Shown: one piece after another, positions 1 through 55,972 of the stretch
Numbering within the stretch: position 1 is the first letter of the stretch
How the letters are laid out: the number at the start of each line of letters is the position of its first letter
Assembly (NCBI GenBank): GCA_046542255.1
Contig: JBKHBT010000012.1
Span: forward strand, 1-55,972
Length of the DNA: 55,972 bases
Reading direction: 5' to 3'
Source: Candidatus Zixiibacteriota bacterium
GTDB taxonomy: Bacteria; UBP14; UBA6098; JBKHBT01
Translations under genes and position numbers: made by a program
Notes under the pieces: model-generated
Seen by the model: only the letters and a program-made list of their open reading frames with translations
Told to the model about the DNA's origin: nothing
The model's database searches: none

Positions 1-249
1 TTCGTGTTTTTCCTTCCCGTTTTGTTTAATAATCCCTTCTATCTCGCAATTCAAATAACTTCTTTTGGATTACGATAATATATATAGAAATAATCCGCCA
101 TAAGTCAAATAAAATATTGAATATAGATTTTTCTATAATACTGAAATATACACTTATTGCAAAATTTCTGCACTGCAAGCTTTTGAGATACATCGGCTTG
201 ATAGGTAATGTTTATAGCGAGCTTTCATCGCTTTGTCCAAAATCATAAG

Positions 250-364
250 AAATACTCTTTTAAAGTCATAATAATATATATAAAATACATAATATATATA
301 CTCAAAAGGCTTTACTGATGTTTTAGCCTGAAAAGTATGACAATGCTCAGCAGCGCATTCTCTG
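250..364 (+). repeat. Copy A of a ~115-bp interspersed repeat family. It has a conserved left end (TACTCTTTTAAAGYCATA), a variable (TA)n-rich middle, and a conserved ~62-nt core (AAAAGGNTTTACTGATGTTTTAGCCTGAAAAGTATGACAATGC..AGCAGCGCATT.TCTG).
   Basis: Near-identical to 25282-25398 (about 4 mismatches across the 62-nt core) and to a degenerate copy at 18112-18228, all in the same orientation. The core contains a 9-bp inverted repeat (GACAATGCG/CGCATTGTC) that is perfect in copy B. Confidence 0.7.
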
Positions 365-542
365 TTTTAAGATTGTGCCTTTCCATATTCATGTCTCCTA
401 TACAAAATTTGTATTTTTCTCTTTCGCAATACTTTTTTTTATTATATCTTCTTTGCATATTTTTTGGGCGAATTTTCGTCTTCATTAATAATTGACTAAA
501 TTGCTCGAGTATAAGTTATGTCCTAAGTGAAAGGAAGTTTTT

Positions 543-1784
543 ATGGCAAAGGTAAAACCATTCAAGAGTCTTCGTCCAAGGCCGGAAATAGCAGAAAAAG
601 TTGCCAGTCCGCCTTATGATGTCCTATCATCCAAAGAAGCAAGGGAGCTTGTAAAAGATAATCCCGAGAGCTTTCTTCATGTTGTAAAGCCTGAAATCGA
701 TCTTCCAGAAGGCACCGACCTGTATTCCGAGGAAGTCTATCAAAAGGGTGCAGAGAACCTAAAACGTCTGGAAGGCGCAGGATACCTTATCCGCGATGAA
801 AAGCCATGCTTCTATCTCTATAGACAGATTATGGGCGATCATTCACAGGTCGGCTTCGTTGCAGGCGCATCGGTGGATGAATACGATGAAGGGCTCATTA
901 AAAAGCATGAACATACCCGACAGAAAAAAGAAGATGACAGAACAAAGCATGTCGATACTTTGAATGCCAATACCGGCCCTGTTTTCCTGACATATAGAAA
1001 TACCGTGAAACTCGATGAAATAGCTAATAAAGTAACAGCACAGGAGCCGGATGTAGATTTTACATCTCCGGATGATGTGCAACATACTCTATGGGTTGTC
1101 GATGATGAGGAGATGATCAAAGAAATACAAAATGCATTCGAAGAGATTCCTGCATTATATGTTGCCGATGGGCATCATCGCTCTGCCAGTGCCAGCCGCG
1201 TGCAGAAGCTTCGAAAAGAAAAGAATCCAAATCACACCGGCGATGAAGAATATAATTATTTCCTAACTGTAATTTTCCCGGACAATCAAATGAAGATTTT
1301 GGATTATAATCGCGTTATAAAAGACCTAAATGGCCTATCGGAAGATGAGTTTATTGCAAAAATCAAAGAGAAATTCGAAATAGAAGAAATCGGTAAAGAG
1401 CAATACAAACCACAAAATCTTCATGAATTCGGAATGTATCTTGATGGAAAATGGTATAAACTAATAGCCAAAGAAGGCACTTTTGACCCGAATAATCCCG
1501 TCGAACAGCTCGATGTCGCCATCCTACAGGAGAATCTTTTGGCACCAGTTCTTGGAATAGGCGATCCTCGAAAAGATGAAAGGATTGATTTTGTCGGCGG
1601 AATTCGTGGACTCGGTGAACTAGAAAAAAGATGCGAAGAAGGCTGGAAAGTAGCATTCTCACTTTATCCAACTTCGATTGAACAACTTATGAATATAGCA
1701 GATGCAGATCTTATCATGCCACCGAAAAGCACATGGTTCGAACCTAAGCTAAGAAGCGGCATGATTATACATACTTTGGATTAA
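543..1784 (+). CDS. DUF1015-family conserved protein
   Basis: 413 aa. N-terminal pattern M..VKPFKSLRP...VASPPYDVLS is typical of DUF1015 as I recall it. A single long ORF followed by an intrinsic terminator. Confidence 0.55.
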   Translation: MAKVKPFKSLRPRPEIAEKVASPPYDVLSSKEARELVKDNPESFLHVVKPEIDLPEGTDLYSEEVYQKGAENLKRLEGAGYLIRDEKPCFYLYRQIMGDHSQVGFVAGASVDEYDEGLIKKHEHTRQKKEDDRTKHVDTLNANTGPVFLTYRNTVKLDEIANKVTAQEPDVDFTSPDDVQHTLWVVDDEEMIKEIQNAFEEIPALYVADGHHRSASASRVQKLRKEKNPNHTGDEEYNYFLTVIFPDNQMKILDYNRVIKDLNGLSEDEFIAKIKEKFEIEEIGKEQYKPQNLHEFGMYLDGKWYKLIAKEGTFDPNNPVEQLDVAILQENLLAPVLGIGDPRKDERIDFVGGIRGLGELEKRCEEGWKVAFSLYPTSIEQLMNIADADLIMPPKSTWFEPKLRSGMIIHTLD

Positions 1785-1808
1785 GTATCACTTAAATTTT
1801 TATAAAAG

Positions 1809-1838
1809 TACTCCCTGGCCTTTAGGGAGTATTTTTTT
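1809..1838 (+). terminator. Rho-independent terminator
   Basis: Stem TACTCCCT/AGGGAGTA with loop GGCCTTT, followed by a run of seven T. Confidence 0.7.
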
Positions 1839-1955
1839 ATTTACTTGTCTGTTTAATTTACTTATTCTATTAAGCGCTTTGCTGATTTACCGATAATTTG
1901 GCAGTAAGTATAATTTTGTTATCAGCCTGGCTTTTATCAAATAGAAGGGATATGG

Positions 1956-4943
1956 ATGGAATATAAAGAATATAAAAAGATGGAGAAATTCTTTTCTCGT
2001 TTTGAATATGGCGAAGATGTCTTCCATACTTTGATGAAGAAAAGAGTTCGTGAGGTACTTTTGGTTTCATCATTTTATGATGCATATATTTTCAAAAAGG
2101 ATGGCCGCCTCTCCGAACAGATATTTCGTGATTATCATGAATTGAATTTGACATCGGCAGCCAGAATAACTAATGTACCTACTGCTAAAGCAGCTCTCGA
2201 AAAATTAAAATACAAGAAGTTTGACCTTGTGATAACCATGATGCGAATAGGTGAGATTACGCCTTTTGACCTTGCAAGACGCATAAAAGAACAATATGAG
2301 AACCTTAAAGTACTTTTGCTATTAAATATGCAGTCTGATCTGGCCCTTGTCGATAAAAGCAAATCAGCTATGGAGCATATCGACAATGTTTTCCTCTGGA
2401 AAGGTGATTCCAAGGTATTTCTTGCAATGATTAAATATGTCGAAGACCAAATGAATGCTCCACATGATACCGAAGTTGGCATGGTTAGGGTTATTTTGCT
2501 GGTCGAAGATTCGATATTGTTTTATTCTCAATATTTACCCGAACTTTATGGCGAAATCATGGCACAGACTTCTCAGCTTATATCCGAAGAAACAGATGCG
2601 ATGCAAAAAAATTATCAGATGAGAACAAGGCCGAAAATACTAATGGCACACACCTATGAAGAAGCTATCGATATCGCAAATACCTATAGCGACAATCTAT
2701 TATGCATGATTACAGATGTACGATTTTCTAAAGATGGTGAAATAAATGATAATGCCGGAGTCGAATTAGCCAACCATATTAGAGAAGACCTACCTTATTT
2801 ACCTATAGTTGTGTGGTCGAGTGATGAGGATGCACGGTATAAAGTAGAAAACCTCGATGTAAAATACCTTTGTAAAAACTCCAAACATCTCATGGATGAC
2901 CTTTCGTATTTTATCCATACCGATTTGGGCTTTGGAGCTTTTATTTTCAGAGATATGCATGGAAATGAGATTCATAGGGCAGAAACTATGGCGGAATTTG
3001 AACAAGCATTGCCCAGTATATCTGATGAATGCTTGCTCTATCATGCAAAACAGAATCATTTCTCGGCATGGCTTATCGCTCACGGCGAGATTCAGATATC
3101 GAAAAAGGTTCGGCCTTTACAAATAGCTGATTTCGATTCAGTCGATGATTTACGCCAATATTTAATCGATATTTTCAAAAAGGTTCGGGATAAAAAAAAT
3201 AGAGGACATATCGTTGATTTTGATCCAAGAAATATCGATTCTGAATACGAAATAATCAGGCTTTTTGATGGTTCTCTGGGTGGAAAAGGCAGAGGCATTG
3301 CATTCTTGAATGCCCTTTTCGCTTCCATGGATTTCGAAGAAAGATATCCATCGGTCGATATCAAGGTTCCCAGAACAGCGTTTATTGGTACAGGTGAGTT
3401 TGATAGGTTTCTACATAAAAATGAAATAAATAATTGGATACTTAGCCAGGAGCATAGCGATGAACAAATCAGAAAGCGCTTTTTGAAAGGCGAGCTTTCC
3501 GAACAACTGAAATATCGCCTTAATGTCTATCTTCAGCATATAAAAAAACCGCTTGCTGTCAGGTCATCTGGCTTGCTTGAAGATTCGCAGTCTCAGCCCT
3601 TCGCAGGAATATATCAGACCTATATGATTCCAAATAATAATGAAAAGTTGGCTATACGCCAAAAGCAATTGGAATGTGCAATCAAATTGGTTTTTGCTTC
3701 GACATTTCTCGGCAGCGCTCGCGATTATGTCGAAAGAATAAAATACAAATCGCGAGAAGAAAAAATGGCTGTGATATTACAGGAGATTGTTGGAGACTAT
3801 TTCGATAATTATTATTATCCGCATATCTCTGGAGTGGGACAGTCCTATAATTTCTATCCGACATCATATCTGAAACATTCTGATGGCATTGCATCGCTGG
3901 CACTTGGCCTTGGGCATTGGGTAGTTGATGGCAATCCTTCATATAGGTATTGTCCAAAATATCCAAAATTCCAGATTCTTCAGCCAAAAGACCAGCTAAA
4001 AAATAGCCAGACACACTTTTTCGCTCTTAATATGGATAAAGCTATTTGCGACCTATTCGAAAATAGCTATAGCGAGACTACAACCCTGGAGAAACTGACA
4101 ATAGCAAAAGCTGAAAAACAGGGCAGCCTAACACATCTCGCTTCAGTATGGAGCCAGCAGGATGAACGCATTCGTGATGGCATTGATAATCCTGGCCCAA
4201 GAATAGTAACTTTCGCAGACATTATAAAGCATGAATATTTCCCGCTTTCTGGTATTCTTGAAGAATTGTTAGATTTAGGTGAAAAGGCATTTGGCGTGCC
4301 TGTCGAGATAGAATTTGCTGTTAATCTGAATAAGGATCCTGAACAAGGAAAAAAGCCATCTTTCTATATTTTACAAATCAGGCCGCTTTCTGTTCATGCA
4401 GAAGAAATCCTATTAGATCCTGATGAACTGGAAGAAGAGCAGCTATTTCTTTATACCGAACATGGCATGGGAAATGGCCATATCGATGAAATCCATGATA
4501 TCATCCTGGTCGCCCCGGAAAAATTCGACAAAACAGAAACTCTGAAAATCAAAGATGAGATCAGGCAGCTCAATCAAAAACTCGATGAAGAGAATCGCGA
4601 CTGTATCCTAATCGGCCCTGGAAGGTGGGGTTCACGTGACAGGTTTCTTGGCATTCCGGTTCAGTGGGCGGATATTTCAAGGGCGAGAGTTATTGTCGAA
4701 GCAGGTATCAAAGACTTAGTTGTCGATTCATCACAGGGAACGCATTTCTTCCACAATCTTGTTGCAATGGATGCTGGATATATTTCAGTAGAATATGCTT
4801 CAGATAAAGAATTCATAAAATGGGATTGGCTTTTAAGGCAAAATATAATAGAAAAAACCGATTATTGTTTACATATTCGACGTGATGAACCATTTGAAGT
4901 AAAAATGTTCGGCCGGGATGGAATTGCAGCACTCTTCAAATAG
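1956..4943 (+). CDS. Receiver-domain/PPDK_N fusion protein. The N-terminus carries a pseudo-receiver plus a receiver domain. The C-terminus carries a PEP-synthase/pyruvate-phosphate-dikinase-type ATP-grasp (PEP/pyruvate-binding) domain.
   Basis: A receiver-like start (ILLVEDS...LLCMITDVRF with a conserved Asp) is preceded by a degenerate receiver-like segment in which the acceptor Asp position reads DLVITM. The C-terminal half has GSLGGKGRGIAFLN and LAVRSSGLLEDSQSQPFAGIYQTY motifs matching the ATP-grasp N-domain of PEP synthase/PPDK/rifampicin phosphotransferase. No phosphohistidine or PEP-utilising domain was seen. Confidence 0.6.
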   Translation: MEYKEYKKMEKFFSRFEYGEDVFHTLMKKRVREVLLVSSFYDAYIFKKDGRLSEQIFRDYHELNLTSAARITNVPTAKAALEKLKYKKFDLVITMMRIGEITPFDLARRIKEQYENLKVLLLLNMQSDLALVDKSKSAMEHIDNVFLWKGDSKVFLAMIKYVEDQMNAPHDTEVGMVRVILLVEDSILFYSQYLPELYGEIMAQTSQLISEETDAMQKNYQMRTRPKILMAHTYEEAIDIANTYSDNLLCMITDVRFSKDGEINDNAGVELANHIREDLPYLPIVVWSSDEDARYKVENLDVKYLCKNSKHLMDDLSYFIHTDLGFGAFIFRDMHGNEIHRAETMAEFEQALPSISDECLLYHAKQNHFSAWLIAHGEIQISKKVRPLQIADFDSVDDLRQYLIDIFKKVRDKKNRGHIVDFDPRNIDSEYEIIRLFDGSLGGKGRGIAFLNALFASMDFEERYPSVDIKVPRTAFIGTGEFDRFLHKNEINNWILSQEHSDEQIRKRFLKGELSEQLKYRLNVYLQHIKKPLAVRSSGLLEDSQSQPFAGIYQTYMIPNNNEKLAIRQKQLECAIKLVFASTFLGSARDYVERIKYKSREEKMAVILQEIVGDYFDNYYYPHISGVGQSYNFYPTSYLKHSDGIASLALGLGHWVVDGNPSYRYCPKYPKFQILQPKDQLKNSQTHFFALNMDKAICDLFENSYSETTTLEKLTIAKAEKQGSLTHLASVWSQQDERIRDGIDNPGPRIVTFADIIKHEYFPLSGILEELLDLGEKAFGVPVEIEFAVNLNKDPEQGKKPSFYILQIRPLSVHAEEILLDPDELEEEQLFLYTEHGMGNGHIDEIHDIILVAPEKFDKTETLKIKDEIRQLNQKLDEENRDCILIGPGRWGSRDRFLGIPVQWADISRARVIVEAGIKDLVVDSSQGTHFFHNLVAMDAGYISVEYASDKEFIKWDWLLRQNIIEKTDYCLHIRRDEPFEVKMFGRDGIAALFK

Positions 4944-5048
4944 CGAGTTATGTAAAAAGTCCTTGCTGTCTGACATAATTCCCTTTATTATTATCTTGAC
5001 ATTTATATAATTAATGTTATAACACTCAATAATTGATAGGAGAAAATA

Positions 5049-5233
5049 TGATATCTTGGCTTTTGGTTATAATCGCCCTGGCAATATTTCAGATTATTGC
5101 CTTGAAATTTAGTTTTCCTGAAACATATGTTTATATTTCAACCGTTCTTGTTTTAGTCGCTGCTTTGGGGCTTCTTTATAGAGCACATCTTAAAATCGAT
5201 AGGAAAGACACAAAAGAGATAGAAAAAGACTAA
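5049..5233 (+). CDS. Small predicted membrane protein (two hydrophobic helices)
   Basis: AGGAG lies 5 nt upstream of the ATG. The peptide is hydrophobic with no recognisable family. It converges on the end of the permease gene. Confidence 0.3.
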
Positions 5234-6021
5234 AATTCTTTCCGCTTGAATAGCAATATCGAAAGAACAATACAAACACCAGTCAAAAAGGCTACGCTTA
5301 TCATTGGCAGATACCACATATCAAATGGTGTTCTTTGACCTAAACCAAATGATTGAATCAATGGATTGAATTTATTTGGCAAAAGAAGTGGAAGCCATTG
5401 ATTTACTTTGTTTAGTTGATTTGTTAGAATCATTTGTATGACAGCCAAAAAGAAGATGATGGCAAGTATAGCTGCTCTGCTTTGCAGAAGTGTCCCTAGA
5501 AAGATCATCAGCGATACAAAAAATAATAATTTCAGGCCTATCAGGGCAATGCCTTCGGAAAGGTAGAGTAGATTCGGAATTCCGCCAGATGCTATCAATG
5601 TGTGTATGAGTCCAAAAATTGTTTGGATAATTACAACTGTTATGAAAATCCCTAACCAATTACCCACTATTTTGGATAGAATATAAGATTCACGAGTGAT
5701 AGGCTTGGACATAACCCATTCGCTGGTTCCCATCTTATCTTCGCCAATTATACTTCCGAGAAGCATGATAATAGCCACGAAAAACACTAGTGTGCTGAGA
5801 ATAGGCAGCATAGCCGATGAACCATTTTCGGGTATAGGATTTTCTGGCATCCAGAGACTGAATGCGAGAATTGCATTTACAATAATTAGTGAGAATATTG
5901 AGATTATGATTCCTATTTTGGATTTTCCAAACCAGAATCCAAGTTCCTTTTTGAGCATATTAGGAAAACCGTGCACTATTCCGAGGTCTTGAACTTTTTC
6001 TAATCCTTTATTGCTTAGCAC
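5230..6021 (-). CDS. ABC-2 type transporter permease
   Basis: 263 aa with about six hydrophobic helices. It overlaps by 14 nt the upstream (minus-strand) ABC ATPase gene. Confidence 0.65.
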   Translation of the reverse strand: MLSNKGLEKVQDLGIVHGFPNMLKKELGFWFGKSKIGIIISIFSLIIVNAILAFSLWMPENPIPENGSSAMLPILSTLVFFVAIIMLLGSIIGEDKMGTSEWVMSKPITRESYILSKIVGNWLGIFITVVIIQTIFGLIHTLIASGGIPNLLYLSEGIALIGLKLLFFVSLMIFLGTLLQSRAAILAIIFFLAVIQMILTNQLNKVNQWLPLLLPNKFNPLIQSFGLGQRTPFDMWYLPMISVAFLTGVCIVLSILLFKRKEF

Positions 6022-6988
6022 CTGGTCCTCCTTGCACAGTCGATTTTTTTATTAGTTCCATAAAACTGCTTTCAAGATTGAAACTTGTTTTTTCATATTT
6101 TTTTATAGTTAAGGTTTCATCTTCGAGTAATTTACGAAGCAGATATTTATCTGCCAGAGTAGAATCGGTAACTGTAATGAGTAATAATACATTATCACCG
6201 AAATCTTTTATTTTCAGCTCTTTGACCCATTCGAAGGATTTAATTTTCTCAAATTTATTGTGTGAAGTCTTTTCTAATTCTATCTTAAAAACGGCATCTT
6301 CAGTGCTGCTGAGTATTTCGGTAATGGGTGCCTGTGCGAGCAATTTGCCCTGGTGAAGGACTCCGACAGTATCACTTACCCTTTCCACATCGCTTAAGAT
6401 ATGAGTGGAGTAAAAGACGGTGGTAAGGCCACGAAGTTTTTCCAGCGTGTCGAGTACTTTATGTCTTCCAATAGGGTCTAGAGATGCGGCAGGTTCATCG
6501 AGTATCAGAAGTTCTGGTGAATGGATCAATGCTTGAGCGATGCCGAGTCTTTGGATTTCTCCGCCGGAAAATCCTCGGACTGGCCGATTAGATTTATCCT
6601 GCAGTTCGACCATTTCAAGTAGCTCATCGATTTTGCTTTCGATTCTATTTTTGGGGCCAGAGAAATAGAATCCAGCACAAAAACGCAGCGTTTCTCTTGC
6701 TGTCATCTTTGGATAATAGCTGGGGCTTTGTGTAAGGTATCCGGTTTTTTTACGGATTTCAACGCTTTGACTTTTAATATTGTAACCGAGAATATCGCCT
6801 TTACCTTCGGTTGGATTAAGCAGGCCGAGAAGAAGTTTGATTGTAGTAGTTTTGCCAGCACCATTAGGGCCAATAAAACCATATATCGAGTTTTTCTTCA
6901 CCTTCAAATCAAGAGAGTCGAGTGCTGTGAAATTGCCATAATTTTTCTTTAATTCTCTGGTATCGATTGCATATTTTATTTCACTCAA
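6008..6988 (-). CDS. ABC transporter ATP-binding protein
   Basis: Walker A GPNGAGKTT, ABC signature LSGGEIQRLGIAQAL and Walker B LLILDEPAASLD. Confidence 0.85.
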   Translation of the reverse strand: MSEIKYAIDTRELKKNYGNFTALDSLDLKVKKNSIYGFIGPNGAGKTTTIKLLLGLLNPTEGKGDILGYNIKSQSVEIRKKTGYLTQSPSYYPKMTARETLRFCAGFYFSGPKNRIESKIDELLEMVELQDKSNRPVRGFSGGEIQRLGIAQALIHSPELLILDEPAASLDPIGRHKVLDTLEKLRGLTTVFYSTHILSDVERVSDTVGVLHQGKLLAQAPITEILSSTEDAVFKIELEKTSHNKFEKIKSFEWVKELKIKDFGDNVLLLITVTDSTLADKYLLRKLLEDETLTIKKYEKTSFNLESSFMELIKKSTVQGGPGAKQ

Positions 6989-7158
6989 ACTTCCTCCTTC
7001 GAGTTATTCAAATTTGCGAAAATATATCATTTATATTTATTTTAATCAAATCAATTTTCCATATTTGACAATTATTTCATCAGAAATCGGATATTTAACT
7101 TGATTTTTATCTTGTAGATAATATATTAATTCGGATTTGGAACTGAAAGGTTCGTTCT

Positions 7159-7611
7159 TTGAAAGCGATTGATACAAGATATTTGCGTATAGCAATCGAA
7201 GAGGCCGAGAAGGCTAATCAAAAAGGTGAAGTTCCAGTTGGCGCTGTAATTGTTCACGATGGAGATGTGATTGCTGTTGGTTATAATCTAACCGAAACCA
7301 ATCATGATCCGACAGCACATGCAGAGATAGTTGCCATACGGCGAGCTTGTCAGAAGCTCGAAAGCTGGCGTCTTTTTGATGCGAGCATTTATGTTACCCT
7401 TGAACCATGTCCTATGTGTATTGGGGCAATCATAAATGCTAAGATAAGCCGTCTTGTTTTTGGTGCATATGATGATCGTTATGGTGCTGCAGTTTCGAAA
7501 ATCAATATGCCCGAGCTATTTCCCGAATACGGTAGGTTGCAGGTTATAGGCGGTTTATTGAAGGAAGATTGCCAAAGGCTTCTTGAAAGATTTTTCGCAA
7601 TACGCAGATAG
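7159..7611 (+). CDS. tadA: tRNA-specific adenosine deaminase
   Basis: CDA-fold zinc motifs HAE (HAEIVAIR) and PCPMC. The ~150-aa length is typical of TadA. Confidence 0.85.
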   Translation: MKAIDTRYLRIAIEEAEKANQKGEVPVGAVIVHDGDVIAVGYNLTETNHDPTAHAEIVAIRRACQKLESWRLFDASIYVTLEPCPMCIGAIINAKISRLVFGAYDDRYGAAVSKINMPELFPEYGRLQVIGGLLKEDCQRLLERFFAIRR

Positions 7612-7621
7612 TTATAAATTT

Positions 7622-7707
7622 GGAGAGGTGTCCGAGTTGGCTTAAGGAGCACGATTGGAAATCGTGTATGCAGAGATGTATCGGGGGTTCGAATCCCCCC
7701 CTCTCCG
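7622..7707 (+). tRNA. tRNA-Ser (anticodon GGA), type II with a long variable arm
   Basis: Acceptor stem GGAGAGG/CCTCTCC. Anticodon stem-loop CACGA-TTGGAAA-TCGTG. T-arm GGGGG-TTCGAAT-CCCCC with discriminator G. No CCA is encoded, and an 11-T run follows. Confidence 0.85.
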
Positions 7708-7740
7708 TTTTTTTTTTTTAAAAAATCTGCAAAATTAGAC

Positions 7741-7770
7741 TTGACAAGGGACTCTGGCTTATCCTATAAT
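7741..7770 (+). promoter_or_regulatory. Near-consensus sigma70-type promoter (TTGACA, 18-bp spacer, TATAAT) facing an ORF-free region
   Basis: TTGACA at 7741-7746 and TATAAT at 7765-7770. The -10 context TATCCTATAAT recurs at about 7911-7921. Confidence 0.45.
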
Positions 7771-8437
7771 ATCATTAAGAAGCGTTTGTGACCAAAATGT
7801 GTCTAAACTAGTGAAAAATAATTATTTCCCAGATACTGAAGACAATTTAACCAAAAATTTAGCCCTAAAATCACCAAAATAGCTTCATTCCATAGCCAAT
7901 AGTTTCATGGTTATCCTATAATCTTTATTGGTTTATTTAGTCCCCCCTGAAAAACATCGTAACTCACTGATTTTTATATAGACAAGCTCTAAAAAATTGC
8001 TTATTTCCTACATGTTGAAATTTAATAAATTTTAGCAAAATGGGGGCTTTTTATGCTATCAAAAGAACCAAAATCAGAAGGTTTAGTTTGGGATGGTGAT
8101 GTGGGTTGTTCAGAATCGACTAAAGTAGTTACGCACAAAATCCTAGCCTTTTTTTATTTTTCTTCGGGACAGTACTGATGCCGAAACAGGTTCGCTTTAC
8201 TATGTTCCATTCAATTCCTATCACTTCCTTCCCACAATGCCATTACCAGCTATGCAGTTGTGATTCAGATTTAATTCCCCTTGTATGAGGCGTTGACACT
8301 TTCTTGCAAGCGTCCGGGATGCCGGCTTTTCTGGGCAAACAAAAAGTTGCGAAGGAAACCTCCGCAACTAAAATTGAACCTATCTAAAGATGTGCAAAAA
8401 ACCGTAAATATTGAATCTAATATCCTTTTTTTGCTTT

Positions 8438-9352
8438 TTATTTGATATATGAAACGCGGTCTATGGCTCTTTCCTCGCCATTATCGGCTTCAATGATATA
8501 AACTCCCGAAGAAATGCCATTATCCGGCGTCCATATCCTTTCATACCTTAGGTTCTCGATGAGCTTGCCATCGATATCATAAATTTTGATCATAGCTGAT
8601 GCTGGTGCATCTATGGAAACAGCGCCATTGAAAGGATTGGGAGCTGATGTAATGGTCATATTATCTGGTATATCGATCGTGTTTTCTTTCAGGCCTTCTG
8701 TGCTAAATGATATTAGATAAGAAATATCTTCTGTACCACCACCGCTCATGAAATCGATATTGTATGCATATTCCTTGACAATGCCCACATCTTCGGCTAA
8801 CCAATGACGGAATGAAACATATGTCATCGAATCTTCGAACATCGTTGATGAAACCTCATAATAGGTAGTCATTTCCGTCTTGATGCACTCATATTCGCCT
8901 GCTGGAGCGTTTACTGTCTCAAAGCCTATTATCTCGCCATGAGTTATTATGTATGCATCGACCGGGAAGCCCATGATCTCCATGACTGTATCGACTTCAA
9001 AAACCAACCACTCGTCGCCGATAGAAAATGGATCCGGTAGAACTCTCATCGGAACCTCGAAATCCATGCCCATATCCCCCAGCAATTGCTCAAATAAATA
9101 GATTCCATCGGTTCTAAATTGCATTGTGATAGTATCTGTACTGGTCGTTGTTTCCTGTAAGATGTCAACAGCATCTGCGCCCATATCTGTGTACATATCT
9201 ATCACGGTTTCTGTGCTATTTGTGAAACCATCCGCAGTTGAATCCCGATAAACCCATTCATATCCAAGCCCTACTGGATAAAAATCTCGTGCATCTTCAG
9301 CACATAGGACTATGGCCATAATCACAGAAACCAAAATAATAATTCTTTTCAT
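8438..9352 (-). CDS. Secreted protein with a T9SS-type (Por secretion) C-terminal sorting domain
   Basis: N-terminal signal peptide. The C-terminal ~75 aa (APNPFNGAVSI...IKIYDIDGKLI...GVYIIEA) matches the T9SS CTD pattern. Confidence 0.6.
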   Translation of the reverse strand: MKRIIILVSVIMAIVLCAEDARDFYPVGLGYEWVYRDSTADGFTNSTETVIDMYTDMGADAVDILQETTTSTDTITMQFRTDGIYLFEQLLGDMGMDFEVPMRVLPDPFSIGDEWLVFEVDTVMEIMGFPVDAYIITHGEIIGFETVNAPAGEYECIKTEMTTYYEVSSTMFEDSMTYVSFRHWLAEDVGIVKEYAYNIDFMSGGGTEDISYLISFSTEGLKENTIDIPDNMTITSAPNPFNGAVSIDAPASAMIKIYDIDGKLIENLRYERIWTPDNGISSGVYIIEADNGEERAIDRVSYIK

Positions 9353-9493
9353 AATTCCTCCTTATTTTTCTTCATTTCTCTAAAAGATAAGTCCTATATC
9401 AAACATTGTCAATCAATTAAAGAATTCTGACAAATGCAAGAAAATATTTATTTTATCCTTTCCATATTTTTTTTGATGTTTAGATTATTGACT

Positions 9494-10483
9494 ATGAAAA
9501 TTGGTATAACAACAACAATACCAGTAGAAATAATCTATGCAGCCGGGCATGTCCCCATCGATTTGAATAATTCACTTGTCAGCTCGCAGATTCGAGATAA
9601 ACTGATTTCCAGTGCAGAATACTCGGGATATCCCAGAAATATCTGTGGCTGGATAAAGGGAATCTATGGTTCTGTTATTCGAATGCTCGAAAAGGAAAAT
9701 CTATCTACTATAATTGCTGTAACACAGGGCGACTGTTCTAATACTCATGCCCTAATGGAAACACTGGAGCTTGCCGGTGTCCGCACGATACCATTTGCAT
9801 TTCCATATGATCGTTCCAGAAGGATACTAAAAGAGCAAATCGATGAGCTTGCAGATAAACTTGGCGCCGATTGGCCCAAAATCCGAAAATGGAAAAAACG
9901 TTTGGATGATATAAGGCATCTGGCACATCAAATCGATTTCATGACCTATGACAGCCTGAGATTTACAGGCCAGGAGAATAGCCTCGCACTCATAAATTGC
10001 TCCGATTTCAAATCTTCTCCGGATATTTTCGAAAAGGAACTTAAGGAAATGCTCGAAAAAAGGAAAACACAAAAGCGAGATGATAGTTTGCCCAGAATTG
10101 GTATGATTGGAGTTCCACCGATAATGCTCGATTTCCATGATACCATAGAAAATTATGGCTCACATATTGTTTTCAATGAGGTGCAAAGGCAATTTGCGAT
10201 GCCATTTGATACCGATGATATTTTGGAGCAATACCTTAAATATACTTATCCTTATTCTGTATTTCAAAGGCTGGATGATATCGATGAGCAAATCAAAAAT
10301 CGAAGAATCGATGGGCTTGTTCATTATGTGCAATCTTTCTGTTTTCGACAAATCGAGGATATGATATTCAGAAAGAAGCTCGATATCCCCATTCTCACAA
10401 TCGAAGGCGGCGACAACTTCGAAACAGATGAAAGACAAAAAATGAGAATACAAGCTTTCGTAGAAATGCTGGCTCGAAAATGA
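9494..10483 (+). CDS. 2-hydroxyacyl-CoA dehydratase family protein (HgdB/BcrC/BadD-like component)
   Basis: Start MKIGITTTIPVEIIYAAGHVPIDL resembles HgdB/D-component-family proteins, and it has conserved Cys residues. It overlaps by 4 nt (ATGA) the downstream activase gene. An alternative upstream start is at 9434. Confidence 0.5.
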   Translation: MKIGITTTIPVEIIYAAGHVPIDLNNSLVSSQIRDKLISSAEYSGYPRNICGWIKGIYGSVIRMLEKENLSTIIAVTQGDCSNTHALMETLELAGVRTIPFAFPYDRSRRILKEQIDELADKLGADWPKIRKWKKRLDDIRHLAHQIDFMTYDSLRFTGQENSLALINCSDFKSSPDIFEKELKEMLEKRKTQKRDDSLPRIGMIGVPPIMLDFHDTIENYGSHIVFNEVQRQFAMPFDTDDILEQYLKYTYPYSVFQRLDDIDEQIKNRRIDGLVHYVQSFCFRQIEDMIFRKKLDIPILTIEGGDNFETDERQKMRIQAFVEMLARK

Positions 10484-11253
10484 AAACCTATGGTATAGAT
10501 CTCGGTACAAGGAATATCAAAATTGCAGAATTTTCGAATAATGAGTTCCAATTTCGAATATTTGATACAGTGGATTTTTATAAGAATTATATCATCTCCA
10601 AAGAGGGCAGCTTCGAAATCGATCTCCAAAAATTACATATAAATGGCCAGATATGTGCGACAGGCTATGGACGTGAAATGGCAAATCTCACTGGCATTAG
10701 AAAGATATCAGAAATAATGGCTCATACAAAAGGCACAATATGGCAAACTGGGCTTTCTGATTTCATCCTCATCGACCTGGGTGGCCAGGATTCCAAAATA
10801 ATAGACATCGAAAACTACAATGTGCAGGATTTCAGGACAAATGACCGCTGTGCAGCATCGACAGGCCGATATCTTGAAAATATGGCGAATATTCTGGGAA
10901 TGAGTATCGATGAAATATCCAAATATCATCGAAATCCGGAGAAATTATCCAGCATTTGTGCTGTTTTTGGCGAGTCGGAACTTCTTTCGAAAATCGCTAT
11001 GGGTAGCTCGATTGAAAGTCTCGCATCGGGTGTGAACCATGCTCTTGTAAACAGGCTAAAGCCCTTTATTGCATCATTTATGTCCAAAACGATCGTCCTT
11101 ACCGGTGGTGTATCTAAAAGTGAAGCTATCCAAAAAATAATAGAAGAAAACTTCCAAACCGACCTTATAATCCCCCAATTTCCGCAGTTTAATGGAGCAA
11201 TCGGAGCGATAGCGGATATTATAGATATTGACATCACAAAGAGTATAATATAG
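10480..11253 (+). CDS. CoA-substrate-specific enzyme activase (BadF/BadG/BcrA/BcrD/HgdC ATPase family)
   Basis: N-terminal GIDLGTRNIK (ASKHA ATPase phosphate-1 motif) and DRCAASTGRYLE, matching the CAAGTGRFLE cluster-helix motif of HgdC-type activators. Confidence 0.7.
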   Translation: MKTYGIDLGTRNIKIAEFSNNEFQFRIFDTVDFYKNYIISKEGSFEIDLQKLHINGQICATGYGREMANLTGIRKISEIMAHTKGTIWQTGLSDFILIDLGGQDSKIIDIENYNVQDFRTNDRCAASTGRYLENMANILGMSIDEISKYHRNPEKLSSICAVFGESELLSKIAMGSSIESLASGVNHALVNRLKPFIASFMSKTIVLTGGVSKSEAIQKIIEENFQTDLIIPQFPQFNGAIGAIADIIDIDITKSII

Positions 11254-11415
11254 TCTTATATCCTTTATTTACAATAAATTACAATATTCATCTAAACAAA
11301 TATGCAAATAAAACAACTCTTTTAGCTAATTTTATGGAGCTTACGCATTTTTTACTTGACAAATGTTTTCTTATCGCTAAATATTATTAAAGGAATTTGA
11401 TGCACTGGAGATACT

Positions 11416-12420
11416 ATGCTGGGTGAGTTTTATAGTTTTGAAAAAAAAGATTTTGCAAAATTTATCTATAAATTAACAGAATATGGCAAAATCGCCAATT
11501 TTTTACCCCTTAAAGGCAAAAATCCTGCCCTTTCATTCATAAGTGAAAAAAATCATATCCAATTAGAAGATTTCGATTTCGATAGGCAATTGTCTATGGA
11601 CTCTCCGAGATTGCTTCTGCAGAAGCCATATGAGCAAATTGGTAAATTTGTCAACCCTACTGAAAAAGTCGTTTTCTTTGGTTTAAAAAACTGTGATATA
11701 TACTCTATCCTTATTCACGACAAAGTCTTTTTGTATAAAGAGCCTATCGATGAGAATTACAAAGAAATCCGAAATAATTCTATTATTGTTTCTTTCGATT
11801 GCCGAATTATTTGCGAGAATTGTTTTGCATCTTCTTTTCTTGACAATCCCTATCCAAGCGGCAATTTTGATTTGAATATTTCTATTGTCGATGATAGATT
11901 CCTGGTTCAAACCGGTTCCCAAAAGGGTGTTGAGATTATCGGCCAGCTCGAAAAAAAGAAAGCTAGCAATTCTGAAAAGCAACAGCTTTTCGATAAGCGC
12001 GAGATGCTAAAAACAGAATTTCAGAAGAGAAAAATCGACCTGGAAAATTTCTATCAGATAGAGAAATTAGAGTTTATAAATGAAGGCCTCGATGCTATTA
12101 CAGAACCCGATAAATGCCTTAATTGCGGCGCTTGCGATTATATTTGCCCCGCTTCTAATCAATTCAAGATACAATCGGGGTCCGAATATATTCATTCTAA
12201 ATGGTCAACGTTTTTTCAAAATTCAAACTTAGCTAGTTACAAATTCAAAGAGAGATTTATCTATAAATTTCTATATTTCAGGTATTTGTATAATTGCATC
12301 GCCTGTAGCGGATGCGGAAGATGTACAAATATCTGTCCGGGGGGGATCGATATAGCAGATATCCATAGAAAGCTAAATGCTTTCTTAGAAAGGCGTATAA
12401 ATGAAAACATCTCTATATGA
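11416..12420 (+). CDS. Fe-S oxidoreductase subunit, AsrA/HydB-like (C-terminal 2x[4Fe-4S] ferredoxin motifs)
   Basis: CLNCGACDYICPA and CIACSGCGRCTNICPGG motifs near the C-terminus. 334 aa. Translationally coupled (overlaps) with the next gene. Confidence 0.5.
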   Translation: MLGEFYSFEKKDFAKFIYKLTEYGKIANFLPLKGKNPALSFISEKNHIQLEDFDFDRQLSMDSPRLLLQKPYEQIGKFVNPTEKVVFFGLKNCDIYSILIHDKVFLYKEPIDENYKEIRNNSIIVSFDCRIICENCFASSFLDNPYPSGNFDLNISIVDDRFLVQTGSQKGVEIIGQLEKKKASNSEKQQLFDKREMLKTEFQKRKIDLENFYQIEKLEFINEGLDAITEPDKCLNCGACDYICPASNQFKIQSGSEYIHSKWSTFFQNSNLASYKFKERFIYKFLYFRYLYNCIACSGCGRCTNICPGGIDIADIHRKLNAFLERRINENISI

Positions 12421-13252
12421 TTTTGTCCCTGCTCAAATAATATCTATTCGTCAGGAGTCGAAAAAAACAAATACCTATTCTTTAAGGGTCGAAGAGCCTA
12501 TCGATTTTGCAATCGGGCAATTTATCATTGTGAATATGCCTTCGATTGGACAGTTTCCAGTTATGGGACATCCGATTTCAAAAAGCGGAGATATTTTAGA
12601 AATCACACTTTCCAAGGATAATGAACTTGAGAAAATATTTTGCATACAAAAGCACATCTCGGATACGATTATGATACGAGGCGGCTATGGCAATGCCTTA
12701 GATATATCATCTATGAAGGATAAAAATCTCCTTTTTATCGCATCCAATAGCGGCATAATCAATATAAAGCCAATATTTTACGGACTGCTGCAAGATAGAG
12801 ACAATTATCAAAAGATTGATATCAATTATAGTTCATGCAATTACGATGAATTGATTTACAAAGAAGAACACTCCCACTGGCAAGCTATCGATGATACACA
12901 ACTTACGATTTCACTCGAAAAGCCGAAAAAGGACTGGTCGGGTTATAAAGGAAACATATTAGACCTTTTATTAAAAAACCAGTTAAAATTAAAGAATACC
13001 ATAGCCTTTATTTCAGTAGAATCAAGATTATCAAGTTCAATAATGGAATATTTGCTTGCTCAGAATTTTGATAAGAAAAACATTTTCATAGTCTTATTAG
13101 AGGATATCAATTGCGGAGTTGGCAAATGCAGCAAATGCAATATCGGCCCCTATCTTAAATGCAAAGATGGGCCTATAATGAATTATTCTGATATTGAAAG
13201 ATTTCTTCTCAGCCACAAAAAAATGAAGAATATAGAAAGTGCATATGTCTGA
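12401..13252 (+). CDS. FAD/NAD(P)-binding oxidoreductase subunit, PyrK/HydG/AsrB-like with a C-terminal [2Fe-2S] motif
   Basis: TYSLRV (an RxYS-like FAD motif), GGYGNAL (NAD-binding) and C-terminal CGVGKCSKC...C. Confidence 0.6.
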   Translation: MKTSLYDFVPAQIISIRQESKKTNTYSLRVEEPIDFAIGQFIIVNMPSIGQFPVMGHPISKSGDILEITLSKDNELEKIFCIQKHISDTIMIRGGYGNALDISSMKDKNLLFIASNSGIINIKPIFYGLLQDRDNYQKIDINYSSCNYDELIYKEEHSHWQAIDDTQLTISLEKPKKDWSGYKGNILDLLLKNQLKLKNTIAFISVESRLSSSIMEYLLAQNFDKKNIFIVLLEDINCGVGKCSKCNIGPYLKCKDGPIMNYSDIERFLLSHKKMKNIESAYV

Positions 13253-14765
13253 TAAAAAATTAAAATGCCAATTCTGTAGCCTACAGGATGATATTTATAT
13301 TAACGAGTTATCATCCAATGATAAAAAAGATGCATTTTGTATCGACTATGATTCAACAAAGTCTGGAGTTTGCGCAAGAGGCCATTTGATGGCTAAATTA
13401 TATTCACATCCAAATAGAATAAAGGAGCCGCTTCTTTCTAATGAGAGAGCTTCATATGGCCTTGCCATCGAATCCCTCAGTCGGATGCTGGATAAAAATA
13501 CAGCATTTCTTCTCGGCCCAAGTTTGACTCTTGAGGATGCCTTATCAGCTATTAAGTTCTCTAAAGAATTGGGAAGTGACTTTGTATCTCTTGCTATTCC
13601 TGAAGATGAGACTGTTTCATTTCTCATGAATAGATTTTCTTTTGAGAGTTTCAATGACTCTAATCTAGTGATTATTGTAGGTGATGTATTAAGTACCCAT
13701 CCTACCATTTCTCGTTATTTCCTTTCTTTTTTCAAAAATGAAAATAAATCTTTGGTAGTAATCGATAATCACGAAACCGTTACATCTGGTTCGGCAGATT
13801 TGTTTTTACAGATATTACCCGGACAGGTTGGCGCATTCATTAAAGAGCTTGTCCGATATAATAATGAAGAATGGTCGAACCTGGATAAATATCGAATCGA
13901 TAAAAGCGAAATCGAGAGTTTTACCGATTTGATGAATGATGCTAAAAACCCGATAATTCTCTTTTCTAATAATTTTGGCCATTTCTATCAGCCAGAAAGA
14001 ATTGGCTATCAAGCGCAGAAACTGGCTCAATCCCTCGGTGATTCACATAATTTTGCATACCTCCCTATTGGTTCGAATAGTAGAGGCATATACAGGCTTC
14101 TTCGCCAGAACGATATGAAAAAGCTGCCTGAAACATTAAAAGCAATAGAATCCGGCAAGGTTAGCAAAATTGTTATGCTTCAAACAGACATCACTGAAGC
14201 AGTCCCAGCAATCGATCTTTTTAATATTGAAAGTATTATCCAGAGCACTTTATTGCCAACAGCTATTACGCCTTACTGTCATATAGTACTGCCAGGATTG
14301 CTTCTCGGTGAAAAAAAGGGCACATTATTGACTCTTGAAGAAAAACTCGAGAGACTAAATCCTATCAAGAATAAATACAACATCCTTCAAGAAAATCGCA
14401 TATTTTCTGGAATGGCGGGAATCTTAAATGGCATTACTCAAAAAGAAATAGCAGAAATTTTGAAAAGTTACCGGCAACCACCTAAAAAATCTGGCACTTT
14501 TTTTGCTATAAACAAACCTGTTTATATCGGCTTTTCTGAACCATTTCATCATTCAGATGGCTCTTTAACACGCTCCCTTTTACAAAATGATACCGATAAA
14601 TTCAAAGAAAAACTTTCTTTGAAGAAGGCAATGGATAATCCTGTCATAACTGATTTTGACCAAAATGATGAAAAATCGATTATAATGACACCGGTACATA
14701 TTCCAGAATTTAGAAGGCTTTTTACTCGTAAATTTGAACCCGGTATAATGCAGATGAAAGGCTAA
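13239..14765 (+). CDS. Truncated MopB-family (molybdopterin oxidoreductase/formate-dehydrogenase-like) protein. It has the N-terminal Fe-S domain but no apparent catalytic Cys/Sec and no C-terminal molybdopterin-dinucleotide-binding domain.
   Basis: N-terminal C-x2-C-x(n)-C...CARG. Motifs IIVGDVLSTHPT (the G.N...THP block), VVIDNHETVTSGSADLFLQILPGQ (the vvDPR.T.TA..AD.hL.irPGTD block) and HIVLPGLLLGEKKGT. Only 508 aa. Confidence 0.55.
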   Translation: MHMSDKKLKCQFCSLQDDIYINELSSNDKKDAFCIDYDSTKSGVCARGHLMAKLYSHPNRIKEPLLSNERASYGLAIESLSRMLDKNTAFLLGPSLTLEDALSAIKFSKELGSDFVSLAIPEDETVSFLMNRFSFESFNDSNLVIIVGDVLSTHPTISRYFLSFFKNENKSLVVIDNHETVTSGSADLFLQILPGQVGAFIKELVRYNNEEWSNLDKYRIDKSEIESFTDLMNDAKNPIILFSNNFGHFYQPERIGYQAQKLAQSLGDSHNFAYLPIGSNSRGIYRLLRQNDMKKLPETLKAIESGKVSKIVMLQTDITEAVPAIDLFNIESIIQSTLLPTAITPYCHIVLPGLLLGEKKGTLLTLEEKLERLNPIKNKYNILQENRIFSGMAGILNGITQKEIAEILKSYRQPPKKSGTFFAINKPVYIGFSEPFHHSDGSLTRSLLQNDTDKFKEKLSLKKAMDNPVITDFDQNDEKSIIMTPVHIPEFRRLFTRKFEPGIMQMKG

Positions 14766-14767
14766 AA

Positions 14768-15208
14768 TTGAATGCTAAGCTCTCAAAAAGGCTTTATCTA
14801 GAAAAAGATCTTTGCATAGGCTGTATGGCATGTGTGTTTGCGTGTAAATCAGCTCATGATGGAATAAACCATATGCAATATTGCAATTTTGAATCCAATT
14901 TCTATCTTCCCAATCCTTGCCGAAATTGTAATATCCCAATATGCAAGGATGTTTGCCCGGTAGATGCAATCGAGAAAACCGGAAATGGAACAATCAAATT
15001 AAACAAGTCAAAATGCATCGCATGTGGCTCCTGTCATATTGCCTGCCCATTTGGTTCGGTCGTAGAAAATGATAAATTAGTTTATTCAATATGCGATCTT
15101 TGTTATGATACTATATACCAGAACAATCCAGCGTGCATTGCAACATGTCCAACAAATGCTTTGAAAACAAAAAGACTTAAAATTAAAGAATCAGAGAAAA
15201 AATTATAG
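14768..15208 (+). CDS. 4x[4Fe-4S] ferredoxin-type subunit (HycB/FdhB-like)
   Basis: Four Cys clusters of the CxxCxxCxxxC(P) type in 146 aa. Confidence 0.7.
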   Translation: MNAKLSKRLYLEKDLCIGCMACVFACKSAHDGINHMQYCNFESNFYLPNPCRNCNIPICKDVCPVDAIEKTGNGTIKLNKSKCIACGSCHIACPFGSVVENDKLVYSICDLCYDTIYQNNPACIATCPTNALKTKRLKIKESEKKL

Positions 15209-15655
15209 ATGAAAACAATAGCTGAAAAAATCACTAAATTTCTTGGCGAAAAAATCGATATCCATATCGAAACAATGGGCAATCGAATCTATATATCGGT
15301 CGCTATTGATGATCTTATTGAATTGATGAGTCTGGTGAAAAATGAACTTAATTGCGAATTTTCCGCTGCTTCTGGTTTTGCAGAAAGTGACGGTTTTGTT
15401 CTTGTGTATATGCTTTTTAATAATGAAAAAAGTTATATGGCCAATATTAGAACAACATTAAAAGATGGAAAAGCAATCTTTCCATCTATCAAAGAAATCT
15501 ATCCCGAAGCAAATTGGGCTGAGAAAGAGCTTGCAAATAGATATAATATCGAGTTCAAAGATAGTCAAAACAAAACTTCCGAGAAAAATGAAAACGATGG
15601 CATCATCGATGTATATGCATCTGTGTTAGACCTTGATGTCGAAAGTATTATTTGA
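15209..15655 (+). CDS. NuoC/EchD-like 30-kDa-subunit-family protein (complex I/group 4 hydrogenase accessory subunit homologue)
   Basis: The C-terminal WAEKELANRYNIEF matches the WHEREVYDMFGIVF block of NuoC/HycE-N. 148 aa. Confidence 0.5.
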   Translation: MKTIAEKITKFLGEKIDIHIETMGNRIYISVAIDDLIELMSLVKNELNCEFSAASGFAESDGFVLVYMLFNNEKSYMANIRTTLKDGKAIFPSIKEIYPEANWAEKELANRYNIEFKDSQNKTSEKNENDGIIDVYASVLDLDVESII

Positions 15656-16217
15656 TATGGCTAATGGTATCATAAATAAGATTAGTACTGGATTACGAAA
15701 TATTATATCATCTGAAGAGCAGTCAAAAGAAGAGAATAGAATTAATGATGAGATAATCCTTTTCGATCCAGACAATTGCATTTTATGCGGCCTTTGTGCC
15801 AAGCATTGCCCAATAGACTCCATTCAAATACACGACATAAATGAAATACGTACAATAATTAGAGATCATTCAAAATGCTTGAAGTGCAATAACTGTATCG
15901 ATATCTGCCTAATTGGAGATGGTTCAATACAACAAGAACTAAACTGCATAGAGTCTGAAGAAATCGATAGTATTAGCAAAGAGCTAATCAGATGCGAGAA
16001 ATGTAGAAAACCAATCGGATCAAAATCATATCTTGAACATGTCGGAAATAAAATGTCCGATAAGATCTATTCCAATAAAACCCTACTCTACTTAAAATTT
16101 AAAAAATTAGGCATCATGGGCGAGAAAGAAAAATATCAAACGCGTCATTCTATCAATAATGATATTGAAATAATCTGTCCCAAATGCCGTATCAAACTTG
16201 AGATAGAGCAAAAATAA
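15633..16217 (+). CDS. 2x[4Fe-4S] ferredoxin (NuoI/EchF-like) with a C-terminal CxxC...CxxC zinc-ribbon
   Basis: CILCGLCAKHCP and CLKCNNCIDIC motifs, plus CEKCRKP...CPKCR at the C-terminus. Confidence 0.6.
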   Translation: MMSKVLFDMANGIINKISTGLRNIISSEEQSKEENRINDEIILFDPDNCILCGLCAKHCPIDSIQIHDINEIRTIIRDHSKCLKCNNCIDICLIGDGSIQQELNCIESEEIDSISKELIRCEKCRKPIGSKSYLEHVGNKMSDKIYSNKTLLYLKFKKLGIMGEKEKYQTRHSINNDIEIICPKCRIKLEIEQK

Positions 16218-16300
16218 TTTTTTAAAAAGCTCTCTTTAATCTTGTAGAATCTGTTCATGGATATTAAATTTAAATTAACATTTATAAAGGAGGTTCTATT

Positions 16301-17692
16301 ATGGAACTCAAGAGATTACTGGTTTTATTTTCTATCATTGCCATCCTCTTATTTGCTTTCGGTTGCCCGGATGATGATGATGATGATGACAATAATAGCA
16401 ATGATGATGACTCAGCCATGTACGAAGCATCTGGCGCAGTCGATTCTAATGGAGAATTATTGCTTGAAACAGAAAGTGGCGCAAAGCTTGCAATTCCTAG
16501 ATATGCTGTACCATTGACTATCGAAGAAGAAACAGGCACAATGGTCTTTTCTATAGAAAGAGATTTGTCTATAAGCCCTGTTTTGGATGAAGGGGCATCG
16601 AGTGCTTCTGATGTCTATCGCTTTGGGCCTGATGGTTTCGTTTTTGCTTCACCAGTTAGAGTAACAATACCTATCGATAATTTCGATGAGTCCAAGGAAT
16701 ATGAGATTTATCGTATTAATCAGACAACAGGTGAAGCCGAAGTATATTCATCATTTATCGATGAAGAAAATGCCACGATTTCAGCATATACATATCATCT
16801 TTCACCCTGGGCAATCTCAGAAAGAGAATACCGGGAACGCTCTGGTGGGGCCGTTCGCATTTCAAATACGAGTTCGACACATGCACTTCATGTCAGCGTA
16901 GCGGATTTCGTACCGGCCTATCCCATGGCAGATACAGTTACCTGTTCGCTCTATGATGCATATTTTCCGGCATTAGGCTCCGGTTCTTTTGTGGCCAGTA
17001 GCGGACTTTGGCATCTTCCACAGGGCACATATACCCTATGTTTCCGCATGTCGGAACAGGGCACTTTCATGAATCCACCAGGCGATCCTGTTCGCTGGTA
17101 TGAGCATGATGTTATAATTGATCAGCCCTGGTCAAGAACCAGTCCAAATATTTCGGATGAGTTCTCATATGGCCGTCCATCCGATGATGCTGTCGATGGC
17201 TTTTGTGATTGCCGTCCAGAACCGACTCCTTCAGCTGGAACCGGCGATGTTCAGGTAACATTGACATGGCATAATTCTGATCCGATAGACCTCGACCTCT
17301 GGATAATTGAACCAGATAGTACAGTATGTAATTATGCTACAACCCCAACTGCAAGCGGTGGCACTTTAGATAGAGACAATCTCTGTGGATCAACCTATAT
17401 CAATGGAAGGCCCGAGAATATCTTCTGGAGCTCCGCACCTGAAGGTACATATCGCGTTCAAGTTGACTGGTTTAGCGATTGTGGCAATGGCATGAGTTCA
17501 CAGGGCTATGATGTCAGAATTGTAAATGGTTCAGATGTCAGGACATTCTCAGGAACAATCCAGGCAGAAGAGACAATCGATATTGCAACATTTACCGTAT
17601 CAAGGCCTTCATTAGCAAAATCTTCGGGTAATTCGATATTCTATATCGGCCAGAAGACAGAAAGAATTGCCGAAAGGCCACCGAAATATTAA
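16301..17692 (+). CDS. Secreted or lipoprotein with a poly-Asp linker and a C-terminal proprotein-convertase P-domain-like beta-sandwich
   Basis: Signal peptide ending in FGC, followed by a D7NNSND3 tract. The C-terminus DLDLWIIEPDSTVC...GTYRVQVDW fits the P-domain/PPC pattern. Confidence 0.5.
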   Translation: MELKRLLVLFSIIAILLFAFGCPDDDDDDDNNSNDDDSAMYEASGAVDSNGELLLETESGAKLAIPRYAVPLTIEEETGTMVFSIERDLSISPVLDEGASSASDVYRFGPDGFVFASPVRVTIPIDNFDESKEYEIYRINQTTGEAEVYSSFIDEENATISAYTYHLSPWAISEREYRERSGGAVRISNTSSTHALHVSVADFVPAYPMADTVTCSLYDAYFPALGSGSFVASSGLWHLPQGTYTLCFRMSEQGTFMNPPGDPVRWYEHDVIIDQPWSRTSPNISDEFSYGRPSDDAVDGFCDCRPEPTPSAGTGDVQVTLTWHNSDPIDLDLWIIEPDSTVCNYATTPTASGGTLDRDNLCGSTYINGRPENIFWSSAPEGTYRVQVDWFSDCGNGMSSQGYDVRIVNGSDVRTFSGTIQAEETIDIATFTVSRPSLAKSSGNSIFYIGQKTERIAERPPKY

Positions 17693-17842
17693 GTGTTTAG
17701 CTAGATTTCATTTTTTTCTGAAAAAAAAAAGAAAAAAGCTTGCATAATAAATTATACGCCCTATATTAATAATGATAAGTTCTTATTAATGTAGTTTTGT
17801 TTCGGGGTTAGGGCACTGATACTAAATTTTTTAAGAACTTAG

Positions 17843-17872
17843 GGCGGCTTTTATAAAGCCGCCTTTTTTATT
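17843..17872 (+). terminator. Rho-independent terminator
   Basis: Stem GGCGGCTTT/AAAGCCGCC followed by TTTTTTATT. Confidence 0.65.
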
Positions 17873-18111
17873 ATATGGGGCTTTAGTCTGAAGTTCCACA
17901 GCCATTTCAAAAGCTACCCCAATCCACGCAAGGCCTTGCGCTGATTTGGGGGTTCACTTGGCATGACTACATTTCGATTTTCTCGATTAACTCCAGTGCT
18001 TTATGCTGCTTCTTATCTTGCTTGGTGACAGTTTCAAATGTCAGATTCTTGCTTTTTTCATGTATAATTTTGCAAGTGTTTTTCACAATTGTCGATAATG
18101 ATGAAAGAAGT

Positions 18112-18228
18112 GTTTATTTTTTATAGCCATATATTATAGAAAATATATATATTTTATAATATTTTTTGTAATGGTACCACTTATATTTTAGCCAAAAAGT
18201 ATGACAAGACGCAACAGCGCATTGCCTG
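18112..18228 (+). repeat. Copy C (degenerate) of the ~115-bp repeat family
   Basis: TTTATAGCCATATATTATAG...TTTTAGCCAAAAAGTATGACAAGACGCAACAGCGCATTGCCTG aligns with copies A and B. It lies in a convergent intergenic region. Confidence 0.6.
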
Positions 18229-18770
18229 AAGCTGTGATAGGTTTGTTTATCTTCTTCGGAATGCTTTGCTCTGCTGGATTTTTTGGCTTTCGCGCTTATT
18301 ACGGTTTTCAATCTCTGGAATGACCTGTGTTTGTAATAAATTATTTTCATCATAAGAGCTAAAAAGGTATTTCGTTTTTAAATTATCGACAATCGCCCAG
18401 GGCGTGGTCAAAAAGGGGTTATCGAAGATCAAAAAATTCGATTCTATTCGAATTCGAGAAAAAAATATTTGATTCTCCAAGAATCAAACTCATAATAAAT
18501 AATGTCCTATTGTATTCATTAACAACGACTTGCACAGCCCTGCAAAAAGGATAGAAATCGAAGTTCTTTCATGTAAAAATTATTTTGACTGGATAAAACA
18601 GAATCTCAAAATAAATCGTTTTTTAGGGATAAATAGAAATGCAATTGAAACACAGCTCTGGGTTGGAGTTTTCGCATGATCAATTTAAGCTCTTATGAAG
18701 GCAGAAAAGTGATGTGTTTGTTTTGATTCTTCGAGACAGTAGTGAAATGCATAAGAAAAACAATAATAAC

Positions 18771-21700
18771 CTATTTTTGCAAAACTTTCTCCACTACCTC
18801 ACGAAGACATTCCTTAGTATAAGGCTTTACAACTACTTCCTTGAATCCATAATCCGAATAATTTACCAAAACCTCGTCCTCAGCATATCCGCTGGAAACA
18901 ATAACATTTGCATTTTTATCGATTTTTAGTATTTCAGTTATTGTCTCTATTCCGCCTTTTCCACCTGGAATTGTAAGATCCATTATGATAATATCAAAAC
19001 CCTGGCCTTGTTGGTATGCCTTTTGAAAAATCTCGATAGCCTCTTCTCCTGATGCTGCAGTAGCAGTCTCGAAGCCCATGCTGACAAGACGATATTTGGT
19101 AACGCGTCGGACAATTTCTTTATCGTCCATTATCAATGCCCTTTTGCCTTCGAATTTTTTGTGGGGTTTTGGAGTTACTTTGGAATTCTTCTTCTTTTGT
19201 TCTTTTTCTATGGCAGGAATAAGCAGTTCGAAAATCGTACCTTTTCTCGCCGAAGACTTTACCTCGATATAACCCCCATGCTTTTTGATTATGGAATAAA
19301 CCGTTGTCAAGCCAAGCCCGCCTTCAGAATCTTTTGTGCTAAAATAAGGATCGAATATCTTATCGATATGGTTTTCGGAAATACCATGTCCCTCATCTGC
19401 AAATGTTATCTTGATATACTTCCCTGATTGAAATTGGGAGAAATTTTGAACATCGAGTTCAATATTTTCTAAATCTATGTATAAATTACCGCCATCTGGC
19501 ATGGCCTCTTTGGCATTTAATGTTAGATTAGAAAATACCTGCTGAATCTGGCCCTTATCGACATTCGCAATCCAAAGACCATCGGGACAATTATAAACAG
19601 GTTTCACATTGCTACCCGAAAGGTCAAATTGGACGATATCCTTCAGCACCTCGATCAAACGAATATCCTGTTTTACTGGAGCCCCCCCTTTCGAAAATGT
19701 TAGGAGTTGTTTGCTCAGACGCTTTGCCATATCCAATGATGCTTCTGAATCCTGAAGGAATTTCCATGCTGGATGCGATGGCTCGAGATTGTCTTTTACA
19801 ATCGAAAGATTACCAAAAAGGCCCATAAGAATATTATTAAAATCATGAGCGATACCACCTGCCAGAGTTCCGAGACTTTCTAATTTCTGAGTACGAATCC
19901 TTTGATCTTCGAGATTCTTTCTTTCGGTTATATCGCGAACCGTTGCCAATACTTTATCATCCTCGAAAGGAACCATTTGGGCATTGTAAATTTTTTCTTC
20001 TGAACCTTTTAAGAATTTATAGTCGAAAACCCTTTTGTTTTTAGTCTCGATAGTTTTTGCGATGTTTTCTAATATAATTTTCTGCTGTTCTTCTGAAAAA
20101 CCAGCATCCTTGATATTCTTGCCGATTATTTCTTCGGAAGATATAAGCAACTCTTCATCTATCTCGGCTTTGAAATCGATATATGTCCCATAGCTATCGA
20201 GAATAAACATCATCTCTGGCATCGCATCAAGAAGTGCTTGATTTCTATTGTAGGTGATTTCTAATTGCTTCTCCTGTTCCTTTTTTTCGGTAATGTCCCT
20301 AACCATTGAAAGCACCTGCCCTTCGCCACAAGGAACCATTCTTACTTCAAAGAAATGCTGCTTTTCATCTAATATCAGAGAATATTCATAATTTTGATTT
20401 TCCTTGGACTCCAGAGTTTTTATCACTTTCTTTTTGGTTAATTCAGATAGCTTTTTGGGCAAAACCTCATCAATTTTCTTACCAATGAACTCCTTCTCCG
20501 GAACAAGCAGCTTTTCGCTTTGCGGTGCGTGATTATCAATAAATCTGAATTGGTCATCTATTCTAAATAATAAATCGGGAATAGCGGCTAAAGTTGCACT
20601 ATATCTCTTTTCATTTTCACGGATCGCTTCTCGCATCTTGTATTCTTTTGTTACATCTCTAAAAACGAGTACGGTGCCTAAGATATTGCTATTTTTATCT
20701 TTTATGGGAGCTGCTGAATCTGCGATTTGATATTTCTTGCCACTTTTGGAAATAAGGGCAGTATGATTGGCAAGCCCAATAATTTTACCTGTTTGTAATA
20801 CTTTGCCTACCGGATTATCGACTTTTTTCAACGTATTGGAATCTACAATATTAAATACTTCTGTTAATCCTCTTCCAATTGCATCTTCAATCTTCCATTC
20901 AGTTAATTTTTGGGCGATAGGATTCATAGATTCAATATTACCCTTGGTGTCGGTAGTTATAACTGCATCGCCAATAGAATTGAGTGTCGTCTCCAATCGG
21001 TCTCGGCTTTCACTTAGCTGTAATTCGGTTTTTTTACGTTCGGTAATATCATCTATGATAGACAAAATCCTATTATGGCCATCCATCTTCAAGATTTCAG
21101 CAAAGAAAAGTCCGATTAAAATTCCACCGCTTTTCTTTTGTAATTCAACCTCGATACCATCTACTCTGCCCTTTTCTGCTAATTCATTTTTTATTTTTGT
21201 TCTGTTTTCTTGAGAAAGAATCTTCAAGTCAATGGATGTTTTGCCAATTATTTCGGCTCTTTTATAGCCAGTGGTTTTAATAAAATTACTATTAATTTCA
21301 ATATATCTATCTGTATCGATATCCTCGATACACATAAGTAACGGTCCATTATGAAACGCCCTGGAAAACAATTCTTCAGACCTTCTAAGCTCCTTTTCCA
21401 TTTCCTTTCTTTTGCTAATATCTTCAAAAACAGTAACGAAATGCGAGCTATCAGTTGAGAATGCAGAAATGGAAAAATATTTATTAAAAGGTTTGAAATA
21501 GACTTCAAATCGGTAAGGTAGTCCTGTTCGGGCAACTTTAGTGAAGATTTCAAGATAAGGCGGCCTGTCTGTTCCATAGACTTCGGTTGAAAATTTACCA
21601 ACTATATCTTCGGTTCTAAGCTCCAGAATATTTTCATACGCAAGGTTTACATCAGTGATACGATAATCCACTGGATTGCCAAGTTTATCATGGACAATCT

Positions 21701-22226
21701 CGTGGATTGCAACTCCTTCGTTCATATTTTCGTATAGTTTGCGATATTGCTTTTCGCTTTTTTTTATCTTTTCCCGCAAAAGGAAACTATTTGTGCTATC
21801 TCGAAAGACAATCACAACTCCTTTTATTTTTCCAAAACTATCGAATATCGGCGCGCCAGAATCTGAAATATGGTATTTATCACCATTTTTAGAAATTAAA
21901 ATGGCATGATTGGCCATATCGACTACAATACCTTTTTTTAATACTTTTTTTGCAGGAGAATCTATTCGTATGCCGTTTTTAGAATCCACAAGATGCAAAA
22001 TCTTGGATATTTTATGGCCAATAGCATCATCAGCATTCCACCCGGTGAGTCTTTCTGCTTCAGGATTGAGGCCGGTAATAATTTCTTTCGCATCACAAGA
22101 AATGACAGCATCACCCATGGAATTGAGAATCATTCGTAGATTATCGATCTTACTAGATAATGCTTTTATCTTCTCTTTGGCCTGTTGTAAATCGCTAATA
22201 TTCGAATCAATATGACCACTGTCCAT
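18771..22226 (-). CDS. Multi-PAS hybrid sensor histidine kinase with a C-terminal receiver domain
   Basis: Several PAS repeats, HisKA (LAGGIAHDFNNIL), HATPase (GxGLGL) and a receiver domain (RALIMDD...IIMDLTIPG). Confidence 0.85.
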   Translation of the reverse strand: MDSGHIDSNISDLQQAKEKIKALSSKIDNLRMILNSMGDAVISCDAKEIITGLNPEAERLTGWNADDAIGHKISKILHLVDSKNGIRIDSPAKKVLKKGIVVDMANHAILISKNGDKYHISDSGAPIFDSFGKIKGVVIVFRDSTNSFLLREKIKKSEKQYRKLYENMNEGVAIHEIVHDKLGNPVDYRITDVNLAYENILELRTEDIVGKFSTEVYGTDRPPYLEIFTKVARTGLPYRFEVYFKPFNKYFSISAFSTDSSHFVTVFEDISKRKEMEKELRRSEELFSRAFHNGPLLMCIEDIDTDRYIEINSNFIKTTGYKRAEIIGKTSIDLKILSQENRTKIKNELAEKGRVDGIEVELQKKSGGILIGLFFAEILKMDGHNRILSIIDDITERKKTELQLSESRDRLETTLNSIGDAVITTDTKGNIESMNPIAQKLTEWKIEDAIGRGLTEVFNIVDSNTLKKVDNPVGKVLQTGKIIGLANHTALISKSGKKYQIADSAAPIKDKNSNILGTVLVFRDVTKEYKMREAIRENEKRYSATLAAIPDLLFRIDDQFRFIDNHAPQSEKLLVPEKEFIGKKIDEVLPKKLSELTKKKVIKTLESKENQNYEYSLILDEKQHFFEVRMVPCGEGQVLSMVRDITEKKEQEKQLEITYNRNQALLDAMPEMMFILDSYGTYIDFKAEIDEELLISSEEIIGKNIKDAGFSEEQQKIILENIAKTIETKNKRVFDYKFLKGSEEKIYNAQMVPFEDDKVLATVRDITERKNLEDQRIRTQKLESLGTLAGGIAHDFNNILMGLFGNLSIVKDNLEPSHPAWKFLQDSEASLDMAKRLSKQLLTFSKGGAPVKQDIRLIEVLKDIVQFDLSGSNVKPVYNCPDGLWIANVDKGQIQQVFSNLTLNAKEAMPDGGNLYIDLENIELDVQNFSQFQSGKYIKITFADEGHGISENHIDKIFDPYFSTKDSEGGLGLTTVYSIIKKHGGYIEVKSSARKGTIFELLIPAIEKEQKKKNSKVTPKPHKKFEGKRALIMDDKEIVRRVTKYRLVSMGFETATAASGEEAIEIFQKAYQQGQGFDIIIMDLTIPGGKGGIETITEILKIDKNANVIVSSGYAEDEVLVNYSDYGFKEVVVKPYTKECLREVVEKVLQK

Positions 22227-22481
22227 GATTGTCCTAACTTAAGTCTAATTATAAGTTATAGGCTATACCATTTTTTCTTGACACTATTAAAACAATTTTT
22301 TGCTCTTCCTCATTTTAATTATACACAAATTTCCTAAAATGTCAATTTTTTTTACAAATTAATTCATGATAACAAAAATTTTAGAAGGTCTTTGGATACA
22401 ATTGCTCCATCAAAATTTTTCTTTCAATTTAATTCAGATTTTGTATTTTCTATAAAGGTATTTAATATTGAGGATAATTTA

Positions 22482-24905
22482 ATGGATTATAGCAAATTCA
22501 CAAAACAAGAGTTGATAGCGGAAATATTACACCTCGAAGAAAATGAAAAGAAATTGCTCTATCTAATCGAATCGATGACCTTTGGAATTGTCTTTCAAGA
22601 TAAGTCGGGAATAATCATATCCGCAAATAAAATGGCCGAAAAGATACTTGGCCTTTCACTCCAACAGATGCAAGGCCGCAAATCCACAGACCCCAGATGG
22701 AAATCGATACGTGAAGATGGCTCTTCTTTTCCCGGCGAAGAACATCCTGCAATGATTGCTCTGAAAACTGCCGAAAAAGTCCATAATGTCAAAATGGGAG
22801 TAAAAAAGCCTGGCAATCCAGAAATCACATGGATCAATATCAATGCTGTGCCATTATTTCGTGATGGAGAAAATGAGCCTTATCAAGTTTACTCTACTTT
22901 TGAAGATGTAACCCAAACAGTTAACTTTCAAAAAGGGCTACAAAAAAGCCAGAAGATTTTCGAGCTTTTTATGAAACATCTTCCCGGTGCGGTCTTCTTG
23001 AAAAACCAAACAGGTAAATTATTATTCGCAAATGCGACATTTGCAAAATTAATCGGTAAAAACCCAGAAGAAATAATCGGCAAAAATATTGATAGGATGC
23101 TGAATCCTAAAAATGTAGAAGCATTTGCCGAAGAGAATAGAAAAATTATTCTAAATCGCCAACCTATTGTATCCGAGCATGAGTTTACCTGGCAAGGCAA
23201 TACTTCTCATTTCTATAACTATAAATTCCCAATCGAATTAAAAACCGACTTTTTTGACATGCAGCAAAATATACTTATCGGCTCAATAAGTATCGATATA
23301 ACCGATCTAAAACAGATGCAGAACGCATTGGTCGAATCGGAAGAAAAATATAGAAACCTGGTAGAACACACTCCACAGGGCATTTGTACAATCGATGATA
23401 AAGGTATCTATATTTTCATGAATGAAGCAGCGGCAAAAGCCCTGGGCGGACTTCCTAATGATTTCATCGGCAAAAAGATGAATGAGATCTTCCCTGAAGA
23501 AATCGCGAATGAACAGCTATCAGAAATCCATAAGACAATTGAAAAGGGCAAATATCATCAGACAATAAAGCGCTCTTATGTCGCTGGTGAATATAGATGG
23601 TTCGAAGCTAGAATGCAGCCACTTCAAAATGATGAAGACCATTTTGACCGGGTCTTGCTTATCCTTACTGATGTAACAGAAATCAGAAAAGCCGAAAAAG
23701 AGAGAGAAGAATTACGCGCTAAATTGCAAAGAGCTCAAAAAATGGAAGCTCTGGGAACATTGGCTGGTGGAGTTGCCCATGATCTTAATAATATTCTCTC
23801 GGGAATCGTTGGTTACCCAGAAATCCTAATGATGGATATCGAAGATCTAAAAAATAAAACTAGTAACTACCTCTTTTTAGAAAAATTAGATGACATTCAC
23901 AAGACTATTGATATGATTAATAATTCAGGGCAAAGAGCTGCAAATGTGGTTCATGATCTTCTTACTCTTGCAAGAAGAGGAGTAAATATCAGCAAACCGG
24001 TTAATATCAATGATATAGTAAAATATTTCATCCATTCACCCGAATATGCAAAAATCCTAAAAGAAAATCCTGGAATCGAAGTAGAAACTCGACTGAATGA
24101 GAACACTCAAAATATCATTGGTTCGAAAGCGCATCTAAATAAAACATTATTGAACCTTGTCTTAAATGCCTTCGAGGCAATGCATAAGACTGGAACGATA
24201 AAAATTGAAACGAGAAATCAAACAATAATCGGCAACAAAAATGGATATGAGATAATACCCGAAGGTAGTTATTCTTTATTGATTGTTAAAGATGAAGGCA
24301 CTGGTATCAAAGATGAAGATTTGGAAAGAATTTTCGAACCTTTTTATACTCGCAAAATAATGGGCAGAAGTGGCACAGGGTTAGGAATGGCAATTGTATG
24401 GGGTACTGTTAAGGACCATAATGGATACATAGATATCGATACAAAAATAGGTTATGGCAGCACTTTCACAATATATCTACCTGTATCAGATCAAGACATA
24501 AAAAATGACAATGTACCAGAAAGTAAAGAAAATCTATATGGAAAAGGCCAAAAAATTCTCATAGTCGATGATATCGAAGCCCAAAGGAAACTGGCGAGTG
24601 ATATTTTATCGAGATTTGGTTATGAGACCATTACTGCAAGTAGCGGTGAAGAAGCGATTGAAAAATCTAAAAAACAGAAATTTGACCTCGTCATTCTCGA
24701 TATGATAATGAATCCTGGAATAGATGGCCTCGATACATATAAAATACTTCTCGAAATAAATCCTGAACAAAAAATCATTATTGCAAGTGGTTATTCTGAA
24801 AACGACAGAGTGAAAAAAGCCCTTGAATTAGGAGCGAGTAAATATATCAGAAAACCATATAGCATAATGCAATTGGTCAAAGATGTCAAAGAATCAATGT
24901 TTTGA
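22482..24905 (+). CDS. Multi-PAS hybrid sensor histidine kinase with a C-terminal receiver domain
   Basis: PAS repeats, HisKA (LAGGVAHDLNNIL), HATPase and a receiver domain (KILIVDD...LVILDMIMNPG). GAGGA RBS lies 8 nt before the ATG at 22482. The ORF is open from 22392. Confidence 0.85.
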   Translation: MDYSKFTKQELIAEILHLEENEKKLLYLIESMTFGIVFQDKSGIIISANKMAEKILGLSLQQMQGRKSTDPRWKSIREDGSSFPGEEHPAMIALKTAEKVHNVKMGVKKPGNPEITWININAVPLFRDGENEPYQVYSTFEDVTQTVNFQKGLQKSQKIFELFMKHLPGAVFLKNQTGKLLFANATFAKLIGKNPEEIIGKNIDRMLNPKNVEAFAEENRKIILNRQPIVSEHEFTWQGNTSHFYNYKFPIELKTDFFDMQQNILIGSISIDITDLKQMQNALVESEEKYRNLVEHTPQGICTIDDKGIYIFMNEAAAKALGGLPNDFIGKKMNEIFPEEIANEQLSEIHKTIEKGKYHQTIKRSYVAGEYRWFEARMQPLQNDEDHFDRVLLILTDVTEIRKAEKEREELRAKLQRAQKMEALGTLAGGVAHDLNNILSGIVGYPEILMMDIEDLKNKTSNYLFLEKLDDIHKTIDMINNSGQRAANVVHDLLTLARRGVNISKPVNINDIVKYFIHSPEYAKILKENPGIEVETRLNENTQNIIGSKAHLNKTLLNLVLNAFEAMHKTGTIKIETRNQTIIGNKNGYEIIPEGSYSLLIVKDEGTGIKDEDLERIFEPFYTRKIMGRSGTGLGMAIVWGTVKDHNGYIDIDTKIGYGSTFTIYLPVSDQDIKNDNVPESKENLYGKGQKILIVDDIEAQRKLASDILSRFGYETITASSGEEAIEKSKKQKFDLVILDMIMNPGIDGLDTYKILLEINPEQKIIIASGYSENDRVKKALELGASKYIRKPYSIMQLVKDVKESMF

Positions 24906-25000
24906 TTTAATTATCTAAACTACCGAAATCATTGAACTTTTCCTTGCTAAATACTTTATTTGCCATATTTTAAATATAAAGTCAACCATTTAGGAAGCGC

Positions 25001-25309
25001 ATGAAAAAACTTCTACCGCTCATTTTGTTAATACCAATAGTCTTTAGCCAAACAGAAATCAACTATAATCCAGCACACTACTTTGTCGGCAATATTTATA
25101 CAAACCGCACTGTCGAAGAAGTCAAATTTTCGATAGGTTCGACCGGAGGCCCACAGAAATGGGATTTCACTACTTTTCCTGATGGTGATGAATCTGATTT
25201 CGAGGTAGTCGAATACTCTTCTTCTCTACCCGAAGTCGCCAGTTGCGCTATGACTCCTAATTATGTGATTTACAATCACACAATTACTCTTTTAAAGCCA
25301 TATATATAG
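25001..25309 (+). CDS. N-terminal fragment (signal peptide plus ~80 aa) of a T9SS cargo protein. Its last codons and stop lie inside repeat copy B.
   Basis: Signal peptide MKKLLPLILLIPIVFSQ. The ORF terminates at TAG within the repeat's (TA)n segment. Confidence 0.45.
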   Translation: MKKLLPLILLIPIVFSQTEINYNPAHYFVGNIYTNRTVEEVKFSIGSTGGPQKWDFTTFPDGDESDFEVVEYSSSLPEVASCAMTPNYVIYNHTITLLKPYI

Positions 25310-25398
25310 CATATATATAATACTTAATATATTTAGCAAAAGGATTTACTGATGTTTTAGCCTGAAAAGTATGACAATGCGGAGCAGCGCATTGTCTG
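25282..25398 (+). repeat. Copy B of the ~115-bp repeat family, inserted between the two halves of a T9SS cargo gene
   Basis: Best-conserved copy, with a perfect 9-bp hairpin GACAATGCG-GAGCAG-CGCATTGTC. Confidence 0.7.
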
Positions 25399-26174
25399 AT
25401 ACTTCTGAAATCGAAGGATATGGATATATGCATCAAAACTCTTCCCGAGTTATTGGACTCGGGCTTTGGGGAGAAATGACTGACGATGGTTCGACATATT
25501 CACTAACAGCCTTTAATGAAGACTACAGCCCTTCGAATACATTCCCGATGAATTATGGAGACAGCTGGATCGAAACTTCTTATGGAACAGGCGAAATAAA
25601 TTATATCGTTACCATGGACTATGAATACTGGGACACAAGCTATTACGAAATCGATGCATGGGGACAGATTATTTTACCGATAGGCACTTTCGATGCATTA
25701 CGAGTAAAAAAGCGTCATCATAGGCATCAGGTTTCTGACCATTTTCTTTTTGGATTCGATAAATTCGAAAGAGAATTTGGTTGGCAATGGTACTGCTATG
25801 AAGTCGGCTTTGCTGGTTCATGGATGGGCCCAAAAGACACCCTGGATAATCTACCCGATTCGACATTTACGATAGGCAAGCTTAGCTATCAGATTGCAAA
25901 TTCAATGCTCTCCATTTCTGAAAAAGAAGCAAAGCCGGCGAAAGTTGAGATTTTAACATATCCTAATCCATTTAATTCATCGATTTCGATCCTTACGGAT
26001 GATAATGCAGATATATCGATTTTCGATTTGAATGGCAAGTGTATATTGCGAAATAGCTTGCCTTCAGGGGTTTTTAGATGGCAACCAAAAGGCGATTTAA
26101 CTTCCGGGATTTATATTATCGAGATAGAATCCCATAATGGCCGTATCCAAAAGCAAGTATTCTATATCGGATAG
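25371..26174 (+). CDS. C-terminal fragment of a secreted protein with a T9SS C-terminal sorting domain. It has no signal peptide of its own.
   Basis: C-terminus LTYPNPFNSSISI...DISIFDLNGKCI...GIYIIEIE. The annotated ATG (ATGACAATG) lies inside the repeat core. Confidence 0.5.
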   Translation: MTMRSSALSDTSEIEGYGYMHQNSSRVIGLGLWGEMTDDGSTYSLTAFNEDYSPSNTFPMNYGDSWIETSYGTGEINYIVTMDYEYWDTSYYEIDAWGQIILPIGTFDALRVKKRHHRHQVSDHFLFGFDKFEREFGWQWYCYEVGFAGSWMGPKDTLDNLPDSTFTIGKLSYQIANSMLSISEKEAKPAKVEILTYPNPFNSSISILTDDNADISIFDLNGKCILRNSLPSGVFRWQPKGDLTSGIYIIEIESHNGRIQKQVFYIG

Positions 26175-26258
26175 TTTATTTATTAGTTACATCTTTTTCA
26201 TTGCACTTGACAAGCCTTGCAGCCCTATTTATATTTTCGTAAGAATAAAGGAGATGTA

Positions 26259-26588
26259 TTGAGATATATAACTTTGATATTAATTACTTTGCTTCTTCTT
26301 GCTGGAGTTTATTTCTATGCACTAAACCTGGACCAAATGGTCGATAGATTGGATCTGGCATTTTCTAGCTTCGATGATATACCTCTTTTTATCATTGTAT
26401 TTGGTAGTCTCGGTGTCGGCATATTTTGGTCGCTTTTAATTTTTCTTATTCAAGAAATCAGGCTCCGGCTGAAGCTAATGCAGGTAAGAAGCGAAAATAA
26501 AAAATTAAGAAAAGAACTCGATATGCTTAGAATGCAACCACTTCAGGAAATTGACATAACCAATAAAATCAAAAAGGAAAAGCAATGA
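26259..26588 (+). CDS. LapA-like (DUF1049) inner-membrane LPS assembly protein
   Basis: Two TM helices followed by a basic coiled-coil tail. Probable TTG start with AAGGAG 5 nt upstream. The stop overlaps the lapB start (ATGA). Confidence 0.5.
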   Translation: MRYITLILITLLLLAGVYFYALNLDQMVDRLDLAFSSFDDIPLFIIVFGSLGVGIFWSLLIFLIQEIRLRLKLMQVRSENKKLRKELDMLRMQPLQEIDITNKIKKEKQ

Positions 26589-27712
26589 ATTGGATTATAG
26601 CATCGATATTTATTGTCGCTTTTCTTATCGCTCTTGGTTTCTATTGGAAAAGCTCTCAACGAGGAGTCAAAAAAGACAGAAGCACCAGAGAGCTCATCGA
26701 TGGTTTTGTAGCATTAATCGACAGCAACGTCGGAAAAGGCATCTACCATTTTAAAGATGCGATAAAATACGATACTAATTGCATAACTGCCTATATTGTA
26801 CTCGGTGAATTGCTTTCCCGGCAAGGCAATTACCAGGAAGCAACGAGAATATACAATTCTCTTCTTCTCCGTTCGAATATCCCCGCCGAAAAAAGACAAA
26901 AAATCCAAATCTCATTGGCTGAAAACTATCTTCGAAACCAGAACTACAATCTTGCAGCAAAGCTTTCCAAACAAGCCCTCGCACCGAAAACATCTGCAAA
27001 AGCTTATCAGATTTATCTCGAAGCATCAGAAGCTTTAGGCAACTGGGACGATGCTTATCAAGCACTCCTCAGAATGCAAAAAATGGATAAGAATCCAGAA
27101 AAATATAAATCACATCTCGCAGGATATAAACTCGAGATTGGCCAAAAGCATCTCAATAATGAAGAATATGAAAAGGCACGCTCCGTCTTTAATGAAGCTG
27201 CCAAATTAGATTCTACCTCGCCATTTCCCGATCTTCTTATAGGCGATACTTATCTCGAAGAGGGCAAATTAAAAGAAGCTATCGAGTCCTGGTCAAAATT
27301 GGCCAAAGAACATCCAGAAAAGGCCAGTATGGTTTTCGAAAGAATCGAAAAAGCGCTATATGATGTTGGCGATTTCCAGAAAATTACCGGATTCTATAGA
27401 AAACTTATCGAAAACGATCTGTCTAAACCCCAGGCTGCGAAAGCTCTGGCACGCATATACTTCAAGATGGGCGATTGGGAAAGAGCGATTCAAACTCTAT
27501 CTTATGCACCAAGTAATGACCTCGAAAGCATTATCCTGAAAATCGAGATTGCTGCAAAATCTGACAGCCTAATGATGAGCGAATCAATTGAAAATCTCAA
27601 AAAAGTAGTGGCTGAGAGCAATCGATATATCTGCACAAATTGTGGCAAAAAATACGAAAAACCTAATTTCTATTGCTCAAATTGCGGAAAATTCAATACA
27701 ATTGTAAAATAA
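26585..27712 (+). CDS. lapB: Lipopolysaccharide assembly protein B (TPR protein with a C-terminal rubredoxin-like zinc ribbon)
   Basis: N-terminal TM helix, TPR repeats and C-terminal CTNCGKKYEKPNFYCSNCGKF. It is coupled to a LapA-like gene. Confidence 0.75.
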   Translation: MNWIIASIFIVAFLIALGFYWKSSQRGVKKDRSTRELIDGFVALIDSNVGKGIYHFKDAIKYDTNCITAYIVLGELLSRQGNYQEATRIYNSLLLRSNIPAEKRQKIQISLAENYLRNQNYNLAAKLSKQALAPKTSAKAYQIYLEASEALGNWDDAYQALLRMQKMDKNPEKYKSHLAGYKLEIGQKHLNNEEYEKARSVFNEAAKLDSTSPFPDLLIGDTYLEEGKLKEAIESWSKLAKEHPEKASMVFERIEKALYDVGDFQKITGFYRKLIENDLSKPQAAKALARIYFKMGDWERAIQTLSYAPSNDLESIILKIEIAAKSDSLMMSESIENLKKVVAESNRYICTNCGKKYEKPNFYCSNCGKFNTIVK

Positions 27713-27713
27713 T

Positions 27714-28463
27714 ATGAAATACCTATCGAATATTTCGATTTTCATTCTTTTTATTTTTACTTCCATCGTTTTTTCAGCCAATTTTATAGATACAGGCAAA
27801 GGCGATGCATATCGAAATTTCTGGAAAAACCCGGAACTCGAGAAAATCATATTGGAAAGCGAAATACCAGAACAATTGGATTCCTTATCAGAACTCGATG
27901 GCAATGTGGCCAAGTTTGAGATGGGTAGGCTTTGTTTTTCGCTCGGGCTATATCGGCAGGCACAGCAGTATTTCGAGATGGCCGATGATACCGAGTTAAA
28001 ATTTCTTTTTCTTGCACAGATTAATATGATTTTATCAGAATATGATCTTGCACTCGTATATCTCGAAAAAATTCCAGACACCAGTTTCGCTGGATATCCC
28101 ATGCTTTGTAAAAAGCAAATATCATCTCTTAAACCAGATTTGACAGAAAATTTAGATATTAATGATGACTTTTCTAAATTTTATAGTTATTTTGTTAAAC
28201 AAGAAAGCTCTTTGGACGATTTTTCTTATGAAGATGGCAGTTTTACGATTCAGTTCGGTGCATTTAGCGATGAGTCTCGGGCCAAAGTCCTTGAAGAGAA
28301 GGTTTCCAAAGAAGGCTTAAATACCAGAATCGCCCAAAAATCCAAAGACGGCCAGATTTTATATCTTGTCCATGGCGGTAGTTTCAAAACTAAAGACCAG
28401 GCTGAAAAAAAGGCCGAACAGCTTAGTGGTGCGTTCATTTATAATATTGTCGAGATTCAATAA
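27714..28463 (+). CDS. SPOR-domain (peptidoglycan-binding) protein with an N-terminal signal/TM segment
   Basis: C-terminal FTIQFGAFSDESRAKVLEEKVSKEGL...ILYLVHGGSFKTKDQAE fits the SPOR domain. Confidence 0.6.
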   Translation: MKYLSNISIFILFIFTSIVFSANFIDTGKGDAYRNFWKNPELEKIILESEIPEQLDSLSELDGNVAKFEMGRLCFSLGLYRQAQQYFEMADDTELKFLFLAQINMILSEYDLALVYLEKIPDTSFAGYPMLCKKQISSLKPDLTENLDINDDFSKFYSYFVKQESSLDDFSYEDGSFTIQFGAFSDESRAKVLEEKVSKEGLNTRIAQKSKDGQILYLVHGGSFKTKDQAEKKAEQLSGAFIYNIVEIQ

Positions 28464-28474
28464 GGGAGTATAAA

Positions 28475-29401
28475 ATGAAGAATTTAATGCTATTTACAAT
28501 ATTAATTGGTATTTTTAACCTAATAGGTGCAGATTTGCCTGATAATGCCGGTACAAGCAGTTTCCCATTTCTAAAGAATATCCAAAGTACAAGAAGCGAG
28601 GCTATGGGGTCGGCATATTGCGGACTGCCGGCCGAGAATCCCTATGCTCTTGATAATCCTGCTCTATTGCCTTTTGCAAATAGAAATGCAGGCTTTTCAT
28701 ATAAAAACTTATGGGGTTTCGCAAATGGTGCTACGGCCTATTATATGCAGAGCAAAGAGGAAACCAATGGATTTGGTTTTTACGCGCATTATATCGGTTA
28801 TGGCAAAGTTAAAGAAACTGATTTTGAGGGTAATGTGCTGGGCGAGCTATCGCCTTCCGATATGGTTCTTGCCGGAGGTTACGGCCATAGGTTCACTAAA
28901 AGCTTCTCTGTGGGGGGAATTGGAAAGCTCATCTATGAAAATGCTGGGGATTTGAATGCTTCCGGGATTGCCCTTGATGCCGGACTATTGTATCGCTTTA
29001 TTAGAGCAAGAGCACAATTGGGTTTTATTGTCAAGAATCTGGGGATGCAGTTATCAGCTTTTGGCGATGAGACATACCCACTCCCTATGCAAATAGGTTT
29101 TGGCGGGAGTTCGAGAATACCCGGATTGCCGCTTCTTTTGTCCGCACAGGGTGATTACCTTGCTGATGACGGCTTTATGATTGGTGCCGGTGCAGAAATA
29201 TTAGCACTTGGGCCAATAAAGCCCCGAATCGGCTATAGAATGATGCCCAAAATCGATTCCGACCTCGCTGAAAACGAAAACAAAAAAGGACTTTCGGCCG
29301 GATTCGGCATCGAAGTGGATAGCTTCAAATTCGACTATGCACTTCGGCATTACGGAGTATTAGGACTGACGCATAACCTGGCTCTGGAATATCGATTCTA
29401 A
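28475..29401 (+). CDS. Putative outer-membrane beta-barrel protein (PorP/PorQ/UPF0164-like)
   Basis: Signal peptide, alternating amphipathic Gly/aromatic-rich strands, and a C-terminal YRF (terminal Phe). Family assignment is uncertain. Confidence 0.4.
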   Translation: MKNLMLFTILIGIFNLIGADLPDNAGTSSFPFLKNIQSTRSEAMGSAYCGLPAENPYALDNPALLPFANRNAGFSYKNLWGFANGATAYYMQSKEETNGFGFYAHYIGYGKVKETDFEGNVLGELSPSDMVLAGGYGHRFTKSFSVGGIGKLIYENAGDLNASGIALDAGLLYRFIRARAQLGFIVKNLGMQLSAFGDETYPLPMQIGFGGSSRIPGLPLLLSAQGDYLADDGFMIGAGAEILALGPIKPRIGYRMMPKIDSDLAENENKKGLSAGFGIEVDSFKFDYALRHYGVLGLTHNLALEYRF

Positions 29402-29555
29402 TTACATCGATTCTGTTTTATCGGAATGTAAACTTTTCTATTTGCATAATATTAAGAAACTTATAGCTCTAGAACCTTTGGCCTATAATGGTGATATTCA
29501 GTAACTATATAAACAAGGCTACCGTTCTCGATACATAGCTCCCAGCCTAATACAC

Positions 29556-29667
29556 CGCTACAAAGCTCTACCCCCCACTGCCCTCGCTACAAAGCTCTGC
29601 CCCCCACTGCCCTCGCTACAAAGCTCTGCTCCCCACTGCCCTCGCTACAAAGCTCTGCTTTGTAGCG
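29556..29667. repeat. Tandem array of about 3.9 copies of a GC-rich 29-bp unit (CGCTACAAAGCTCTGCCCCCCACTGCCCT). The last partial unit forms the hairpin CGCTACAAAG-CTCTG-CTTTGTAGCG.
   Basis: Units at 29556-29584, 29585-29613 and 29614-29642, with a partial unit at 29643-29667. Only 2-3 variable positions. No spacers, so this is not a CRISPR array. Confidence 0.8.
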
Positions 29668-29908
29668 CAAGCTTTCCGAAGCTCCGCTTCTATTCTTTAC
29701 TAATACCATAAAGAAGCAGAGCTTCTCAAGGAGGATAAAAATAAAATTTATTTACTTTACATAAATTTTAACACTGAATCTGGGTAATTAAGGCTAAAGC
29801 TCAAATCTGACAATCTCTTAAATCCATTCTCAATCTTATGAAAGTGTTTTGGTAGATATCTTAATATGTCTTGACGAAAGCCGGTGGCGATTTTATTTTA
29901 CAGATGCT

Positions 29909-30649
29909 ATGAAAACGATGATAATAAAAATCTTGATTGTTTCTTTGATTTGTTTTTCTCTATTTGGCGAGAACAATATCGACAAGACGCTTCGAACGGC
30001 TGATCAGATGATTCGAGTCGGCGATTATGAAAAGGCTGAAGACCAGCTTCGAGTAGCACTTCGCAATAATCCCGAAAATGGTGAGATTCTCTGGCGACTT
30101 GGCAAAGCACTCAATCGCAAAGCTATGCGCCTTTCTGGCATGAAAAGACATGATACATTCGAAGAGGCCAGCCAGATTCTGGCAAAAGCCATCAAATATG
30201 ATAGAAAATCTCCAGAACCACATGTCGAGATGGCGAGGACTCTCGGATATATGGGACTTTTCAAACCAGATTGGGACAATTATAATCTTGCAGGCAGGAT
30301 TTCCGAAGAACTCGATTATGCCATAAAACAGGACGCTGAATATGCTGATGCATACTTTGTCTATGGACTATGGAATCGCTTTGTCTGCAAAAGATCTTTA
30401 CTTGTCAGAATGCCTTATGACCTTGGCGAAGCCTGCGATGAATTAGCTCTCGAAAATCTACAAAAAGCAGTTGAATATGATGATGAAAATGCAGAATATA
30501 TGCTGGAGCTTGGAAAACAGTATTTGTATATGGAGCGTTTTGATGAAGCCAGAGATATTTTTAAAAAAACAACCGAATTTAAGAGCAATCTTTTCACAAA
30601 AAGATATATCAAACAGGCAGAAGAACAACTCGAAACTATGGACAAATAG
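29909..30649 (+). CDS. Secreted TPR-like repeat protein
   Basis: Signal peptide MKTMIIKILIVSLICFSLFG and helical repeat content. The ORF is open from 29849. Confidence 0.5.
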   Translation: MKTMIIKILIVSLICFSLFGENNIDKTLRTADQMIRVGDYEKAEDQLRVALRNNPENGEILWRLGKALNRKAMRLSGMKRHDTFEEASQILAKAIKYDRKSPEPHVEMARTLGYMGLFKPDWDNYNLAGRISEELDYAIKQDAEYADAYFVYGLWNRFVCKRSLLVRMPYDLGEACDELALENLQKAVEYDDENAEYMLELGKQYLYMERFDEARDIFKKTTEFKSNLFTKRYIKQAEEQLETMDK

Positions 30650-32726
30650 CAAGTTAGTTCTTTTTCTTTTTGTTACTATTACCCTATTTGCACAGCCAGA
30701 TAGCTCTCCTGAAATTTTATTGCGTGATATTCTCTATCTTCAAAATGGCGAAGAAGTATCTGGAAAACTGGTCAAGATTTCTCGAAGGAAGGTTTTATTT
30801 CAGAAAAATGATGGCCTTCACAAATACGACCGGGATGATATTTTAAGTATCGATATTCAGAAAAGCCGCGATGGAGATCATTGGCGCAAGGTTTCTGATA
30901 TCGATGATAAACTGCTCAAAAATACCCTCGAAAATCTACCAAAAGTAGAGAACTATCCCGATGCCAGTTATATCTCATTATTGGAAAAGCATGTTTTCCA
31001 AGTTTATAGCGATGGAAGCTCGCGATACTCTCATCGTCAGATAGATTATATTCTCGAAGAGCGCGCAAAACACCGCGGCCGGGCAGTATTTGATTATTTC
31101 AAGGATAATCAGCAATTCGAAATCGATTTTGCGCGCACTGTAAGCTCGGATAAATCGCTTTTCCATCTCGATGATTCAGCCCTGGAATATGGCCAACCCC
31201 ATGGAAGAATTCCTGAGTACAATCGCCTTATTCGAAGCAAGTTCGCTCTTGGCGAGACTCGTATTGGATCGATAATCGATTACAAGACAACATTGAGGCA
31301 GCGAAAAGTCGATTTTGCCAATCCTTTCTCAAAGACAATTATCGCTGGCGGCTTCGAACCAATAGAAAAACTGGAAATAGAATGCCTTGTCCACAAGGGC
31401 CAGGATAATAGATTCCATTATTTTCTTCAGGACATAGATAAAAAATTCGACAAAGAAATTGTAGCTGATTCCTTGATAAAATATAGCTTGCAGCTCGAAG
31501 AGAATCCAAACATCTCTCGCGAAGATTTTATGCCACCGCTTCATACTGCTCTCCCATATATTATGATTGGTTTCGGTGATTCTTTCGATAAAATCGCTCA
31601 TGAGTACCAAAATGCAATCTTCGATTCTGTACTCGATAAAACCCTTTACGACCAGATTCAGCTTATGATTTCAGAAGCAAATGCCAATAAAATCAGAACT
31701 GCCAAAAATATCTATGAACTGGTAATCGAAAATGTGCAGCTCAAAGGCCCTGAGTTCAAAGAGTTTTCGATAATACCAACACCGCCAGATGAGGTTTGGA
31801 AAAAAGGATATGGCAATTATCTCGATATTAACTTTTTACTCTATACCATGATGAATAACGCTGAACTGGACGTGAAATGGGGCTTTCTGACATCGCGTGA
31901 AATTGCTTTTTCGAAAGATGTCCCTACGGTTTCAATTTTTGCAATCCCAGCAGTCTATTATCAGGATGAAAACGAAAGTTATGTGCTTTCTATCGACAGC
32001 GAATATAGACATTTTGGTTCTTTTCGAAGAGAATGCTCTGAAGGTATTTTCTGGAATGCGCTCGAAAATGAATTCATAGAACATGACTTTAGTCCTTTCG
32101 CCGAAAATATATCAAATATTAGTGCTTCCTTAGATTCTATGGGCAATCTTTATGTAAAATTCTCTAATTTGATTAATGGTTTACCCACGATCGAACTTCG
32201 AAAACTCAAACAAAAAACAAAGCAAGAGCTGGACAAATATATTAAAATGAAAATCAATGAATTCCATCCTGCAGCAGAATTGGTTTCATATCATATTGAT
32301 GGAATAGCCAGTGTTTTCGATGGTATCGATTTTGAAATTACATATAGAATACCCAATTATGCTACTCTAACCAAAGACAAGATGATCTTTAGGCTTCCAC
32401 AGCTAAAACACACAAGCTGGGGCGGTTCCGGGCAGAGCCGCAATTTACCAATATATTTCGAGAATAAAAAATATAATAGATTCGATATGGAAATCACAGT
32501 TCCAGTAAATTATTCTATCTATAATGAAATAGAGGAAATCGATTTCGATGAGAAAGGCCTTTCTTTTTCGGCTAATCTATATCAAAAAGACGATAAAATC
32601 ATATACAAAGAAGATGAAGCACTCGGTAGGCTGTTTTATCCTGCAGATTTCTGGGATGAATACAGACTTTATAATAAATTTAAGACTTCACTCGATGAAC
32701 AATACATTATCCTGAAAAAGCAATGA
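30543..32726 (+). CDS. Hypothetical secreted protein (~728 aa); start uncertain
   Basis: Long ORF with an internal hydrophobic signal-like segment (KLVLFLFVTITLFAQPD). Its 5' end overlaps the upstream gene by about 100 nt. No family recognised. Confidence 0.5.
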   Translation: MKPEIFLKKQPNLRAIFSQKDISNRQKNNSKLWTNSKLVLFLFVTITLFAQPDSSPEILLRDILYLQNGEEVSGKLVKISRRKVLFQKNDGLHKYDRDDILSIDIQKSRDGDHWRKVSDIDDKLLKNTLENLPKVENYPDASYISLLEKHVFQVYSDGSSRYSHRQIDYILEERAKHRGRAVFDYFKDNQQFEIDFARTVSSDKSLFHLDDSALEYGQPHGRIPEYNRLIRSKFALGETRIGSIIDYKTTLRQRKVDFANPFSKTIIAGGFEPIEKLEIECLVHKGQDNRFHYFLQDIDKKFDKEIVADSLIKYSLQLEENPNISREDFMPPLHTALPYIMIGFGDSFDKIAHEYQNAIFDSVLDKTLYDQIQLMISEANANKIRTAKNIYELVIENVQLKGPEFKEFSIIPTPPDEVWKKGYGNYLDINFLLYTMMNNAELDVKWGFLTSREIAFSKDVPTVSIFAIPAVYYQDENESYVLSIDSEYRHFGSFRRECSEGIFWNALENEFIEHDFSPFAENISNISASLDSMGNLYVKFSNLINGLPTIELRKLKQKTKQELDKYIKMKINEFHPAAELVSYHIDGIASVFDGIDFEITYRIPNYATLTKDKMIFRLPQLKHTSWGGSGQSRNLPIYFENKKYNRFDMEITVPVNYSIYNEIEEIDFDEKGLSFSANLYQKDDKIIYKEDEALGRLFYPADFWDEYRLYNKFKTSLDEQYIILKKQ

Positions 32727-33811
32727 GAAAATTTATTTTAGCTATAATTTTTGTCGCTCTGGTTTTTGCACAAAATAAAAATATCCACAAAGAACTGGAT
32801 GCCAAAAAAGACAGAGTCAATCGTCTCGAAGAACAGGAAAAAAGCCTGACTGCCAGACTGGATAATACATTAAAAAAAATATCGCAAAATAAAGAGCAAA
32901 TAAAAGGCCTTAAAAATAAATTAGAGGTAATGGATTCAAAACTGGACAGTTTAGAAGGAAAAATCGAGAGTACGCAAAAAGACCTTAAAAAGGCTATAAA
33001 TTCTCAGAAAGATATCGTCAGAAATCTATATGTTTCAAGAAACAATCCAGAAATCGCTATCATTTATAAAGACAATTTCAATGATCTTCCACGAAAAGGC
33101 GCCTATCTTTCATCGATAGCGAATTATCGTGAAAATGCGATAACCGAGACAAAGATGCTGGTAAAAGAACTTGAAAAACAAAAGAAAGAGCAAAAATCAT
33201 TAATATCTCAGCATGAACAAGCTCTATCAAAAAAGAAAAATAACCTAAAAGAGCTTCAAGAGTTGACGGAATCGCAGGAAAATATCTTACAAAATATAAG
33301 AAATGAGAAATCGCAGTACAAAGATGCGATTGCTACATTGGAATCGCAACTGAAGAACATTCGTGGCCTTTCTCATTCTGAAACAAGAGTTCAGGGGCAA
33401 TTCTCCAGTCGATTGCCCTGGCCTATAAAAAGCCGTGAGATCATCCATGGTTTCGGCATGACCAGTGAAACAAAATTTGATACAGAATTTTACAATCCGG
33501 GAATCGATATTCGCGCAAAGCCCAATGAACAGGTTCGTGCTGTCGAAAATGGCGTGGTGGCTCATGTAGGTTGGCTTCGTGGCTATGGAAATATCATAAT
33601 CCTAAAACATGCTCAGAACTATTACACTTTATATGGAAATCTTGAATCTTCCACCATCGATAAGGGCGAGAGAGTTCCTCGAGGAATGATTATTGGCGAT
33701 GTTTCGCCATATGGCTGGTTGGAAGGCGCTAAACTTCATTTCGAAATCAGGCAGGGGAAAAAAGAACTCGATCCAATGAAATGGCTTTCGGAAAGTGTGA
33801 ATTTTTCTTAA
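32723..33811 (+). CDS. Coiled-coil M23/LytM-domain protein (EnvC-like murein hydrolase activator)
   Basis: Signal peptide, a long coiled-coil (Q/K/E-rich), and a C-terminal LytM fold (GIDIRAKPNEQVRAVENGVVAHVGWLRGYGNIIILKH). Confidence 0.6.
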   Translation: MRKFILAIIFVALVFAQNKNIHKELDAKKDRVNRLEEQEKSLTARLDNTLKKISQNKEQIKGLKNKLEVMDSKLDSLEGKIESTQKDLKKAINSQKDIVRNLYVSRNNPEIAIIYKDNFNDLPRKGAYLSSIANYRENAITETKMLVKELEKQKKEQKSLISQHEQALSKKKNNLKELQELTESQENILQNIRNEKSQYKDAIATLESQLKNIRGLSHSETRVQGQFSSRLPWPIKSREIIHGFGMTSETKFDTEFYNPGIDIRAKPNEQVRAVENGVVAHVGWLRGYGNIIILKHAQNYYTLYGNLESSTIDKGERVPRGMIIGDVSPYGWLEGAKLHFEIRQGKKELDPMKWLSESVNFS

Positions 33812-33812
33812 A

Positions 33813-34886
33813 TTGACAGATATGAAAGATGTTACTTTAGATAAAATATATTTTCAACCAGGCATCAAGGACTTCTTCGAAAAAGCGATAAATTCCGACA
33901 AGCTTGCCCATGCATACTTGTTTTGGGGCCAAAAAGGCGTTGGGAAAATATCGACAGCTATTCAGATTGCAAAATCATTAAAACAAAATGCTGGCGATAG
34001 TTTTTTTAATACAAAATTCTCCATTTTAGAGCATCCTGATATTAGAATACTTATACCCTGCTCTAAAAAACAAAGCACCGATCCGAATGAATATCAAGAG
34101 TTTATCGATCCACTTCATGAGAATCCCTTTATTATTCCTGTACCGACTAGCGGAAATAGGATTTATATCGACCTGGTACGAAAACTTGTAGAATGGTTAT
34201 CGGTTTCGCCAACATATCCGGGCGGGAAATATGCCATAATTGCCGATGCTCATAGGATGTATCCCGATGCTGCCAATACATTCCTCAAGACATTAGAAGA
34301 GCCAAAGCCCGATACCGCCATTTTTCTGACTACAAATGAACCTGATTCTCTTCTGGCGACAATACGCTCGAGAAGTCAATTCGTTAATTTCCCGCCAATC
34401 AGAGATGACTATTTAGCGGAACTTGTGAATAAATACTACAATGTAGAACAAAAGCGCATCCCCGAGATACTTAAAATGTCCGAAGGCTCTATGGCTATGG
34501 CTGATGAAATCATAAGCGGTTCTTTGGATGATATCAATAAAAATGCTGTAGAGATGATTGAAAATGCACTTTCTTATCAGCTAGATAGAATCCTTCTCTG
34601 GGCCAAAGAGCAACCATCTGACAGGCAATATATGGAATTTATGGTTTTGGAGCTTCTTAGGATCGTACGTAATTCTATGATTCATTTTGCGACCGACAAA
34701 ATGGCGCAATCTCCTATTGAGACACAAATTGCAGAACGGAGTAAAGGCTTCTCCGGTTTCAGGGATACTATCGAAATGTTAGAAAATATGCTCTATGAAA
34801 TTCGCCTGAATCCGCAAAAAGACCTTTTTTGGAGCAATTTACCTTTTTCATTCCTCGAAAGCCTCGATTTGAGATATCCAAAATGA
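33813..34886 (+). CDS. holB: DNA polymerase III delta' subunit
   Basis: AHAYLFWGQKGVGK (P-loop-like) and TLEEPKPDTAIFLTTNEPDSLLATIRSRSQ (sensor and SRC-region motifs typical of delta'). Confidence 0.7.
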   Translation: MTDMKDVTLDKIYFQPGIKDFFEKAINSDKLAHAYLFWGQKGVGKISTAIQIAKSLKQNAGDSFFNTKFSILEHPDIRILIPCSKKQSTDPNEYQEFIDPLHENPFIIPVPTSGNRIYIDLVRKLVEWLSVSPTYPGGKYAIIADAHRMYPDAANTFLKTLEEPKPDTAIFLTTNEPDSLLATIRSRSQFVNFPPIRDDYLAELVNKYYNVEQKRIPEILKMSEGSMAMADEIISGSLDDINKNAVEMIENALSYQLDRILLWAKEQPSDRQYMEFMVLELLRIVRNSMIHFATDKMAQSPIETQIAERSKGFSGFRDTIEMLENMLYEIRLNPQKDLFWSNLPFSFLESLDLRYPK

Positions 34887-35028
34887 TAGATGAAGCCTAA
34901 TCTAATCACAATTAATATAATTATGGTATGAGATTAAAGAACTTGACATTAGAGAAATCTGATATTTATTTGAGAGGGAAGTTTTATTATGTAATTTTGA
35001 AAATGTAAACTAAGTTCTTAGGAGAGTC

Positions 35029-36585
35029 ATGAAAAAGGCTATTTTCGTTTTGATTTTAATTTTAAGTGTAAATCTAATATTCGCAGCAGAAGCAGACACT
35101 CTTCCACCATTTATGATAAATTTCGCACATTCTGCGCCTGCACCTTCGGCACAGACATTTTTCCAGGCCGACCTTATCGAGGATCTACCCACCGTTGGAA
35201 TAGTAGAATCATACCTCGCATATTCAACTGATAATTGGTCGACGAAAACCGAAATTACTGCAACCGATATGGGAATCTCTGGTCATCAAACCTATGAAGC
35301 AGCCGTAACTAATCCTTCCGCTGGAAATGTCGATTATTATTTCTATTTTGAATCCGATGACAAATGGGCTGGCCAATGCCCTCTTTATGATGGCACAGCA
35401 TCACCATCTATACCTGAGAACTATATGTTGTATTGTGGGTATGATGGCGCTGGCACTGATTCCACCTTGCCTGATCATGATGAAGCAGAAGACTTAGATC
35501 TTCTCGAATACTGGTTTGGAATGTCTAATGGCCGTTTTTATGGCAAGATGCGTAATGCAACCGGTAGTTGGCATTTAGAAAATGGAAGTTTAATGTTTGG
35601 TGGAAAACATGTTTTCGGTTATGGTATTGCTATCAATAACCCGGACAGGCCGGATGAAGATTATATGTACCTTATGGCCCAATGTGGTAATTTATCCGTT
35701 TCTGGTATGGTCGATATTAGCCCTGGAGTTTTAGAGGCCTATACTGCTGAGGGTGCCGAAGAAGTCTGGAATATAGGCGATGCAGATATAACAACTACTG
35801 GTGATATTTTGGAGATATCTGCTCCTATAAGCACGTTTACCGGAGGAGATCATTTTGGCGGAACTACCCCAGCAAGTGGATTTTATCAGGTAACTGCTTT
35901 TACAATGTATCTTTATGCATCTCTTAGCGGTCAGGATTTTTCATTTGTTGAAGCTACGAAAATTGGTAAGCTTTATATTAATAATTTCAGCAGCCCGGAA
36001 GCATGGGAATATACAGTCGGCGGTGCAAATACTGCACCTCTTCTTTCCGGGCCCGGTTCTGATGATGAAGAGATCTGGGTAACCTATACCGATGCTGATA
36101 ATAATCAAGCAGTAGATGCATTTGTATCGATAGACGGCGGAAGCCCGATAGAGATGTCAACAGTCGATCATGTATATGATGATGGCGCTGTTTATAGATG
36201 CACCGTCGGCGACCTTTTCTATGGTGCCGAACTCGATTTTGATTTCTCTGATGGAATGGCTGATGCTACTATGGATTATTCTGTTGGTATCGATGAGCAC
36301 AAAGTAGTTTCATTACCAGAAAATCTCGAACTCGAATGTGCTCCGAACCCATTTAATCCCGCAGCCCAGATTAGCTTTAATATAGAAAATGACGATTTTG
36401 TAGAACTCGGCATCTACAATACAAATGGACATAAAATCACCAATCTTATCGTATCAGACTTAGAAGCAGGTGTACATAGCACAAGATTCGATGCATCTTC
36501 ATTTGATTTAGCTGCTGGAGTATATTTGGTTAATTTAAGAACTTCTAATGCAAGCGTTTCAGAAAAGATAATCTATATTAAATAG
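35029..36585 (+). CDS. Secreted protein with a T9SS C-terminal sorting domain
   Basis: Signal peptide. C-terminus CAPNPFNPAAQISF...LGIYNTNGHKI...GVYLVNLRT. Confidence 0.6.
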   Translation: MKKAIFVLILILSVNLIFAAEADTLPPFMINFAHSAPAPSAQTFFQADLIEDLPTVGIVESYLAYSTDNWSTKTEITATDMGISGHQTYEAAVTNPSAGNVDYYFYFESDDKWAGQCPLYDGTASPSIPENYMLYCGYDGAGTDSTLPDHDEAEDLDLLEYWFGMSNGRFYGKMRNATGSWHLENGSLMFGGKHVFGYGIAINNPDRPDEDYMYLMAQCGNLSVSGMVDISPGVLEAYTAEGAEEVWNIGDADITTTGDILEISAPISTFTGGDHFGGTTPASGFYQVTAFTMYLYASLSGQDFSFVEATKIGKLYINNFSSPEAWEYTVGGANTAPLLSGPGSDDEEIWVTYTDADNNQAVDAFVSIDGGSPIEMSTVDHVYDDGAVYRCTVGDLFYGAELDFDFSDGMADATMDYSVGIDEHKVVSLPENLELECAPNPFNPAAQISFNIENDDFVELGIYNTNGHKITNLIVSDLEAGVHSTRFDASSFDLAAGVYLVNLRTSNASVSEKIIYIK

Positions 36586-36765
36586 ATCTTCTTAAAATAA
36601 AGCTTGACATTAAACAGTTTTATTATAAAATTAGTAAACTAGGTCGTTACTTAGACTCGAGCACACTTGAGAATTCACTTCAGTCAAAATCAAGTATGAA
36701 AATGTGTAAATCGGCCTAATCGAATTGACAATAAGCATAGAGGTTCGTCCTCAAAATCCAATATT

Positions 36766-36838
36766 GCGGGCGTAACTCAGTTGGTAGAGTCCCAGCTTCC
36801 CAAGCTGGTTGTCGCGGGTTCGAACCCCGTCGCCCGCT
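36766..36838 (+). tRNA. tRNA-Gly (anticodon CCC); CCA encoded at 36839-36841
   Basis: Acceptor stem GCGGGCG/CGCCCGC. Anticodon arm CCAGC-TTCCCAA-GCTGG. T-loop GGTTCGAACCC. Confidence 0.8.
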
Positions 36839-37041
36839 CCAATTGAGTTCATATTTCGGCCTGATGATTTCGATATGGAATATTATTGAGTAATAGAAAA
36901 AATAGTAAAAAAAAGGGAAGGTTTTGTTTTGCCATTCCGATTATTCTAAACGTAAGTGTTCAATTTTTGTAAATGGATAATTAGTTTATGACACCAAAGT
37001 TAATCTTGATTTGAGAGTAAATAAATCTAATAGGAGTAATA

Positions 37042-38346
37042 ATGATTAATATCAAAGAAATTGCAGACAATTCACCGGCCAAAAGAGCAGGTATCGAAGA
37101 AACTGATAAAATCTTATCGGTAAATGGAAATGAAGTTAAAGACTCTGTCGAGTTTATCTTTTATACACAGGGCCAGAAAAAAGTCGAACTAGATATCAAA
37201 AAAGGACAGAAAAAATCCAAAATAAACCTCAGTATCAAAAGAGGTGGAAATACCGGAATTATCCCGGAATCATTCGATATCAAAGAATGCACCAATAATT
37301 GCGATTTCTGCTTTGTTGACCAGCAACCTTCGGATATGCGCAAGGCTCTTTTTATCAAGGATGATGATTACCGGCTAAGTTTTCTAAATGGAAATTTTGT
37401 TACGTTGACGAATATCAAAAGCACCGAATTAAAGAAGATCGCAGAAATGGGGCTTTCGCCATTATATGTTTCAGTACATACTACCGATAAAGATCTTAGA
37501 CGAAAAATGCTTGGTAGAAAACGCATCGCTGATATCAAAGAGCAATTAAAGGTTCTGACCGATGCTGGAATAACTGTCCATACACAGGTAGTGCTTTGTC
37601 CGGGAGTTAATGATGGCCCAGAACTTTTGAAAACTCTCAATGAACTATTTGAAATGTATCCGAAAATCGCATCTCTTGGAGTTGTTCCTGTCGGGCTGAC
37701 GAGATATAGGCAGCAAAACAATTTACCAGAAATTTCTGAAATTACCGAAGATTATGCGATGGAACTTATCAATCAGCACTATGATATGAGACGTAGAAAA
37801 CCAGAACTACGAAATTTCTTCTATATGGCAGATGAGCTATTTCTTAAGGCCGATTATCCAGTCCCACCAGAACAATATTACAATGGCTATCCGCAGATTG
37901 AAAATGGCATAGGTATGGTAAGACAATTCTTAAATGCAATATTGTCATATCCGGTTGCTAAAGGGTCAAATAAGAATAAAAAATCGCGAGTACATCTAGT
38001 TACCGGCGAAGCATTTGCGCCATTCCTCGAAAAATATCTATTGCCAAGATTAAATAGAGTCAGGGCAAAAGTCCATCCTGTTTTCAATCGCTTTTGGGGA
38101 AGAAGTGTTACCGTGGGCAATTTGCTGGCTGGTGGCGATGTTGCCAAGACTCTCCAAAATATTCCGATCGGCGAACCAATTATTCTGCCACCAAGAGTTG
38201 TAAATAGCGAATGGATTTTCCTCGATGGATATCATATAGATACCCTATCAGAAGAGCTGGGTAATGATGTATTTATTGCTCCAGAAAATCCCGGTAAACT
38301 GATAAAATTCATCGAAGGCGTTTCACTGACAGCTTATAAGAAATAG
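37042..38346 (+). CDS. PDZ-domain radical SAM protein (DUF512 family)
   Basis: N-terminal PDZ-like segment, CTNNCDFC (a Cx3Cx2C radical-SAM motif) and a long C-terminal DUF512-like region. Confidence 0.6.
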   Translation: MINIKEIADNSPAKRAGIEETDKILSVNGNEVKDSVEFIFYTQGQKKVELDIKKGQKKSKINLSIKRGGNTGIIPESFDIKECTNNCDFCFVDQQPSDMRKALFIKDDDYRLSFLNGNFVTLTNIKSTELKKIAEMGLSPLYVSVHTTDKDLRRKMLGRKRIADIKEQLKVLTDAGITVHTQVVLCPGVNDGPELLKTLNELFEMYPKIASLGVVPVGLTRYRQQNNLPEISEITEDYAMELINQHYDMRRRKPELRNFFYMADELFLKADYPVPPEQYYNGYPQIENGIGMVRQFLNAILSYPVAKGSNKNKKSRVHLVTGEAFAPFLEKYLLPRLNRVRAKVHPVFNRFWGRSVTVGNLLAGGDVAKTLQNIPIGEPIILPPRVVNSEWIFLDGYHIDTLSEELGNDVFIAPENPGKLIKFIEGVSLTAYKK

Positions 38347-38745
38347 TTACCCTATTTCATAAAAGAAATATAAATGATTTATTTTCAATCATAACAGTAA
38401 GTTATGTTAATCACTTAATAAATTTTATATTTTCTTCTTGACAAATGCCCTATAAATTCATAATTATTATATGTCGAATGGTTCAAATGTTTGTGCTTTT
38501 TGGATTATTTTTGAAAAGACATGGCTACTTTCGACGGGGGTTAGAAAGTTTTGGCTTTCTTTATGGGCAAATTCACGGAAAACATTAGAGCCGAATGTGT
38601 TAAATTGGCTATCTGAAATATGGGAGTTTTCTAAATCCATTATCCTGCTGGGAATGGGTATAGAAGCTTGCTCCTGGGGCATAACGGTATTTGCCGAAAT
38701 AATTATTTCGGTTAAAAAATTTAAAAAGTTAAGGTATATAAAGTT

Positions 38746-40044
38746 ATGGCAACCAGGAAATTACCAAAAATTGTCATTGTCGGTAGGCCCAATGTTGGCA
38801 AATCATCGATTTTCAATAGAATATTGGGAAGACGGCAGGCTATTGTCGGGGAAATGCCCGGCGTTACACGTGATGGCGTATCTGCAAAAATAGATTGGAA
38901 TAGAAAGAGTTTTATACTATCGGATTCTGCCGGAGTTACTTTTGAAGATGAGCATTTCCAGAAAAAGGTTATCCATTTCGTAAAGAGAGCAATCGAAGAG
39001 GCGGATTTACTTCTTTTTGTAGTCGAACCAGAGCTTACGGTTTTGGACGAAGAGGTGGCCATGCTCCTTCGAAGATCTTCGAAACCATCGGTAGTCGCAG
39101 TCAATAAAATTGATAATCCTAAGAAAATGTGGCAGAGCGCACTTGCTTCCGAGCTTGGATTCGATGAGATAATGCCGATATCTGCAACAGCAGGGCTTGG
39201 AATCGGTGATCTATTGGACAAAATAATCGAGGAAATGCCAGAAGCGCCAATAGAAGATGAAAAAATCGATATTTCGATTTCTATCGTAGGGCGGCCAAAT
39301 GTCGGAAAATCCACTCTCCTTAATCGAATAATCGGCGATGAAAAAGTGCTCGTCGATAATACGCCAGGAACAACAAGAGATGCCATAGATATCGGTTTCA
39401 ATTACTATAATAAACATCTTACGCTTATCGATACTGCCGGCATCCTGAAAAAACAGCAGGGAATTCAATATTATAGCTCGATTCGAAGCAAACAAGCGAT
39501 TCATAGATCAGATGTTTCGCTTCTATTAGTCGATGCTATTGAAGGTATCGGCAGAATCGAGAAGATAATCGCCAATGAAATTATTTCAAATTATAATGGC
39601 ATAATAATTCTTGTTAATAAATGGGACATTTACGAAGACAAAGATTCTAATACCGCTGAAAGATTTCGTGGAGAACTCCTTTATGATGCAGGATTTCTTA
39701 AATTAGCGCCAATTATTTTCATATCAGCAAAAACCGGGAAAAATATTCACCGAGTGCTGAATAAGGCGATCGAAGTATTCAATGCCCGTCAAAGAAGAAT
39801 AAAAACATCAGAGTTAAATAAATTTTTCGAATATCTATATCCCAGGCTTCCAGGTTCGGGATTTACAGGCACAGGCTTCAAATACATCACTCAGGTTTCC
39901 ACCGAGCCGCCGCATTTTGTTCTATTCCATAAAAATCCTAAAAAGGTTCCAAAGAGCTGGCATAATCAGATCAAAAATGCAATTCGCGAAGAATATGATT
40001 TTCACGGTGTGCCGATTAAAATATCAGTAAAGGCAAAGAAATGA
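38746..40044 (+). CDS. der: Ribosome-biogenesis GTPase Der (EngA)
   Basis: Two tandem GTPase domains (GRPNVGKSS twice; DTAG/DTPG; NKID/NKWD) plus a C-terminal KH-like domain. Confidence 0.9.
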   Translation: MATRKLPKIVIVGRPNVGKSSIFNRILGRRQAIVGEMPGVTRDGVSAKIDWNRKSFILSDSAGVTFEDEHFQKKVIHFVKRAIEEADLLLFVVEPELTVLDEEVAMLLRRSSKPSVVAVNKIDNPKKMWQSALASELGFDEIMPISATAGLGIGDLLDKIIEEMPEAPIEDEKIDISISIVGRPNVGKSTLLNRIIGDEKVLVDNTPGTTRDAIDIGFNYYNKHLTLIDTAGILKKQQGIQYYSSIRSKQAIHRSDVSLLLVDAIEGIGRIEKIIANEIISNYNGIIILVNKWDIYEDKDSNTAERFRGELLYDAGFLKLAPIIFISAKTGKNIHRVLNKAIEVFNARQRRIKTSELNKFFEYLYPRLPGSGFTGTGFKYITQVSTEPPHFVLFHKNPKKVPKSWHNQIKNAIREEYDFHGVPIKISVKAKK

Positions 40045-40673
40045 TAGGCAAAATCGACATATTACTAATATTAGCAGGATATTTAATAGGCTCCGTACCC
40101 AATGGTTATCTTATTGTAAAAGCCAAAAAAGGCATCGATATTCGTGATACAGGAAGCGGCGCAATAGGTGCTACAAATGTTTCTCGAGTACTTGGAACTA
40201 AATATTTCATGATAGTCAGCCTTCTGGATGTTTTGAAGGGAGTTTTAGCAGTAGCTATAGCTGCTTTAATTACAGGCAACCCATTCGGTAGCCTCATACC
40301 TGTTTTAGCAGGTTTTCTGGCTGTATTGGGCCATATTTTCCCGATTTGGCTCAAATTCAAAGGCGGAAAGGGTGTTAATACATCATTGGGTGTTGCTATT
40401 ATGGTTTTCCCGCTGGGAGTTCTTATGGCGATTCTTGTCTTTGCAATGGTTTTTGCTATTGGCAAATTTGTTTCGGCAGCATCACTTTCGGCCGGTCTAT
40501 TCTATATGATATCGGCTATTGTGATGCGCTATTACTTCAAAGTAGATATTTCAAATGCAGTAATCGGCTTTTCCATATTTCTGCCGATACTTTTCATATT
40601 AACACATAAAGAGAATATCAAACGTCTCCTTAAAGGCAAGGAGAACAGGTTTGGCAAAAATAAAAATAGGTAA
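40041..40673 (+). CDS. plsY: Glycerol-3-phosphate acyltransferase PlsY
   Basis: GSGAIGATNV motif and a multi-TM protein. It overlaps the der stop, giving the common der-plsY arrangement. Confidence 0.85.
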   Translation: MIGKIDILLILAGYLIGSVPNGYLIVKAKKGIDIRDTGSGAIGATNVSRVLGTKYFMIVSLLDVLKGVLAVAIAALITGNPFGSLIPVLAGFLAVLGHIFPIWLKFKGGKGVNTSLGVAIMVFPLGVLMAILVFAMVFAIGKFVSAASLSAGLFYMISAIVMRYYFKVDISNAVIGFSIFLPILFILTHKENIKRLLKGKENRFGKNKNR

Positions 40674-40681
40674 AGGTTAAA

Positions 40682-41059
40682 ATGGCAAAAAAGTATACAA
40701 AACTTTACTATTCCATTACCGAAGTCGGCGAGATTCTCAATCTCAAGCCACATATCCTGCGTTACTGGGAAACGGAATTTCCTATTCTGCATCCCAAAAA
40801 GAATCGCGCAGGAAATCGTGCCTACCGTAAAAAAGATATTGATATCGCAACGACTATCAAATATCTTCTCTATGAAGAAGGCTATACAATCGAAGGCGCA
40901 AGGAAAAAGCTTCAATGGCTGAAGGAACAGGATATCAATATCCGCACTTATCCGCAAAAAGCAGCAGCAGTTGCTAATAAAGTCACTGTACCACAGCTAA
41001 TTGGAGTTCTTCGTGAGGTAAGGGATGGTTTACAGGATATGAGACAAATGCTTACTTAA
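40682..41059 (+). CDS. MerR-family HTH transcriptional regulator (small)
   Basis: YSITEVGEILNLKPHILRYWETEFPIL...RAYRKKDI fits the MerR-type HTH. Confidence 0.55.
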   Translation: MAKKYTKLYYSITEVGEILNLKPHILRYWETEFPILHPKKNRAGNRAYRKKDIDIATTIKYLLYEEGYTIEGARKKLQWLKEQDINIRTYPQKAAAVANKVTVPQLIGVLREVRDGLQDMRQMLT

Positions 41060-41140
41060 GCTTTTTATCCACTTTCAAATTGCATAAGCTTTGACAATGC
41101 ATTAGATTAAATGAAGATAAAATTTTCAAGGAAGAATTGA

Positions 41141-44050
41141 ATGACAAATAGCATTTTTGCCGGACGCGAAAAAGAATTATCTATTCTAGACAATGTTAAT
41201 AAGAAGCTACAGCTTGGAAAACCGATACCTATTTATACTTTCTTTGGTAGGATCGGCCTGGGTAAAACAACCCTTCTTAATAAAATAATCGAACAATCTT
41301 CGAGCGTATTTCCGGGTTATTTCATAAATTCCATTTTTATGCCCAAGACACCTATCGAATTCATCCATAGAATTTGTTTAGAAATAACTAAAAATTTCGG
41401 TGCAGAATTCCCAAGAACCGGAATGATTCTTGCTAGAATTAAACTTATGATCGAATTAAATGAATTTGAAATCGATGGTACCTTCAATTTCAGAAATAAT
41501 ACTCTCGCCCGAGATGAAGATGACATATATCCTCAGGTTAAATATTTTTTCAAAGAACTTTTCGGCAAAGACTTCTACCAGTTATTCCTTGGACTCGAGT
41601 TGCGCGAGCTAATTGGAATTTTGCCCATAGCTTTTGGAAAAGATATCGACTCGATGATTTCGGATAATTCCCTTCGCGGTTTCATTCTGGCCATCGATGA
41701 TATCGATGATCTTAAACTACTACCCTGCTCCTGGCTTTTGAAAATAAAACAGCAAAGCCACAGAATACTTCTTCTTTTTACTTCCGAAAACCCTATCGAA
41801 CACCAAAAGATAGAAAATATTCAGGCACGGAGCTTTACAAAAAGTGACTTCTTTACCTTTCTTAGAAAAAAGGGAATTAATATCGAACCTGTTTCTCAAG
41901 ATATTGATTTCGAAAGTGCTATGCTTCGAGTTCCATTCTGGACAAATCTCTTTGCAGAAAATCTGCTTAAAAATATATTCCCAAAAGACGGACAGGTAAT
42001 TTCATACGATACAATCGGTGAAAATTTTTGGCAGCAATTGCCCATTCAATACAAAAACCTACTGGGATTGCTTTTTATAATTCCGAAATACAAAATTTCC
42101 AGGCTCGACACAATCATCGATGATTTCGATATTAATGTGATAGATAATGTCATAGTAAAACACCGAAATGAAATCGCTCTTTCAAAATCTTTTGTTGGCT
42201 TTATTGGCAAAAAGCTAAGAGAAGAATCAGAAATTCGGTCTTTTATCAAACAAATTGCAAATAGCAACATTTTCGACAATCCAGCTCTCGATGCCATAAA
42301 TGACAAAGATACAGCTATTTACAATTTAATTAGCGATATCCTAGTAGATATCTATCTCGTTAAGACCGACAATGCTGATAAAATCGCCAATAATTTGGAC
42401 AATATGCTTCGGATATTTCCAATGGTACCTTTCTGGGAATATTTATTACATAGATATCGCGAGATTTACTTTGATTCTGAATTATTACATGAAAATCAGA
42501 AAATAGAAAAGAAAAACCAGGACGGCATCTATCATTTTCTGAATCTTGGAATCTCGCAGATAAATATTTATCTCGACCTGGGCGAATTCAGGGCTGCTAA
42601 GGATGAACTCGATGAAATGGCAGAATATCTTGGTAATATATCTTCCAGTACTCTTTCCGGCATGAATCGCCGTTTTCTACGATGCCTTCTGACATATTCT
42701 GCAATTTCAATATACCGGAATCTTGGCGCAACCGAAAAGATGCTGGCCGAATACGATTCGCTCAAGTTATACTGGCATCGATTATCCGAAGTTTTGCCGA
42801 GGTCATTGCAGGATATTATTTTGATACTCGAAATTCATACCGACCTTGAAAAACTCAAAGACCTAATAATCCTAAGAAGTGAAGGCCTAATGGATGGTTT
42901 CGCAAATATCAACAGGAAACTTCAGAAACTTCGAAAGGGTAAAATGCATTCATATCTTGAATGGTCGATTAATTATCAGAAATCGATATTTCTAAGTTCT
43001 CATCAATCGACCCTCCGTGCACTATCGACTATCCAGCTTTCACGAAAACAGATAATCCAATTTCTAAAAAATATCGAAATCTCTGATAGAAAGAAAACCT
43101 TATTACTGGTTAAATATGGTACAGACTTCGCGGATATGATCAGTGCTTTGAGCGATGCTAATGCTTTCAATAAATATATAAATGATGTAATCAAAAGCCT
43201 AAAATCGATAAAAGAATCGATCTTAGAAAATGACCCTGAGCTCCTTTTCACTTTGGGGCGAGCTTACTTTGTTTCTGGTAATTTCCTCTTTTACCAGAAT
43301 AAATATGTCGAATCTTATTCGCAACTATCGCTGGCGACCGGACTTTATCAAAGGTATTTGGATTTTCGCAAAGACGATAGAAAAATCGAGTCTTTCCTTT
43401 CGGATGCTTATTATTTATGTGGTAGAGCTTCTGAGAAACTTCGCAATTACAAAAATGCACAGGAGCTATTCAAGCTTGCAGAAGATTATACAAGAATGCT
43501 TCTAAAAAGGAAAGAAAATGAAGAATTTCTGCTTACCAGATTAGGAATGATTATTTTCCGAAAATCCAGAGCCTATGAGATCCTTGGATTCGAATCCAAA
43601 AGCAGGGATTCACTGGAAAAGGGAATCAGGATATATGAGCTTCTTTTGAAATCCGGCGCATCCGAACCGCAAAGAGTACTATTCAATCTTGGCCAGGCCC
43701 AGCTTTTCAAGGCCACAACAGTTAAAATGTCCAATCGAGAAGCTCTCGATGTCCTTGAAAAGTCTCTGGAAAATCTTGAAAAATCCGCACGCCTTGGTTT
43801 TGAGAAAAGCTCATCTCTTATCGAGCATATTGGTTCTGTCGCTCTTTCAATATACAATAATGCTATCGATGGCAATGATTATAATGATGCATTTAAGGCG
43901 ACTCTTCTTGCTGGAAAGACTGCGCTTCTTACAGATCATACCAAATTGAAAAACAATACGATTGAATTAATTCTGCAATGGGAGCAATTTCCATTAAATC
44001 AGGAGTATTACCAAATGCTCAAAGACCTTGAAATAAATCTAAAAGACTAA
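41141..44050 (+). CDS. STAND-type P-loop NTPase (AAA_16-like) with a C-terminal TPR-like repeat array
   Basis: FAGREKELSILDNV...YTFFGRIGLGKTTLL (AAA_16 pattern) and Walker B-like LAIDDIDDL. The ~600-aa helical repeat region has TPR-like periodicity. No N-terminal effector domain and no HTH. Confidence 0.5.
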   Translation: MTNSIFAGREKELSILDNVNKKLQLGKPIPIYTFFGRIGLGKTTLLNKIIEQSSSVFPGYFINSIFMPKTPIEFIHRICLEITKNFGAEFPRTGMILARIKLMIELNEFEIDGTFNFRNNTLARDEDDIYPQVKYFFKELFGKDFYQLFLGLELRELIGILPIAFGKDIDSMISDNSLRGFILAIDDIDDLKLLPCSWLLKIKQQSHRILLLFTSENPIEHQKIENIQARSFTKSDFFTFLRKKGINIEPVSQDIDFESAMLRVPFWTNLFAENLLKNIFPKDGQVISYDTIGENFWQQLPIQYKNLLGLLFIIPKYKISRLDTIIDDFDINVIDNVIVKHRNEIALSKSFVGFIGKKLREESEIRSFIKQIANSNIFDNPALDAINDKDTAIYNLISDILVDIYLVKTDNADKIANNLDNMLRIFPMVPFWEYLLHRYREIYFDSELLHENQKIEKKNQDGIYHFLNLGISQINIYLDLGEFRAAKDELDEMAEYLGNISSSTLSGMNRRFLRCLLTYSAISIYRNLGATEKMLAEYDSLKLYWHRLSEVLPRSLQDIILILEIHTDLEKLKDLIILRSEGLMDGFANINRKLQKLRKGKMHSYLEWSINYQKSIFLSSHQSTLRALSTIQLSRKQIIQFLKNIEISDRKKTLLLVKYGTDFADMISALSDANAFNKYINDVIKSLKSIKESILENDPELLFTLGRAYFVSGNFLFYQNKYVESYSQLSLATGLYQRYLDFRKDDRKIESFLSDAYYLCGRASEKLRNYKNAQELFKLAEDYTRMLLKRKENEEFLLTRLGMIIFRKSRAYEILGFESKSRDSLEKGIRIYELLLKSGASEPQRVLFNLGQAQLFKATTVKMSNREALDVLEKSLENLEKSARLGFEKSSSLIEHIGSVALSIYNNAIDGNDYNDAFKATLLAGKTALLTDHTKLKNNTIELILQWEQFPLNQEYYQMLKDLEINLKD

Positions 44051-44210
44051 TCATCTTTCATTAAAACTTCTCCAAATTTGCTTAAAATCCCTGTTTTTAA
44101 TAAAATAAAAAAAAATCTTGTCGATATTAGAGTTTTTACTTGTCATGTTTAAGTAAATATGCTTAATTATGCAAAATTTGTGGTTTATTGGGAAGTTATG
44201 AATATTTATA

Positions 44211-44240
44211 TTGACATAGGGCAAGGCGGCCTTTATATTC
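44211..44240 (+). promoter_or_regulatory. Putative sigma70-type promoter of the S10 ribosomal operon
   Basis: TTGACA at 44211-44216 and TATATT at 44234-44239 with a 17-bp spacer, 28 nt upstream of rpsJ. Confidence 0.4.
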
Positions 44241-44267
44241 ACGACTTGTCTATGCGAAGGAGTTTAG

Positions 44268-44573
44268 ATGGCACAGAAAATGCGAATAAAACTAAGGGCT
44301 TATGACAATGTTATCCTGGACAAATCGGTTCAGGAAATAATTATGACTGCGAAGAAGGCAGGAGCAATCATCTCTGGTCCGGTTCCCCTTCCTACAAAGA
44401 AGCGTGTTTACACGATTCTTCGTTCGCCACATGTCAACAAGCGTTCGAGAGAACAATTCGAGATTCGAATTCATCGTCGCTTGATCGACATACACGAGGC
44501 GGACAGCCGGATTGTGGATGGAATGATGAAGATAGATCTTCCTGCTGGAGTAGATATTGAGTTATTACTATAA
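44268..44573 (+). CDS. rpsJ: 30S ribosomal protein S10
   Basis: Conserved S10 sequence (RIKLRAYD...[11 protein letters not shown]...RSPH). Confidence 0.95.
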
Positions 44574-44598
44574 TAAGCTCTAATTAGAAGAGGTACAA

Positions 44599-45225
44599 AT
44601 GTTAGGACTATTTGCGAAAAAGGTTGGAATGACAACCATCTTTGGGGAAGATGGCGCTGCCATACCAGTAACCGTCATGCGTGCAGGGCCCTGTAAGGTC
44701 GTTCAGGTAAAAACACCTGACCTCGACAAATACAGTGCTCTTCAACTTGGTTTCGAACCTACCAACAAAAGGGTAACGAAGCCAAAACTTGGACATTTCA
44801 AGAAAGCACGCGTCCAGCCGCACAAAAAAATCGGAGAATTCCGTGTTCCCCCTGATATCGCAGGCAAATACAAAGCCGGCGATACAATAGATGTTTCTAT
44901 TTTTGAAGCAGGAAACAAAGTCTCCTGCACAGGAACTACCAAAGGAAAAGGCTTTCAGGGTACAGTTAGACGCTGGAAATTTGGCGGCGGACCTAAGACT
45001 CATGGCCAAAAGGATAAATTCCGTGCCCCCGGCTCAATTGGTGCAAGCGCTACACCTTCAAAAGTGATAAAAGGCATGAAGATGGCCGGCCAGATGGGCA
45101 ATGCCAGAAGAACAATTAAAGGCCTTAGTGTTGTTAAAGTCGACCAGGAAAACAATCTGCTTCTGGTTAAAGGTTCTGTACCCGGCGCAAAAGGCGGATT
45201 TATTAAAATTGTACAGGAGCGATGA
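44599..45225 (+). CDS. rplC: 50S ribosomal protein L3
   Basis: GLFAKKVGMTTIF... is an L3 signature, and operon position fits. Confidence 0.95.
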   Translation: MLGLFAKKVGMTTIFGEDGAAIPVTVMRAGPCKVVQVKTPDLDKYSALQLGFEPTNKRVTKPKLGHFKKARVQPHKKIGEFRVPPDIAGKYKAGDTIDVSIFEAGNKVSCTGTTKGKGFQGTVRRWKFGGGPKTHGQKDKFRAPGSIGASATPSKVIKGMKMAGQMGNARRTIKGLSVVKVDQENNLLLVKGSVPGAKGGFIKIVQER

Positions 45226-45860
45226 AGATGTTAAAAGCAGCACTTTATAATTCAAATGGTGAAAATGCTGGCGATATTGAGCTTCCAGTTGATATTTTTG
45301 GAATAGAACCCAATGAAGCTGTTGTTCATCAATACGTTAAGGCATATTTAGCAAATCAAAGGCAGGGTTCCGCCAAAGTAAAAACAAGGTCAGAAGTTTC
45401 TGGCGGCGGTAGAAAACCTTGGCGTCAAAAAGGCACGGGTAGGGCAAGAGTCGGTACGATTAGGTCTCCATTATGGAGACACGGTGGTGTCATATTCGGG
45501 CCATCTCCAAGATCTTATCGAAGCAGATTACCCAAAAAAATGAAAAGACTCGCATTGCTTTCGGTTCTATCCGACAGAGCAAGTGAAGAAAAAATCGATA
45601 TCATAGAATCGCCAAAAATTGATAAACCTTCTACAAGAGAAGTGAAATCATTAATCAACAAAGTTGAAACCGGCGATGATAAGAAAATCCTTATGGTTAC
45701 TGCCAAATCTGATAAGAATATCTATCTTTCAGCAAGAAATATCAAAGGATTAGAGATCAGTCATATGGGTGAGCTAAATACTTACCAGATATTGAAAGCT
45801 GATAGAGTTATCTTTACCTCGGATGCACTAAATCTTATGAAGGAGCTATGGACATCATGA
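45222..45860 (+). CDS. rplD: 50S ribosomal protein L4
   Basis: [16 protein letters not shown] motif. Confidence 0.95.
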
Positions 45861-46147
45861 AGAACCCAAGAGATATTATTATAGCGCCGCTTCTTACAGA
45901 AAAAAGCACCTTGAAAAGAGAAGCTGAGAATGTATATTCTTTCAAAGTTGCTAGAGGCGCGAATAAAAGGCAGATCAAGGAAGCTTTCGAGGAACTTTTC
46001 AAGGTCGAAGTAATTTCTGTAAATACAATGAATAACTTAGGCAAGATGCGAAGAATGGGCAGATTCACAGGAAGACGCCCTTCATGGAAAAAAGCAAATG
46101 TCAAACTCGCTCCAGGTGGAACGATACCGATATTTGAAGGCATTTAA
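45848..46147 (+). CDS. rplW: 50S ribosomal protein L23
   Basis: [11 protein letters not shown]...FKV motif and operon position. Confidence 0.9.
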
Positions 46148-46170
46148 TTAGGAAATAAAGGAAATTTAAA

Positions 46171-47001
46171 ATGGGTACAAAAAGGTATAAACCCACAACA
46201 CCAACTCAACGCTACCGCGAGATCAATAGTTACGAAGAATTGACTCGCTCGAAACCAGAAAAATCTCTACTCCGCAAGCATACCAAAACCGGTGGTAGAA
46301 ATGCTGATGGTAGAATTACGGTTCGAGGTAGAAGCGGTGGCAATAAGAGAAGGTACAGGGTTATCGATTTCAAGCGAGATAAGCATGATATTCCTGCAAG
46401 GGTAGTATCTATTGAATACGATCCCAATAGAACTGCTTTTATATCTCTTGTGCATTATGCTGACGGAGAAAAGCGTTATATTCTCGCAACACAGAAAAGC
46501 AAAGTAGGCGATGAGATCATAGCTGGCGAAAATGCACCTTTCAAGAATGGATGCGCATTGCCGCTTCGTGCGATACCTCTTGGTACGAGAGTACATAATA
46601 TCGAAATGCAACCCAAAGGCGGCGGTAAGATTGTGCGGGCTGCTGGACAGAGCGCTCAGATTGTCGGCCGTGAGAAGGGTTTTGTCATTTTAAGGCTCCC
46701 GTCCAGAGAAATCCGCATGTTCCCGGGCGATTGTTTTGCGACTATCGGAATTATATCAAATCCCGATAATTCAAATATTACATATGGAAAAGCAGGCGCC
46801 CGAAGATGGATTGGACGCTCACCAAAAGTAAGAGGTATGGCTATGAATCCGATCGACCATCCTCACGGCGGTGGAGAAGGCAGAAACAAGGGTTACAAAA
46901 GGCCTACATCACCAACTGGTGTCCCATCTAAGGGCTATAAGACAAGAAATCCAAAGAAGAAGTCTAATCGACACATATTAAAGAATAGGAAGTCGAAGTA
47001 G
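46171..47001 (+). CDS. rplB: 50S ribosomal protein L2
   Basis: HPHGGGEGR motif; 276 aa. Confidence 0.95.
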
Positions 47002-47002
47002 T

Positions 47003-47278
47003 ATGGCAAGATCATTAAAAAAAGGACCGTATGTAGATCCAAAGCTGCTTAAGAAGATTGAAGAACTTAATGAGTCCGGCCAGCAGAAGGTCGTAAAGAC
47101 TTATTCACGCGCATGTACAATTGTTCCGGAATTCATCGGACACACTATATCAGTGCACAATGGCCACAAATTCATACCAGTTTACATAACCGAAAACTTA
47201 GTCGGCCATAAACTTGGTGAATTCTCGCTTACAAGAACTTTCCGCGGACATGGCGGCTCAAAAGTAACCGAGGCGTAA
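47003..47278 (+). CDS. rpsS: 30S ribosomal protein S19
   Basis: SLKKGPYVD...[13 protein letters not shown]. Confidence 0.95.
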
Positions 47279-47359
47279 TATTTTATAAGCCTAAAGCTTC
47301 TTAAGTGCTTGTTAAAACAAGATTTATAAAGCGCTTTTATTTAGGAGGAATTAATAAAT

Positions 47360-47704
47360 ATGGTATCAAAAGCTAGAGCAAAATATGTCAGGATTTCGCC
47401 CAAGAAGCTAAGGCTTATTACAGGCGAACTGAAAGGGCAACCAGCTCAGGAAAGTTTGCAGAAACTATCTCTGCAAAAAACCCGAATTGCATCGATCGCA
47501 GAAAACACATTGAAACAGGCTGTCGCAAATGCTTTATCCGAATCGAATGAAATCGATGAAGAGGACCTCTTTATCAAGAAAATTTATGTCGATAAAGCTA
47601 ATCATCTGCCAAGATTCCGTGCAGGTGCAATGGGACGTTATAAGCCCTTAAAGCATCGCTACAGCCATTTAACAATAGAACTCGACCAATACGAAATTAA
47701 ATAA
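47360..47704 (+). CDS. rplV: 50S ribosomal protein L22
   Basis: AKYVRISPKKLRL... and operon position. Confidence 0.9.
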   Translation: MVSKARAKYVRISPKKLRLITGELKGQPAQESLQKLSLQKTRIASIAENTLKQAVANALSESNEIDEEDLFIKKIYVDKANHLPRFRAGAMGRYKPLKHRYSHLTIELDQYEIK

Positions 47705-47715
47705 AGGGGATTATT

Positions 47716-48453
47716 TTGGGTCAGAAATCACATCCTATAGCCACAAGGCTCGGTATTTCCAGAGGCTGGAATTCTAATTGGTTTTCTCAGGGAAAAGATT
47801 TTGTTACTAATCTACAAGAGGATATCAAAATCAGAGAATACACTTTAACCCGCCTGGATGATGCCGATGTATCTAGTGTCGAGATTCTTCGTTCCCCAAA
47901 GCGTGTAGTGATAAATGTTTACACCGCAAGACCGGGCATTGTTATCGGTAAAAGCGGTATTCGCGTTGAGGGATTCAAAAAAGAACTCGAACACCTTACA
48001 AGCAAAGAAATACAACTGAATGTACTCGAAATTAATAAACCGGAACTCGATGCATACCTTGTATCTAAGAATATTGCCCGACAGCTCGAAGGCCGTGTAA
48101 ATCATCGTCGTGCGATGAAAAGGGCCATTACGCAGTCCATGCGAATGGGCGCAAAAGGCATTAAGATAATCTGCCGTGGCAGACTTCGTGGTGCAGAAAT
48201 TGCGCATCATGAAGCTTATCAAGAAGGTCTCGTACCACTCCATACATATCGAGCAAAAATCGATTATGCCAAAACAACGGCACATACTACTTATGGCTCG
48301 GTTGGAGTTAAGGTATGGATCTGCAAAGGCGAAGTTCTTGGCGGAATGAGAGAGGTTCTCGAGATGGAAGAATTTGCGGCCAAAAAGCGCCAGAAACGAT
48401 CGCGTGGTGGCGGCGGCAAACGAAGGCCTCGTTCCGGTTCAAGAAGGCGTTAA
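47716..48453 (+). CDS. rpsC: 30S ribosomal protein S3
   Basis: MGQKSHPIATRLGISRGWNSNWF is a KH-domain S3 signature. Confidence 0.95.
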   Translation: MGQKSHPIATRLGISRGWNSNWFSQGKDFVTNLQEDIKIREYTLTRLDDADVSSVEILRSPKRVVINVYTARPGIVIGKSGIRVEGFKKELEHLTSKEIQLNVLEINKPELDAYLVSKNIARQLEGRVNHRRAMKRAITQSMRMGAKGIKIICRGRLRGAEIAHHEAYQEGLVPLHTYRAKIDYAKTTAHTTYGSVGVKVWICKGEVLGGMREVLEMEEFAAKKRQKRSRGGGGKRRPRSGSRRR

Positions 48454-48477
48454 TAGTAATTTACTCAGGAGAAAATA

Positions 48478-48906
48478 ATGTTACAACCAACAAGATCAAA
48501 ATATCGCAAACATCATCGAGGCCGAATGAAAGGCAATGCCCAAAGAGGCAATTCTCTGAATTTCGGTGATTTTGGTATGAAGGCATTAGAACCTGGATGG
48601 ATTACTGCAAATCAGATAGAATCAGCTCGTGTTGCAGTTATGCGCCATGTTAAAAGAAGCGGAAAATTATGGATCAATATATTCCCGCAGAAAGTTGTTA
48701 CGAAAACAGCGGCTGAAACAAGAATGGGAAAAGGAAAAGGCGCTCCCGATCATTGGGTTGCAGTAGTTAAACCAGGTAGAATAATGATGGAACTTTCAGG
48801 TGTCGATGAAAAAGTAGCTTATAATGCATTCAAGCTCGCAGCCAGAAAAATGCCGATTAAGACAAGATTCTTCAGTAAAGCTACCAGGGAAGGTGCGAGA
48901 TTATGA
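48478..48906 (+). CDS. rplP: 50S ribosomal protein L16
   Basis: [15 protein letters not shown]...[23 protein letters not shown]. Confidence 0.95.
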
Positions 48907-49115
48907 AGACATTCCAACTTCGCGATATGACTGAAGAGCAGCTTATTGCTCATATGTTTGAAGTTGAAGAAGAAATCTTCAACCTTCGTATGCAGAAAGC
49001 AATAAAGCAAATTCCAGATGTGAAAAAGCTATCTAATCTCAAGCACGAACTTGCCAGGTGTAAGACCATTTTGCAAGAACATAACGATGGCATACGCAAG
49101 TTAAAAGGCGCTTGA
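48903..49115 (+). CDS. rpmC: 50S ribosomal protein L29
   Basis: LRDMTEEQL...[11 protein letters not shown]; ~70 aa. Confidence 0.9.
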
Positions 49116-49130
49116 TTTTTCAAAGTATTA

Positions 49131-49165
49131 AAATCCTGCTTTCCCGGGCAGGATTTTAATATTTT
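49131..49165 (+). terminator. Rho-independent terminator after rpmC
   Basis: 9-bp stem AAAATCCTG/CAGGATTTT with a CTTTCCCGGG loop, followed by a T-rich tail. Confidence 0.55.
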
Positions 49166-49176
49166 AAAGAGTAAAT

Positions 49177-50112
49177 ATGAAAATTGCGATATCCTGTGGA
49201 GATCCTGCCGGAATTGGCCCTGAGATAGTCAATAAGGCTTTATCACATTTCGAAAATGACAATATTAAATTTCGATATTTTTGCAATAGTCATCTCATAG
49301 AAAAACTCTATGCAATAATGCCACAAGTTCCTAAAATCAAATCAAATACAGATATAATCGATATAGATGTTGATATAGAATCGCCCAAATTCGGCAAAGC
49401 AAGCCCGGAAGGCGGTGAAATATCCTGGCAATCTTTTATACAGGCTACCGAAGATGTAATTTCCGGGCACTCTGATGCCATTGTAACAGCTCCTATCAAC
49501 AAATATTCCTGGAAATTGGCTGGTTTCGACTGCCCCGGACATACAGATAAGCTTGCCGAAATATTCAGAATTGATGATTTTGCAATGGCTTTTATCAAAG
49601 AGCCGTATCGACTGATATTGCAGACAATTCACGAACCTCTCTCGCATATAAGTACTATGATTACATCCGATTCTGTTTACAAAAAAATCATTATGGCTGC
49701 TGATTTCTTGAATCGAATTGGCGAAGATATCCATATCGATGTACTTGGATTGAATCCTCATGCTGGCGAGAAAGGAAAATTTGGCCATGAAGAAAAGCCA
49801 ATCAAAGATGCAATTATAAAGGCCCAAAATGAAGGCATCGATTGCTATGGGCCGCATGTGCCGGATGCTTTTTTCACTAAATGGCAAAATTCCCCCGAAG
49901 GCATGGTTATAGCAATGTATCACGACCAGGGTTTGATACCTTTCAAGATGATTTCGAAAGGTTATGGCGTAAATACGACTCTCGGCCTGCCAATTATCCG
50001 CACTTCTCCTGAACATGGTACAGCCATGGATATTGCGGGTAAAAACCTGGCATATCCCACCAGCATGATCGAAGCAATCAAGCTAGCAATAAAGCTGCAC
50101 AAAACAACCTAA
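49177..50112 (+). CDS. pdxA: 4-hydroxythreonine-4-phosphate dehydrogenase
   Basis: MKIAISCGDPAGIGPEI start, metal-binding His motifs (GHTD, NPHAGE) and ~310 aa. Confidence 0.8.
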   Translation: MKIAISCGDPAGIGPEIVNKALSHFENDNIKFRYFCNSHLIEKLYAIMPQVPKIKSNTDIIDIDVDIESPKFGKASPEGGEISWQSFIQATEDVISGHSDAIVTAPINKYSWKLAGFDCPGHTDKLAEIFRIDDFAMAFIKEPYRLILQTIHEPLSHISTMITSDSVYKKIIMAADFLNRIGEDIHIDVLGLNPHAGEKGKFGHEEKPIKDAIIKAQNEGIDCYGPHVPDAFFTKWQNSPEGMVIAMYHDQGLIPFKMISKGYGVNTTLGLPIIRTSPEHGTAMDIAGKNLAYPTSMIEAIKLAIKLHKTT

Positions 50113-50129
50113 AACAATTCTGCCTTGAT

Positions 50130-50354
50130 TTAATCAAATAGGATTTTTTTATTTTCCATATCTTCGACAGCTTCTTCCAATGATTCGACAAATTTTATAA
50201 ACATACACCGATTCGTGATTATATTCTCTATGAATTTTAAGTCCTTTGGGCAATATCCCATTTTTTCTTTAAGGATTTTAGCTACTTCAACCCTTGGCTT
50301 TTCAACTCCATCGATGCTAAAATCTTCATAATGTTTGATGTAAACAAATCGCAT
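50130..50354 (-). CDS. Hypothetical small protein (74 aa)
   Basis: An ORF only. No recognised motif and no clear RBS. Confidence 0.25.
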   Translation of the reverse strand: MRFVYIKHYEDFSIDGVEKPRVEVAKILKEKMGYCPKDLKFIENIITNRCMFIKFVESLEEAVEDMENKKILFD

Positions 50355-50521
50355 TTTTTTTCAAATCAATTTTGTATACCATATAGCTCCCCATGGATAG
50401 TATTCAATTTTTGTTATAATTGTTTTTCACTTAATTTCAGGTTTTTTTCTTGTTTATACACAAAAGAACTTGATTAAAGCTGCTTTTTACCTTTTTTTAA
50501 AATATAATAGAAGGAGCTATT

Positions 50522-51193
50522 TTGATAGAATTCCACAATGTGAGTAAAACCTTTAAGGACTGGATAGCATTATCGAATGTGAGTTTCGATTTTGATGATG
50601 AGGAGTTTCTTTATCTTGTCGGCAATTCCGGCGCTGGCAAGACTACCCTACTCCGATTAATATATATGCAACAACTTCCAACAAGCGGATATGCCGAAAT
50701 TCTTGGATTCAGGACTGATCAGATAGAAGAGAATAAAATTCCAGAGCTAAGGCGGCAATTCGGTTATGTGTTTCAGGATTTCAGGTTGCTTCCCGAGCTA
50801 AATGTCGAGCAGCAGGTGCAATTTGTAATGACAGTAACTGGCAAGTCTAAGAGGTTTATCAAGCAGAGGACTTTTCAGGCATTATCCGAGGTAGGGCTTT
50901 TGCATAAGGCCAAAGCTATGCCAAATGAGCTTTCCGGCGGCGAGGCACAGAGAGTCGCCATAGCAAGGGCAATATCAAATTATCCCAAGGTAATCCTTGC
51001 AGACGAGCCAACAGGAAATCTCGACCCAGGAGCAACACAGGATGTGATAGAACTTCTATTGAAGATAAACAAGCAAGGCACTGCTGTAATTATGGCAACA
51101 CATGATATCGATATTGTCGAAGAAAACCCATCGAGGACAATAGAGCTTCAAGACGGAGTGGTTGTGGGCGATACCAAGCTGGGAGGAAGATGA
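50522..51193 (+). CDS. ftsE: Cell-division ABC transporter ATP-binding protein FtsE
   Basis: GNSGAGKTTLLRL, LSGGEAQRVAIARAI and ILADEPTGNLD motifs. TTG start with AAGGAG 7 nt upstream. It overlaps ftsX. Confidence 0.8.
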   Translation: MIEFHNVSKTFKDWIALSNVSFDFDDEEFLYLVGNSGAGKTTLLRLIYMQQLPTSGYAEILGFRTDQIEENKIPELRRQFGYVFQDFRLLPELNVEQQVQFVMTVTGKSKRFIKQRTFQALSEVGLLHKAKAMPNELSGGEAQRVAIARAISNYPKVILADEPTGNLDPGATQDVIELLLKINKQGTAVIMATHDIDIVEENPSRTIELQDGVVVGDTKLGGR

Positions 51194-52041
51194 CAAAGTT
51201 TCTTTTTGCGCTTCGGGAATCTCTGAAATCATTCTATAAACGCGCTTTTGTTACATGGCTTTCAATCGCTACAATAACCGGTGCAATCTTTGTACTGGGA
51301 CTTTTCATTTTTGTCAGCTATAACCTGCAACAGCAGCTAAAAGGCATTCAAAGCCAGGTTCATGCAGAATTGTTTTTCAAAGCAGATACAGATGAAAATG
51401 ACGCAAAAGCCCTAGAGAGGAAATTCGATAAGCTCGATTGGGTAGATAGGACCAAATTTATTAGCAAAGATGATGCGCTGGAGATTTTCAATAAAGAATT
51501 CGACCCTACCCTTCTCGAAGGTTTACCCCAAAATCCTTTGCCAGCCTCAGTAATCATCTATTTTACAGGAGAAAAAGATCTCGGCGAGGTGGCGGGGAAA
51601 CTCGAGGGTTTTGTAGAAAATCATAACATAATCGATGCAACTTTTCTACCGACTGAGACAATGCGTTCACTTGCCAATGCACGCGAGATTTTCTCATGGC
51701 TGACAATTGCTTGGGCAATAATCATTCTATTCGCATCCATAATAGTAGTTACCAACACAATTCGACTTGCAATGCTTTCTAGGCGTGAAACAATCGATGT
51801 TATGAAATTAGTAGGTGCTGATAGATCTTTTATCCGTTTGCCTTTTATTTTTGAAGGAATTTTCCAGGGCATATTTTCTTCGCTATTTTCAATCGGACTT
51901 CTATTTCTGATTGGCCACATAATAAAATATGCGCTTCCATCTGTCTTTTTACTGCCCAATCCTTTAATTATAATTTTAGGGCTATTTGGAATTGTTTTTG
52001 GGGTTCTTGGTAGCCGTATAGCTATTAGTAAATACGTTTAA
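51190..52041 (+). CDS. ftsX: Cell-division permease-like protein FtsX
   Basis: N-terminal TM helix, a periplasmic domain and three C-terminal TM helices. Translationally coupled to ftsE. Confidence 0.7.
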   Translation: MTKFLFALRESLKSFYKRAFVTWLSIATITGAIFVLGLFIFVSYNLQQQLKGIQSQVHAELFFKADTDENDAKALERKFDKLDWVDRTKFISKDDALEIFNKEFDPTLLEGLPQNPLPASVIIYFTGEKDLGEVAGKLEGFVENHNIIDATFLPTETMRSLANAREIFSWLTIAWAIIILFASIIVVTNTIRLAMLSRRETIDVMKLVGADRSFIRLPFIFEGIFQGIFSSLFSIGLLFLIGHIIKYALPSVFLLPNPLIIILGLFGIVFGVLGSRIAISKYV

Positions 52042-52168
52042 GCTTTCCTAACATCCAATAAATAAATAATTTTTCTTGACAATTCATGCATTTTAATACA
52101 TATTTACACCATTGAGACAAAGTTAAACAAAATCAATAACTATAAAAATGATCGCAAAGGAGACGGAA

Positions 52169-52507
52169 ATGTCACAATATCATGAACCAGTTGAAGAACT
52201 GAGTACTAAGACAAGAAACATTACACGAGCAATACAGAGCTTCAAAGAAGAGCTCGAGGCCATCGATTGGTACAATCAGCGAGTAGATACAACCAATGAT
52301 GAATCGCTAAAAAAAATTCTCGAACATAATCGCGATGAAGAGATCGAACATGCATGTATGACCCTCGAATGGCTGAGGCGCAATATGGATGCCTGGGATG
52401 ATGAGCTTAAGACCTATCTATTCACAGAAGGCGATATTACAAAGCTCGAAGAGGGTGAAGAAGATGATGAAGAAGACAGTACCGATCTTCAGATTGGAAA
52501 ACTTTAA
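52169..52507 (+). CDS. Encapsulin-associated ferritin-like cargo protein (EncFtn) with a C-terminal targeting peptide
   Basis: LEAIDWYNQRVD...ILEHNRDEEIEHACMTLEWLRRN...LKTYLFTEGDI closely matches the EncFtn family as I recall it (R. rubrum type). An acidic linker leads to C-terminal DLQIGKL. AAGGAG lies 6 nt before the ATG at 52169. It sits immediately upstream of the encapsulin gene. Confidence 0.75.
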   Translation: MSQYHEPVEELSTKTRNITRAIQSFKEELEAIDWYNQRVDTTNDESLKKILEHNRDEEIEHACMTLEWLRRNMDAWDDELKTYLFTEGDITKLEEGEEDDEEDSTDLQIGKL

Positions 52508-52530
52508 TTAATACAAACATAGGAGAAATA

Positions 52531-53325
52531 ATGGATATTTTTAGAAAATCACTTGCGCCTATTAGCGAAGCTGCCTGGGATGAAATCAATGAGCAGGCCA
52601 AAATAACACTTACTACCTTTCTATCTGCAAGAAAGTTTGTCGATGTAGAAGGCCCTAAAGGACTTGATTTTTCGGCAGTTAATCTCGGTAGATTATCGAT
52701 CGAGCCGGACCATGAAAAAGATGATGTAAAATTTGGAATGCGCAAAGTCTTGCCTCTTATCGAAACGCGGATACCATTCGAGCTGAATATCTGGGAACTC
52801 GATGATGCTGCTCGAGGCGCAGAAGATATCGATCTTGGACCACTTGAAGATGCCGCAGAGAAAATTGCAAAATTTGAAGATAATGCAATATACAATGGCT
52901 TCAAAAAAGCAGCGATAGCAGGACTAAAAGAAGTTTCCGAGCACAAAATTATGACATGCCCCAAAGATGCAGAAGAAGCTCTTTGCTCGATTCCAGAGGG
53001 TATTCGAATACTCAAAGAATCAGCCATAGATGGACCCTATGCATTGGTAGTCAATCCTGCAAAATGGCAGGAAATTGCAGCTTATGCCAAGGGATATCCC
53101 CTGAGAAGACAAATCGAAGAGATGTTAGATGGCAAATTGGTCTTCTCGCCAAATATTGATGGAATGTATCTTGTTTCACAGCGCGGTGGCGATATGATAC
53201 TTACAATCGGACAGGACATGACAATCGGCTATGATGGACATGATTCAAAGAAGGTCAAGCTCTATCTTATGGAGTCATTCACTTTCCATATTACCGATCC
53301 TGCTGCCTTCATTGTTTTTGGCTAA
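52531..53325 (+). CDS. Family 1 encapsulin shell protein (HK97 fold; linocin M18 family)
   Basis: MDIFRKSLAPISEAAWDEINEQA...RKFVDVEGPKGLDF closely parallels the T. maritima encapsulin ([23 protein letters not shown]...RKFVDVEGPYGWEY). 264 aa. C-terminus GQDMTIGYDGHD...LYLMESFTFHITDP. Confidence 0.85.
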   Translation: MDIFRKSLAPISEAAWDEINEQAKITLTTFLSARKFVDVEGPKGLDFSAVNLGRLSIEPDHEKDDVKFGMRKVLPLIETRIPFELNIWELDDAARGAEDIDLGPLEDAAEKIAKFEDNAIYNGFKKAAIAGLKEVSEHKIMTCPKDAEEALCSIPEGIRILKESAIDGPYALVVNPAKWQEIAAYAKGYPLRRQIEEMLDGKLVFSPNIDGMYLVSQRGGDMILTIGQDMTIGYDGHDSKKVKLYLMESFTFHITDPAAFIVFG

Positions 53326-53339
53326 ATATAAGAGCTATA

Positions 53340-53367
53340 AAAGCCCCACAATTGTGGGGCTTTTATT
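53340..53367 (+). terminator. Rho-independent terminator after the encapsulin operon
   Basis: Perfect 18-bp palindrome GCCCCACAATTGTGGGGC followed by TTTTATT. Confidence 0.7.
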
Positions 53368-53520
53368 ATGCAAAATGAATACTCAAATATTAAGTTTGTG
53401 AATATCTTCCCAAACTATTTGACAAACTAAGGCTAAGTTAATAAATTACTAAAAATTTCCGGCAGCAGATGTCGGATTTGAAATTTTATGAATATACTTG
53501 TTTTGAAGGAGTCAGAATAA

Positions 53521-54246
53521 ATGGCACGCTTATCAGTAAATTTGGATCATGTAGCTTCGCTTCGAGAGGTTCGTGCTGCAAGAAATCCAGACCCGGTTCA
53601 TGCGGCTGTGATTGTCGAGCAAGCTGGCGCAGATGGTATCACATTGCACCTCAGAAAGGATAGACGTCATATAAAAGATAGAGATCTTTTTCTAATTCGT
53701 CAGGTCATCTCGGCGAATTTGACACTTGAGATGGCACCGATTGAAGAAATGCTTCAAATCGCAATCAAGCTAAAGCCTAATATGGTTACGCTGGTCCCTG
53801 AACTTACCACAGAACTTACCACCGAAAGAGGTTTTAATCTGGTGGAGGAAGGCGAATCTATCGAAGGGTATATATCGACTCTGCGCGAGGCTGGAATAGC
53901 TGTATCACTATTTATCGACCCTGATGAGAATAATATCAAAATGGCAAATGAATTGGTTGCCGATTTTGTCGAGCTGAATACTTCGCGATATGCAGATGCA
54001 TCCAGCTATGATGAAGAAATCGATTCATTGCGCGAAATCGAAAAAGCAGCCAGCCTTGGCGATAATAAAGGCTTGGGGATTGCAGTTGGCCATGGATTGA
54101 ACTATAAAAATGTCGGAAATATTGCAAGAATTTTACCAATCGAAGAATTCTCTATCGGGCATGCAATCATTGCAAGAAGCGTATTCACTGGAATCGATAA
54201 GGCTGTTAAAGAAATGAAGGATGAGATAGAAAAGGTCAGAACATAA
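53521..54246 (+). CDS. pdxJ: Pyridoxine 5'-phosphate synthase
   Basis: VNLDHVASLREVR...PDPVHAAVIVEQAGADGITLHLRKDRRHIKDRDL parallels E. coli PdxJ almost motif for motif. Confidence 0.9.
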   Translation: MARLSVNLDHVASLREVRAARNPDPVHAAVIVEQAGADGITLHLRKDRRHIKDRDLFLIRQVISANLTLEMAPIEEMLQIAIKLKPNMVTLVPELTTELTTERGFNLVEEGESIEGYISTLREAGIAVSLFIDPDENNIKMANELVADFVELNTSRYADASSYDEEIDSLREIEKAASLGDNKGLGIAVGHGLNYKNVGNIARILPIEEFSIGHAIIARSVFTGIDKAVKEMKDEIEKVRT

Positions 54247-54644
54247 TGATAGAAGAGATCGAACATACAGCCGATGCAGGAATCAGAGTAAAAGCAGAAA
54301 GCCTGGAAGAGCTTTTCTATGATGCTGCTAAGGGTATGCTCGAGCTAATTATAGAAGACGACGGCTCATCGCCCGATAAGGAGATAAAAATAAAACTCAA
54401 GGCTAATTCAATAGAAAAACTCCTTATCAAATTCTTATCAGAAATACTTTTCCATGTGCAGGATGAATATAATAATCCTCGCAAACTGAAAATTAATAGG
54501 ATAAAGAAAAACCGCATCGAAGCAACACTTATGGTCAATAATAATAATGCACAAACTGGCGAAATCAAAAATGTAACTTACCATAATTTCAAGCTGGAAA
54601 AGGTTGATTCTGGTTGGATTTGTGAGATAATTTTCGACCTATGA
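54246..54644 (+). CDS. Archease-family protein
   Basis: EEIEHTADAGIRVKAESLEELFYDAAKGM is the N-terminal archease signature. 132 aa. Confidence 0.6.
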   Translation: MIEEIEHTADAGIRVKAESLEELFYDAAKGMLELIIEDDGSSPDKEIKIKLKANSIEKLLIKFLSEILFHVQDEYNNPRKLKINRIKKNRIEATLMVNNNNAQTGEIKNVTYHNFKLEKVDSGWICEIIFDL

Positions 54645-54667
54645 TAATAAATATGAGGTGATTTTAG

Positions 54668-55351
54668 ATGGGTCTAAAAGACAATATCGATAAAGTTCTC
54701 GATAATATAAAAGAAACAGCAGAAAAGCATGGCAGAGATGCCGATGAAATAAAACTCGTAGCGGTAACCAAATATTCTGATACCAATGAGATACTCGAAG
54801 CATACAATAATGGCCTGGACATCTTCGGAGAAAACCGCGTACAACCTGCTTTGCCCAAAATAGAAAAACTGCCAAATGATATAGAATGGCATATGATCGG
54901 CCATCTGCAGCGCAATAAAGTCAAATATGTGCTGGGTAAATTCGAGATGATTCACTCTGTGGATTCTCTTCGATTGGCAAAAGAAATCCAAAAGCGTGCT
55001 GCAAAAATGGATTTGACACAGAAGATACTTCTCGAGGTCAATGTATCTGGCGAAGAATCTAAATTTGGCCTTAATCCTAAGACTGCGGCCGAACTTACCG
55101 GGCAAATTTTGGAGATGCCTAATATTCATCTACTTGGTTTTATGACAATGGCACCATTTATCGGCGATGAGAAGGTGATTGCTAATGTTTTCAAGATCCT
55201 ACGGCTAATGCGCGATAATATCGAGACCGAGTATGCACATAAATTCCCCGAACTATCGATTGGTATGACCAATGACTACAAGATCGCTATTGCCGAGGGT
55301 GCAACAATCCTAAGAATCGGTTCTGCGATTTTCAAAGGAGATGAATCTTAA
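54668..55351 (+). CDS. yggS: YggS/PLPHP-family pyridoxal-phosphate homeostasis protein
   Basis: LVAVTKY (PLP-binding Lys), IGHLQRNK and a TIM-barrel of typical length. Confidence 0.8.
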   Translation: MGLKDNIDKVLDNIKETAEKHGRDADEIKLVAVTKYSDTNEILEAYNNGLDIFGENRVQPALPKIEKLPNDIEWHMIGHLQRNKVKYVLGKFEMIHSVDSLRLAKEIQKRAAKMDLTQKILLEVNVSGEESKFGLNPKTAAELTGQILEMPNIHLLGFMTMAPFIGDEKVIANVFKILRLMRDNIETEYAHKFPELSIGMTNDYKIAIAEGATILRIGSAIFKGDES

Positions 55352-55972
55352 TGTTCGATACCTCGATTGGTATAGTCGGTTCCGGACGTGTTGGAGGCAA
55401 CCTTGCATATCGCCTTGGGCAAGCAGGATGGCATATTAAAGGTATTTACGACATCGATAACCAGAATGCTTTAAGAGTAGCAAAATCGGTACCTACTGGT
55501 GTCTATCCAAAACTCGAAATGATATTAAACCGTTGCGAAGCGGTTATAATTGCAACTCCGGATACCAAAATACTCGAAATTGCCGATTTGATTTCAGAGC
55601 TTAGAAAGCCTCGTGCAAGATGCCTTTTCCATACATCTGGAGTTTTGCCATCGAGGATTCTTCGTGCTGCTGGTGCAGAATTTAGCATCGGTTCTATGCA
55701 TCCTGCGAAGCCTGTCCCGCCTCTATCGAAAAATAATGACCCATTTTTGGATGCAAACTGGACTGTCGAAGGCGACAGCGAATCGGTCGAACTATCATCG
55801 AAAATGATCGAGAGCTTAGGCGGTAGCTCGATGGATATTAGATCAAATAAAAAAGCGATTTACCATGCGGCCTGCGCTTTACTAAGCAACCATATCTTCT
55901 GTATTCTCGAACACGGTAAAGAATTGCTGGAGCTTTCCGGATTGAATGAGGAAAGAATTCAAAAAACTATAG
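55351..55972 (+). CDS. NAD(P)-binding Rossmann-fold protein (ProC/DUF2520-like), 5' partial. It runs off the window end.
   Basis: IGIVGSGRVGGNLA dinucleotide-binding motif. The start overlaps the yggS stop (TAATG). No stop codon before the end of the window. Confidence 0.5.
   Translation, partial: MFDTSIGIVGSGRVGGNLAYRLGQAGWHIKGIYDIDNQNALRVAKSVPTGVYPKLEMILNRCEAVIIATPDTKILEIADLISELRKPRARCLFHTSGVLPSRILRAAGAEFSIGSMHPAKPVPPLSKNNDPFLDANWTVEGDSESVELSSKMIESLGGSSMDIRSNKKAIYHAACALLSNHIFCILEHGKELLELSGLNEERIQKTI

What the first reader, a model, noticed from the sequence alone, without database searches (positions are those of the whole stretch)
250..364. Three-copy ~115-bp interspersed repeat family carrying a conserved hairpin and an ATG
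Copies at 250-364, 18112-18228 and 25282-25398 share a conserved left end (TACTCTTTTAAAGYCATA), an AT-rich (TA)n middle of variable length, and a ~62-nt core that ends in a 9-bp inverted repeat (GACAATGCG...CGCATTGTC). All copies have the same orientation, and no terminal inverted repeats or transposase are visible. The core contains ATGACAATG, which opens a different hydrophobic small ORF in each copy (53 aa in A, 40 aa in C, and the split T9SS gene in B). The three genomic contexts differ: upstream of a gene, a convergent intergenic region, and inside a gene. That argues against a gene-specific leader. It favours either a mobile MITE-like or REP-like element, or a small promoter-plus-sRNA cassette.
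Basis: seen in the sequence. Interest (0 to 1): 0.6.

Follow-up and report, generated by a model that had tools for sequence, protein, structure and literature searches.

The report
Small mobile insert splitting a gene
A roughly 107-base non-coding repeat occurs three times in this uncultured Zixibacteria genome piece, and one copy has landed inside a secreted-protein gene and split it, so it is a small parasitic mobile element of an ordinary kind but with unusual ends.

Summary
The repeat family is real. There are three same-strand copies: A 255-363, B 18117-18227 and C 25287-25397. A and C are 94% identical over the 62-nt core; B is an older, degraded copy.

Copy C sits inside a T9SS cargo gene. 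Six intact homologues (39-49% identity) read HT(V)TDTSE straight across the point where the window reads HTIT|element|DTSE. The net insertion is therefore 109 nt, laid out as TTA-CT-[107 nt]-CT-G.

There are no terminal inverted repeats. The only duplication is the CT dinucleotide. Stop codons occur in all frames, and no transposase lies in the 56 kb.

Independent k=31 Logan contigs from another sample stop exactly 30 nt inside both borders of copy C. This means at least one further near-identical copy exists elsewhere in that sample.

The element is absent from the closest available relatives, from GTDB representative genomes, from JGI metagenomes and from IMG/VR. No Rfam family matches, and hairpin differences between copies break pairs rather than compensate.

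Best reading: a lineage-restricted, non-autonomous, site-specific insertion element moved in trans. The enzyme is unresolved. An IS110/IS1111-type CT-core recombinase fits best, and IS200/IS605 fits second best. Interest is modest.

The parts
255..363 (+). Copy A: CT + 105-nt element + CT. It lies in a >540-nt intergenic region, 180 nt upstream of the DUF1015 gene (543-1784). Flanks are ATA-CT ... CT-G.
   Evidence: An identical copy is present in GCA_964582205.1 (L002). Logan contig L003 starts at 317, 30 nt before the first A-specific base at 347.
18117..18227 (+). Copy B: a degraded copy (TT + 107 nt + CT) in the convergent intergenic region between 16301-17692 (+) and 18771-22226 (-). It is about 70% identical to A and C.
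25287..25397 (+). Copy C: CT + 107-nt element + CT. The net insertion is 109 nt (25289-25397, or equivalently 25287-25395) inside a T9SS cargo gene. This copy is closest to the family consensus.
   Evidence: Excising 109 nt restores a 354-aa ORF that scores 447.6 bits against a profile of six intact homologues.
25289..25303 (+). Conserved left end CTTTTAAAGCCATAT. The same block is at 257-271 in A.
   Evidence: Alignments.
25301..25319 (+). AT-only palindrome (ATATATAT-AGC-ATATATAT) in the variable (TA)n middle. The equivalent regions are about 275-300 in A and 18134-18170 in B.
   Evidence: (folds).
25373..25396 (+). 3' hairpin GACAATGCG-GAGCAG-CGCATTGTC. It ends at the element's right border and is degraded in A (339-362) and B.
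25371..25373 (+). Outward-facing ATG inside the element. At copy C it happens to be in frame with the 3' part of the split gene and opens the 267-aa ORF that gene callers report.
25001..25288 (+). Native 5' part of the split T9SS cargo gene, with the signal peptide MKKLLPLILLIPIVFSQ. The ORF as it now stands runs on into the element to the TAG at 25307-25309.
25398..26174 (+). Native 3' part of the split T9SS cargo gene, with a Por_Secre_tail C-terminal sorting domain.

Best explanation
This is a lineage-restricted, non-autonomous insertion element of about 107 nt. It codes for no protein, has no terminal inverted repeats and has stop codons in all frames.

It integrates in one orientation at short sites resembling TTA-CT-G. 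After integration the CT dinucleotide is found at both junctions. This layout is expected when a site-specific recombinase exchanges strands at a 2-nt core shared by the element and the target.

Shown:
- At copy C the element interrupted a T9SS cargo gene between codons ACT and GAT.
- The 5' fragment now ends at a TAG inside the element.
- The 3' fragment can only start at the element's own ATG. It then lacks a signal peptide, so the gene is almost certainly inactivated.

Inferred:
- The element is moved in trans by an enzyme encoded elsewhere in the genome.
- The best fit is an IS110/IS1111-type DEDD (bridge RNA or seekRNA-guided) recombinase, because those elements lack inverted repeats, target specific sites and carry one copy of a conserved CT core at each junction.
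- A and B are older insertions that are decaying in intergenic DNA.
For: - The repeat is real and far above chance.
- phmmer found intact 337-385-aa homologues whose residues 84-102 align with residue 8-9 of the 267-aa fragment.
- The alignment shows HTVTDTSE in the closest homologue, against HTIT|DTSE across the window junction.
- Excision models scored against a profile of six homologues: 109 nt gives 447.6 bits, 115 nt gives 436.3, 127 nt gives 425.7, and 111 nt gives a premature stop.
- Flanks are TTA-CT/CT-G (C), ATA-CT/CT-G (A) and TTA-TT/CT-G (B).
- The insertion is present in two NCBI assemblies and is consistent with Logan contigs from SRR11308339.
- Logan contigs (k=31, all 31-mers distinct by construction, PMC12424806) end at 25313 and restart at 25369. 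That is exactly 30 nt inside 25284 and 25398. A and B differ from C in those 30-mers, so a further C-like copy must exist.
- The element is absent from 57 kb of the closest relatives, including the region upstream of their DUF1015 orthologue.
- IS621 has a conserved CT core in both target and donor, and a 22-bp donor suffices when the RNA is supplied in trans (PMC11208160).
- Mini-IS constructs move when the transposase and the non-coding region (NCR) that encodes the seekRNA are supplied in trans. Apparent short duplications belong to the IS (PMC11187229).
- A solo small module of an IS110 element is known to spread by itself (ssr9 of ISPpu9, PMC12288879).
Against: - Only three copies could be read. 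No further copy was recovered from any collection.
- No empty-site allele of the same locus was found. The intact homologue in the nearest relative is not syntenic.
- No recombinase or transposase is in the window, and no autonomous partner is known.
- The target similarity beyond TTA-CT-G is weak: A and C share 5 of the 7 bases to the left.
- A modelled RE-CT-LE circle junction (element's right end, CT, left end) has no sigma-70-like hybrid promoter.
- 107 nt is short for a bridge RNA.
- TTAC immediately to the left of copy C also fits an IS608-like target.
Confidence: 0.72

Rival explanations
1. The element is a miniature derivative of an IS200/IS605-family element (a PATE-like element). A Y1 HUH transposase would move it as single-stranded DNA, and it would insert 3' of TTAC on the lagging-strand template.
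For: - There are no inverted repeats and no true target duplication.
- All copies have one orientation, on the strand that carries most genes and a positive cumulative GC skew.
From my own memory of IS608, its left cleavage site is TTAC and its guide is AAAG.
- Both ends have hairpins.
Against: - A has ATAC and B has TTAT instead of TTAC.
- All copies also share TG on the right side, which this mechanism does not specify.
- The right hairpin would end at the cleavage point, with no 3' linker or cleavage tetranucleotide.
- The left (AT-only) and right (GC-rich) hairpins are unlike each other, although one transposase should bind both.
- No Y1 transposase or TnpB is in the window.
Confidence: 0.13
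2. The element is a functional promoter-plus-leader or small-RNA cassette that the host keeps for regulation, rather than a selfish mobile element.
For: - Sigma-70-like hexamers occur in the left end and (TA)n region of A and B.
- The hairpin followed by ATACTTTTCA on the minus strand of C scores as terminator-like.
- Copy A lies upstream of a gene in the same orientation.
Against: - Copy C destroys a gene.
- No promoter-like site was called in C.
- No Rfam family matches, even at E<=10.
- Differences between copies break the hairpin, and the covariation term is +3.44.
- Fold z-scores are weak for A and B.
- The element is absent upstream of the orthologous gene in relatives.
Confidence: 0.06
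3. The repeat is the shared 5' end of a family of small hydrophobic (type I toxin-like) peptide genes.
For: The element's ATG opens a 52-aa ORF in A and a 40-aa ORF in B, and both are hydrophobic.
Against: - Similarity between copies ends 9 codons after the ATG.
- All A/C differences in those codons are non-synonymous.
- The hydrophobicity follows from T-rich flanks.
- In C the same ATG reads into a T9SS gene.
- Gene callers did not call the small ORFs.
- A search with element-encoded peptides found nothing.
Confidence: 0.03
4. The repeat is an assembly artefact or a chimeric join at a repeat in a metagenome-assembled genome.
For: The source is a MAG. Assemblies do break near or inside the copies.
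Against: - The same arrangement is present in two NCBI assemblies and matches independent Logan contigs from both flanks.
- The two gene halves joined by copy C are consecutive parts of one protein family.
Confidence: 0.02

Closest known systems
IS110/IS1111-family insertion sequences and their small mobilisable modules (IS621 donor core; mini-ISEc11; solo ssr9 module of ISPpu9)
   Same: There are no terminal inverted repeats and no real target duplication. One copy of a conserved core dinucleotide (CT in IS621) sits at each junction. Insertion is site- and orientation-specific. Short end sequences are enough for movement when the enzyme and RNA act in trans (PMC11208160, PMC11187229, PMC12288879).
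   Different: No DEDD recombinase or longer parent element has been seen. The shared target is only about 6 nt. No hybrid promoter was modelled across the circle junction. At 107 nt it is shorter than described bridge RNAs. Nothing shows that it encodes a guide.
IS200/IS605-derived miniature elements (PATEs) and IS608
   Same: It is small, lacks inverted repeats and duplication, has hairpins near both ends, has one orientation, and has TTAC to the left of copy C.
   Different: The two hairpins are unrelated. The right hairpin abuts the end. The right flank TG is also conserved. TTAC is not conserved in A or B.
Classical bacterial MITEs (e.g. Correia elements, RUP, Nezha)
   Same: It is a small non-coding multicopy insertion that can land in or next to genes and carries outward-reading signals.
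   Different: Classical MITEs are defined by terminal inverted repeats and a fixed-length target duplication. This element has neither, beyond the CT.
REP/BIME elements and Rickettsia palindromic elements
   Same: It contains a GC-richer palindrome in an AT-rich genome, and one copy is inside a coding region.
   Different: REPs are 20-40-nt palindromes outside genes. RPEs insert in frame and are translated. This unit is 107 nt, has stops in all frames and truncates the gene.

Membership tests
Classical MITE | Small, non-coding, multicopy | tested here: met
   The element is 105-107 nt with stops in all six frames. There are three copies in the window, and at least one more is inferred from the k=31 contig breaks.
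Classical MITE | Terminal inverted repeats | tested here: not met
   The left end is CTCTTTTAAAGCC. The reverse complement of the right end is AGACAATGCGC. They show no similarity. The repeat finder reports no inverted pair at the ends.
Classical MITE | Fixed-length target-site duplication of variable sequence | tested here: not met
   Only the invariant CT flanks the element. It is the same dinucleotide at every copy, so it is a core or target feature, not a variable duplication.
IS110/IS1111-derived mini element | No inverted repeats; a conserved core dinucleotide present once at each junction | tested here: met
   CT...CT in A and C, and TT...CT in the degraded copy B. CT is the conserved core of IS621.
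IS110/IS1111-derived mini element | Conserved target sequence on both sides of the core | tested here: inconclusive
   The sites are TTA-CT-G, ATA-CT-G and TTA-TT-G. A and C share 5 of the 7 bases to the left. The Logan branch points show that the other copies also share TTACT...CTG. There are too few sites for a logo.
IS110/IS1111-derived mini element | DEDD recombinase and a parent IS with the same ends in the genome | not testable with these tools
   None is in the window. The rest of the MAG could not be fetched, because both collection scans returned only chance hits.
IS110/IS1111-derived mini element | Hybrid promoter across the circle junction, or an encoded guide RNA matching target and donor | tested here: inconclusive
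   No junction-spanning sigma-70-like site was found, but this is not universal in the family. The interior TTACTGAT equals the empty site of C (P about 0.03), with nothing comparable for A or B.
IS200/IS605-derived element (PATE) | Insertion 3' of a fixed tetra- or pentanucleotide, with nothing specified on the 3' side | tested here: inconclusive
   The left flank is TTAC in C, ATAC in A and TTAT in B. The right-flank TG is shared by all copies, which this mechanism does not predict.
IS200/IS605-derived element (PATE) | Similar subterminal hairpins at the left and right ends | tested here: not met
   The left hairpin is an AT-only palindrome. The right hairpin is GACAATGCG/CGCATTGTC and ends at the border.
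REP/BIME | A 20-40-nt imperfect palindrome as the whole unit, outside genes, with a conserved 5' tetranucleotide | tested here: not met
   The unit is 107 nt, and the palindrome makes up only its last 24 nt. Copy C is intragenic.
Known RNA family (Rfam 15) | Score at or above a family's gathering threshold | tested here: not met
   At gathering thresholds only two tRNAs were found in the window. At E<=10 the best hit on the element was 15 bits against a threshold of 51.
Type I toxin small ORF family | Homologous small hydrophobic ORF conserved across copies | tested here: not met
   Homology stops 9 codons after the ATG, and the ORF bodies are unrelated flank sequence.

The most novel reading that the evidence does not exclude
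The 107-nt unit may be a self-propagating guide-RNA module: a stand-alone bridge RNA or seekRNA-like gene carrying its own recombination ends. It would hijack an IS110/IS1111-type recombinase encoded elsewhere. Its interior TTTACTGATG segment would read the TTACTG(AT) target, and its 3' hairpin arm would read its own right end. That would make it the smallest RNA-guided mobile element yet described, and the first from Zixibacteria.
Probability: 0.06. Interest if true: 0.75.

Novelty: new member of a known kind. Interest (0 to 1): 0.33.

Why it matters
The finding adds a previously unrecorded small mobile element from an uncultured phylum, Zixibacteria. It shows the element inactivating a surface or secreted protein gene.

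It is also a reminder that elements lacking inverted repeats are invisible to standard MITE finders, which look for inverted repeats and duplications.

If the CT-core layout does reflect an IS110-type recombinase, the family would be a natural example of a minimal donor moved in trans. That is of some interest for bridge-recombinase biology.

In practice, the element explains the contig breaks in assemblies of this organism. It also explains the two adjacent "genes" (102 aa and 267 aa), which should be annotated as one disrupted gene.

Tried and rejected
**Searches for more copies**
- The genome-contig scan and the metagenome-contig scan with AAGTATGACAAN7CAGCGCATT returned only chance hits in unrelated GC-richer DNA.
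- The viral-contig scan with TTTTAGCCN{1,2}AAAAGTATGACAA returned 0 hits.
- A protein search with concatenated six-frame element peptides, meant to find other disrupted genes, found nothing at E<=10.

**Searches for intact homologues and relatives**
- A word-indexed search with a fused N+C protein found no intact homologue. The exhaustive phmmer search did.
- The listing of cluster members on ten homologues, to find paralogues from the same MAG, showed none that could be assigned to it.
- A look-up of the last gene in the window, to read past the window end, gave nothing because the Logan contig stops inside the window.
- nhmmer against the relatives L011, L012 and L018 found no copy.

**Models of the insertion that were rejected**
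- Joining the flanks of A did not reveal a disrupted gene.
- A TACT...TACT 4-bp duplication model, a 115-nt no-duplication model and a 127-nt model were rejected in favour of the 109-nt model on the homologue profile scores.
- A 111-nt IS608-style excision (25288-25398) gives a premature stop.
- A hybrid promoter across a modelled circle junction was not found.

**Other readings that were rejected**
- Translational bypass and intron readings were considered and rejected. The element is too small and has the wrong ends for group I or II introns, and nothing supports bypass.

Full report
**Observation**

- The repeat finder groups them. A and C are 94% identical over 62 nt.
- The pattern AAGTATGACAAN7CAGCGCATT occurs three times, against 0.02 expected from shuffles.
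- An nhmmer profile run without filters finds no fourth copy in the window.
- All three copies lie on the + strand.
- B is much more diverged, at about 70% identity with indels.

- B, not C, is the copy in the convergent intergenic region. It opens the 40-aa ORF 18201-18323.
- C, not B, is the copy inside the gene.
- The left-end motif and ATGACAATG hold for A and C only.
- The 9-bp inverted repeat is perfect only in C. A has 7 of 9 pairs and B has 6 of 9.

**Source**

The window is a chromosomal contig of a Candidatus Zixiibacteriota MAG (name given for P0003). It carries a ribosomal protein operon, der, plsY, pdxA/pdxJ and an encapsulin pair.

Near-identical DNA is found in GCA_964582205.1. 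Two of its contigs overlap at window 17903-17957. It is also found in Logan contigs of run SRR11308339.

No transposase or recombinase is encoded anywhere in the 56 kb.

**Copy C is an insertion in a gene**

- ORF 25001-25309 (102 aa) starts with a Sec signal peptide and ends at a TAG inside the element.
- ORF 25371-26174 (267 aa) starts at the element's ATG and ends in a Por_Secre_tail T9SS sorting domain.
- Neither half could work alone.

A word-indexed search found no intact relative. An exhaustive phmmer search did. It returned proteins of 337-385 aa at 39-49% identity, whose residues 84-102 align with residue 8-9 of the 267-aa fragment. The closest, P0123, comes from the same MAG (GCA_015657875.1) that holds the closest DUF1015 orthologue, but it is not syntenic.

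In the multiple alignment the homologues read ...TPNYIVYYH-T-V-T-D-T-S-E-x-EGWG... The window reads ...TPNYVIYNH-T-I-T, then the element, then D-T-S-E-I-EGYG.

I built a profile from the six homologues and scored alternative excisions.

| Excision removed | Result |
|---|---|
| 109 nt (25289-25397) | 447.6 bits; restores a 354-aa ORF |
| 115 nt | 436.3 bits |
| 127 nt | 425.7 bits |
| 111 nt | premature stop |

The native sequence was therefore ...ACA ATT ACT|GAT ACT TCT... The dinucleotide CT occurs at both junctions, so the layout is TTA-CT-[107 nt]-CT-G. The same layout holds in A (ATA-CT-[105]-CT-G) and, degraded, in B (TTA-TT-[107]-CT-G).

**More copies exist**

Logan contigs are built with k=31, and every 31-mer occurs only once per accession (PMC12424806).
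- The Logan contig covering the left flank of C ends at window 25313.
- The contig covering the right flank starts at 25369.
- Their terminal 31-mers therefore start at 25283 and end at 25399.

So the graph branches exactly at the borders of the block TTACT...CTG. A and B differ from C within those terminal 30-mers and cannot cause the branches. At least one more copy, near-identical to C at both ends and also flanked by TTACT and G, must be present in that sample.

If an empty-site allele were present, the left contig would end at 25288 instead. None is indicated.

The contig on the right of A starts at 317, exactly 30 nt before the first A-specific base.

**Distribution**

- The core pattern is absent from 185,579 GTDB representative genomes and from JGI metagenomes. 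All hits there were chance matches in unrelated DNA.
- It is also absent from IMG/VR.
- It is absent from 57 kb around related genes in the closest available relatives. There the DUF1015 gene has short upstream spacers without the element.

It is therefore neither a conserved leader nor a widespread family.

**What it is not**

- No Rfam family matches.
- RNAalifold gives a positive (penalising) covariation term. Every difference in the 3' hairpin breaks a pair.
- Fold z-scores are weak for A and B.
- The nine codons after the ATG differ between A and C only by non-synonymous changes, and the rest of each small ORF is unrelated flank sequence. The small-peptide reading therefore fails.
- There are no terminal inverted repeats and no variable target duplication, so it is not a classical MITE.
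- It is not a REP, and it is not an in-frame RPE-type insert, because it has stops in all frames.

**Mechanism**

Shown:
- The element is a discrete 107-nt unit found at unrelated sites in one orientation.
- A short common target and the same CT lie on both sides.
- One insertion truncates a gene.

Inferred: movement in trans by an enzyme encoded elsewhere.

The layout fits recombination at a 2-nt core.
- In IS621 (IS110 family) a CT core is conserved in both target and donor, and a 22-bp donor is enough when the RNA acts in trans (PMC11208160).
- Mini-IS constructs of IS1111/IS110 elements move when the transposase and non-coding region are supplied in trans. Apparent short duplications belong to the IS (PMC11187229).
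- A solo small module of ISPpu9 spreads by itself (PMC12288879).

Against membership in that family:
- No DEDD gene or parent IS could be examined.
- The shared target is short.
- No hybrid promoter appears in a modelled circle junction.

The IS200/IS605 alternative is attractive for several reasons. TTAC lies to the left of C, AAAG lies before the left palindrome, there are hairpins at both ends, and all copies share one orientation on the gene-rich, G-skewed strand.

It fits worse for three reasons. TG on the right is also shared, the right hairpin abuts the end, and the two hairpins are unlike each other.

One oddity remains. The interior TTACTGAT equals the reconstructed empty site of C (P about 0.03), but A and B show nothing comparable. 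This leaves a small chance that the unit carries its own guide.

**Verdict**

This is a new, lineage-restricted member of the broad class of small non-autonomous bacterial insertion elements. It is of the less common kind without inverted repeats. It has disrupted a T9SS cargo gene. Interest is modest. It would rise only if the CT-core and guide-like features were confirmed on the full genome.

Noticed in passing
window 29556-29658 (family D1 spans 29527-29687): A 29-nt tandem repeat with 3.6 copies at 97% identity. The unit is CGCTACAAAGCTCTGCCCCCCACTGCCCT. It is GC-rich in a 38% GC genome and lies in the spacer between ORFs 28475-29401 and 29849-30649.
   Followed up: no
window 17917-17952: A GC-rich imperfect palindrome, CCCCAATCCACGCAAGG/CCTTGCGCTGATTTGGGG, downstream of gene 16301-17692. 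Assembly GCA_964582205.1 is split here into two contigs that overlap by 55 nt (17903-17957). It is a single copy in the window.
   Followed up: partly
L003:1-4 versus window 317-320: The Logan contig of SRR11308339 reads GATA where the window and GCA_964582205.1 read GATG inside copy A. This is either a strain difference or a k-mer path borrowed from another copy.
   Followed up: partly
window 25346-25353 and 312-319: The interior of copies C and A contains TTACTGAT, identical to the reconstructed empty target of copy C (ATTACT|GATAC). P is about 0.03 against random window sites. There is no equivalent match for the targets of A or B.
   Followed up: partly
window 52148-53325: An encapsulin pair: an EncFtn-like cargo protein (52148-52507) followed by a Linocin_M18 shell protein (52531-53325). 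It lies between ftsEX-like genes and pdxJ.
   Followed up: no
window 44268-50112: The S10-type ribosomal protein operon (S10, L3, L4, L23, L2, S19, L22, S3, L16, L29) is followed directly by pdxA. The usual S17/L14/L24 continuation is missing.
   Followed up: no
window 18771-22226 (-) and 22392-24905 (+): Two divergently transcribed, PAS-rich hybrid histidine kinases share an 80-nt inverted stretch at 74% complementarity (19812-19891 / 23734-23813). These are most simply paralogous domains.
   Followed up: no
window 41141-44050: A 969-aa ORF next to a MerR-family regulator. It has no Pfam domain apart from a sub-threshold ATPase_2 hit at its N-terminus.
   Followed up: no

What the first reader, a model, noticed from the sequence alone, without database searches (positions are those of the whole stretch)
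7712..8437. A 0.7-kb ORF-free region with a near-consensus promoter and a duplicated -10 context: candidate ncRNA locus
No ORF of 60 aa or more on either strand between the tRNA-Ser and the 3' end of a minus-strand gene. The region opens with TTGACA-18 bp-TATAAT at 7741-7770 pointing into it. The extended -10 context TATCCTATAAT recurs about 150 bp downstream at about 7911-7921. Downstream it becomes locally GC-richer, with stem-capable segments around 8280-8390 such as GGCGTTGACACTTTCTTGCAAGCGTCC and GTTGCGAAGGAAACCTCCGCAAC. A convergent intergenic region has no reason to carry a strong promoter unless it makes a non-coding product or a tiny peptide.
Basis: seen in the sequence. Interest (0 to 1): 0.5.

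Follow-up and report, generated by a model that had tools for sequence, protein, structure and literature searches.

The report
Terminator, dead intron stub, orphan promoter
The gene-free spacer is a patchwork: the neighbouring gene's transcription terminator, a dead 163-base stub of a known mobile ribozyme (class C group II intron) inserted right behind it on the opposite strand, and an AT-rich stretch with a strong-looking promoter whose product, if any, is unknown. It is mostly ordinary.

Summary
There is no ORF of 60 aa or more in 7709-8437. A perfect TTGACA-18-TATAAT sits at 7741-7770. TTATCCTATAAT occurs twice (7759-7770 and 7911-7922). The right end is GC-richer and stem-forming.

The stems are not a plus-strand ncRNA. 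Hairpin 8369-8345 plus a T-run is the intrinsic terminator of the minus-strand 304-aa gene. Directly after it, 8340-8178 (minus strand) is the first ~163 nt of a bacterial class C (IIC) group II intron. More than 100 relatives from plasmids and metagenomes start with the same GTTTGCCC straight after a stem-loop, nearly all a terminator hairpin plus T-run. Homology stops sharply at 8179/8180. No domain V/VI and no reverse-transcriptase remnant exists anywhere in the 56 kb. It is a truncated, inert relic. Rfam missed it because of the truncation.

The left 470 nt (30% GC) holds the promoter and a decayed tandem copy of the promoter unit. It shows no significant RNA structure and no homologues. 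Its two short ORFs (27 and 41 aa) have only marginal coding signal. A lineage-specific short transcript is possible but unsupported. The organism, a Zixibacteria MAG, has no close relatives available for a conservation test.

The parts
7621..7708 (+). tRNA-Ser(GGA), left boundary of the spacer. It is followed directly by T12 then A6 (7709-7726).
   Evidence: ARAGORN; Rfam RF00005 at 55.6 bits; sequence.
7741..7770 (+). P1: a perfect sigma-70 consensus, TTGACA-18 nt-TATAAT, with an A/T-tract (UP-element-like) upstream. The predicted transcription start is near 7777.
   Evidence: 2 perfect sites in the window, 0.15 expected; TTGACA sites lie upstream of real genes; local P about 0.001. Transcription itself is inferred, not shown.
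7741..7892 (+). Unit 1 of a decayed tandem duplication: promoter plus about 120 nt.
   Evidence: Global alignment of 7730-7900 against 7881-8085 gives 112/154 identical columns (73%), P about 0.006 against shuffles. Local block 7814-7871 against 7993-8041 has P about 0.004. Repeat families D1, D2 and D5.
7893..8085 (+). Unit 2 of the duplication. It carries P2 (TAGCCA-18-TATAAT, 7893-7922, 10/12), with an identical -10 context and a decayed -35.
7799..7882 (+). 27-aa ORF (GTG start, no Shine-Dalgarno), probably not a gene. Its frame is broken in unit 2.
   Evidence: Hexamer score 0.26, region-level P about 0.05 against composition-matched shuffles. No Pfam hit. The aligned block in unit 2 has a 4-nt gap; the in-frame stop there comes from my own reading of the sequence.
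8053..8178 (+). 41-aa ORF, called by an automatic gene caller in a duplicate contig, probably spurious. It ends at the intron breakpoint, and its C-terminus is read from a T-run.
   Evidence: The only real hit among 1.84 billion representative proteins is itself; three other hits are short-motif matches to repeat proteins. No Pfam hit. Hexamer score has region-level P about 0.14. The upstream GGGGG does not match the AGGAG/AAGG-type ribosome-binding sites found upstream of most other genes in the window.
8076..8161 (+). Long imperfect hairpin followed by UUUUUUUAUUUUU. It is a weak candidate plus-strand terminator.
   Evidence: Fold energy -18.4 kcal/mol with z -0.67, not significant. The terminator scan did not pick it up.
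8178..8340 (-). 3'-truncated relic of a class C (IIC) group II intron: intron nt 1 to about 163 (start of domain I), beginning GTTTGCCC at 8340.
   Evidence: blastn to plasmid introns, with Desulfotalea NC_006139 at 80% over 105 nt, E=1e-15. In the two plasmid hits whose intron is complete in the fetched stretch (Desulfotalea, Marinomonas), the match lies about 570 nt upstream of ltrA on the same strand; both also have RF02001 and RF00029 Rfam hits. In the Vibrio hit ltrA lies about 1.8 kb away and only the D1-D4 models hit. Alignment. More than 100 metagenome relatives. Homology ends at 8179/8180 in 104 of the alignments. The full-length intron HMM matches only positions 1-166, window 8340-8178, E=1.6e-15. 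35 of 41 consensus base pairs are kept.
8290..8316 (-). Covarying hairpin of intron domain I (GACGCU...AGUGUC).
   Evidence: The consensus fold of 79 relatives plus the window gives the helix at alignment columns 29-34/44-49, with 3-4 or more different pair types per position. The window copy pairs at all 6 positions.
8341..8369 (-). Intrinsic terminator of the 304-aa gene: an 11-bp hairpin (8369-8345) followed by a run of five T (8345-8341, the first of them closing the stem), which is also the target site and 5' exon of the intron.
   Evidence: Terminator scan on the minus strand: 11 pairs, 6 GC, T-run. Fold z -3.3 on the minus strand. On the plus strand the hairpin is followed by AAAATTG, with no U-run.
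8438..9352 (-). 304-aa secreted-protein gene (DUF3108_like plus Por_Secre_tail, probable T9SS cargo), right boundary. Its stop codon lies 68 nt before the terminator.
   Evidence: No homologue in the 5.8-billion-protein search apart from the identical protein.

Best explanation
The spacer is a composite of three things, not one ncRNA gene.

(1) Terminator. The minus-strand 304-aa gene ends in a normal intrinsic terminator: hairpin 8369-8345 followed by a run of five T (8345-8341).

(2) Intron relic. A class C (IIC) group II intron once inserted immediately after that T-run, in the transcribed (minus) orientation. This is how the class behaves: it recognises a terminator stem-loop plus a short IBS1 and inserts by reverse splicing and reverse transcription. 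A later deletion removed everything from about intron nt 164 onward, including the rest of domain I, domains II-VI and the reverse-transcriptase ORF. What remains is a 163-nt stub (8340-8178). It cannot splice or move, and it is transcribed only by terminator read-through. The deletion must reach at least to the intron's 3' end, so 7709-8177 is native flanking DNA.

(3) Left part. These 470 nt (30% GC) contain a perfect sigma-70 promoter (P1) with an A/T-rich upstream tract, and a decayed tandem copy of the same 150-190-nt unit (P2).

My committed reading of P1: it is a genuine promoter that fires toward the convergent gene. It makes a short, poorly structured, lineage-specific transcript that either stops near the U-run at 8148-8161 or runs antisense across the intron stub. 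There is no evidence that this transcript is a conserved or structured RNA.

Shown: the sequence features, the homology, the truncation point, and the absence of structure and homologues. Inferred: the order of events, promoter activity, and transcript ends.
For: - Terminator: 11 bp, 6 GC, T-run on the minus strand only; z -3.3 on the minus strand.
- Intron identity: E=1e-15 to the Desulfotalea plasmid; also Vibrio and Marinomonas; in Desulfotalea and Marinomonas the match lies about 570 nt 5' of an ltrA RT/maturase on the same strand; in the Vibrio locus, ltrA is about 1.8 kb away; RF02001 in all three loci, RF00029 in two; the IEPs are RVT_1 plus GIIM with no endonuclease domain, as expected for class C.
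- Insertion signature: searches show the listed copies starting GTTTGCCC straight after a stem-loop, nearly all a GC-rich hairpin plus T-run. The window reads AGTTGCGGAGGTTTCCTTCGCAACTTTTT|GTTTGCCC.
- Literature: IIC introns insert after intrinsic terminators (PMC1702495; PMC4424553), and most bacterial intron copies are truncated or inactivated (PMC4424553).
- Truncation: 104 alignments end at 8179/8180; a 2255-position intron HMM hits only positions 1-166, with nothing else in 56 kb using --max; no RF00029; no IEP remnant by tblastn.
- Structure retained: (35 of 41 family pairs, some through compensatory changes).
- P1 and the left part: promoter significance and genomic calibration; tandem duplication; no excess folding; no Rfam hit; ORFs unsupported.
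Against: - Nothing contradicts the terminator and intron-relic part.
- For P1, no expression data exist. A 12/12 match can arise by chance (0.15 expected per window), more easily in 30%-GC DNA.
- The order of events (insertion, then deletion) is inferred. 5'-retaining fragments are not what abortive reverse transcription produces, so a separate deletion has to be assumed.
- Absence of conservation could not really be tested. The lineage has no close relatives in any collection searched: the nearest TadA is about 57% identical and the 304-aa neighbour has no homologue.
- The composition-matched coding score of the 27-aa ORF is borderline (P about 0.05).
Confidence: 0.72

Rival explanations
1. 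Plus-strand small RNA gene(s). P1, and formerly P2, drive one or two tandemly duplicated, lineage-specific sRNAs of roughly 110-400 nt that act by base pairing and do not need a stable fold. The terminator and intron stub are simply neighbours.
For: A perfect promoter with an A/T-rich upstream tract. The promoter-bearing unit is duplicated in tandem, an arrangement known for some sRNA families (my own knowledge). The 27-aa ORF is not preserved between the copies, which argues for RNA rather than peptide (plus my reading of the sequence). A U-run at 8148-8161 follows a long hairpin.
Against: No folding signal above shuffles anywhere in 7710-8280 on the plus strand. No canonical intrinsic terminator on the plus strand. 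No Rfam similarity. No copy elsewhere in the window or in any fetched locus. No similarity in phage or plasmid collections. The second copy has lost its -35, which suggests decay rather than maintenance.
Confidence: 0.28
2. Orphaned or accidental promoter. One possibility is that P1 once served a plus-strand gene removed by the same deletion that truncated the intron. The other is that it is a chance consensus in AT-rich DNA. Either way it now makes only pervasive or antisense transcription with no function.
For: The deletion that removed at least 1.7 kb of intron could have extended into flanking DNA (inference). The 41-aa ORF runs exactly up to the breakpoint at 8178/8179, as a decapitated gene start fused to foreign sequence would. 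A distant relative has only about 70 nt between tRNA-Ser and a convergent Por_Secre_tail gene. 0.15 perfect sites are expected per window by chance.
Against: The 41-aa ORF has no homologue as an N-terminus of any protein and lacks the usual AGGAG/AAGG-type ribosome-binding site. The tandem duplication of the unit is not explained. P1 has stayed perfect while its copy decayed.
Confidence: 0.3
3. A missed small-protein gene (27 aa at 7799-7882 or 41 aa at 8053-8178) is the product of the promoter.
For: Both ORFs score above nearly all spurious ORFs found in off-frames of real genes. An automatic gene caller called the 41-aa ORF.
Against: Against composition-matched shuffles the scores are only marginal (P 0.05 and 0.14). 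Neither has a canonical Shine-Dalgarno. No homologues exist for the 41-aa ORF and neither ORF has a Pfam hit. The 27-aa frame is broken in the duplicate unit. The tail of the 41-aa ORF is translated from a T-run, and the ORF stops at the intron junction.
Confidence: 0.07
4. The whole spacer (8340 down to about 7710, minus strand) is a complete ORF-less group II intron that still splices.
For: The length (about 630 nt) is in the range of ORF-less introns. The 5' end and the insertion site are correct.
Against: No domain V/VI by Rfam RF00029 even at E up to 10. A family-specific full-length HMM finds nothing beyond position 166. Homology stops abruptly. The remainder does not fold better than shuffles (z +1.9). 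ORF-less introns are rare in bacteria (PMC4424553).
Confidence: 0.02

Closest known systems
Bacterial class C (IIC) group II introns. The nearest sequenced copy found is on the Desulfotalea psychrophila LSv54 large plasmid (NC_006139, ltrA DP_RS15800). The studied prototype of the class is B.h.I1 of Bacillus halodurans (PMC1702495).
   Same: The first ~163 nt are homologous (68-80% identity, HMM E=1.6e-15). The 5' end GTTTGCCC is the same. The domain I helices are the same, with 35 of 41 pairs kept. The position is identical: immediately after a terminator hairpin plus T-run, on the transcribed strand.
   Different: Only the first ~163 nt are present. The rest of domain I, domains II-VI and the RT/maturase ORF are missing. 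It is a relic, not an intron capable of splicing or mobility. It sits in a Zixibacteria MAG chromosome and is more AT-rich than its relatives.
Truncated or inactivated group II intron copies that litter bacterial genomes (reviewed in PMC4424553).
   Same: A non-functional fragment outside any housekeeping gene, in intergenic DNA.
   Different: It retains the 5' end rather than the 3' end. It therefore cannot be an abortive reverse-transcription product, and a later deletion must be invoked (inference).
Rho-independent (intrinsic) terminators.
   Same: An 11-bp GC-rich hairpin with a 3-nt loop followed by TTTTT, 68 nt after the stop codon of the 304-aa gene.
   Different: Nothing unusual, except that it doubled as an intron target.
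Tandemly duplicated bacterial sRNA genes, such as paired or multi-copy base-pairing sRNAs (from my own knowledge; a resemblance only).
   Same: Two adjacent, similar units of about 150-190 nt, each headed by a -10/-35 promoter-like site.
   Different: There is no terminator, no stable fold, no conservation and no expression evidence. The second promoter is degraded.

Membership tests
Class C (IIC) group II intron | Inserted directly 3' of an intrinsic-terminator stem-loop plus T-run, in the orientation of transcription | tested here: met
   Window minus strand reads hairpin 8369-8345, TTTTT, then GTTTGCCC from 8340. The same junction appears in nearly all of the listed relatives. The rule is stated in PMC1702495 and PMC4424553.
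Class C (IIC) group II intron | Sequence and secondary structure of the 5' part of domain I | tested here: met
   blastn E=1e-15 and up to 2.6e-29 against metagenome copies. HMM positions 1-166 at E=1.6e-15. 35 of 41 consensus pairs form, some through compensatory changes.
Class C (IIC) group II intron | Catalytic domain V and branch-site domain VI (Rfam RF00029) | tested here: not met
   No RF00029 hit at gathering threshold in the window or at E up to 10 in 7600-8500. The family HMM finds nothing beyond position 166 in 56 kb. RF00029 is present in two of the three plasmid relatives.
Class C (IIC) group II intron | Intron-encoded reverse transcriptase/maturase in domain IV | tested here: not met
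   No ORF of 60 aa or more. tblastn with two IEPs of the family gives no significant hit in the window. The relatives' IEPs are RVT_1 plus GIIM.
Class C (IIC) group II intron | Rfam D1-D4 model (RF02001 group-II-D1D4-3) above threshold | tested here: not met
   No hit even at E up to 10. In relatives the model spans intron nt about 87-255, of which the window keeps only about 87-163.
Class C (IIC) group II intron | Self-splicing or retromobility | not testable with these tools
   Expected to be absent, because the catalytic core is missing.
Sigma-70 promoter | -35 and -10 hexamers at 16-18 nt spacing, in a genome that uses such promoters | tested here: met
   12/12 at 7741-7770. TTGACA-type sites lie 30-135 nt upstream of many genes in the window.
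Sigma-70 promoter | Transcription initiates there | not testable with these tools
   No expression data are available.
Bacterial small RNA gene (plus strand) | Defined 3' end (intrinsic terminator) downstream of the promoter | tested here: inconclusive
   The only candidates are a long irregular hairpin plus U-run at 8076-8161 (z -0.67) and a 5-bp stem at 8310-8322, which is the antisense of an intron helix.
Bacterial small RNA gene (plus strand) | Thermodynamic structure above background, or a match to a described family | tested here: not met
   z +1.33 for 7775-8345 on the plus strand. No plus-strand window below z -2.5. No Rfam match.
Bacterial small RNA gene (plus strand) | Conservation in related genomes | tested here: inconclusive
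   No similar DNA in phages, plasmids or any of the other fetched loci. No close relative of the organism exists in the collections, so the test has no power.
Small protein gene | Homologues, a ribosome-binding site and coding statistics | tested here: not met
   No true homologue of the 41-aa ORF. No Pfam hit. No canonical SD. Hexamer score is marginal against composition-matched shuffles.

The most novel reading that the evidence does not exclude
P1, with its decayed twin P2, is the promoter of a lineage-specific, unstructured regulatory RNA. Its long form reads antisense through the retained intron 5' stub and into the 3' end of the secreted-protein gene. On this reading the relic has been co-opted, so that the antisense RNA can pair with the 5' ends of live IIC intron copies, or with the neighbour's mRNA, and dampen them.
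Probability: 0.06. Interest if true: 0.5.

Novelty: new member of a known kind. Interest (0 to 1): 0.2.

Why it matters
Mostly as a clean negative. The part of the region that looked structured is explained by a textbook arrangement: a terminator with a class C group II intron behind it, decayed to a stub.

Two practical lessons follow.

- Rfam scans can miss truncated group II introns whose remaining piece falls largely outside the D1-D4 and domain V/VI models. A simple DNA similarity search against plasmids found this one at once.
- GC-rich stems next to a convergent gene should be tested on both strands before being credited to a new RNA.

The find also documents IIC intron activity in a deep-branching, otherwise orphan Zixibacteria lineage. 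The residual question, what a perfect promoter is doing in the remaining 470 nt, is of modest interest and needs expression data.

Tried and rejected
- Known RNA families: Rfam at gathering threshold on the whole window and at E up to 10 on 7600-8500 gave only the tRNA and noise.
- Large structured RNA on either strand: whole-region z-scores are positive. A sliding-window scan found a signal only at the terminator and intron zone.
- Replication origin: no DnaA boxes in the spacer and no skew switch.
- Repeat or mobile element copied elsewhere in the window: none.
- Phage similarity: none. Viral contigs with the intron pattern: none.
- Synteny and conservation: the genome-contig scan with TadA returned only relatives at 56% identity or less. 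The protein search gave a nearest TadA of about 57%. The 304-aa neighbour has no homologue. The contigs encoding the identical TadA are the same organism at 99.9% or better. Contexts of three TadA relatives showed no comparable spacer.
- 41-aa ORF: an exhaustive HMMER search found only itself plus repeat-protein artefacts.
- Pseudogene remnants: Pfam on seven short ORFs found nothing. tblastn with intron RTs found nothing.
- Complete ORF-less intron: rejected.
- Selenocysteine read-through of the 41-aa ORF's TGA: considered from the sequence alone. I saw no convincing SECIS-like hairpin and there are no homologues, so I dropped it.
- tRNA-Ser as an integration site: no repeat involving the tRNA appeared in the repeat scan of 7600-8500. 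A dedicated search for the tRNA 3' end elsewhere in the window was not run.

Full report
**Observation.** The region between tRNA-Ser(GGA) (7621-7708, plus strand) and the stop codon of a minus-strand 304-aa gene (8438-9352) has no ORF of 60 aa or more. It is the longest ORF-free gap in the window.

The promoter is exactly as described: TTGACA at 7741-7746, 18 nt, TATAAT at 7765-7770. Perfect sites of this kind occur twice in the window against 0.15 expected. The other one sits 92 nt upstream of a 1151-aa gene, and TTGACA-type -35 boxes recur 30-135 nt upstream of many genes. The organism therefore uses canonical sigma-70 promoters. Only 0.1% of dinucleotide shuffles of the spacer reach 12/12.

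The repeated string is the 12-mer TTATCCTATAAT at 7759-7770 and 7911-7922. On its own it is marginal (3-6% of shuffles). GC rises from about 0.30 to about 0.42 toward the right end, and both quoted segments form stems.

**Organism and limits of comparison.** The contig belongs to a MAG labelled Candidatus Zixiibacteriota. The two public contigs that encode the identical TadA are the same organism at 99.9% or better. The nearest TadA anywhere is about 57% identical, and the 304-aa neighbour has no homologue among 5.8 billion proteins. Conservation of the spacer in close relatives, the most useful test for an sRNA, therefore has no power here.

**Right third: a terminator.** The hairpin at 8345-8369 has its T-run on the minus strand (AGTTGCGGAGGTTTCCTTCGCAACT TTTTGTTTGC). 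On the plus strand it is followed by AAAATTG. It lies 68 nt past the stop codon of the 304-aa gene and is that gene's intrinsic terminator. The only folding signal above shuffled controls in the whole spacer is here, and it is stronger on the minus strand (z -3.3).

**Right third: a group II intron stub.** A sensitive blastn of the spacer against plasmids matched window 8179-8345 to plasmids of Desulfotalea (80% over 105 nt, E=1e-15), Vibrio and Marinomonas.

- In the Desulfotalea and Marinomonas records the match lies about 570 nt upstream of, and on the same strand as, an ltrA group II intron reverse transcriptase/maturase gene. In the Vibrio record ltrA lies about 1.8 kb away and the locus carries an additional D1-D4 hit.
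- Rfam finds group-II-D1D4-3 (RF02001) at the matched place in all three loci, and the domain V/VI model (RF00029) in the first two.
- The encoded proteins are RVT_1 plus GIIM with no endonuclease domain.
- All three introns begin GTTTGCCC right after a T-run, and two of them follow an obvious terminator hairpin.
- A pattern from conserved columns retrieved 120 further copies from metagenomes. Nearly every copy listed starts GTTTGCCC directly after a GC-rich hairpin plus T-run.

This is the defining behaviour of class C (IIC) introns, which insert after intrinsic terminators (PMC1702495; PMC4424553). The window shows the same junction: terminator hairpin, TTTTT, then GTTTGCCCAG... from 8340 on the minus strand.

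**The copy is truncated and dead.** Of the blast alignments to relatives, 104 end at 8179 or 8180. A profile HMM built from 48 full-length relatives (2255 positions) matches the window only at positions 1-166, which is 8340-8178 on the minus strand (E=1.6e-15). With all filters off it finds nothing else in the 56 kb. There is no domain V/VI and no trace of the RT by tblastn.

Within the stub, 35 of the 41 base pairs of the family consensus structure still form, several through compensatory changes. Six are broken.

The second stem is the terminator.

Rfam missed the element because RF02001 begins at about intron nt 87 and the stub ends at about nt 163.

Truncated copies are the majority state of bacterial group II introns (PMC4424553). 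Because the 5' end is what survives, I infer a later deletion rather than abortive reverse transcription. The deletion must reach at least the intron's 3' end, so 7709-8177 is native flank.

**Left two-thirds (7709-8177, 30% GC).**

- Promoter context: P1 is preceded by T12/A6 and further A-tracts.
- Tandem duplication: the duplicated -10 context belongs to a longer, decayed tandem duplication. Block 7814-7871 aligns to 7993-8041 (P about 0.004). Units 7730-7900 and 7881-8085 align at 73% over 154 columns (P about 0.006). The start-to-start offset grows from 152 to 194 nt along the unit. In the second unit the -35 has decayed to TAGCCA.
- Structure: neither unit nor the whole stretch folds better than shuffles. 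The only plus-strand 3'-end candidate is a long irregular hairpin followed by a U-run at 8076-8161 (z -0.67).
- Similarity: nothing similar occurs elsewhere in the window, in phages, in plasmids beyond the intron part, or in any of the other fetched loci.

**Short ORFs.** The 41-aa ORF (8053-8178) had been called by an automatic gene finder.

- An exhaustive search of 1.84 billion representatives returned only itself, plus three artefactual matches to repeat proteins.
- It has no Pfam hit.
- It lacks the AGGAG/AAGG-type ribosome-binding site found upstream of most genes in the window.
- Part of it is read from a T-run, and it stops exactly at the intron junction.

The 27-aa ORF (7799-7882) has a GTG start without a Shine-Dalgarno, and its frame is not preserved in the duplicate unit. 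Both ORFs score above spurious ORFs from gene off-frames. Against composition-matched shuffles they are only marginal (region-level P 0.05 and 0.14).

**Other ideas tested.**

- Replication origin: no DnaA boxes, no skew change.
- Complete ORF-less intron: no domain V, abrupt loss of homology, z +1.9.
- Integration scar at the tRNA: no repeat involving the tRNA in the repeat scan.
- Locus conservation: a distant TadA relative carries tadA, tRNA-Ser(CGA) and a convergent Por_Secre_tail gene with only about 70 nt of spacer. This is weak evidence that the long spacer is not a conserved feature of this kind of locus.

**Verdict.** The part of the finding that looked like RNA structure is explained by known elements on the opposite strand: an intrinsic terminator and a 163-nt relic of a class C group II intron (confidence about 0.97 for that part).

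The promoter is real in sequence and probably active. What it makes is unknown. My best estimate is a short, unstructured, lineage-specific transcript of no demonstrated function. The rivals are a genuine tandem sRNA locus (about 0.28), an orphaned or accidental promoter (about 0.30) and a tiny protein (about 0.07).

Interest is low (0.2): a new member of a known kind, plus an unresolved but unremarkable promoter.

Noticed in passing
L119 (58-125 and 2138-2205), L159 (2147-2214 and 4238-4305), L151, L205: Several metagenome contigs carry two copies of the same IIC intron 5' segment on one strand. In L119 and L159 they lie about 2.1 kb apart, which is head-to-tail tandem spacing; in L205 the two copies are about 5.8 kb apart.
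   Followed up: no
L095, L101, L125 (intron 5' junctions listed): In three loci the intron follows a conserved stem-loop...GAGGGATGAGGCG..CGCCTCACCCTACTCGAT, with no T-run. This may be a non-terminator target such as an attC-like site, which the literature reports for a minority of IIC introns.
   Followed up: no
window 22318-22345 (minus strand): This is the only other perfect TTGACA-16-TATAAT in the window, 92 nt upstream of the 1151-aa gene 18771-22226. It was useful as a calibration that consensus promoters are functional in this genome.
   Followed up: partly
window 17693-18770 and 29402-30470: Two other stretches of about 1 kb contain only short ORFs (79 and 87 aa) and several promoter-like sites. 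Rfam at gathering threshold finds nothing there.
   Followed up: no
L083 5001-5671 (ENA ERZ27227320 k141_680285): A distant relative (TadA 56% identical) has the same local layout: tadA, a tRNA-Ser (anticodon CGA), then a convergent Por_Secre_tail gene. Its spacer is only about 70 nt.
   Followed up: partly
window 8438-9352 (minus strand): The 304-aa DUF3108_like/Por_Secre_tail protein has no homologue at E<=1e-5 among 5.8 billion proteins apart from the identical protein. The nearest TadA is about 57% identical. The lineage is unusually isolated in current databases.
   Followed up: partly
window 7709-7726: The tRNA-Ser gene has no encoded CCA. It is followed immediately by T12 then A6, an unusually long homopolymer pair that also forms the upstream A/T tract of promoter P1.
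   Followed up: no

What the first reader, a model, noticed from the sequence alone, without database searches (positions are those of the whole stretch)
11416..16217. Tightly coupled six-gene redox module with Fdh-like, hydrogenase-like and complex-I-like parts but no recognisable catalytic subunit
The genes overlap or abut (overlaps of 20, 14 and 23 nt; gaps of 2 and 0 nt), implying one operon. In order they are an AsrA/HydB-like Fe-S protein, a PyrK/HydG/AsrB-like FAD/NAD(P) flavoprotein with [2Fe-2S], a MopB-family protein, a 4x[4Fe-4S] HycB/FdhB-like ferredoxin, a NuoC/EchD-like protein and a NuoI/EchF-like 2x[4Fe-4S] protein. The combination resembles a soluble NAD(P)H-linked formate dehydrogenase or formate-hydrogenlyase-like complex. 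The expected [NiFe] large and small subunits (NuoD/NuoB-like), the membrane subunits, and a catalytically competent Mo/W subunit are all missing. This may be a new electron-transfer or electron-bifurcating assembly, or a degenerate remnant.
Basis: partly seen in the sequence, partly recalled or inferred. Interest (0 to 1): 0.65.

Follow-up and report, generated by a model that had tools for sequence, protein, structure and literature searches.

The report
Hydrogenase arm that lost its hydrogenase
These six genes are the leftover soluble iron-sulfur arm of a poorly understood membrane-bound hydrogen-producing enzyme; the hydrogenase, the membrane pump and apparently the NAD(P)H site have all been lost, yet two distant uncultured bacteria still keep the arm intact.

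Summary
Six overlapping or abutting genes at 11416-16217 encode a HydB/AsrA-like Fe-S protein, a HydG/AsrB-like protein, an Fdh-like MopB protein, a four-cluster ferredoxin, a NuoC-like protein and a NuoI/HycF-like protein. The contig is from a Zixibacteria MAG.

Comparative genomics shows where the module came from. Every other context recovered for this MopB family (at least 16 loci) is a roughly 16-gene operon with the order AsrA-AsrB-MopB-CooF-NuoH-NuoB-NuoC-NuoD([NiFe])-NuoL-Mrp...-NuoI-HycI. A 2019 paper called this operon an 'enigmatic' group 4 hydrogenase.

The window keeps exactly the non-membrane, non-NiFe subunits, in the same order. A second lineage (NPID01002219.1) has the same reduced set. 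The two form a clade (100/100 bootstrap) nested among full operons (98/100), so the module arose by loss.

It is not decaying. 86% of aligned cysteines are conserved against 31% of other residues. However, the flavoprotein has lost all four FAD/NAD(P) motifs, NuoC has lost its conserved C-terminal block, and the MopB protein lacks the Fdh Sec/Cys-His-Arg residues.

The most likely function is a soluble Fe-S electron-transfer complex (about 11 clusters) with unknown partners. This is a new variant of a known but uncharacterised kind. Interest is moderate.

The parts
11416..12420 (+). Gene 1. A HydB/ShyB/AsrA-like Fe-S subunit (334 aa). Cys patterns for three [4Fe-4S] sites are retained. The CxC...C trio found in full-operon orthologues is lost.
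   Evidence: NCBIfam sulfhyd_ShyB 1.4e-25 and HydB 2.2e-21. PDB 9nez_B 4.7e-18. Alignment A4. Fer4_22 scores 35.5 bits here against 88.8 bits in the full-operon orthologue.
12401..13252 (+). Gene 2. A HydG/ShyC/AsrB-like subunit (283 aa). The [2Fe-2S] motif C-x4-C-x2-C-x7-C is retained. The FAD and NAD(P) motifs are degenerate: PxS/T becomes PVM, GRVT becomes DNEL, GGGVGLAP becomes ASNSGIIN, and CGP becomes VES.
   Evidence: PDB 9nez_C 3.2e-27, with the alignment. Alignment A3. Pfam NAD_binding_1 scores 20 bits (below the cut-off) and there is no FAD_binding_6 hit, against 54 and 27.7 bits in L010.
13239..14765 (+). Gene 3. An Fdh-derived MopB-like subunit (508 aa; 506 aa from the ATG at 13245). 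The N-terminal cluster motif is C10-x2-C13-x3-D17...C45. E122-D123 stand where Fdh has Sec/Cys-His, and a hydrophobic residue stands at the Fdh catalytic Arg. Domain IV is shortened.
   Evidence: PF00384 5e-8. The family profile matches FdhA 9t1s_L at 3.2e-85, with residue-level alignments. Alignment A1. AF2 model pLDDT 84.9, with residues 454-478 below 50. Foldseek hits NuoG, NfnABC and Fdh at similar scores.
14768..15208 (+). Gene 4. A CooF/HycB-type ferredoxin (146 aa) with four complete [4Fe-4S] motifs.
   Evidence: PF13247 2e-13. NCBIfam hits to DmsB, HydN and FDH beta. 16 of 17 Cys are conserved with L003. Orthologues sit directly after the MopB gene in all full operons.
15209..15655 (+). 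Gene 5. A NuoC-like subunit (148 aa). It lacks the conserved C-terminal block HPDPR..LL..D..PEG.YP.R.DYP. It carries a new acidic tail, IDVYASVLDLDVE, that is shared with L003.
   Evidence: PF00329 6.5e-11, covering profile positions 2-100 of 124. Alignment A6. PDB NuoC hits.
15633..16217 (+). Gene 6. A NuoI/HycF-like 2x[4Fe-4S] subunit (194 aa) with a C-terminal CxxC...CPKCR site. Its N-terminal segment differs from the 'KGPYT.KYP' segment of full-operon orthologues.
   Evidence: NCBIfam hits to HyfH, HycF and NuoI that cover most of the length. 25% identity over 161 aa to the operon-end Fe-S protein of L024, including all Cys motifs. Alignment A5.
11356..11385 (+). A promoter-like site (TTGACA-18-AATATT) in the 162-nt gap upstream of gene 1. 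It may be the module's own promoter.
   Evidence: Consensus scan and the sequence. This is a consensus match only.
9434..11253 (+). Neighbouring pair, membership uncertain. It encodes a single-subunit HGD-D/double-cubane-like protein and a BcrAD/BadFG-type ATP-dependent activase.
   Evidence: PF06050 2.2e-40, PF01869 1.5e-29 and TIGR00241 1.8e-52. The same pair lies 7 kb from the reduced module in L003. The family is very widespread without the module.

Best explanation
The six genes encode a soluble multi-Fe-S electron-transfer complex. It is a hydrogenase-less derivative of the cytoplasmic arm of the 'AsrA/AsrB-MopB-CooF-Mbh-Mrp' group 4 [NiFe]-hydrogenase.

Two internal deletions happened in a common ancestor of this Zixibacteria lineage and of the NPID01002219.1 lineage. 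One removed NuoH-NuoB. The other removed NuoD-NuoL-Mrp (and HycI).

What remains is a chain of about 11 Fe-S clusters:
- gene 1: 3 x [4Fe-4S]
- gene 2: [2Fe-2S]
- gene 3: one [4Fe-4S] with an Asp ligand
- gene 4: 4 x [4Fe-4S]
- gene 6: 2 x [4Fe-4S] plus a Cys4 site

The chain is held on a NuoG-like MopB scaffold together with a remodelled NuoC.

Shown: the homology, the gene order, the derivation by loss, the selection on Cys ligands, the loss of the FAD/NAD(P) motifs, and the loss of the segments that are conserved in full-operon NuoC and NuoI orthologues.

Inferred: the six proteins still assemble, and they pass electrons between external partners that are not yet identified. Candidates are a ferredoxin-type carrier or the adjacent ATP-dependent HGD-D/activase system. 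The complex would do this rather than carry out NAD(P)H, formate or H2 chemistry itself.
For: 1. Same subunits, same order. The gene 1-6 orthologues flank NuoH/NuoB and NuoD...Mrp in L010, L016-18, L020, L022 and L024. Versions without genes 1 and 2 are in L006-8 and L013-15. The NuoD proteins there carry both NiFe motifs. The NuoI-like gene sits at the end of the operon.
2. Derived by loss. The reduced pair is monophyletic in 100/100 bootstraps and nested within full-operon lineages in 98/100.
3. Maintained by selection. All six ORFs are intact and tightly packed in both lineages (overlapping or abutting in the window; up to 64 nt apart in L003) despite only 24-36% identity. 44 of 51 aligned Cys are conserved, against 31% of other residues (Fisher p = 1.5e-15). 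The NuoC copies share a derived tail.
4. Constraint was relaxed specifically where function was lost. Identity to outgroup orthologues is 24-28% for HydG-like (48-68% among full operons) and about 25% for NuoC (34-51%). For MopB it is unchanged at 21-26% (21-29%).
5. The FNR motifs are lost in gene 2, and the FAD barrel is deleted in L003.
6. No hydrogenase or membrane subunits occur in the 56 kb.
Against: - Only two lineages carry the reduced set, and both are uncultured.
- There are no expression, protein or cofactor data.
- NuoC and NuoI homologues have no known role apart from NuoD, NuoB and NuoH.
- The rest of the genome could not be searched, so partners encoded elsewhere are not excluded.
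- A complex with no catalytic site needs partners, and none is identified.
- Assembly of the six proteins is inferred only from homology to FHL, Mbh and complex I.
Confidence: 0.5

Rival explanations
1. MopB-centred enzyme. Gene 3 still binds Mo/W-bis-PGD, perhaps with the invariant Asp123 as ligand, and oxidises or reduces an unknown substrate that is not formate. The Fe-S chain carries the electrons to or from a ferredoxin-type partner, or to the adjacent ATP-dependent HGD-D/activase system.
For: - The family keeps Fdh-like motifs (GD..HP, VID...T, EK.GT, H..DGS.T) and an invariant Asp next to the Sec/Cys position.
- Molydop_binding is detected in some members.
- MopB-CooF alone heads operons that lack AsrAB, where it is the only candidate input enzyme.
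- MopB is the only subunit whose evolutionary rate did not rise after the reduction.
- The HGD-D/activase pair lies within 8 kb of both reduced modules.
Against: - The Sec/Cys, His and Arg of Fdh are all absent.
- MopB is the least conserved subunit even among full operons (21-29%). That is typical of a scaffold such as the C-terminal domain of NuoG.
- Domain IV is shortened and modelled with low confidence in the window protein.
- Fold hits to cofactor-less NuoG and NfnABC domains are as good as hits to Fdhs.
- No Moco genes are nearby.
- HGD-D homologues are very widespread without the module.
Confidence: 0.2
2. Split operon. The six proteins still dock onto NuoB/NuoD/NuoH-type hydrogenase or Nuo/Mbx-like subunits that are encoded elsewhere in the genome. 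They would then form a complete membrane complex.
For: - NuoC and NuoI homologues are otherwise known only as parts of such complexes (established knowledge of complex I, FHL and Mbh; PDB hits).
- Only 56 kb of the genome could be inspected.
- Zixibacteria are reported to carry the related full hydrogenase (PMC6349859).
Against: - Both reduced NuoC copies have lost the C-terminal block that is conserved in all full-operon orthologues. The NuoI-like N-terminal 'KGPYT.KYP' segment is replaced in the window and deleted in L003. These are the parts expected to contact NuoD and NuoH. That they are contact sites is an inference from complex I and FHL structures.
- No such genes lie within 10 kb of the L003 module.
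- The full operon found in the same deposited assembly as L003 (L017) has a different GC content and tetranucleotide signature.
Confidence: 0.2
3. Non-functional relic. After the deletions the operon is simply decaying.
For: - Nucleotide-binding motifs are lost.
- Domains are truncated differently in the two lineages: genes 1, 2, 4 and 6 are 334, 283, 146 and 194 aa in the window, against 200, 226, 117 and 123 aa in L003.
- Divergence of HydG-, NuoC- and Fd-like subunits is accelerated.
Against: - There are six intact, tightly packed ORFs in each of two lineages that share only 24-36% identity.
- 86% of aligned Cys are conserved, against 31% of other residues.
- All family-invariant MopB residues are kept.
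- The NuoC copies share a derived tail motif.
Confidence: 0.1

Closest known systems
The 'enigmatic' group 4 [NiFe]-hydrogenase cluster with asrA-like, asrB-like, fdhH-like and cooF-like genes plus Mrp subunits. It was described in Saganbacteria RX5A, with relatives in Zixibacteria and Omnitrophica (Matheus Carnevali et al. 2019, PMC6349859, main text and Supplementary Note 5).
   Same: All six window genes have orthologues in this operon type, in the same relative order. The MopB subunit likewise cannot be classified as a formate dehydrogenase.
   Different: The window lacks NuoH, NuoB, the [NiFe] large subunit, NuoL, all Mrp-like subunits and HycI. Its AsrB-like subunit has lost the FAD/NAD(P) motifs. 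Its NuoC and NuoI-like subunits lack segments that are conserved in the full operons.
Soluble arm of E. coli formate hydrogenlyase: FdhF-HycB-HycE(N-terminal NuoC part)-HycF (PDB 7z0t/7z0s). Also the Thermococcus Fdh-Mfh-Mnh (group 4b) clusters.
   Same: The same architecture: a MopB protein, a four-cluster ferredoxin, a NuoC module and a NuoI-like ferredoxin.
   Different: There is no HycE NuoD part, no HycG and no HycC/D. The MopB protein lacks Sec/Cys140, His141 and Arg333. Extra sulfhydrogenase beta/gamma-like subunits are present.
Pyrococcus furiosus sulfhydrogenase I beta and gamma subunits (PDB 9nez B and C), and the AsrA/AsrB anaerobic sulfite reductase electron-input pair.
   Same: Genes 1 and 2 are full-length homologues (4.7e-18 and 3.2e-27). 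They keep the ferredoxin motifs and the [2Fe-2S] motif.
   Different: There is no alpha/delta hydrogenase or AsrC partner. The four FNR-type flavin and pyridine-nucleotide motifs are lost in gene 2.
Cofactor-less MopB domains: the C-terminal domain of NuoG/Nqo3/75-kDa of complex I, and the NfnABC/StnABC large subunit (PDB 9bov_A, 8oh5_C).
   Same: They are the top structural matches of the gene 3 model. They also share loss of the catalytic residues, and low sequence conservation consistent with a scaffold or electron-transfer role.
   Different: By sequence, gene 3 is much closer to true Fdhs (family profile 3e-85) than to NuoG (about 1e-32). It also lacks the N-terminal 2Fe-2S/4Fe-4S domains of NuoG.

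Membership tests
Formate dehydrogenase (FdhF/FdhA-type MopB) | Sec or Cys ligand to Mo/W, followed by the catalytic His (FdhF U140-H141) | tested here: not met
   Profile-to-PDB alignments place E122-D123 of the window protein (family consensus x-D) opposite the X/C-H of 9t1s_L, 7qv7_S and 7bkb_D (A1).
Formate dehydrogenase (FdhF/FdhA-type MopB) | Catalytic Arg (FdhF R333) in the 'PLRGQNNVQG' motif | tested here: not met
   The family has a hydrophobic residue at this position ('plltggNslG'). The window sequence is LPIGSNSRG.
Formate dehydrogenase (FdhF/FdhA-type MopB) | N-terminal CxxCxxxC...C [4Fe-4S] motif and the overall four-domain MopB fold | tested here: inconclusive
   C10, C13 and C45 are present, but the third Cys is Asp17, as in its whole subfamily. 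The fold is MopB (pTM 0.89), but domain IV is shortened and has low confidence.
Formate dehydrogenase (FdhF/FdhA-type MopB) | Bound Mo/W-bis-PGD cofactor | not testable with these tools
   This needs metal and pterin analysis, or an experimental structure.
Group 4 membrane-bound [NiFe]-hydrogenase (Mbh/FHL/Ech type) | Large subunit with the L1 (RxCGxCxxxH) and L2 (DPCxxCxxR) NiFe motifs | tested here: not met
   The window has no NuoD-like ORF. The related full operons have it, with both motifs.
Group 4 membrane-bound [NiFe]-hydrogenase (Mbh/FHL/Ech type) | NuoB-like small subunit, and NuoH/NuoL/Mrp-like membrane subunits | tested here: not met
   A phmmer search with the L010 subunits against all window ORFs of 40 aa or more gave no hit.
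Sulfhydrogenase gamma / AsrB / PyrK-type FNR-like flavoprotein | FAD motifs (PxS/T and GRVT) and NAD(P) motifs (GGxGxxP and CGP) | tested here: not met
   All four are replaced in gene 2 (PVM, DNEL, ASNSGIIN, VES). They are intact in L009, L010, L016, L017 and 9nez_C. Pfam NAD_binding_1 is below its cut-off and FAD_binding_6 is absent (compared).
Sulfhydrogenase gamma / AsrB / PyrK-type FNR-like flavoprotein | C-terminal [2Fe-2S] motif C-x4-C-x2-C-xn-C | tested here: met
   C238, C243, C246 and C254 are invariant in A3. PF10418 matches residues 236-265.
Sulfhydrogenase beta / AsrA | Full-length homology, with two ferredoxin-type CxxCxxCxxxCP motifs and an N-terminal Cys cluster | tested here: met
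   9nez_B aligns over residues 8-322. The motifs are present in A4. A CxC...C trio that is conserved in full-operon orthologues is missing.
NuoC / complex I 30-kDa family (PF00329) | Pfam domain above the gathering score, over its full length | tested here: inconclusive
   The score is 43.3 bits against a cut-off of 22.5, but only profile positions 2-100 of 124 are matched. The conserved C-terminal block is absent.
NuoI / HycF / MbhN family | Two CxxCxxCxxxC motifs, plus the family's N-terminal segment next to the membrane subunit | tested here: inconclusive
   Both motifs and the C-terminal CxxC...CxxC pair are shared with the operon-end orthologue. The N-terminal 'KGPYT.KYP' segment is not conserved. 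All NCBIfam scores are far below their cut-offs.
AsrAB-MopB-CooF-Mbh-Mrp 'enigmatic group 4 hydrogenase' operon (PMC6349859) | The complete gene set, including the hydrogenase and Mrp modules | tested here: not met
   Only the six soluble non-NiFe subunits are present. The module descends from this operon type but is not a member of it.

The most novel reading that the evidence does not exclude
The reduced module is a free-standing redox enzyme of a new type. In this reading the Fdh-derived MopB subunit, with an Asp-coordinated Mo/W centre or another repurposed site, acts on an unknown substrate. An 11-cluster Fe-S wire built from former hydrogenase and complex-I parts, including orphan NuoC and NuoI subunits, delivers the low-potential electrons to the neighbouring ATP-dependent HGD-D/double-cubane-type reductase system.
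Probability: 0.1. Interest if true: 0.8.

Novelty: new variant of a known kind. Interest (0 to 1): 0.5.

Why it matters
Complex I and the group 4 hydrogenases are thought to have been built from modules. This is a natural case of the reverse process. The electron-input arm survives under selection after the catalytic [NiFe] module, the ion-pumping membrane module and apparently the pyridine-nucleotide site were all removed.

If the complex is functional, two things follow. First, NuoC- and NuoI-type subunits and a NuoG-like MopB scaffold can have a life outside membrane complexes. Second, the parent enzyme, which is itself uncharacterised and widespread in candidate phyla, becomes easier to study. 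Its soluble arm exists here as a compact six-gene unit that could be expressed to find out what the unclassifiable MopB subunit binds and does.

There is also a practical lesson. Annotating such clusters as 'formate dehydrogenase' or 'NAD(P)H oxidoreductase' in MAG-based metabolic reconstructions would be wrong.

Tried and rejected
- The word-index protein search with the MopB protein found only itself. The exhaustive HMMER search was needed to find relatives.
- The first search for related loci attempt, with the 26-sequence alignment, failed because no stretch was conserved enough. A 5-sequence alignment worked.
- A literature search for PDB 7Q5Y found nothing. PMC9324843 concerns other hydrogenases.
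- dN/dS could not be computed. The only close relatives (L001, L002) differ from the window by 1-2 bases.
- I first used the 60%/50% identity of the neighbouring HGD-D/activase pair as a yardstick for 'fast evolution' of the module. I dropped this because that family is 52-56% identical even to Firmicutes. It was replaced with relative-rate comparisons against full-operon outgroups.
- I tested whether the reduced (L003) and full (L017) operons in the same deposited assembly come from one organism. GC is 45.5% against 53.6%, and the tetranucleotide correlation is r = 0.39, so probably not.
- Rejected: an electron-bifurcating flavoenzyme (no flavin motifs), a formate dehydrogenase (catalytic residues absent), an assembly artefact (three assemblies agree), and horizontal-transfer or plasmid origin (the window carries ribosomal-protein and other housekeeping genes).
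- The Foldseek search could not discriminate cofactor-bearing from cofactor-less MopB proteins.


Full report
**Observation**

The junctions are overlaps of 20, 14 and 23 nt and gaps of 2 and 0 nt.

Pfam, NCBIfam and PDB sequence searches confirm each label:
- Gene 1 is sulfhydrogenase-beta/AsrA-like (9nez_B, 4.7e-18).
- Gene 2 is sulfhydrogenase-gamma/AsrB-like (9nez_C, 3.2e-27).
- Gene 3 is a MopB protein (PF00384 only).
- Gene 4 is a four-motif CooF/HycB-type ferredoxin.
- Gene 5 is NuoC-like (PF00329, 6.5e-11).
- Gene 6 is a 2x[4Fe-4S] protein whose best full-length matches are HyfH, HycF and NuoI.

The contig belongs to a Candidatus Zixiibacteriota MAG. Two further assemblies of the same strain carry the identical arrangement, with 1-2 mismatches. 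It is therefore not an assembly artefact.

A promoter-like TTGACA-18-AATATT lies 30 nt upstream of gene 1. There is no terminator-like site before the next gene, a lipoprotein with a ZU5 domain. The first strong one is at 17841-17865.

**Where the module comes from**

A word-index search with the MopB protein found only itself. An exhaustive HMMER search of 1.84 billion cluster representatives found 125 relatives. Only one was above 33% identity: P0002 at 36%.

I recovered genomic context for this family from GTDB genomes, JGI metagenomes and direct look-ups. I then mapped the six window proteins, plus hydrogenase and membrane subunits, onto those loci.

Every informative locus except one shows the same long operon. 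The order is (AsrA-like, AsrB-like)-MopB-CooF-like ferredoxin-NuoH-NuoB-NuoC-NuoD-NuoL-several Mrp-type subunits-NuoI/HycF-like ferredoxin-HycI. The loci are L010, L016-18, L020, L022 and L024, and, without the AsrAB pair, L006-8 and L013-15.

The NuoD proteins carry both [NiFe] motifs, RICGICSTSH and DPCYCCTER. The parent is therefore a genuine Mrp-linked group 4 hydrogenase.

This operon has been noticed before. Matheus Carnevali et al. (2019) described an 'enigmatic' group 4 hydrogenase in Saganbacteria, with relatives in Zixibacteria and Omnitrophica. They noted Mrp subunits, an unclassifiable molybdopterin oxidoreductase, and cooF-, asrA- and asrB-like genes (PMC6349859).

The window's six genes are precisely the soluble, non-NiFe subunits of that operon, in the same order. 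The two blocks NuoH-NuoB and NuoD...Mrp are missing. Gene 6 aligns over 161 residues with the operon-end Fe-S protein of L024, including both ferredoxin motifs and the CxxC...CPKCR pair.

**A second, independent copy of the reduced set**

The exception is P0002's locus (L003 = L012, NPID01002219.1). It has the same six genes in the same order and no hydrogenase or membrane genes within 10 kb.

In a neighbour-joining tree of the MopB family, the two reduced copies pair in 100/100 bootstraps. They sit inside a clade of full-operon members in 98/100, with further full-operon members (P0005, P0007, P0013) outside it. The parsimonious reading is a single loss event in a common ancestor.

The two NuoC-like proteins share a derived feature. 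Both lack the C-terminal block HPDPR..LL..D..PEG.YP.R.DYP that all full-operon orthologues have. In its place both carry a similar acidic tail, IDVYASVLDLDVE and LDIYESVYDLDAE.

**Functional or decaying?**

The two reduced modules share only 24-36% identity per protein. Even so, all twelve ORFs are intact and tightly packed: overlapping or abutting in the window, with gaps of up to 64 nt in L003.

Of 51 window cysteines that align to a residue in L003, 44 are conserved (86%). For other residues the figure is 31% (Fisher p = 1.5e-15). That includes 16 of 17 Cys in the four-cluster ferredoxin and 12 of 13 in gene 6. Both MopB proteins keep every family-invariant residue. This is not neutral decay.

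Constraint has nevertheless been relaxed in a selective way. Identity to the outgroup full-operon orthologues L022 and L024 is as follows:

| Subunit | Reduced copies | Full-operon copies |
|---|---|---|
| AsrB/HydG-like | 23-28% | 48-68% |
| NuoC-like | about 25-28% | 34-51% |
| Four-cluster ferredoxin | 28-39% | 46-54% |
| MopB | 21-26% | 21-29% |

**The flavoprotein has probably lost its cofactors**

In gene 2 all four FNR-superfamily signature motifs are replaced:

| Motif | Full-operon orthologues / P. furiosus HydG | Window gene 2 |
|---|---|---|
| FAD | PFT / PIS | PVM |
| FAD | GRVT | DNEL |
| NAD(P) | GGGVGLAP / AAGLGTAP | ASNSGIIN |
| NAD(P) | CGP | VES |

The [2Fe-2S] cysteines are invariant. 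Pfam finds NAD_binding_1 at 54 bits and FAD_binding_6 at 27.7 bits in L010. In the window protein it finds only a sub-threshold 20 bits and nothing, respectively. In L003 it finds neither, and most of the FAD barrel is deleted there.

The assignment of these motifs to flavin and pyridine-nucleotide binding rests on established knowledge of the FNR/PyrK superfamily. The conclusion that binding is lost is an inference.

**The MopB subunit**

A profile of the family matches true formate dehydrogenases far better (9t1s_L 3.2e-85, HDCR FdhF 5e-71) than NuoG (about 1e-32). Even so, the residue-level alignments show the following:
- A variable residue and an invariant Asp (E122-D123 in the window) stand opposite the Sec/Cys-His pair.
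- A hydrophobic residue stands opposite the catalytic Arg.
- The third Cys of the N-terminal cluster motif is Asp in this subfamily.

The AF2 model is confident (pLDDT 84.9, pTM 0.89), except for a shortened domain IV. Its best structural matches are cofactor-less MopB domains (NfnABC 9bov_A, NuoG) and real Fdhs, with near-equal scores.

MopB is also the least conserved subunit, even among full operons. That is what one expects of a NuoG-like scaffold. On the other hand, several facts leave a catalytic role open: the invariant Asp, the retained Fdh-like motifs, the existence of MopB-CooF-Mbh operons without AsrAB, and the unchanged evolutionary rate after the reduction. I put scaffold against catalytic at roughly 55:45.

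**Is the missing part elsewhere?**

No NuoB, NuoD, NuoH, NuoL or Mrp homologue occurs in the 56-kb window. The 20 other large ORFs of the window that were scanned against Pfam include sensor kinases, T9SS cargo, ribosomal proteins, PdxA and FtsX, with two giving no Pfam family. The rest of the genome could not be searched.

The loss of the NuoC C-terminal block in both lineages argues against docking to a separately encoded hydrogenase. So does the fate of the NuoI-like N-terminal 'KGPYT.KYP' segment, which is replaced in the window and deleted in L003. This does not exclude docking.

The full operon present in the same deposited assembly as L003 comes from a compositionally different organism.

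**Most likely mechanism**

The six proteins form a soluble complex in which about 11 Fe-S clusters make an electron wire. The clusters are distributed 3 + 1 + 1 + 4 + 2 across genes 1, 2, 3, 4 and 6, and there is also a Cys4 site. The wire would follow the FHL and complex I peripheral-arm pattern, with MopB and NuoC as scaffolds.

The complex would shuttle electrons between external partners, with no NAD(P)H, formate or H2 chemistry of its own (confidence about 0.5).

The rivals are:
- a MopB-centred enzyme acting on an unknown substrate (0.2);
- a split operon that still docks to hydrogenase or membrane subunits encoded elsewhere (0.2);
- a decaying relic (0.1).

One lead on partners is a single-subunit HGD-D/double-cubane-like protein with its ATP-dependent activase. 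The pair lies directly upstream at 9434-11253 and is also within 8 kb of the L003 module. However, this family is very widespread without the module, so the link is weak.

**Verdict**

The module is best described as a hydrogenase-less, probably flavin-less derivative of the soluble arm of a previously noted but uncharacterised group 4 hydrogenase. It has been maintained by selection in two uncultured lineages. It is a new variant of a known kind. Interest is moderate: orphan NuoC and NuoI subunits and a natural 'arm-only' complex are unusual, but the function remains inferred.

Noticed in passing
window 9434-11253 (+); L003 19373-21147 (-): A single-subunit HGD-D/double-cubane-like protein and a BcrAD/BadFG-type activase lie 162 nt upstream of the module. 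The same pair (60% and 50% identity) lies 7 kb from the reduced module in L003. The family is highly conserved across phyla (52-56% identity to Firmicutes) and mostly occurs without the module.
   Followed up: partly
window 16301-17692 (+): The gene directly downstream has no terminator in between. It encodes a probable lipoprotein (the signal peptide ends in FGC) with a poly-Asp linker and a ZU5 domain (PF00791, 7.9e-8). ZU5 is best known from eukaryotic ankyrin/UNC5 proteins.
   Followed up: no
MopB family alignment A1 (window protein residue 17): In one subfamily, which includes the window protein, its partner L003 (P0002) and the full-operon members closest to it, the N-terminal [4Fe-4S] motif reads CxxCxxxD instead of CxxCxxxC. 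This implies an Asp-ligated or otherwise unusual cluster.
   Followed up: partly
L006-8, L013-15 compared with L010, L016-18, L020, L022, L024: The parent operon exists in two forms, with and without the AsrA/AsrB-like pair. Across full operons the MopB subunit is much less conserved (21-29%) than AsrB-like (48-68%), CooF-like (46-54%) or NuoC (34-51%).
   Followed up: partly
window 18771-22226 (-) and 22392-24905 (+): Two divergently oriented, very large hybrid sensor kinases (1151 and 837 aa) carry multiple PAS domains, HATPase and receiver domains. They lie just downstream of the module region.
   Followed up: no
window 41141-44050 (+): A 969-aa ORF has no Pfam family at E <= 1e-5. It lies immediately upstream of the ribosomal-protein cluster.
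   Followed up: no
window 8438-9352 (-), 25371-26174 (+), 35029-36585 (+): Several proteins carry T9SS C-terminal sorting domains (Por_Secre_tail). This is consistent with an FCB-superphylum (Zixibacteria) origin.
   Followed up: no
window 1956-4943 (+): A 995-aa protein for which the precomputed table lists PPDK_N (pyruvate phosphate dikinase N-terminal, PEP/pyruvate-binding) and, only as a faint hit, a response-regulator receiver. Seen only in that table for L001.
   Followed up: no

What the first reader, a model, noticed from the sequence alone, without database searches (positions are those of the whole stretch)
13239..14765. MopB-family protein truncated to about 500 aa and lacking the active-site Cys/Sec
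The N-terminal Fe-S domain and the conserved MopB blocks are present (IIVGDVLSTHPT; VVIDNHETVTSGSADLFLQILPGQ; HIVLPGLLLGEKKGT). The protein ends at about 508 aa, so the C-terminal molybdopterin-dinucleotide-binding domain is missing. The region where Fdh enzymes carry the Mo/W-ligating Cys/Sec (about 130-150) has no Cys or His motif. It is an uninterrupted ORF, so this is not a TGA-Sec misannotation. Candidates include a NuoG-like non-catalytic electron-conduit domain or an FwdB-like split arrangement whose partner (FwdD-like) gene is absent from the operon.
Basis: partly seen in the sequence, partly recalled or inferred. Interest (0 to 1): 0.55.

Follow-up and report, generated by a model that had tools for sequence, protein, structure and literature searches.

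The report
Catalytically dead formate-dehydrogenase-like connector subunit
This gene encodes a shortened formate-dehydrogenase-like protein that has lost all catalytic residues, and it sits in a six-gene iron-sulfur operon that is the stripped-down remnant of a membrane-bound hydrogenase complex, so it most likely acts as an electron-wire or scaffold subunit rather than an enzyme.

Summary
The ORF is real: 506 aa from ATG 13245, ending at 14765, and identical in two assemblies. It has a MopB fold. It lacks the Fdh Sec/Cys, His and Arg.

Two details of the finding need correction.
- The C-terminal cap domain is shortened, not absent.
- The Fe-S motif is Cys-Cys-Asp-Cys, not four Cys.

The protein is not a one-off. 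It belongs to an uncharacterised family of 520-620 aa Fdh-derived proteins (126 representative clusters), and every member examined lacks the catalytic triad.

In relatives, the gene lies in asrA-like / asrB-like / MopB / cooF-like clusters. These are fused to complete Mrp-Mbh-type group 4 [NiFe]-hydrogenase operons of Zixibacteria, WOR-3 and others. A 2019 paper called this cluster type "enigmatic".

In this window, and in one 34%-identical relative, all membrane subunits and the NuoB/NuoD-like hydrogenase subunits are gone. Six genes remain: beta, gamma, MopB, HycB-like, NuoC-like and NuoI-like.

Best reading (about 0.5): a non-catalytic, single-cluster connector. This is analogous to the NuoG C-terminal domain, the StnC Fdh-like domain and ElpA, but it is a member of none of them.

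Retained Mo/W cofactor, a decaying relic, or docking to a hydrogenase encoded elsewhere cannot be excluded.

The parts
11356..11385 (+). Promoter-like site (TTGACA-18-AATATT) ahead of the six-gene operon
   Evidence: Consensus scan. It lies in the 163-bp gap after the upstream gene. This is a consensus match only.
11416..12420 (+). beta subunit, AsrA / sulfhydrogenase-beta-like Fe-S protein (334 aa)
   Evidence: NCBIfam matches ShyB/HydB/AsrA. PDB match to 9nez_B, sulfhydrogenase beta, E 5e-18. Both ferredoxin-type CxxCxxCxxxCP motifs are kept. The extra cysteines present in full-cluster relatives (DCS..CFC, CPxCxCF, WDxC) are mostly lost.
12401..13252 (+). gamma subunit, AsrB / sulfhydrogenase-gamma-like (283 aa)
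   Evidence: PDB match to 9nez_C, E 3e-27. NCBIfam matches AsrB/HydG. The four [2Fe-2S] Cys are invariant. The relatives' VVGGGVGxAP nucleotide motif reads FIASNSGIINIKP here.
13245..14765 (+). The finding: Fdh-derived MopB-fold protein, 506 aa (alternative GTG start at 13239)
13266..13373 (+). N-terminal [4Fe-4S]-type motif C8-x2-C11-x3-D15 ... C43-A-R45-G
   Evidence: Codons checked. In the family, position 15 is Cys in 59 and Asp in 10 of 73; C43 is invariant; position 45 is R/K in 72 of 73.
13602..13607 (+). E120-D121, the positions that align with Sec/Cys-His of formate dehydrogenases
   Evidence: Profile-to-PDB alignments to 9t1s_L (CARLXHS), 7qv7_S (CARLCHA) and 8rqz_C. Column counts: position 120 is never Cys; position 121 is D63/E7 of 73.
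14517..14762 (+). Shortened C-terminal cap (domain IV remnant), residues about 425-506
   Evidence: Family alignment. Segment lengths 52 against median 71, and 17 against median 28. No PF01568 hit. Low pLDDT at residues 450-480 and 497-506.
14768..15208 (+). HycB/CooF/HydN-like polyferredoxin (146 aa, 16 Cys in four cluster motifs)
   Evidence: Pfam Fer4_11; NCBIfam matches DmsB/HydN/FDH-beta. It is 37-40% identical to the same subunit of full hydrogenase clusters. Motifs were read from the translation.
15209..15655 (+). NuoC/MbhK-like 30-kDa subunit (148 aa) with a replaced C-terminus
   Evidence: PF00329, E 6.5e-11. The conserved GHPDxRxLLLADDxPEGxYPLR segment is replaced by an acidic tail shared only with the other reduced cluster, L003.
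15633..16217 (+). NuoI/HycF/MbhN-like two-cluster ferredoxin (194 aa) with a C-terminal CxxC...CxxC
   Evidence: hydrogenase-4 subunit H, FHL Fe-S subunit, NuoI. Both cluster motifs are invariant. The N-terminal segment conserved in full clusters is absent.

Best explanation
The ORF encodes a formate-dehydrogenase-derived MopB-fold protein that no longer does Fdh chemistry. It most likely serves as a single-cluster electron-transfer and scaffold subunit.

It belongs to an uncharacterised family. In most members this protein is the connecting subunit between an AsrA/AsrB-like NAD(P)H flavoprotein pair and a HycB/CooF-like polyferredoxin. That polyferredoxin feeds an Mrp-Mbh-type group 4 [NiFe]-hydrogenase.

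In this Zixibacteria lineage the NuoH-, NuoB-, NuoD-like and all antiporter-like subunits have been deleted. What remains is a probably soluble six-protein iron-sulfur module:
- gamma: [2Fe-2S]
- beta: two [4Fe-4S]
- MopB: one Cys3Asp cluster
- HycB-like: four clusters
- NuoI-like: two clusters
- NuoC-like: no cluster

Shown by tool results: fold, family membership, loss of the catalytic triad, gene order, which subunits were deleted, and which cluster ligands are retained.

Inferred: that no Mo/W cofactor is bound; that the six proteins form one complex; and that electrons flow between a nucleotide or ferredoxin-type partner and an unidentified acceptor.
For: 1. MopB fold.
- AF2 model pLDDT 89.4.
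- ElpA is shown to be molybdopterin-free and Fdh-inactive (PMC12350162). The StnC Fdh-like domain is inactive (PMC10482914).

2. Fdh-derived.
- The family profile hits F420-Fdh at E 8e-81 and HDCR FdhF at E 8e-69.

3. Loss of the catalytic triad in all 73 aligned members.
- The Sec/Cys position is E/P/A/D/S/T/G/N and never Cys.
- His is replaced by Asp or Glu.
- The Arg333 position is never Arg.

4. Context of relatives.
- The order is beta, gamma, MopB, HycB, NuoH, NuoB, NuoC, NuoD, then antiporter/Mrp subunits and NuoI.
- The NuoD-like proteins keep both NiFe Cys motifs.
- Rex-like genes lie upstream in two loci.

5. All six window proteins are orthologous to those subunits.

6. The same six-gene reduced set occurs in a second lineage, L003, whose MopB is 34% identical.
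- All its ORFs are intact.
- The two MopBs form a clade. Their root-to-tip lengths (0.43 and 0.47) are like those of full-cluster members (0.39-0.47).
- The window MopB keeps 25 of 33 highly conserved family positions (range 22-33).

7. Derived changes shared by the two reduced clusters fit loss of partners.
- The NuoC C-terminal motif is replaced by a common acidic tail.
- The NuoI N-terminal segment is lost.

8. In the window protein the cap domain is shortened, and family positions F183 and E195 are lost.
Against: - Absence of the cofactor is not shown.
- The family conserves its own versions of canonical MopB motif positions: G146-D147, D174, T180, P350/E356/G359 and H435..T442.
- It also conserves an acidic residue at 121 (70 of 73) and R/K45 next to the cluster. 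These could reflect retained bis-PGD or nucleotide binding.
- No terminal acceptor for the reduced module is identified.
- The gamma nucleotide-binding motif and a beta cluster are eroded. The NAD(P)H input may therefore be lost as well.
- Only 56 kb of the genome was visible, and the genome is not in the searchable genome collection.
- Only two lineages with the reduced operon were found.
Confidence: 0.5

Rival explanations
1. The protein, and its family, still binds Mo/W-bis-PGD or at least a guanine nucleotide. It would catalyse a reaction other than formate oxidation, using the conserved Asp/Glu at position 121 as metal ligand or acid-base residue. Electrons would pass to NAD(P)+ through beta/gamma or to the polyferredoxin.
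For: - Position 121 is Asp or Glu in 70 of 73 members.
- Position 45 is R or K in 72 of 73. It aligns with the Lys after the fourth cluster Cys of the Fdh chains (CIKG).
- Family-specific conservation holds at canonical MopB motif positions.
- Relatives still hit PF01568 and PF04879.
- Mycobacterial NuoG keeps a GTP-like ligand in the vestigial site (PMC10068793).
- From general knowledge, MopB enzymes with an Asp ligand (NarG) or with no protein ligand (arsenite oxidase) exist.
Against: - The exact ligand column is hypervariable, and the catalytic Arg is absent.
- In the window protein the cap that covers the pterins is shortened.
- The PGxE motif reads PGQV in the window protein and is unrecognisable in L003.
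- No Moco-biosynthesis genes lie in the 56-kb window. This is weak evidence.
Confidence: 0.2
2. The six proteins are not a free-standing module. The hydrogenase and membrane subunits are encoded elsewhere in the genome, and the six proteins still dock onto them (a split operon).
For: - Only 56 kb of the MAG is visible.
- The genome is absent from the searchable collection.
- NuoC- and NuoI-like subunits are otherwise known only as parts of complex-I-type assemblies.
Against: - The NuoC segment conserved in all full clusters is replaced in both reduced lineages. From structural knowledge of complex I and MBH, that segment packs on NuoD.
- NuoI lacks its conserved N-terminal segment.
- In every full cluster examined the genes are contiguous.
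- No such genes appear in the window or within 8 kb either side in L003.
Confidence: 0.13
3. The operon is an evolutionary relic on its way to loss. The MopB gene has no current function.
For: - The catalytic and membrane partners are deleted.
- The gamma nucleotide motif is degenerate, and beta has lost a set of cluster cysteines.
- L003 beta and gamma are truncated to 200 and 226 aa.
- The MopB cap is shortened.
- The arrangement is rare: two lineages among 1.84 billion representatives.
Against: - Six intact, tightly packed or overlapping ORFs persist in 36%-GC DNA. At that composition roughly 7% of random codons would be stops (my estimate).
- They are kept in two lineages that have diverged to 34% identity.
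- The remaining Fe-S ligands are retained throughout.
- There is no excess branch length.
- The two lineages share derived features, which point to a reduced common ancestor.
Confidence: 0.12
4. An FwdB-like split formylmethanofuran dehydrogenase subunit whose FwdD-like partner is encoded elsewhere.
For: - A weak TIGR03129 match over residues 9-280.
- FwdB chains are among the structural neighbours.
Against: - The score is 27.5 bits against a cut-off of 327.8.
- The profile is 60 orders of magnitude closer to Fdh than to FwdB.
- There is no active-site Cys.
- A cap-domain remnant is fused to the protein.
- There are no FwdA/C/D-like neighbours in any of the loci examined.
Confidence: 0.02

Closest known systems
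Unclassified 'molybdopterin oxidoreductase' of the enigmatic group 4 [NiFe]-hydrogenase clusters of Saganbacteria RX5A, Zixibacteria and Omnitrophica (Matheus Carnevali et al. 2019, PMC6349859)
   Same: - Same gene neighbourhood logic: asrA-like, asrB-like, MopB with a single 4Fe-4S domain, then cooF-like.
- The relatives found here sit in exactly such clusters, with Mrp and hydrogenase subunits.
- The window's six proteins are their orthologues.
   Different: - The window operon has lost NuoH-, NuoB-, NuoD-like and all Mrp/antiporter subunits.
- The paper treats the protein as molybdopterin-containing and does not report loss of the Sec/Cys-His-Arg triad. It notes only that the protein lacks key nitrate-binding residues and could not be classified as an Fdh.
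- I did not test the Saganbacteria protein itself.
ElpA of the Elp-Hdr complex of Methanothermobacter marburgensis (PDB 8rvu_D; PMC12350162)
   Same: - A truncated FdhA homologue shown to be molybdopterin-free and Fdh-inactive, kept as a structural partner of a flavin/Fe-S subunit.
   Different: - ElpA is about 340 aa and lacks the whole pterin-binding region. The window protein keeps domains II and III and a cap remnant (506 aa).
- ElpA partners with an F420-dependent FdhB homologue and Hdr, not AsrAB-like and HycB-like proteins.
- It is an independent, archaeal lineage.
C-terminal MopB-like domain of NuoG/Nqo3 (complex I) and the Fdh-like domain of StnC / NfnABC
   Same: - Fdh-related fold retained without Fdh catalysis inside an electron-transfer assembly next to an NAD(P)H-oxidising module.
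- The single N-terminal cluster corresponds to the cluster proximal to the pterin site (N7 in NuoG; PMC10068793).
   Different: - No NuoG N-terminal 2Fe-2S/4Fe-4S domains.
- TIGR01973 score is 45.8 bits against a cut-off of 470.
- The partners are AsrAB-like, not NuoEF-like.
- The sequence profile is much closer to Fdh than to NuoG.
FdhF-HycB module of formate hydrogenlyase (E. coli FHL-1, PDB 7z0t) and the Fdh-Mfh-Mnh type of Thermococcus
   Same: - A MopB subunit followed by a HycB-type polyferredoxin, then HycF/NuoI-, HycG/NuoB- and HycE/NuoCD-like subunits.
- FdhF 7z0t_A gives the highest query TM-score (0.76).
   Different: - No Sec/Cys, His or Arg.
- Extra NAD(P)H-type beta/gamma subunits are present.
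- In the window there is no hydrogenase at all.
- The comparison with the Thermococcus cluster rests on my own knowledge and was not tested here.

Membership tests
Mo/W-bis-PGD formate dehydrogenase catalytic subunit (FdhF/FdhA) | Sec or Cys metal ligand followed by His (U140-H141 in E. coli FdhH) | tested here: not met
   These positions align to E120-D121. The ligand column is never Cys in 73 family members.
Mo/W-bis-PGD formate dehydrogenase catalytic subunit (FdhF/FdhA) | Catalytic Arg in the PLRGQNNVQG motif (Arg333 in FdhH) | tested here: not met
   This position is Pro274 in YLPIGSNSRG. The column is F/Y/L/P/T across the family and never Arg.
Mo/W-bis-PGD formate dehydrogenase catalytic subunit (FdhF/FdhA) | Four-Cys CX2CX3C...C [4Fe-4S] domain (PF04879) | tested here: not met
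   The motif is C8-x2-C11-x3-D15...C43, and there is no PF04879 hit. An Asp-ligated or 3Fe cluster is possible but was not tested.
Mo/W-bis-PGD formate dehydrogenase catalytic subunit (FdhF/FdhA) | Molybdopterin oxidoreductase domains II/III (PF00384) | tested here: met
   PF00384 scores 32.8 bits against a cut-off of 24. The family profile matches Fdh chains at E 8e-81.
Mo/W-bis-PGD formate dehydrogenase catalytic subunit (FdhF/FdhA) | Complete C-terminal dinucleotide-binding cap (PF01568) | tested here: inconclusive
   There is no Pfam hit. A remnant aligns with the family's domain IV but is about 30 residues shorter than the family median.
Mo/W-bis-PGD formate dehydrogenase catalytic subunit (FdhF/FdhA) | Bound Mo or W bis-pyranopterin guanine dinucleotide | not testable with these tools
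   This needs metal and cofactor analysis or an experimental structure.
NuoG (complex I 75-kDa subunit) | Passes the NuoG equivalog model; N-terminal 2Fe-2S and 4Fe-4S domains; encoded with NuoE/NuoF | tested here: not met
   TIGR01973 scores 45.8 bits against 470, matching only model positions 265-589. The protein has no N-terminal extension. Its neighbours are AsrAB-like.
FwdB/FmdB (formylmethanofuran dehydrogenase subunit B) | Passes TIGR03129; active-site Cys; separate FwdD and adjacent FwdA/C | tested here: not met
   TIGR03129 scores 27.5 bits against 327.8. There is no Cys at the ligand position. A cap remnant is fused. No fwd neighbours were found.
MopB subunit of the AsrAB/CooF-linked Mrp-Mbh group 4 [NiFe]-hydrogenase clusters (uncharacterised family) | Sequence relatedness to members and shared loss of the Fdh triad | tested here: met
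   Matches to members range from E 4e-66 to 1e-28. The protein forms a clade with P0002, next to the Zixibacteria members. The triad is absent family-wide.
MopB subunit of the AsrAB/CooF-linked Mrp-Mbh group 4 [NiFe]-hydrogenase clusters (uncharacterised family) | Gene order asrA-like, asrB-like, MopB, cooF/hycB-like | tested here: met
   Window genes 11416-15208 have the same order as L006, L008, L009, L011 and L012.
MopB subunit of the AsrAB/CooF-linked Mrp-Mbh group 4 [NiFe]-hydrogenase clusters (uncharacterised family) | Adjacent NuoH/NuoB/NuoD-like hydrogenase subunits and Mrp antiporter subunits | tested here: not met
   Only NuoC- and NuoI-like genes remain, and there is no room for remnants. 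The same holds in L003.
ElpA | FdhA homologue of about 340 aa lacking the pterin-binding region, partnered with FdhB-like ElpB and Hdr | tested here: not met

The most novel reading that the evidence does not exclude
The six-gene operon encodes a free-standing, soluble descendant of the peripheral arm of an Mrp-Mbh-type respiratory hydrogenase. A chain of about ten Fe-S clusters is built from AsrAB-like, dead-Fdh, HycB-like, NuoI-like and NuoC-like subunits, and it works without any hydrogenase or membrane module.

It would be the first case of NuoC/NuoI-type subunits functioning outside a complex-I-type assembly. The parent family would be an independent re-run of the step by which an Fdh became the NuoG connector of complex I.
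Probability: 0.35. Interest if true: 0.7.

Novelty: new variant of a known kind. Interest (0 to 1): 0.5.

Why it matters
Catalytically dead Fdh-like proteins kept as connectors are known from complex I (NuoG), Stn/NfnABC and, since 2025, ElpA. Here the same fate appears to have befallen the Fdh subunit of a formate-hydrogenlyase-like Mrp-Mbh hydrogenase. That subunit has an NAD(P)H-type flavoprotein pair attached.

This is the kind of intermediate invoked for the origin of the complex I electron-input module, so the family gives a living system in which to test that scenario.

The window adds a further step. The hydrogenase and the ion-pumping part were discarded, while the Fe-S arm, including NuoC- and NuoI-like subunits, was kept in two deeply diverged lineages.

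For annotation, it shows that [quoted passage not shown] labels on these Zixibacteria, WOR-3 and Saganbacteria genes should not be read as formate metabolism.

Tried and rejected
- Single-sequence AF2 gave pLDDT 33 and was unusable. It was replaced by a model built on a 73-sequence family alignment.
- The word-indexed protein search found only the query itself. Run with the family alignment, it was swamped by generic Fdh/Nap proteins. The exhaustive HMMER search was what found the family.
With the single protein it found nothing in genome contigs. The rest of this MAG could therefore not be inspected.
- The afdb50 fold library was unavailable.
- A Rex operator search near the operon gave only chance-level matches, and none in the promoter gap.
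- An Rfam scan of 9000-18800 found nothing above noise, including no SECIS-type element. A SECIS is irrelevant anyway, because there is no in-frame TGA.
- FwdB-like and NuoG-member readings were rejected on model scores and architecture.
- A NarG-type (Asp-ligand) affinity was considered. The fold is much closer to the Fdh/Nap/NuoG type.
- A truncation artefact was rejected. There are two concordant assemblies, the C-terminus aligns with the family's end, and the next gene starts 2 nt after the stop.
- I could not decide from sequence alone whether the pterin or nucleotide pocket is occupied.
Full report
**1. The observation**

The + strand ORF 13239..14765 exists. The likely start is ATG 13245. 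It overlaps the stop of the upstream gene as ATGTCTGA and gives 506 aa.

Gene callers in two assemblies give the identical 506-aa product in the same gene order. These are NCBI GCA_964582205.1, named [quoted passage not shown], and Logan SRR11308339.

There is no internal stop or TGA. The stop codon is followed 2 nt later by the next gene, and no other frame continues the protein.

Pfam finds only PF00384 (E 5e-8). It finds no Fe-S domain (PF04879) and no cap domain (PF01568). NCBIfam gives only far-sub-threshold matches: the C-terminal part of NuoG, NasC, Fdh-alpha and FwdB.

**2. Fold and family**

An exhaustive HMMER search of 1.84 billion representative proteins found 126 relatives at E <= 1e-3. 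Only 5 reached E <= 1e-30, and the best was 36% identical. Nearly all are 520-620 aa.

With a 73-sequence alignment of these relatives, AlphaFold2 gave a confident model: pLDDT 89.4 and pTM 0.92. Low confidence is limited to residues 450-480 and 497-506.

Structural neighbours:

| Method | Matches |
|---|---|
| Foldseek | NuoG, NfnABC, then FdhF and FwdB, all within E 1e-21 to 1e-18 |

A profile of the family matches solved structures as follows:

| Target | E-value |
|---|---|
| F420-dependent Fdh (9t1s_L) | 8e-81 |
| HDCR FdhF (7qv7_S) | 8e-69 |
| NuoG | about 1e-30 |
| FwdB | 1e-21 to 1e-24 |

The family is therefore Fdh-derived. It is not a NuoG or FwdB subgroup.

**3. The active site**

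In the profile alignments to three different Fdh-type chains, the Sec/Cys-His pair (CARLXHS, CARLCHA, CSRYCQS) aligns to the family's "p-e-D". In the window protein this is E120-D121.

Across 73 members:

| Position | Fdh equivalent | Residues seen |
|---|---|---|
| 120 | Sec/Cys ligand | E18, P10, A9, D8, S8, T7, G4 and others; never Cys |
| 121 | His | D63, E7 |
| 274 | Arg333 | F/Y/L/P/T; never Arg (Pro in the window protein) |

The loss of the Fdh catalytic triad is a family trait, not a peculiarity of this gene.

The N-terminal cluster motif is C8-x2-C11-x3-D15...C43. The third ligand is Cys in 59 members and Asp in 10. The Asp form also occurs in members that sit in complete hydrogenase clusters: P0004-P0007, P0011 and P0012. 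It is therefore compatible with function. Whether the cluster is a Cys3Asp [4Fe-4S] or a [3Fe-4S] was not testable.

**4. The C-terminus**

Family members carry a recognisable cap domain: HxGDGSxTR ... GDxVxVxS..G ... PxHFPxxRxLF. Several hit PF01568.

The window protein keeps HHSDGSLTRS and PVHIPEFRRLF, and it ends where the family ends. The segment between them has 52 residues against a median of 71. The tail has 17 against 28.

The remaining shortening, from a median of 570 aa to 506 aa, is spread over loops in segments 43-121, 174-245 and 377-439. The domain is reduced, not missing. No separate FwdD-like partner is needed to explain it.

**5. What the family is attached to**

I read the genomic context of eleven family members.

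- Seven lie in the same long cluster. Its order is:
  - often a Rex-like gene first;
  - an AsrA/HydB-like beta subunit and an AsrB/HydG-like gamma subunit;
  - the MopB protein and a HycB/CooF-like polyferredoxin;
  - NuoH-, NuoB-, NuoC- and NuoD-like subunits;
  - a large antiporter-like subunit, MbhD/E, MnhB, a NuoK-like subunit and a second antiporter-like subunit;
  - sometimes MnhE/F/G, then a NuoI-like subunit.
- The NuoD-like proteins keep both [NiFe]-binding motifs, RxCGICSxSH and DPCYxCTER. These are genuine Mrp-Mbh-type group 4 hydrogenases.
- Database names of close relatives are "hypothetical protein" from Zixibacteria and WOR-3.
- This cluster type was described once, as an "enigmatic" group 4 hydrogenase of Saganbacteria RX5A, with nearest relatives in Zixibacteria and Omnitrophica. 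[quoted passage not shown]
- I found no later characterisation in the held literature.

**6. What is special in the window**

Here the operon runs from 11416 to 16217 and contains only six genes: beta, gamma, MopB, HycB-like, NuoC-like and NuoI-like. They are tightly packed or overlapping, with no space for remnants of the missing genes. All six are orthologues of the corresponding subunits of the full clusters.

The closest relative, P0002 in locus L003, has a MopB 34% identical by BLASTP. It has exactly the same six-gene set, followed by unrelated genes.

Evidence that the two reduced clusters share history and are maintained:
- The two MopBs form a clade next to the Zixibacteria full-cluster members, with ordinary branch lengths.
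- The window protein keeps 25 of the 33 most conserved family positions. Other members keep 22-33.
- Both NuoC-like proteins have replaced the conserved C-terminal GHPDxRxLLLADDxPEGxYPLR segment with a shared acidic tail, D(V/I)Y(A/E)SVxDLDxE.
- Both NuoI-like proteins lack the N-terminal segment conserved in full clusters, but they keep both cluster motifs.

From structural knowledge of complex I and MBH, those two segments face NuoD and the membrane arm. This is inference.

Other changes in the window operon:
- Beta keeps its two ferredoxin-type motifs but has lost most of the additional cysteines present in relatives.
- Gamma keeps all four [2Fe-2S] Cys. Its GGGxGxxP-type nucleotide motif reads SNSGIINIKP.
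- The HycB-like protein has 16 Cys in four cluster motifs.

The pattern is deletion of the catalytic and membrane parts, erosion of some cofactor sites, and retention of a chain of about ten Fe-S clusters.

**7. Mechanism**

In the parent complexes, the MopB protein most plausibly occupies the FdhF position of a formate-hydrogenlyase-like arm. There it would no longer oxidise formate. Its single cluster and its bulk would connect the NAD(P)H-type flavoprotein pair to the polyferredoxin that leads to the hydrogenase.

Three cases show that Fdh-like folds can persist as non-catalytic connectors:
- ElpA is experimentally molybdopterin-free and Fdh-inactive (PMC12350162).
- The Fdh-like domain of StnC is catalytically inactive (PMC10482914).
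- NuoG, which in mycobacteria even keeps a GTP-like ligand in the old cofactor site (PMC10068793).

That last case also offers a non-catalytic reason for the family's conservation of nucleotide-motif positions.

In the window lineage the arm seems to have become a stand-alone, probably soluble Fe-S module. Its donor and acceptor are unknown.

A single-subunit 2-hydroxyacyl-CoA-dehydratase-like gene and a BcrAD-type activator lie immediately upstream, at 9434-11253. They are a speculative client for low-potential electrons.

I put about 0.5 on the non-catalytic connector reading. The alternatives are:

| Reading | Probability |
|---|---|
| Retained Mo/W or nucleotide cofactor with new chemistry around the conserved D121 | 0.2 |
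| Docking to a hydrogenase encoded elsewhere in the genome | 0.13 |
| A slowly decaying relic | 0.12 |
| FwdB-like split enzyme | 0.02 |

**8. Limits**

- Cofactor content cannot be read from sequence.
- Only 56 kb of the genome is visible, and the MAG is not in the searchable genome collection. The rest of the window holds housekeeping genes and no hydrogenase, Moco or Fwd genes.
- The tree is a simple neighbour-joining tree on saturated distances.
- The reduced arrangement rests on two lineages.

**9. Verdict**

The real story is the family and its context.

This is a new variant of a known kind, namely catalytically dead Fdh-like connector subunits. It sits in a hydrogenase-less derivative of an already noted but uncharacterised group 4 hydrogenase cluster. 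It is moderately interesting for the evolution of complex-I-type machines and for correcting "formate dehydrogenase" annotations in candidate phyla.

Noticed in passing
window 9434-10483 and 10480-11253 (+): A single HGD-D (2-hydroxyacyl-CoA dehydratase D-component-like) gene and a BcrAD/BadFG-type activator ATPase lie directly upstream of the Fe-S operon, separated by a 163-bp gap. A BcrAD gene also lies about 7 kb from the reduced cluster in L003. This is a possible consumer of low-potential electrons, but the idea is pure speculation.
   Followed up: no
window 52531-53325 (+), with small ORF 52148-52507 upstream: An encapsulin shell protein (Linocin_M18, E 7e-86) sits between pdxA (49177-50112) and pdxJ (53521-54246). 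The 119-aa ORF just upstream could be its cargo.
   Followed up: no
window 16301-17692 (+): A lipoprotein-like protein with a poly-Asp run after the signal-peptide Cys and a ZU5 domain (E 8e-8) follows the operon. A strong terminator-like hairpin lies at 17841-17865. The gene is not conserved next to the L003 cluster.
   Followed up: partly
L009 429-1061 and L011 3238-3870: A Rex-like redox-sensing repressor gene (Put_DNA-bind_N + CoA_binding) lies directly upstream of the beta gene in two full hydrogenase clusters. This hints at NADH/NAD+ control of the parent complex. No Rex box was found at the window operon.
   Followed up: partly
L012 12995-13315 and 16408-16929: Two PF05635 (23S_rRNA_IVP, four-helix-bundle) genes are inserted inside an otherwise standard hydrogenase cluster, between the NuoC- and NuoD-like genes and after the large antiporter-like gene.
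   Followed up: no
window 15633-16217 (+), residues about 121-185; L003 10436-10807: The NuoI/HycF-like proteins carry a C-terminal CxxC ... CxxC pair that resembles a zinc ribbon, in addition to the two [4Fe-4S] motifs. The first CxxC is also present in the full-cluster homologues, as far as those loci reach.
   Followed up: no
window 18771-22226 (-) and 22392-24905 (+): Two large multi-PAS hybrid histidine kinase / response-regulator proteins are encoded divergently, just downstream of the operon region.
   Followed up: no
window 41141-44050 (+): A 969-aa ORF with no Pfam match at E <= 1e-5 lies just before the ribosomal-protein gene block.
   Followed up: no
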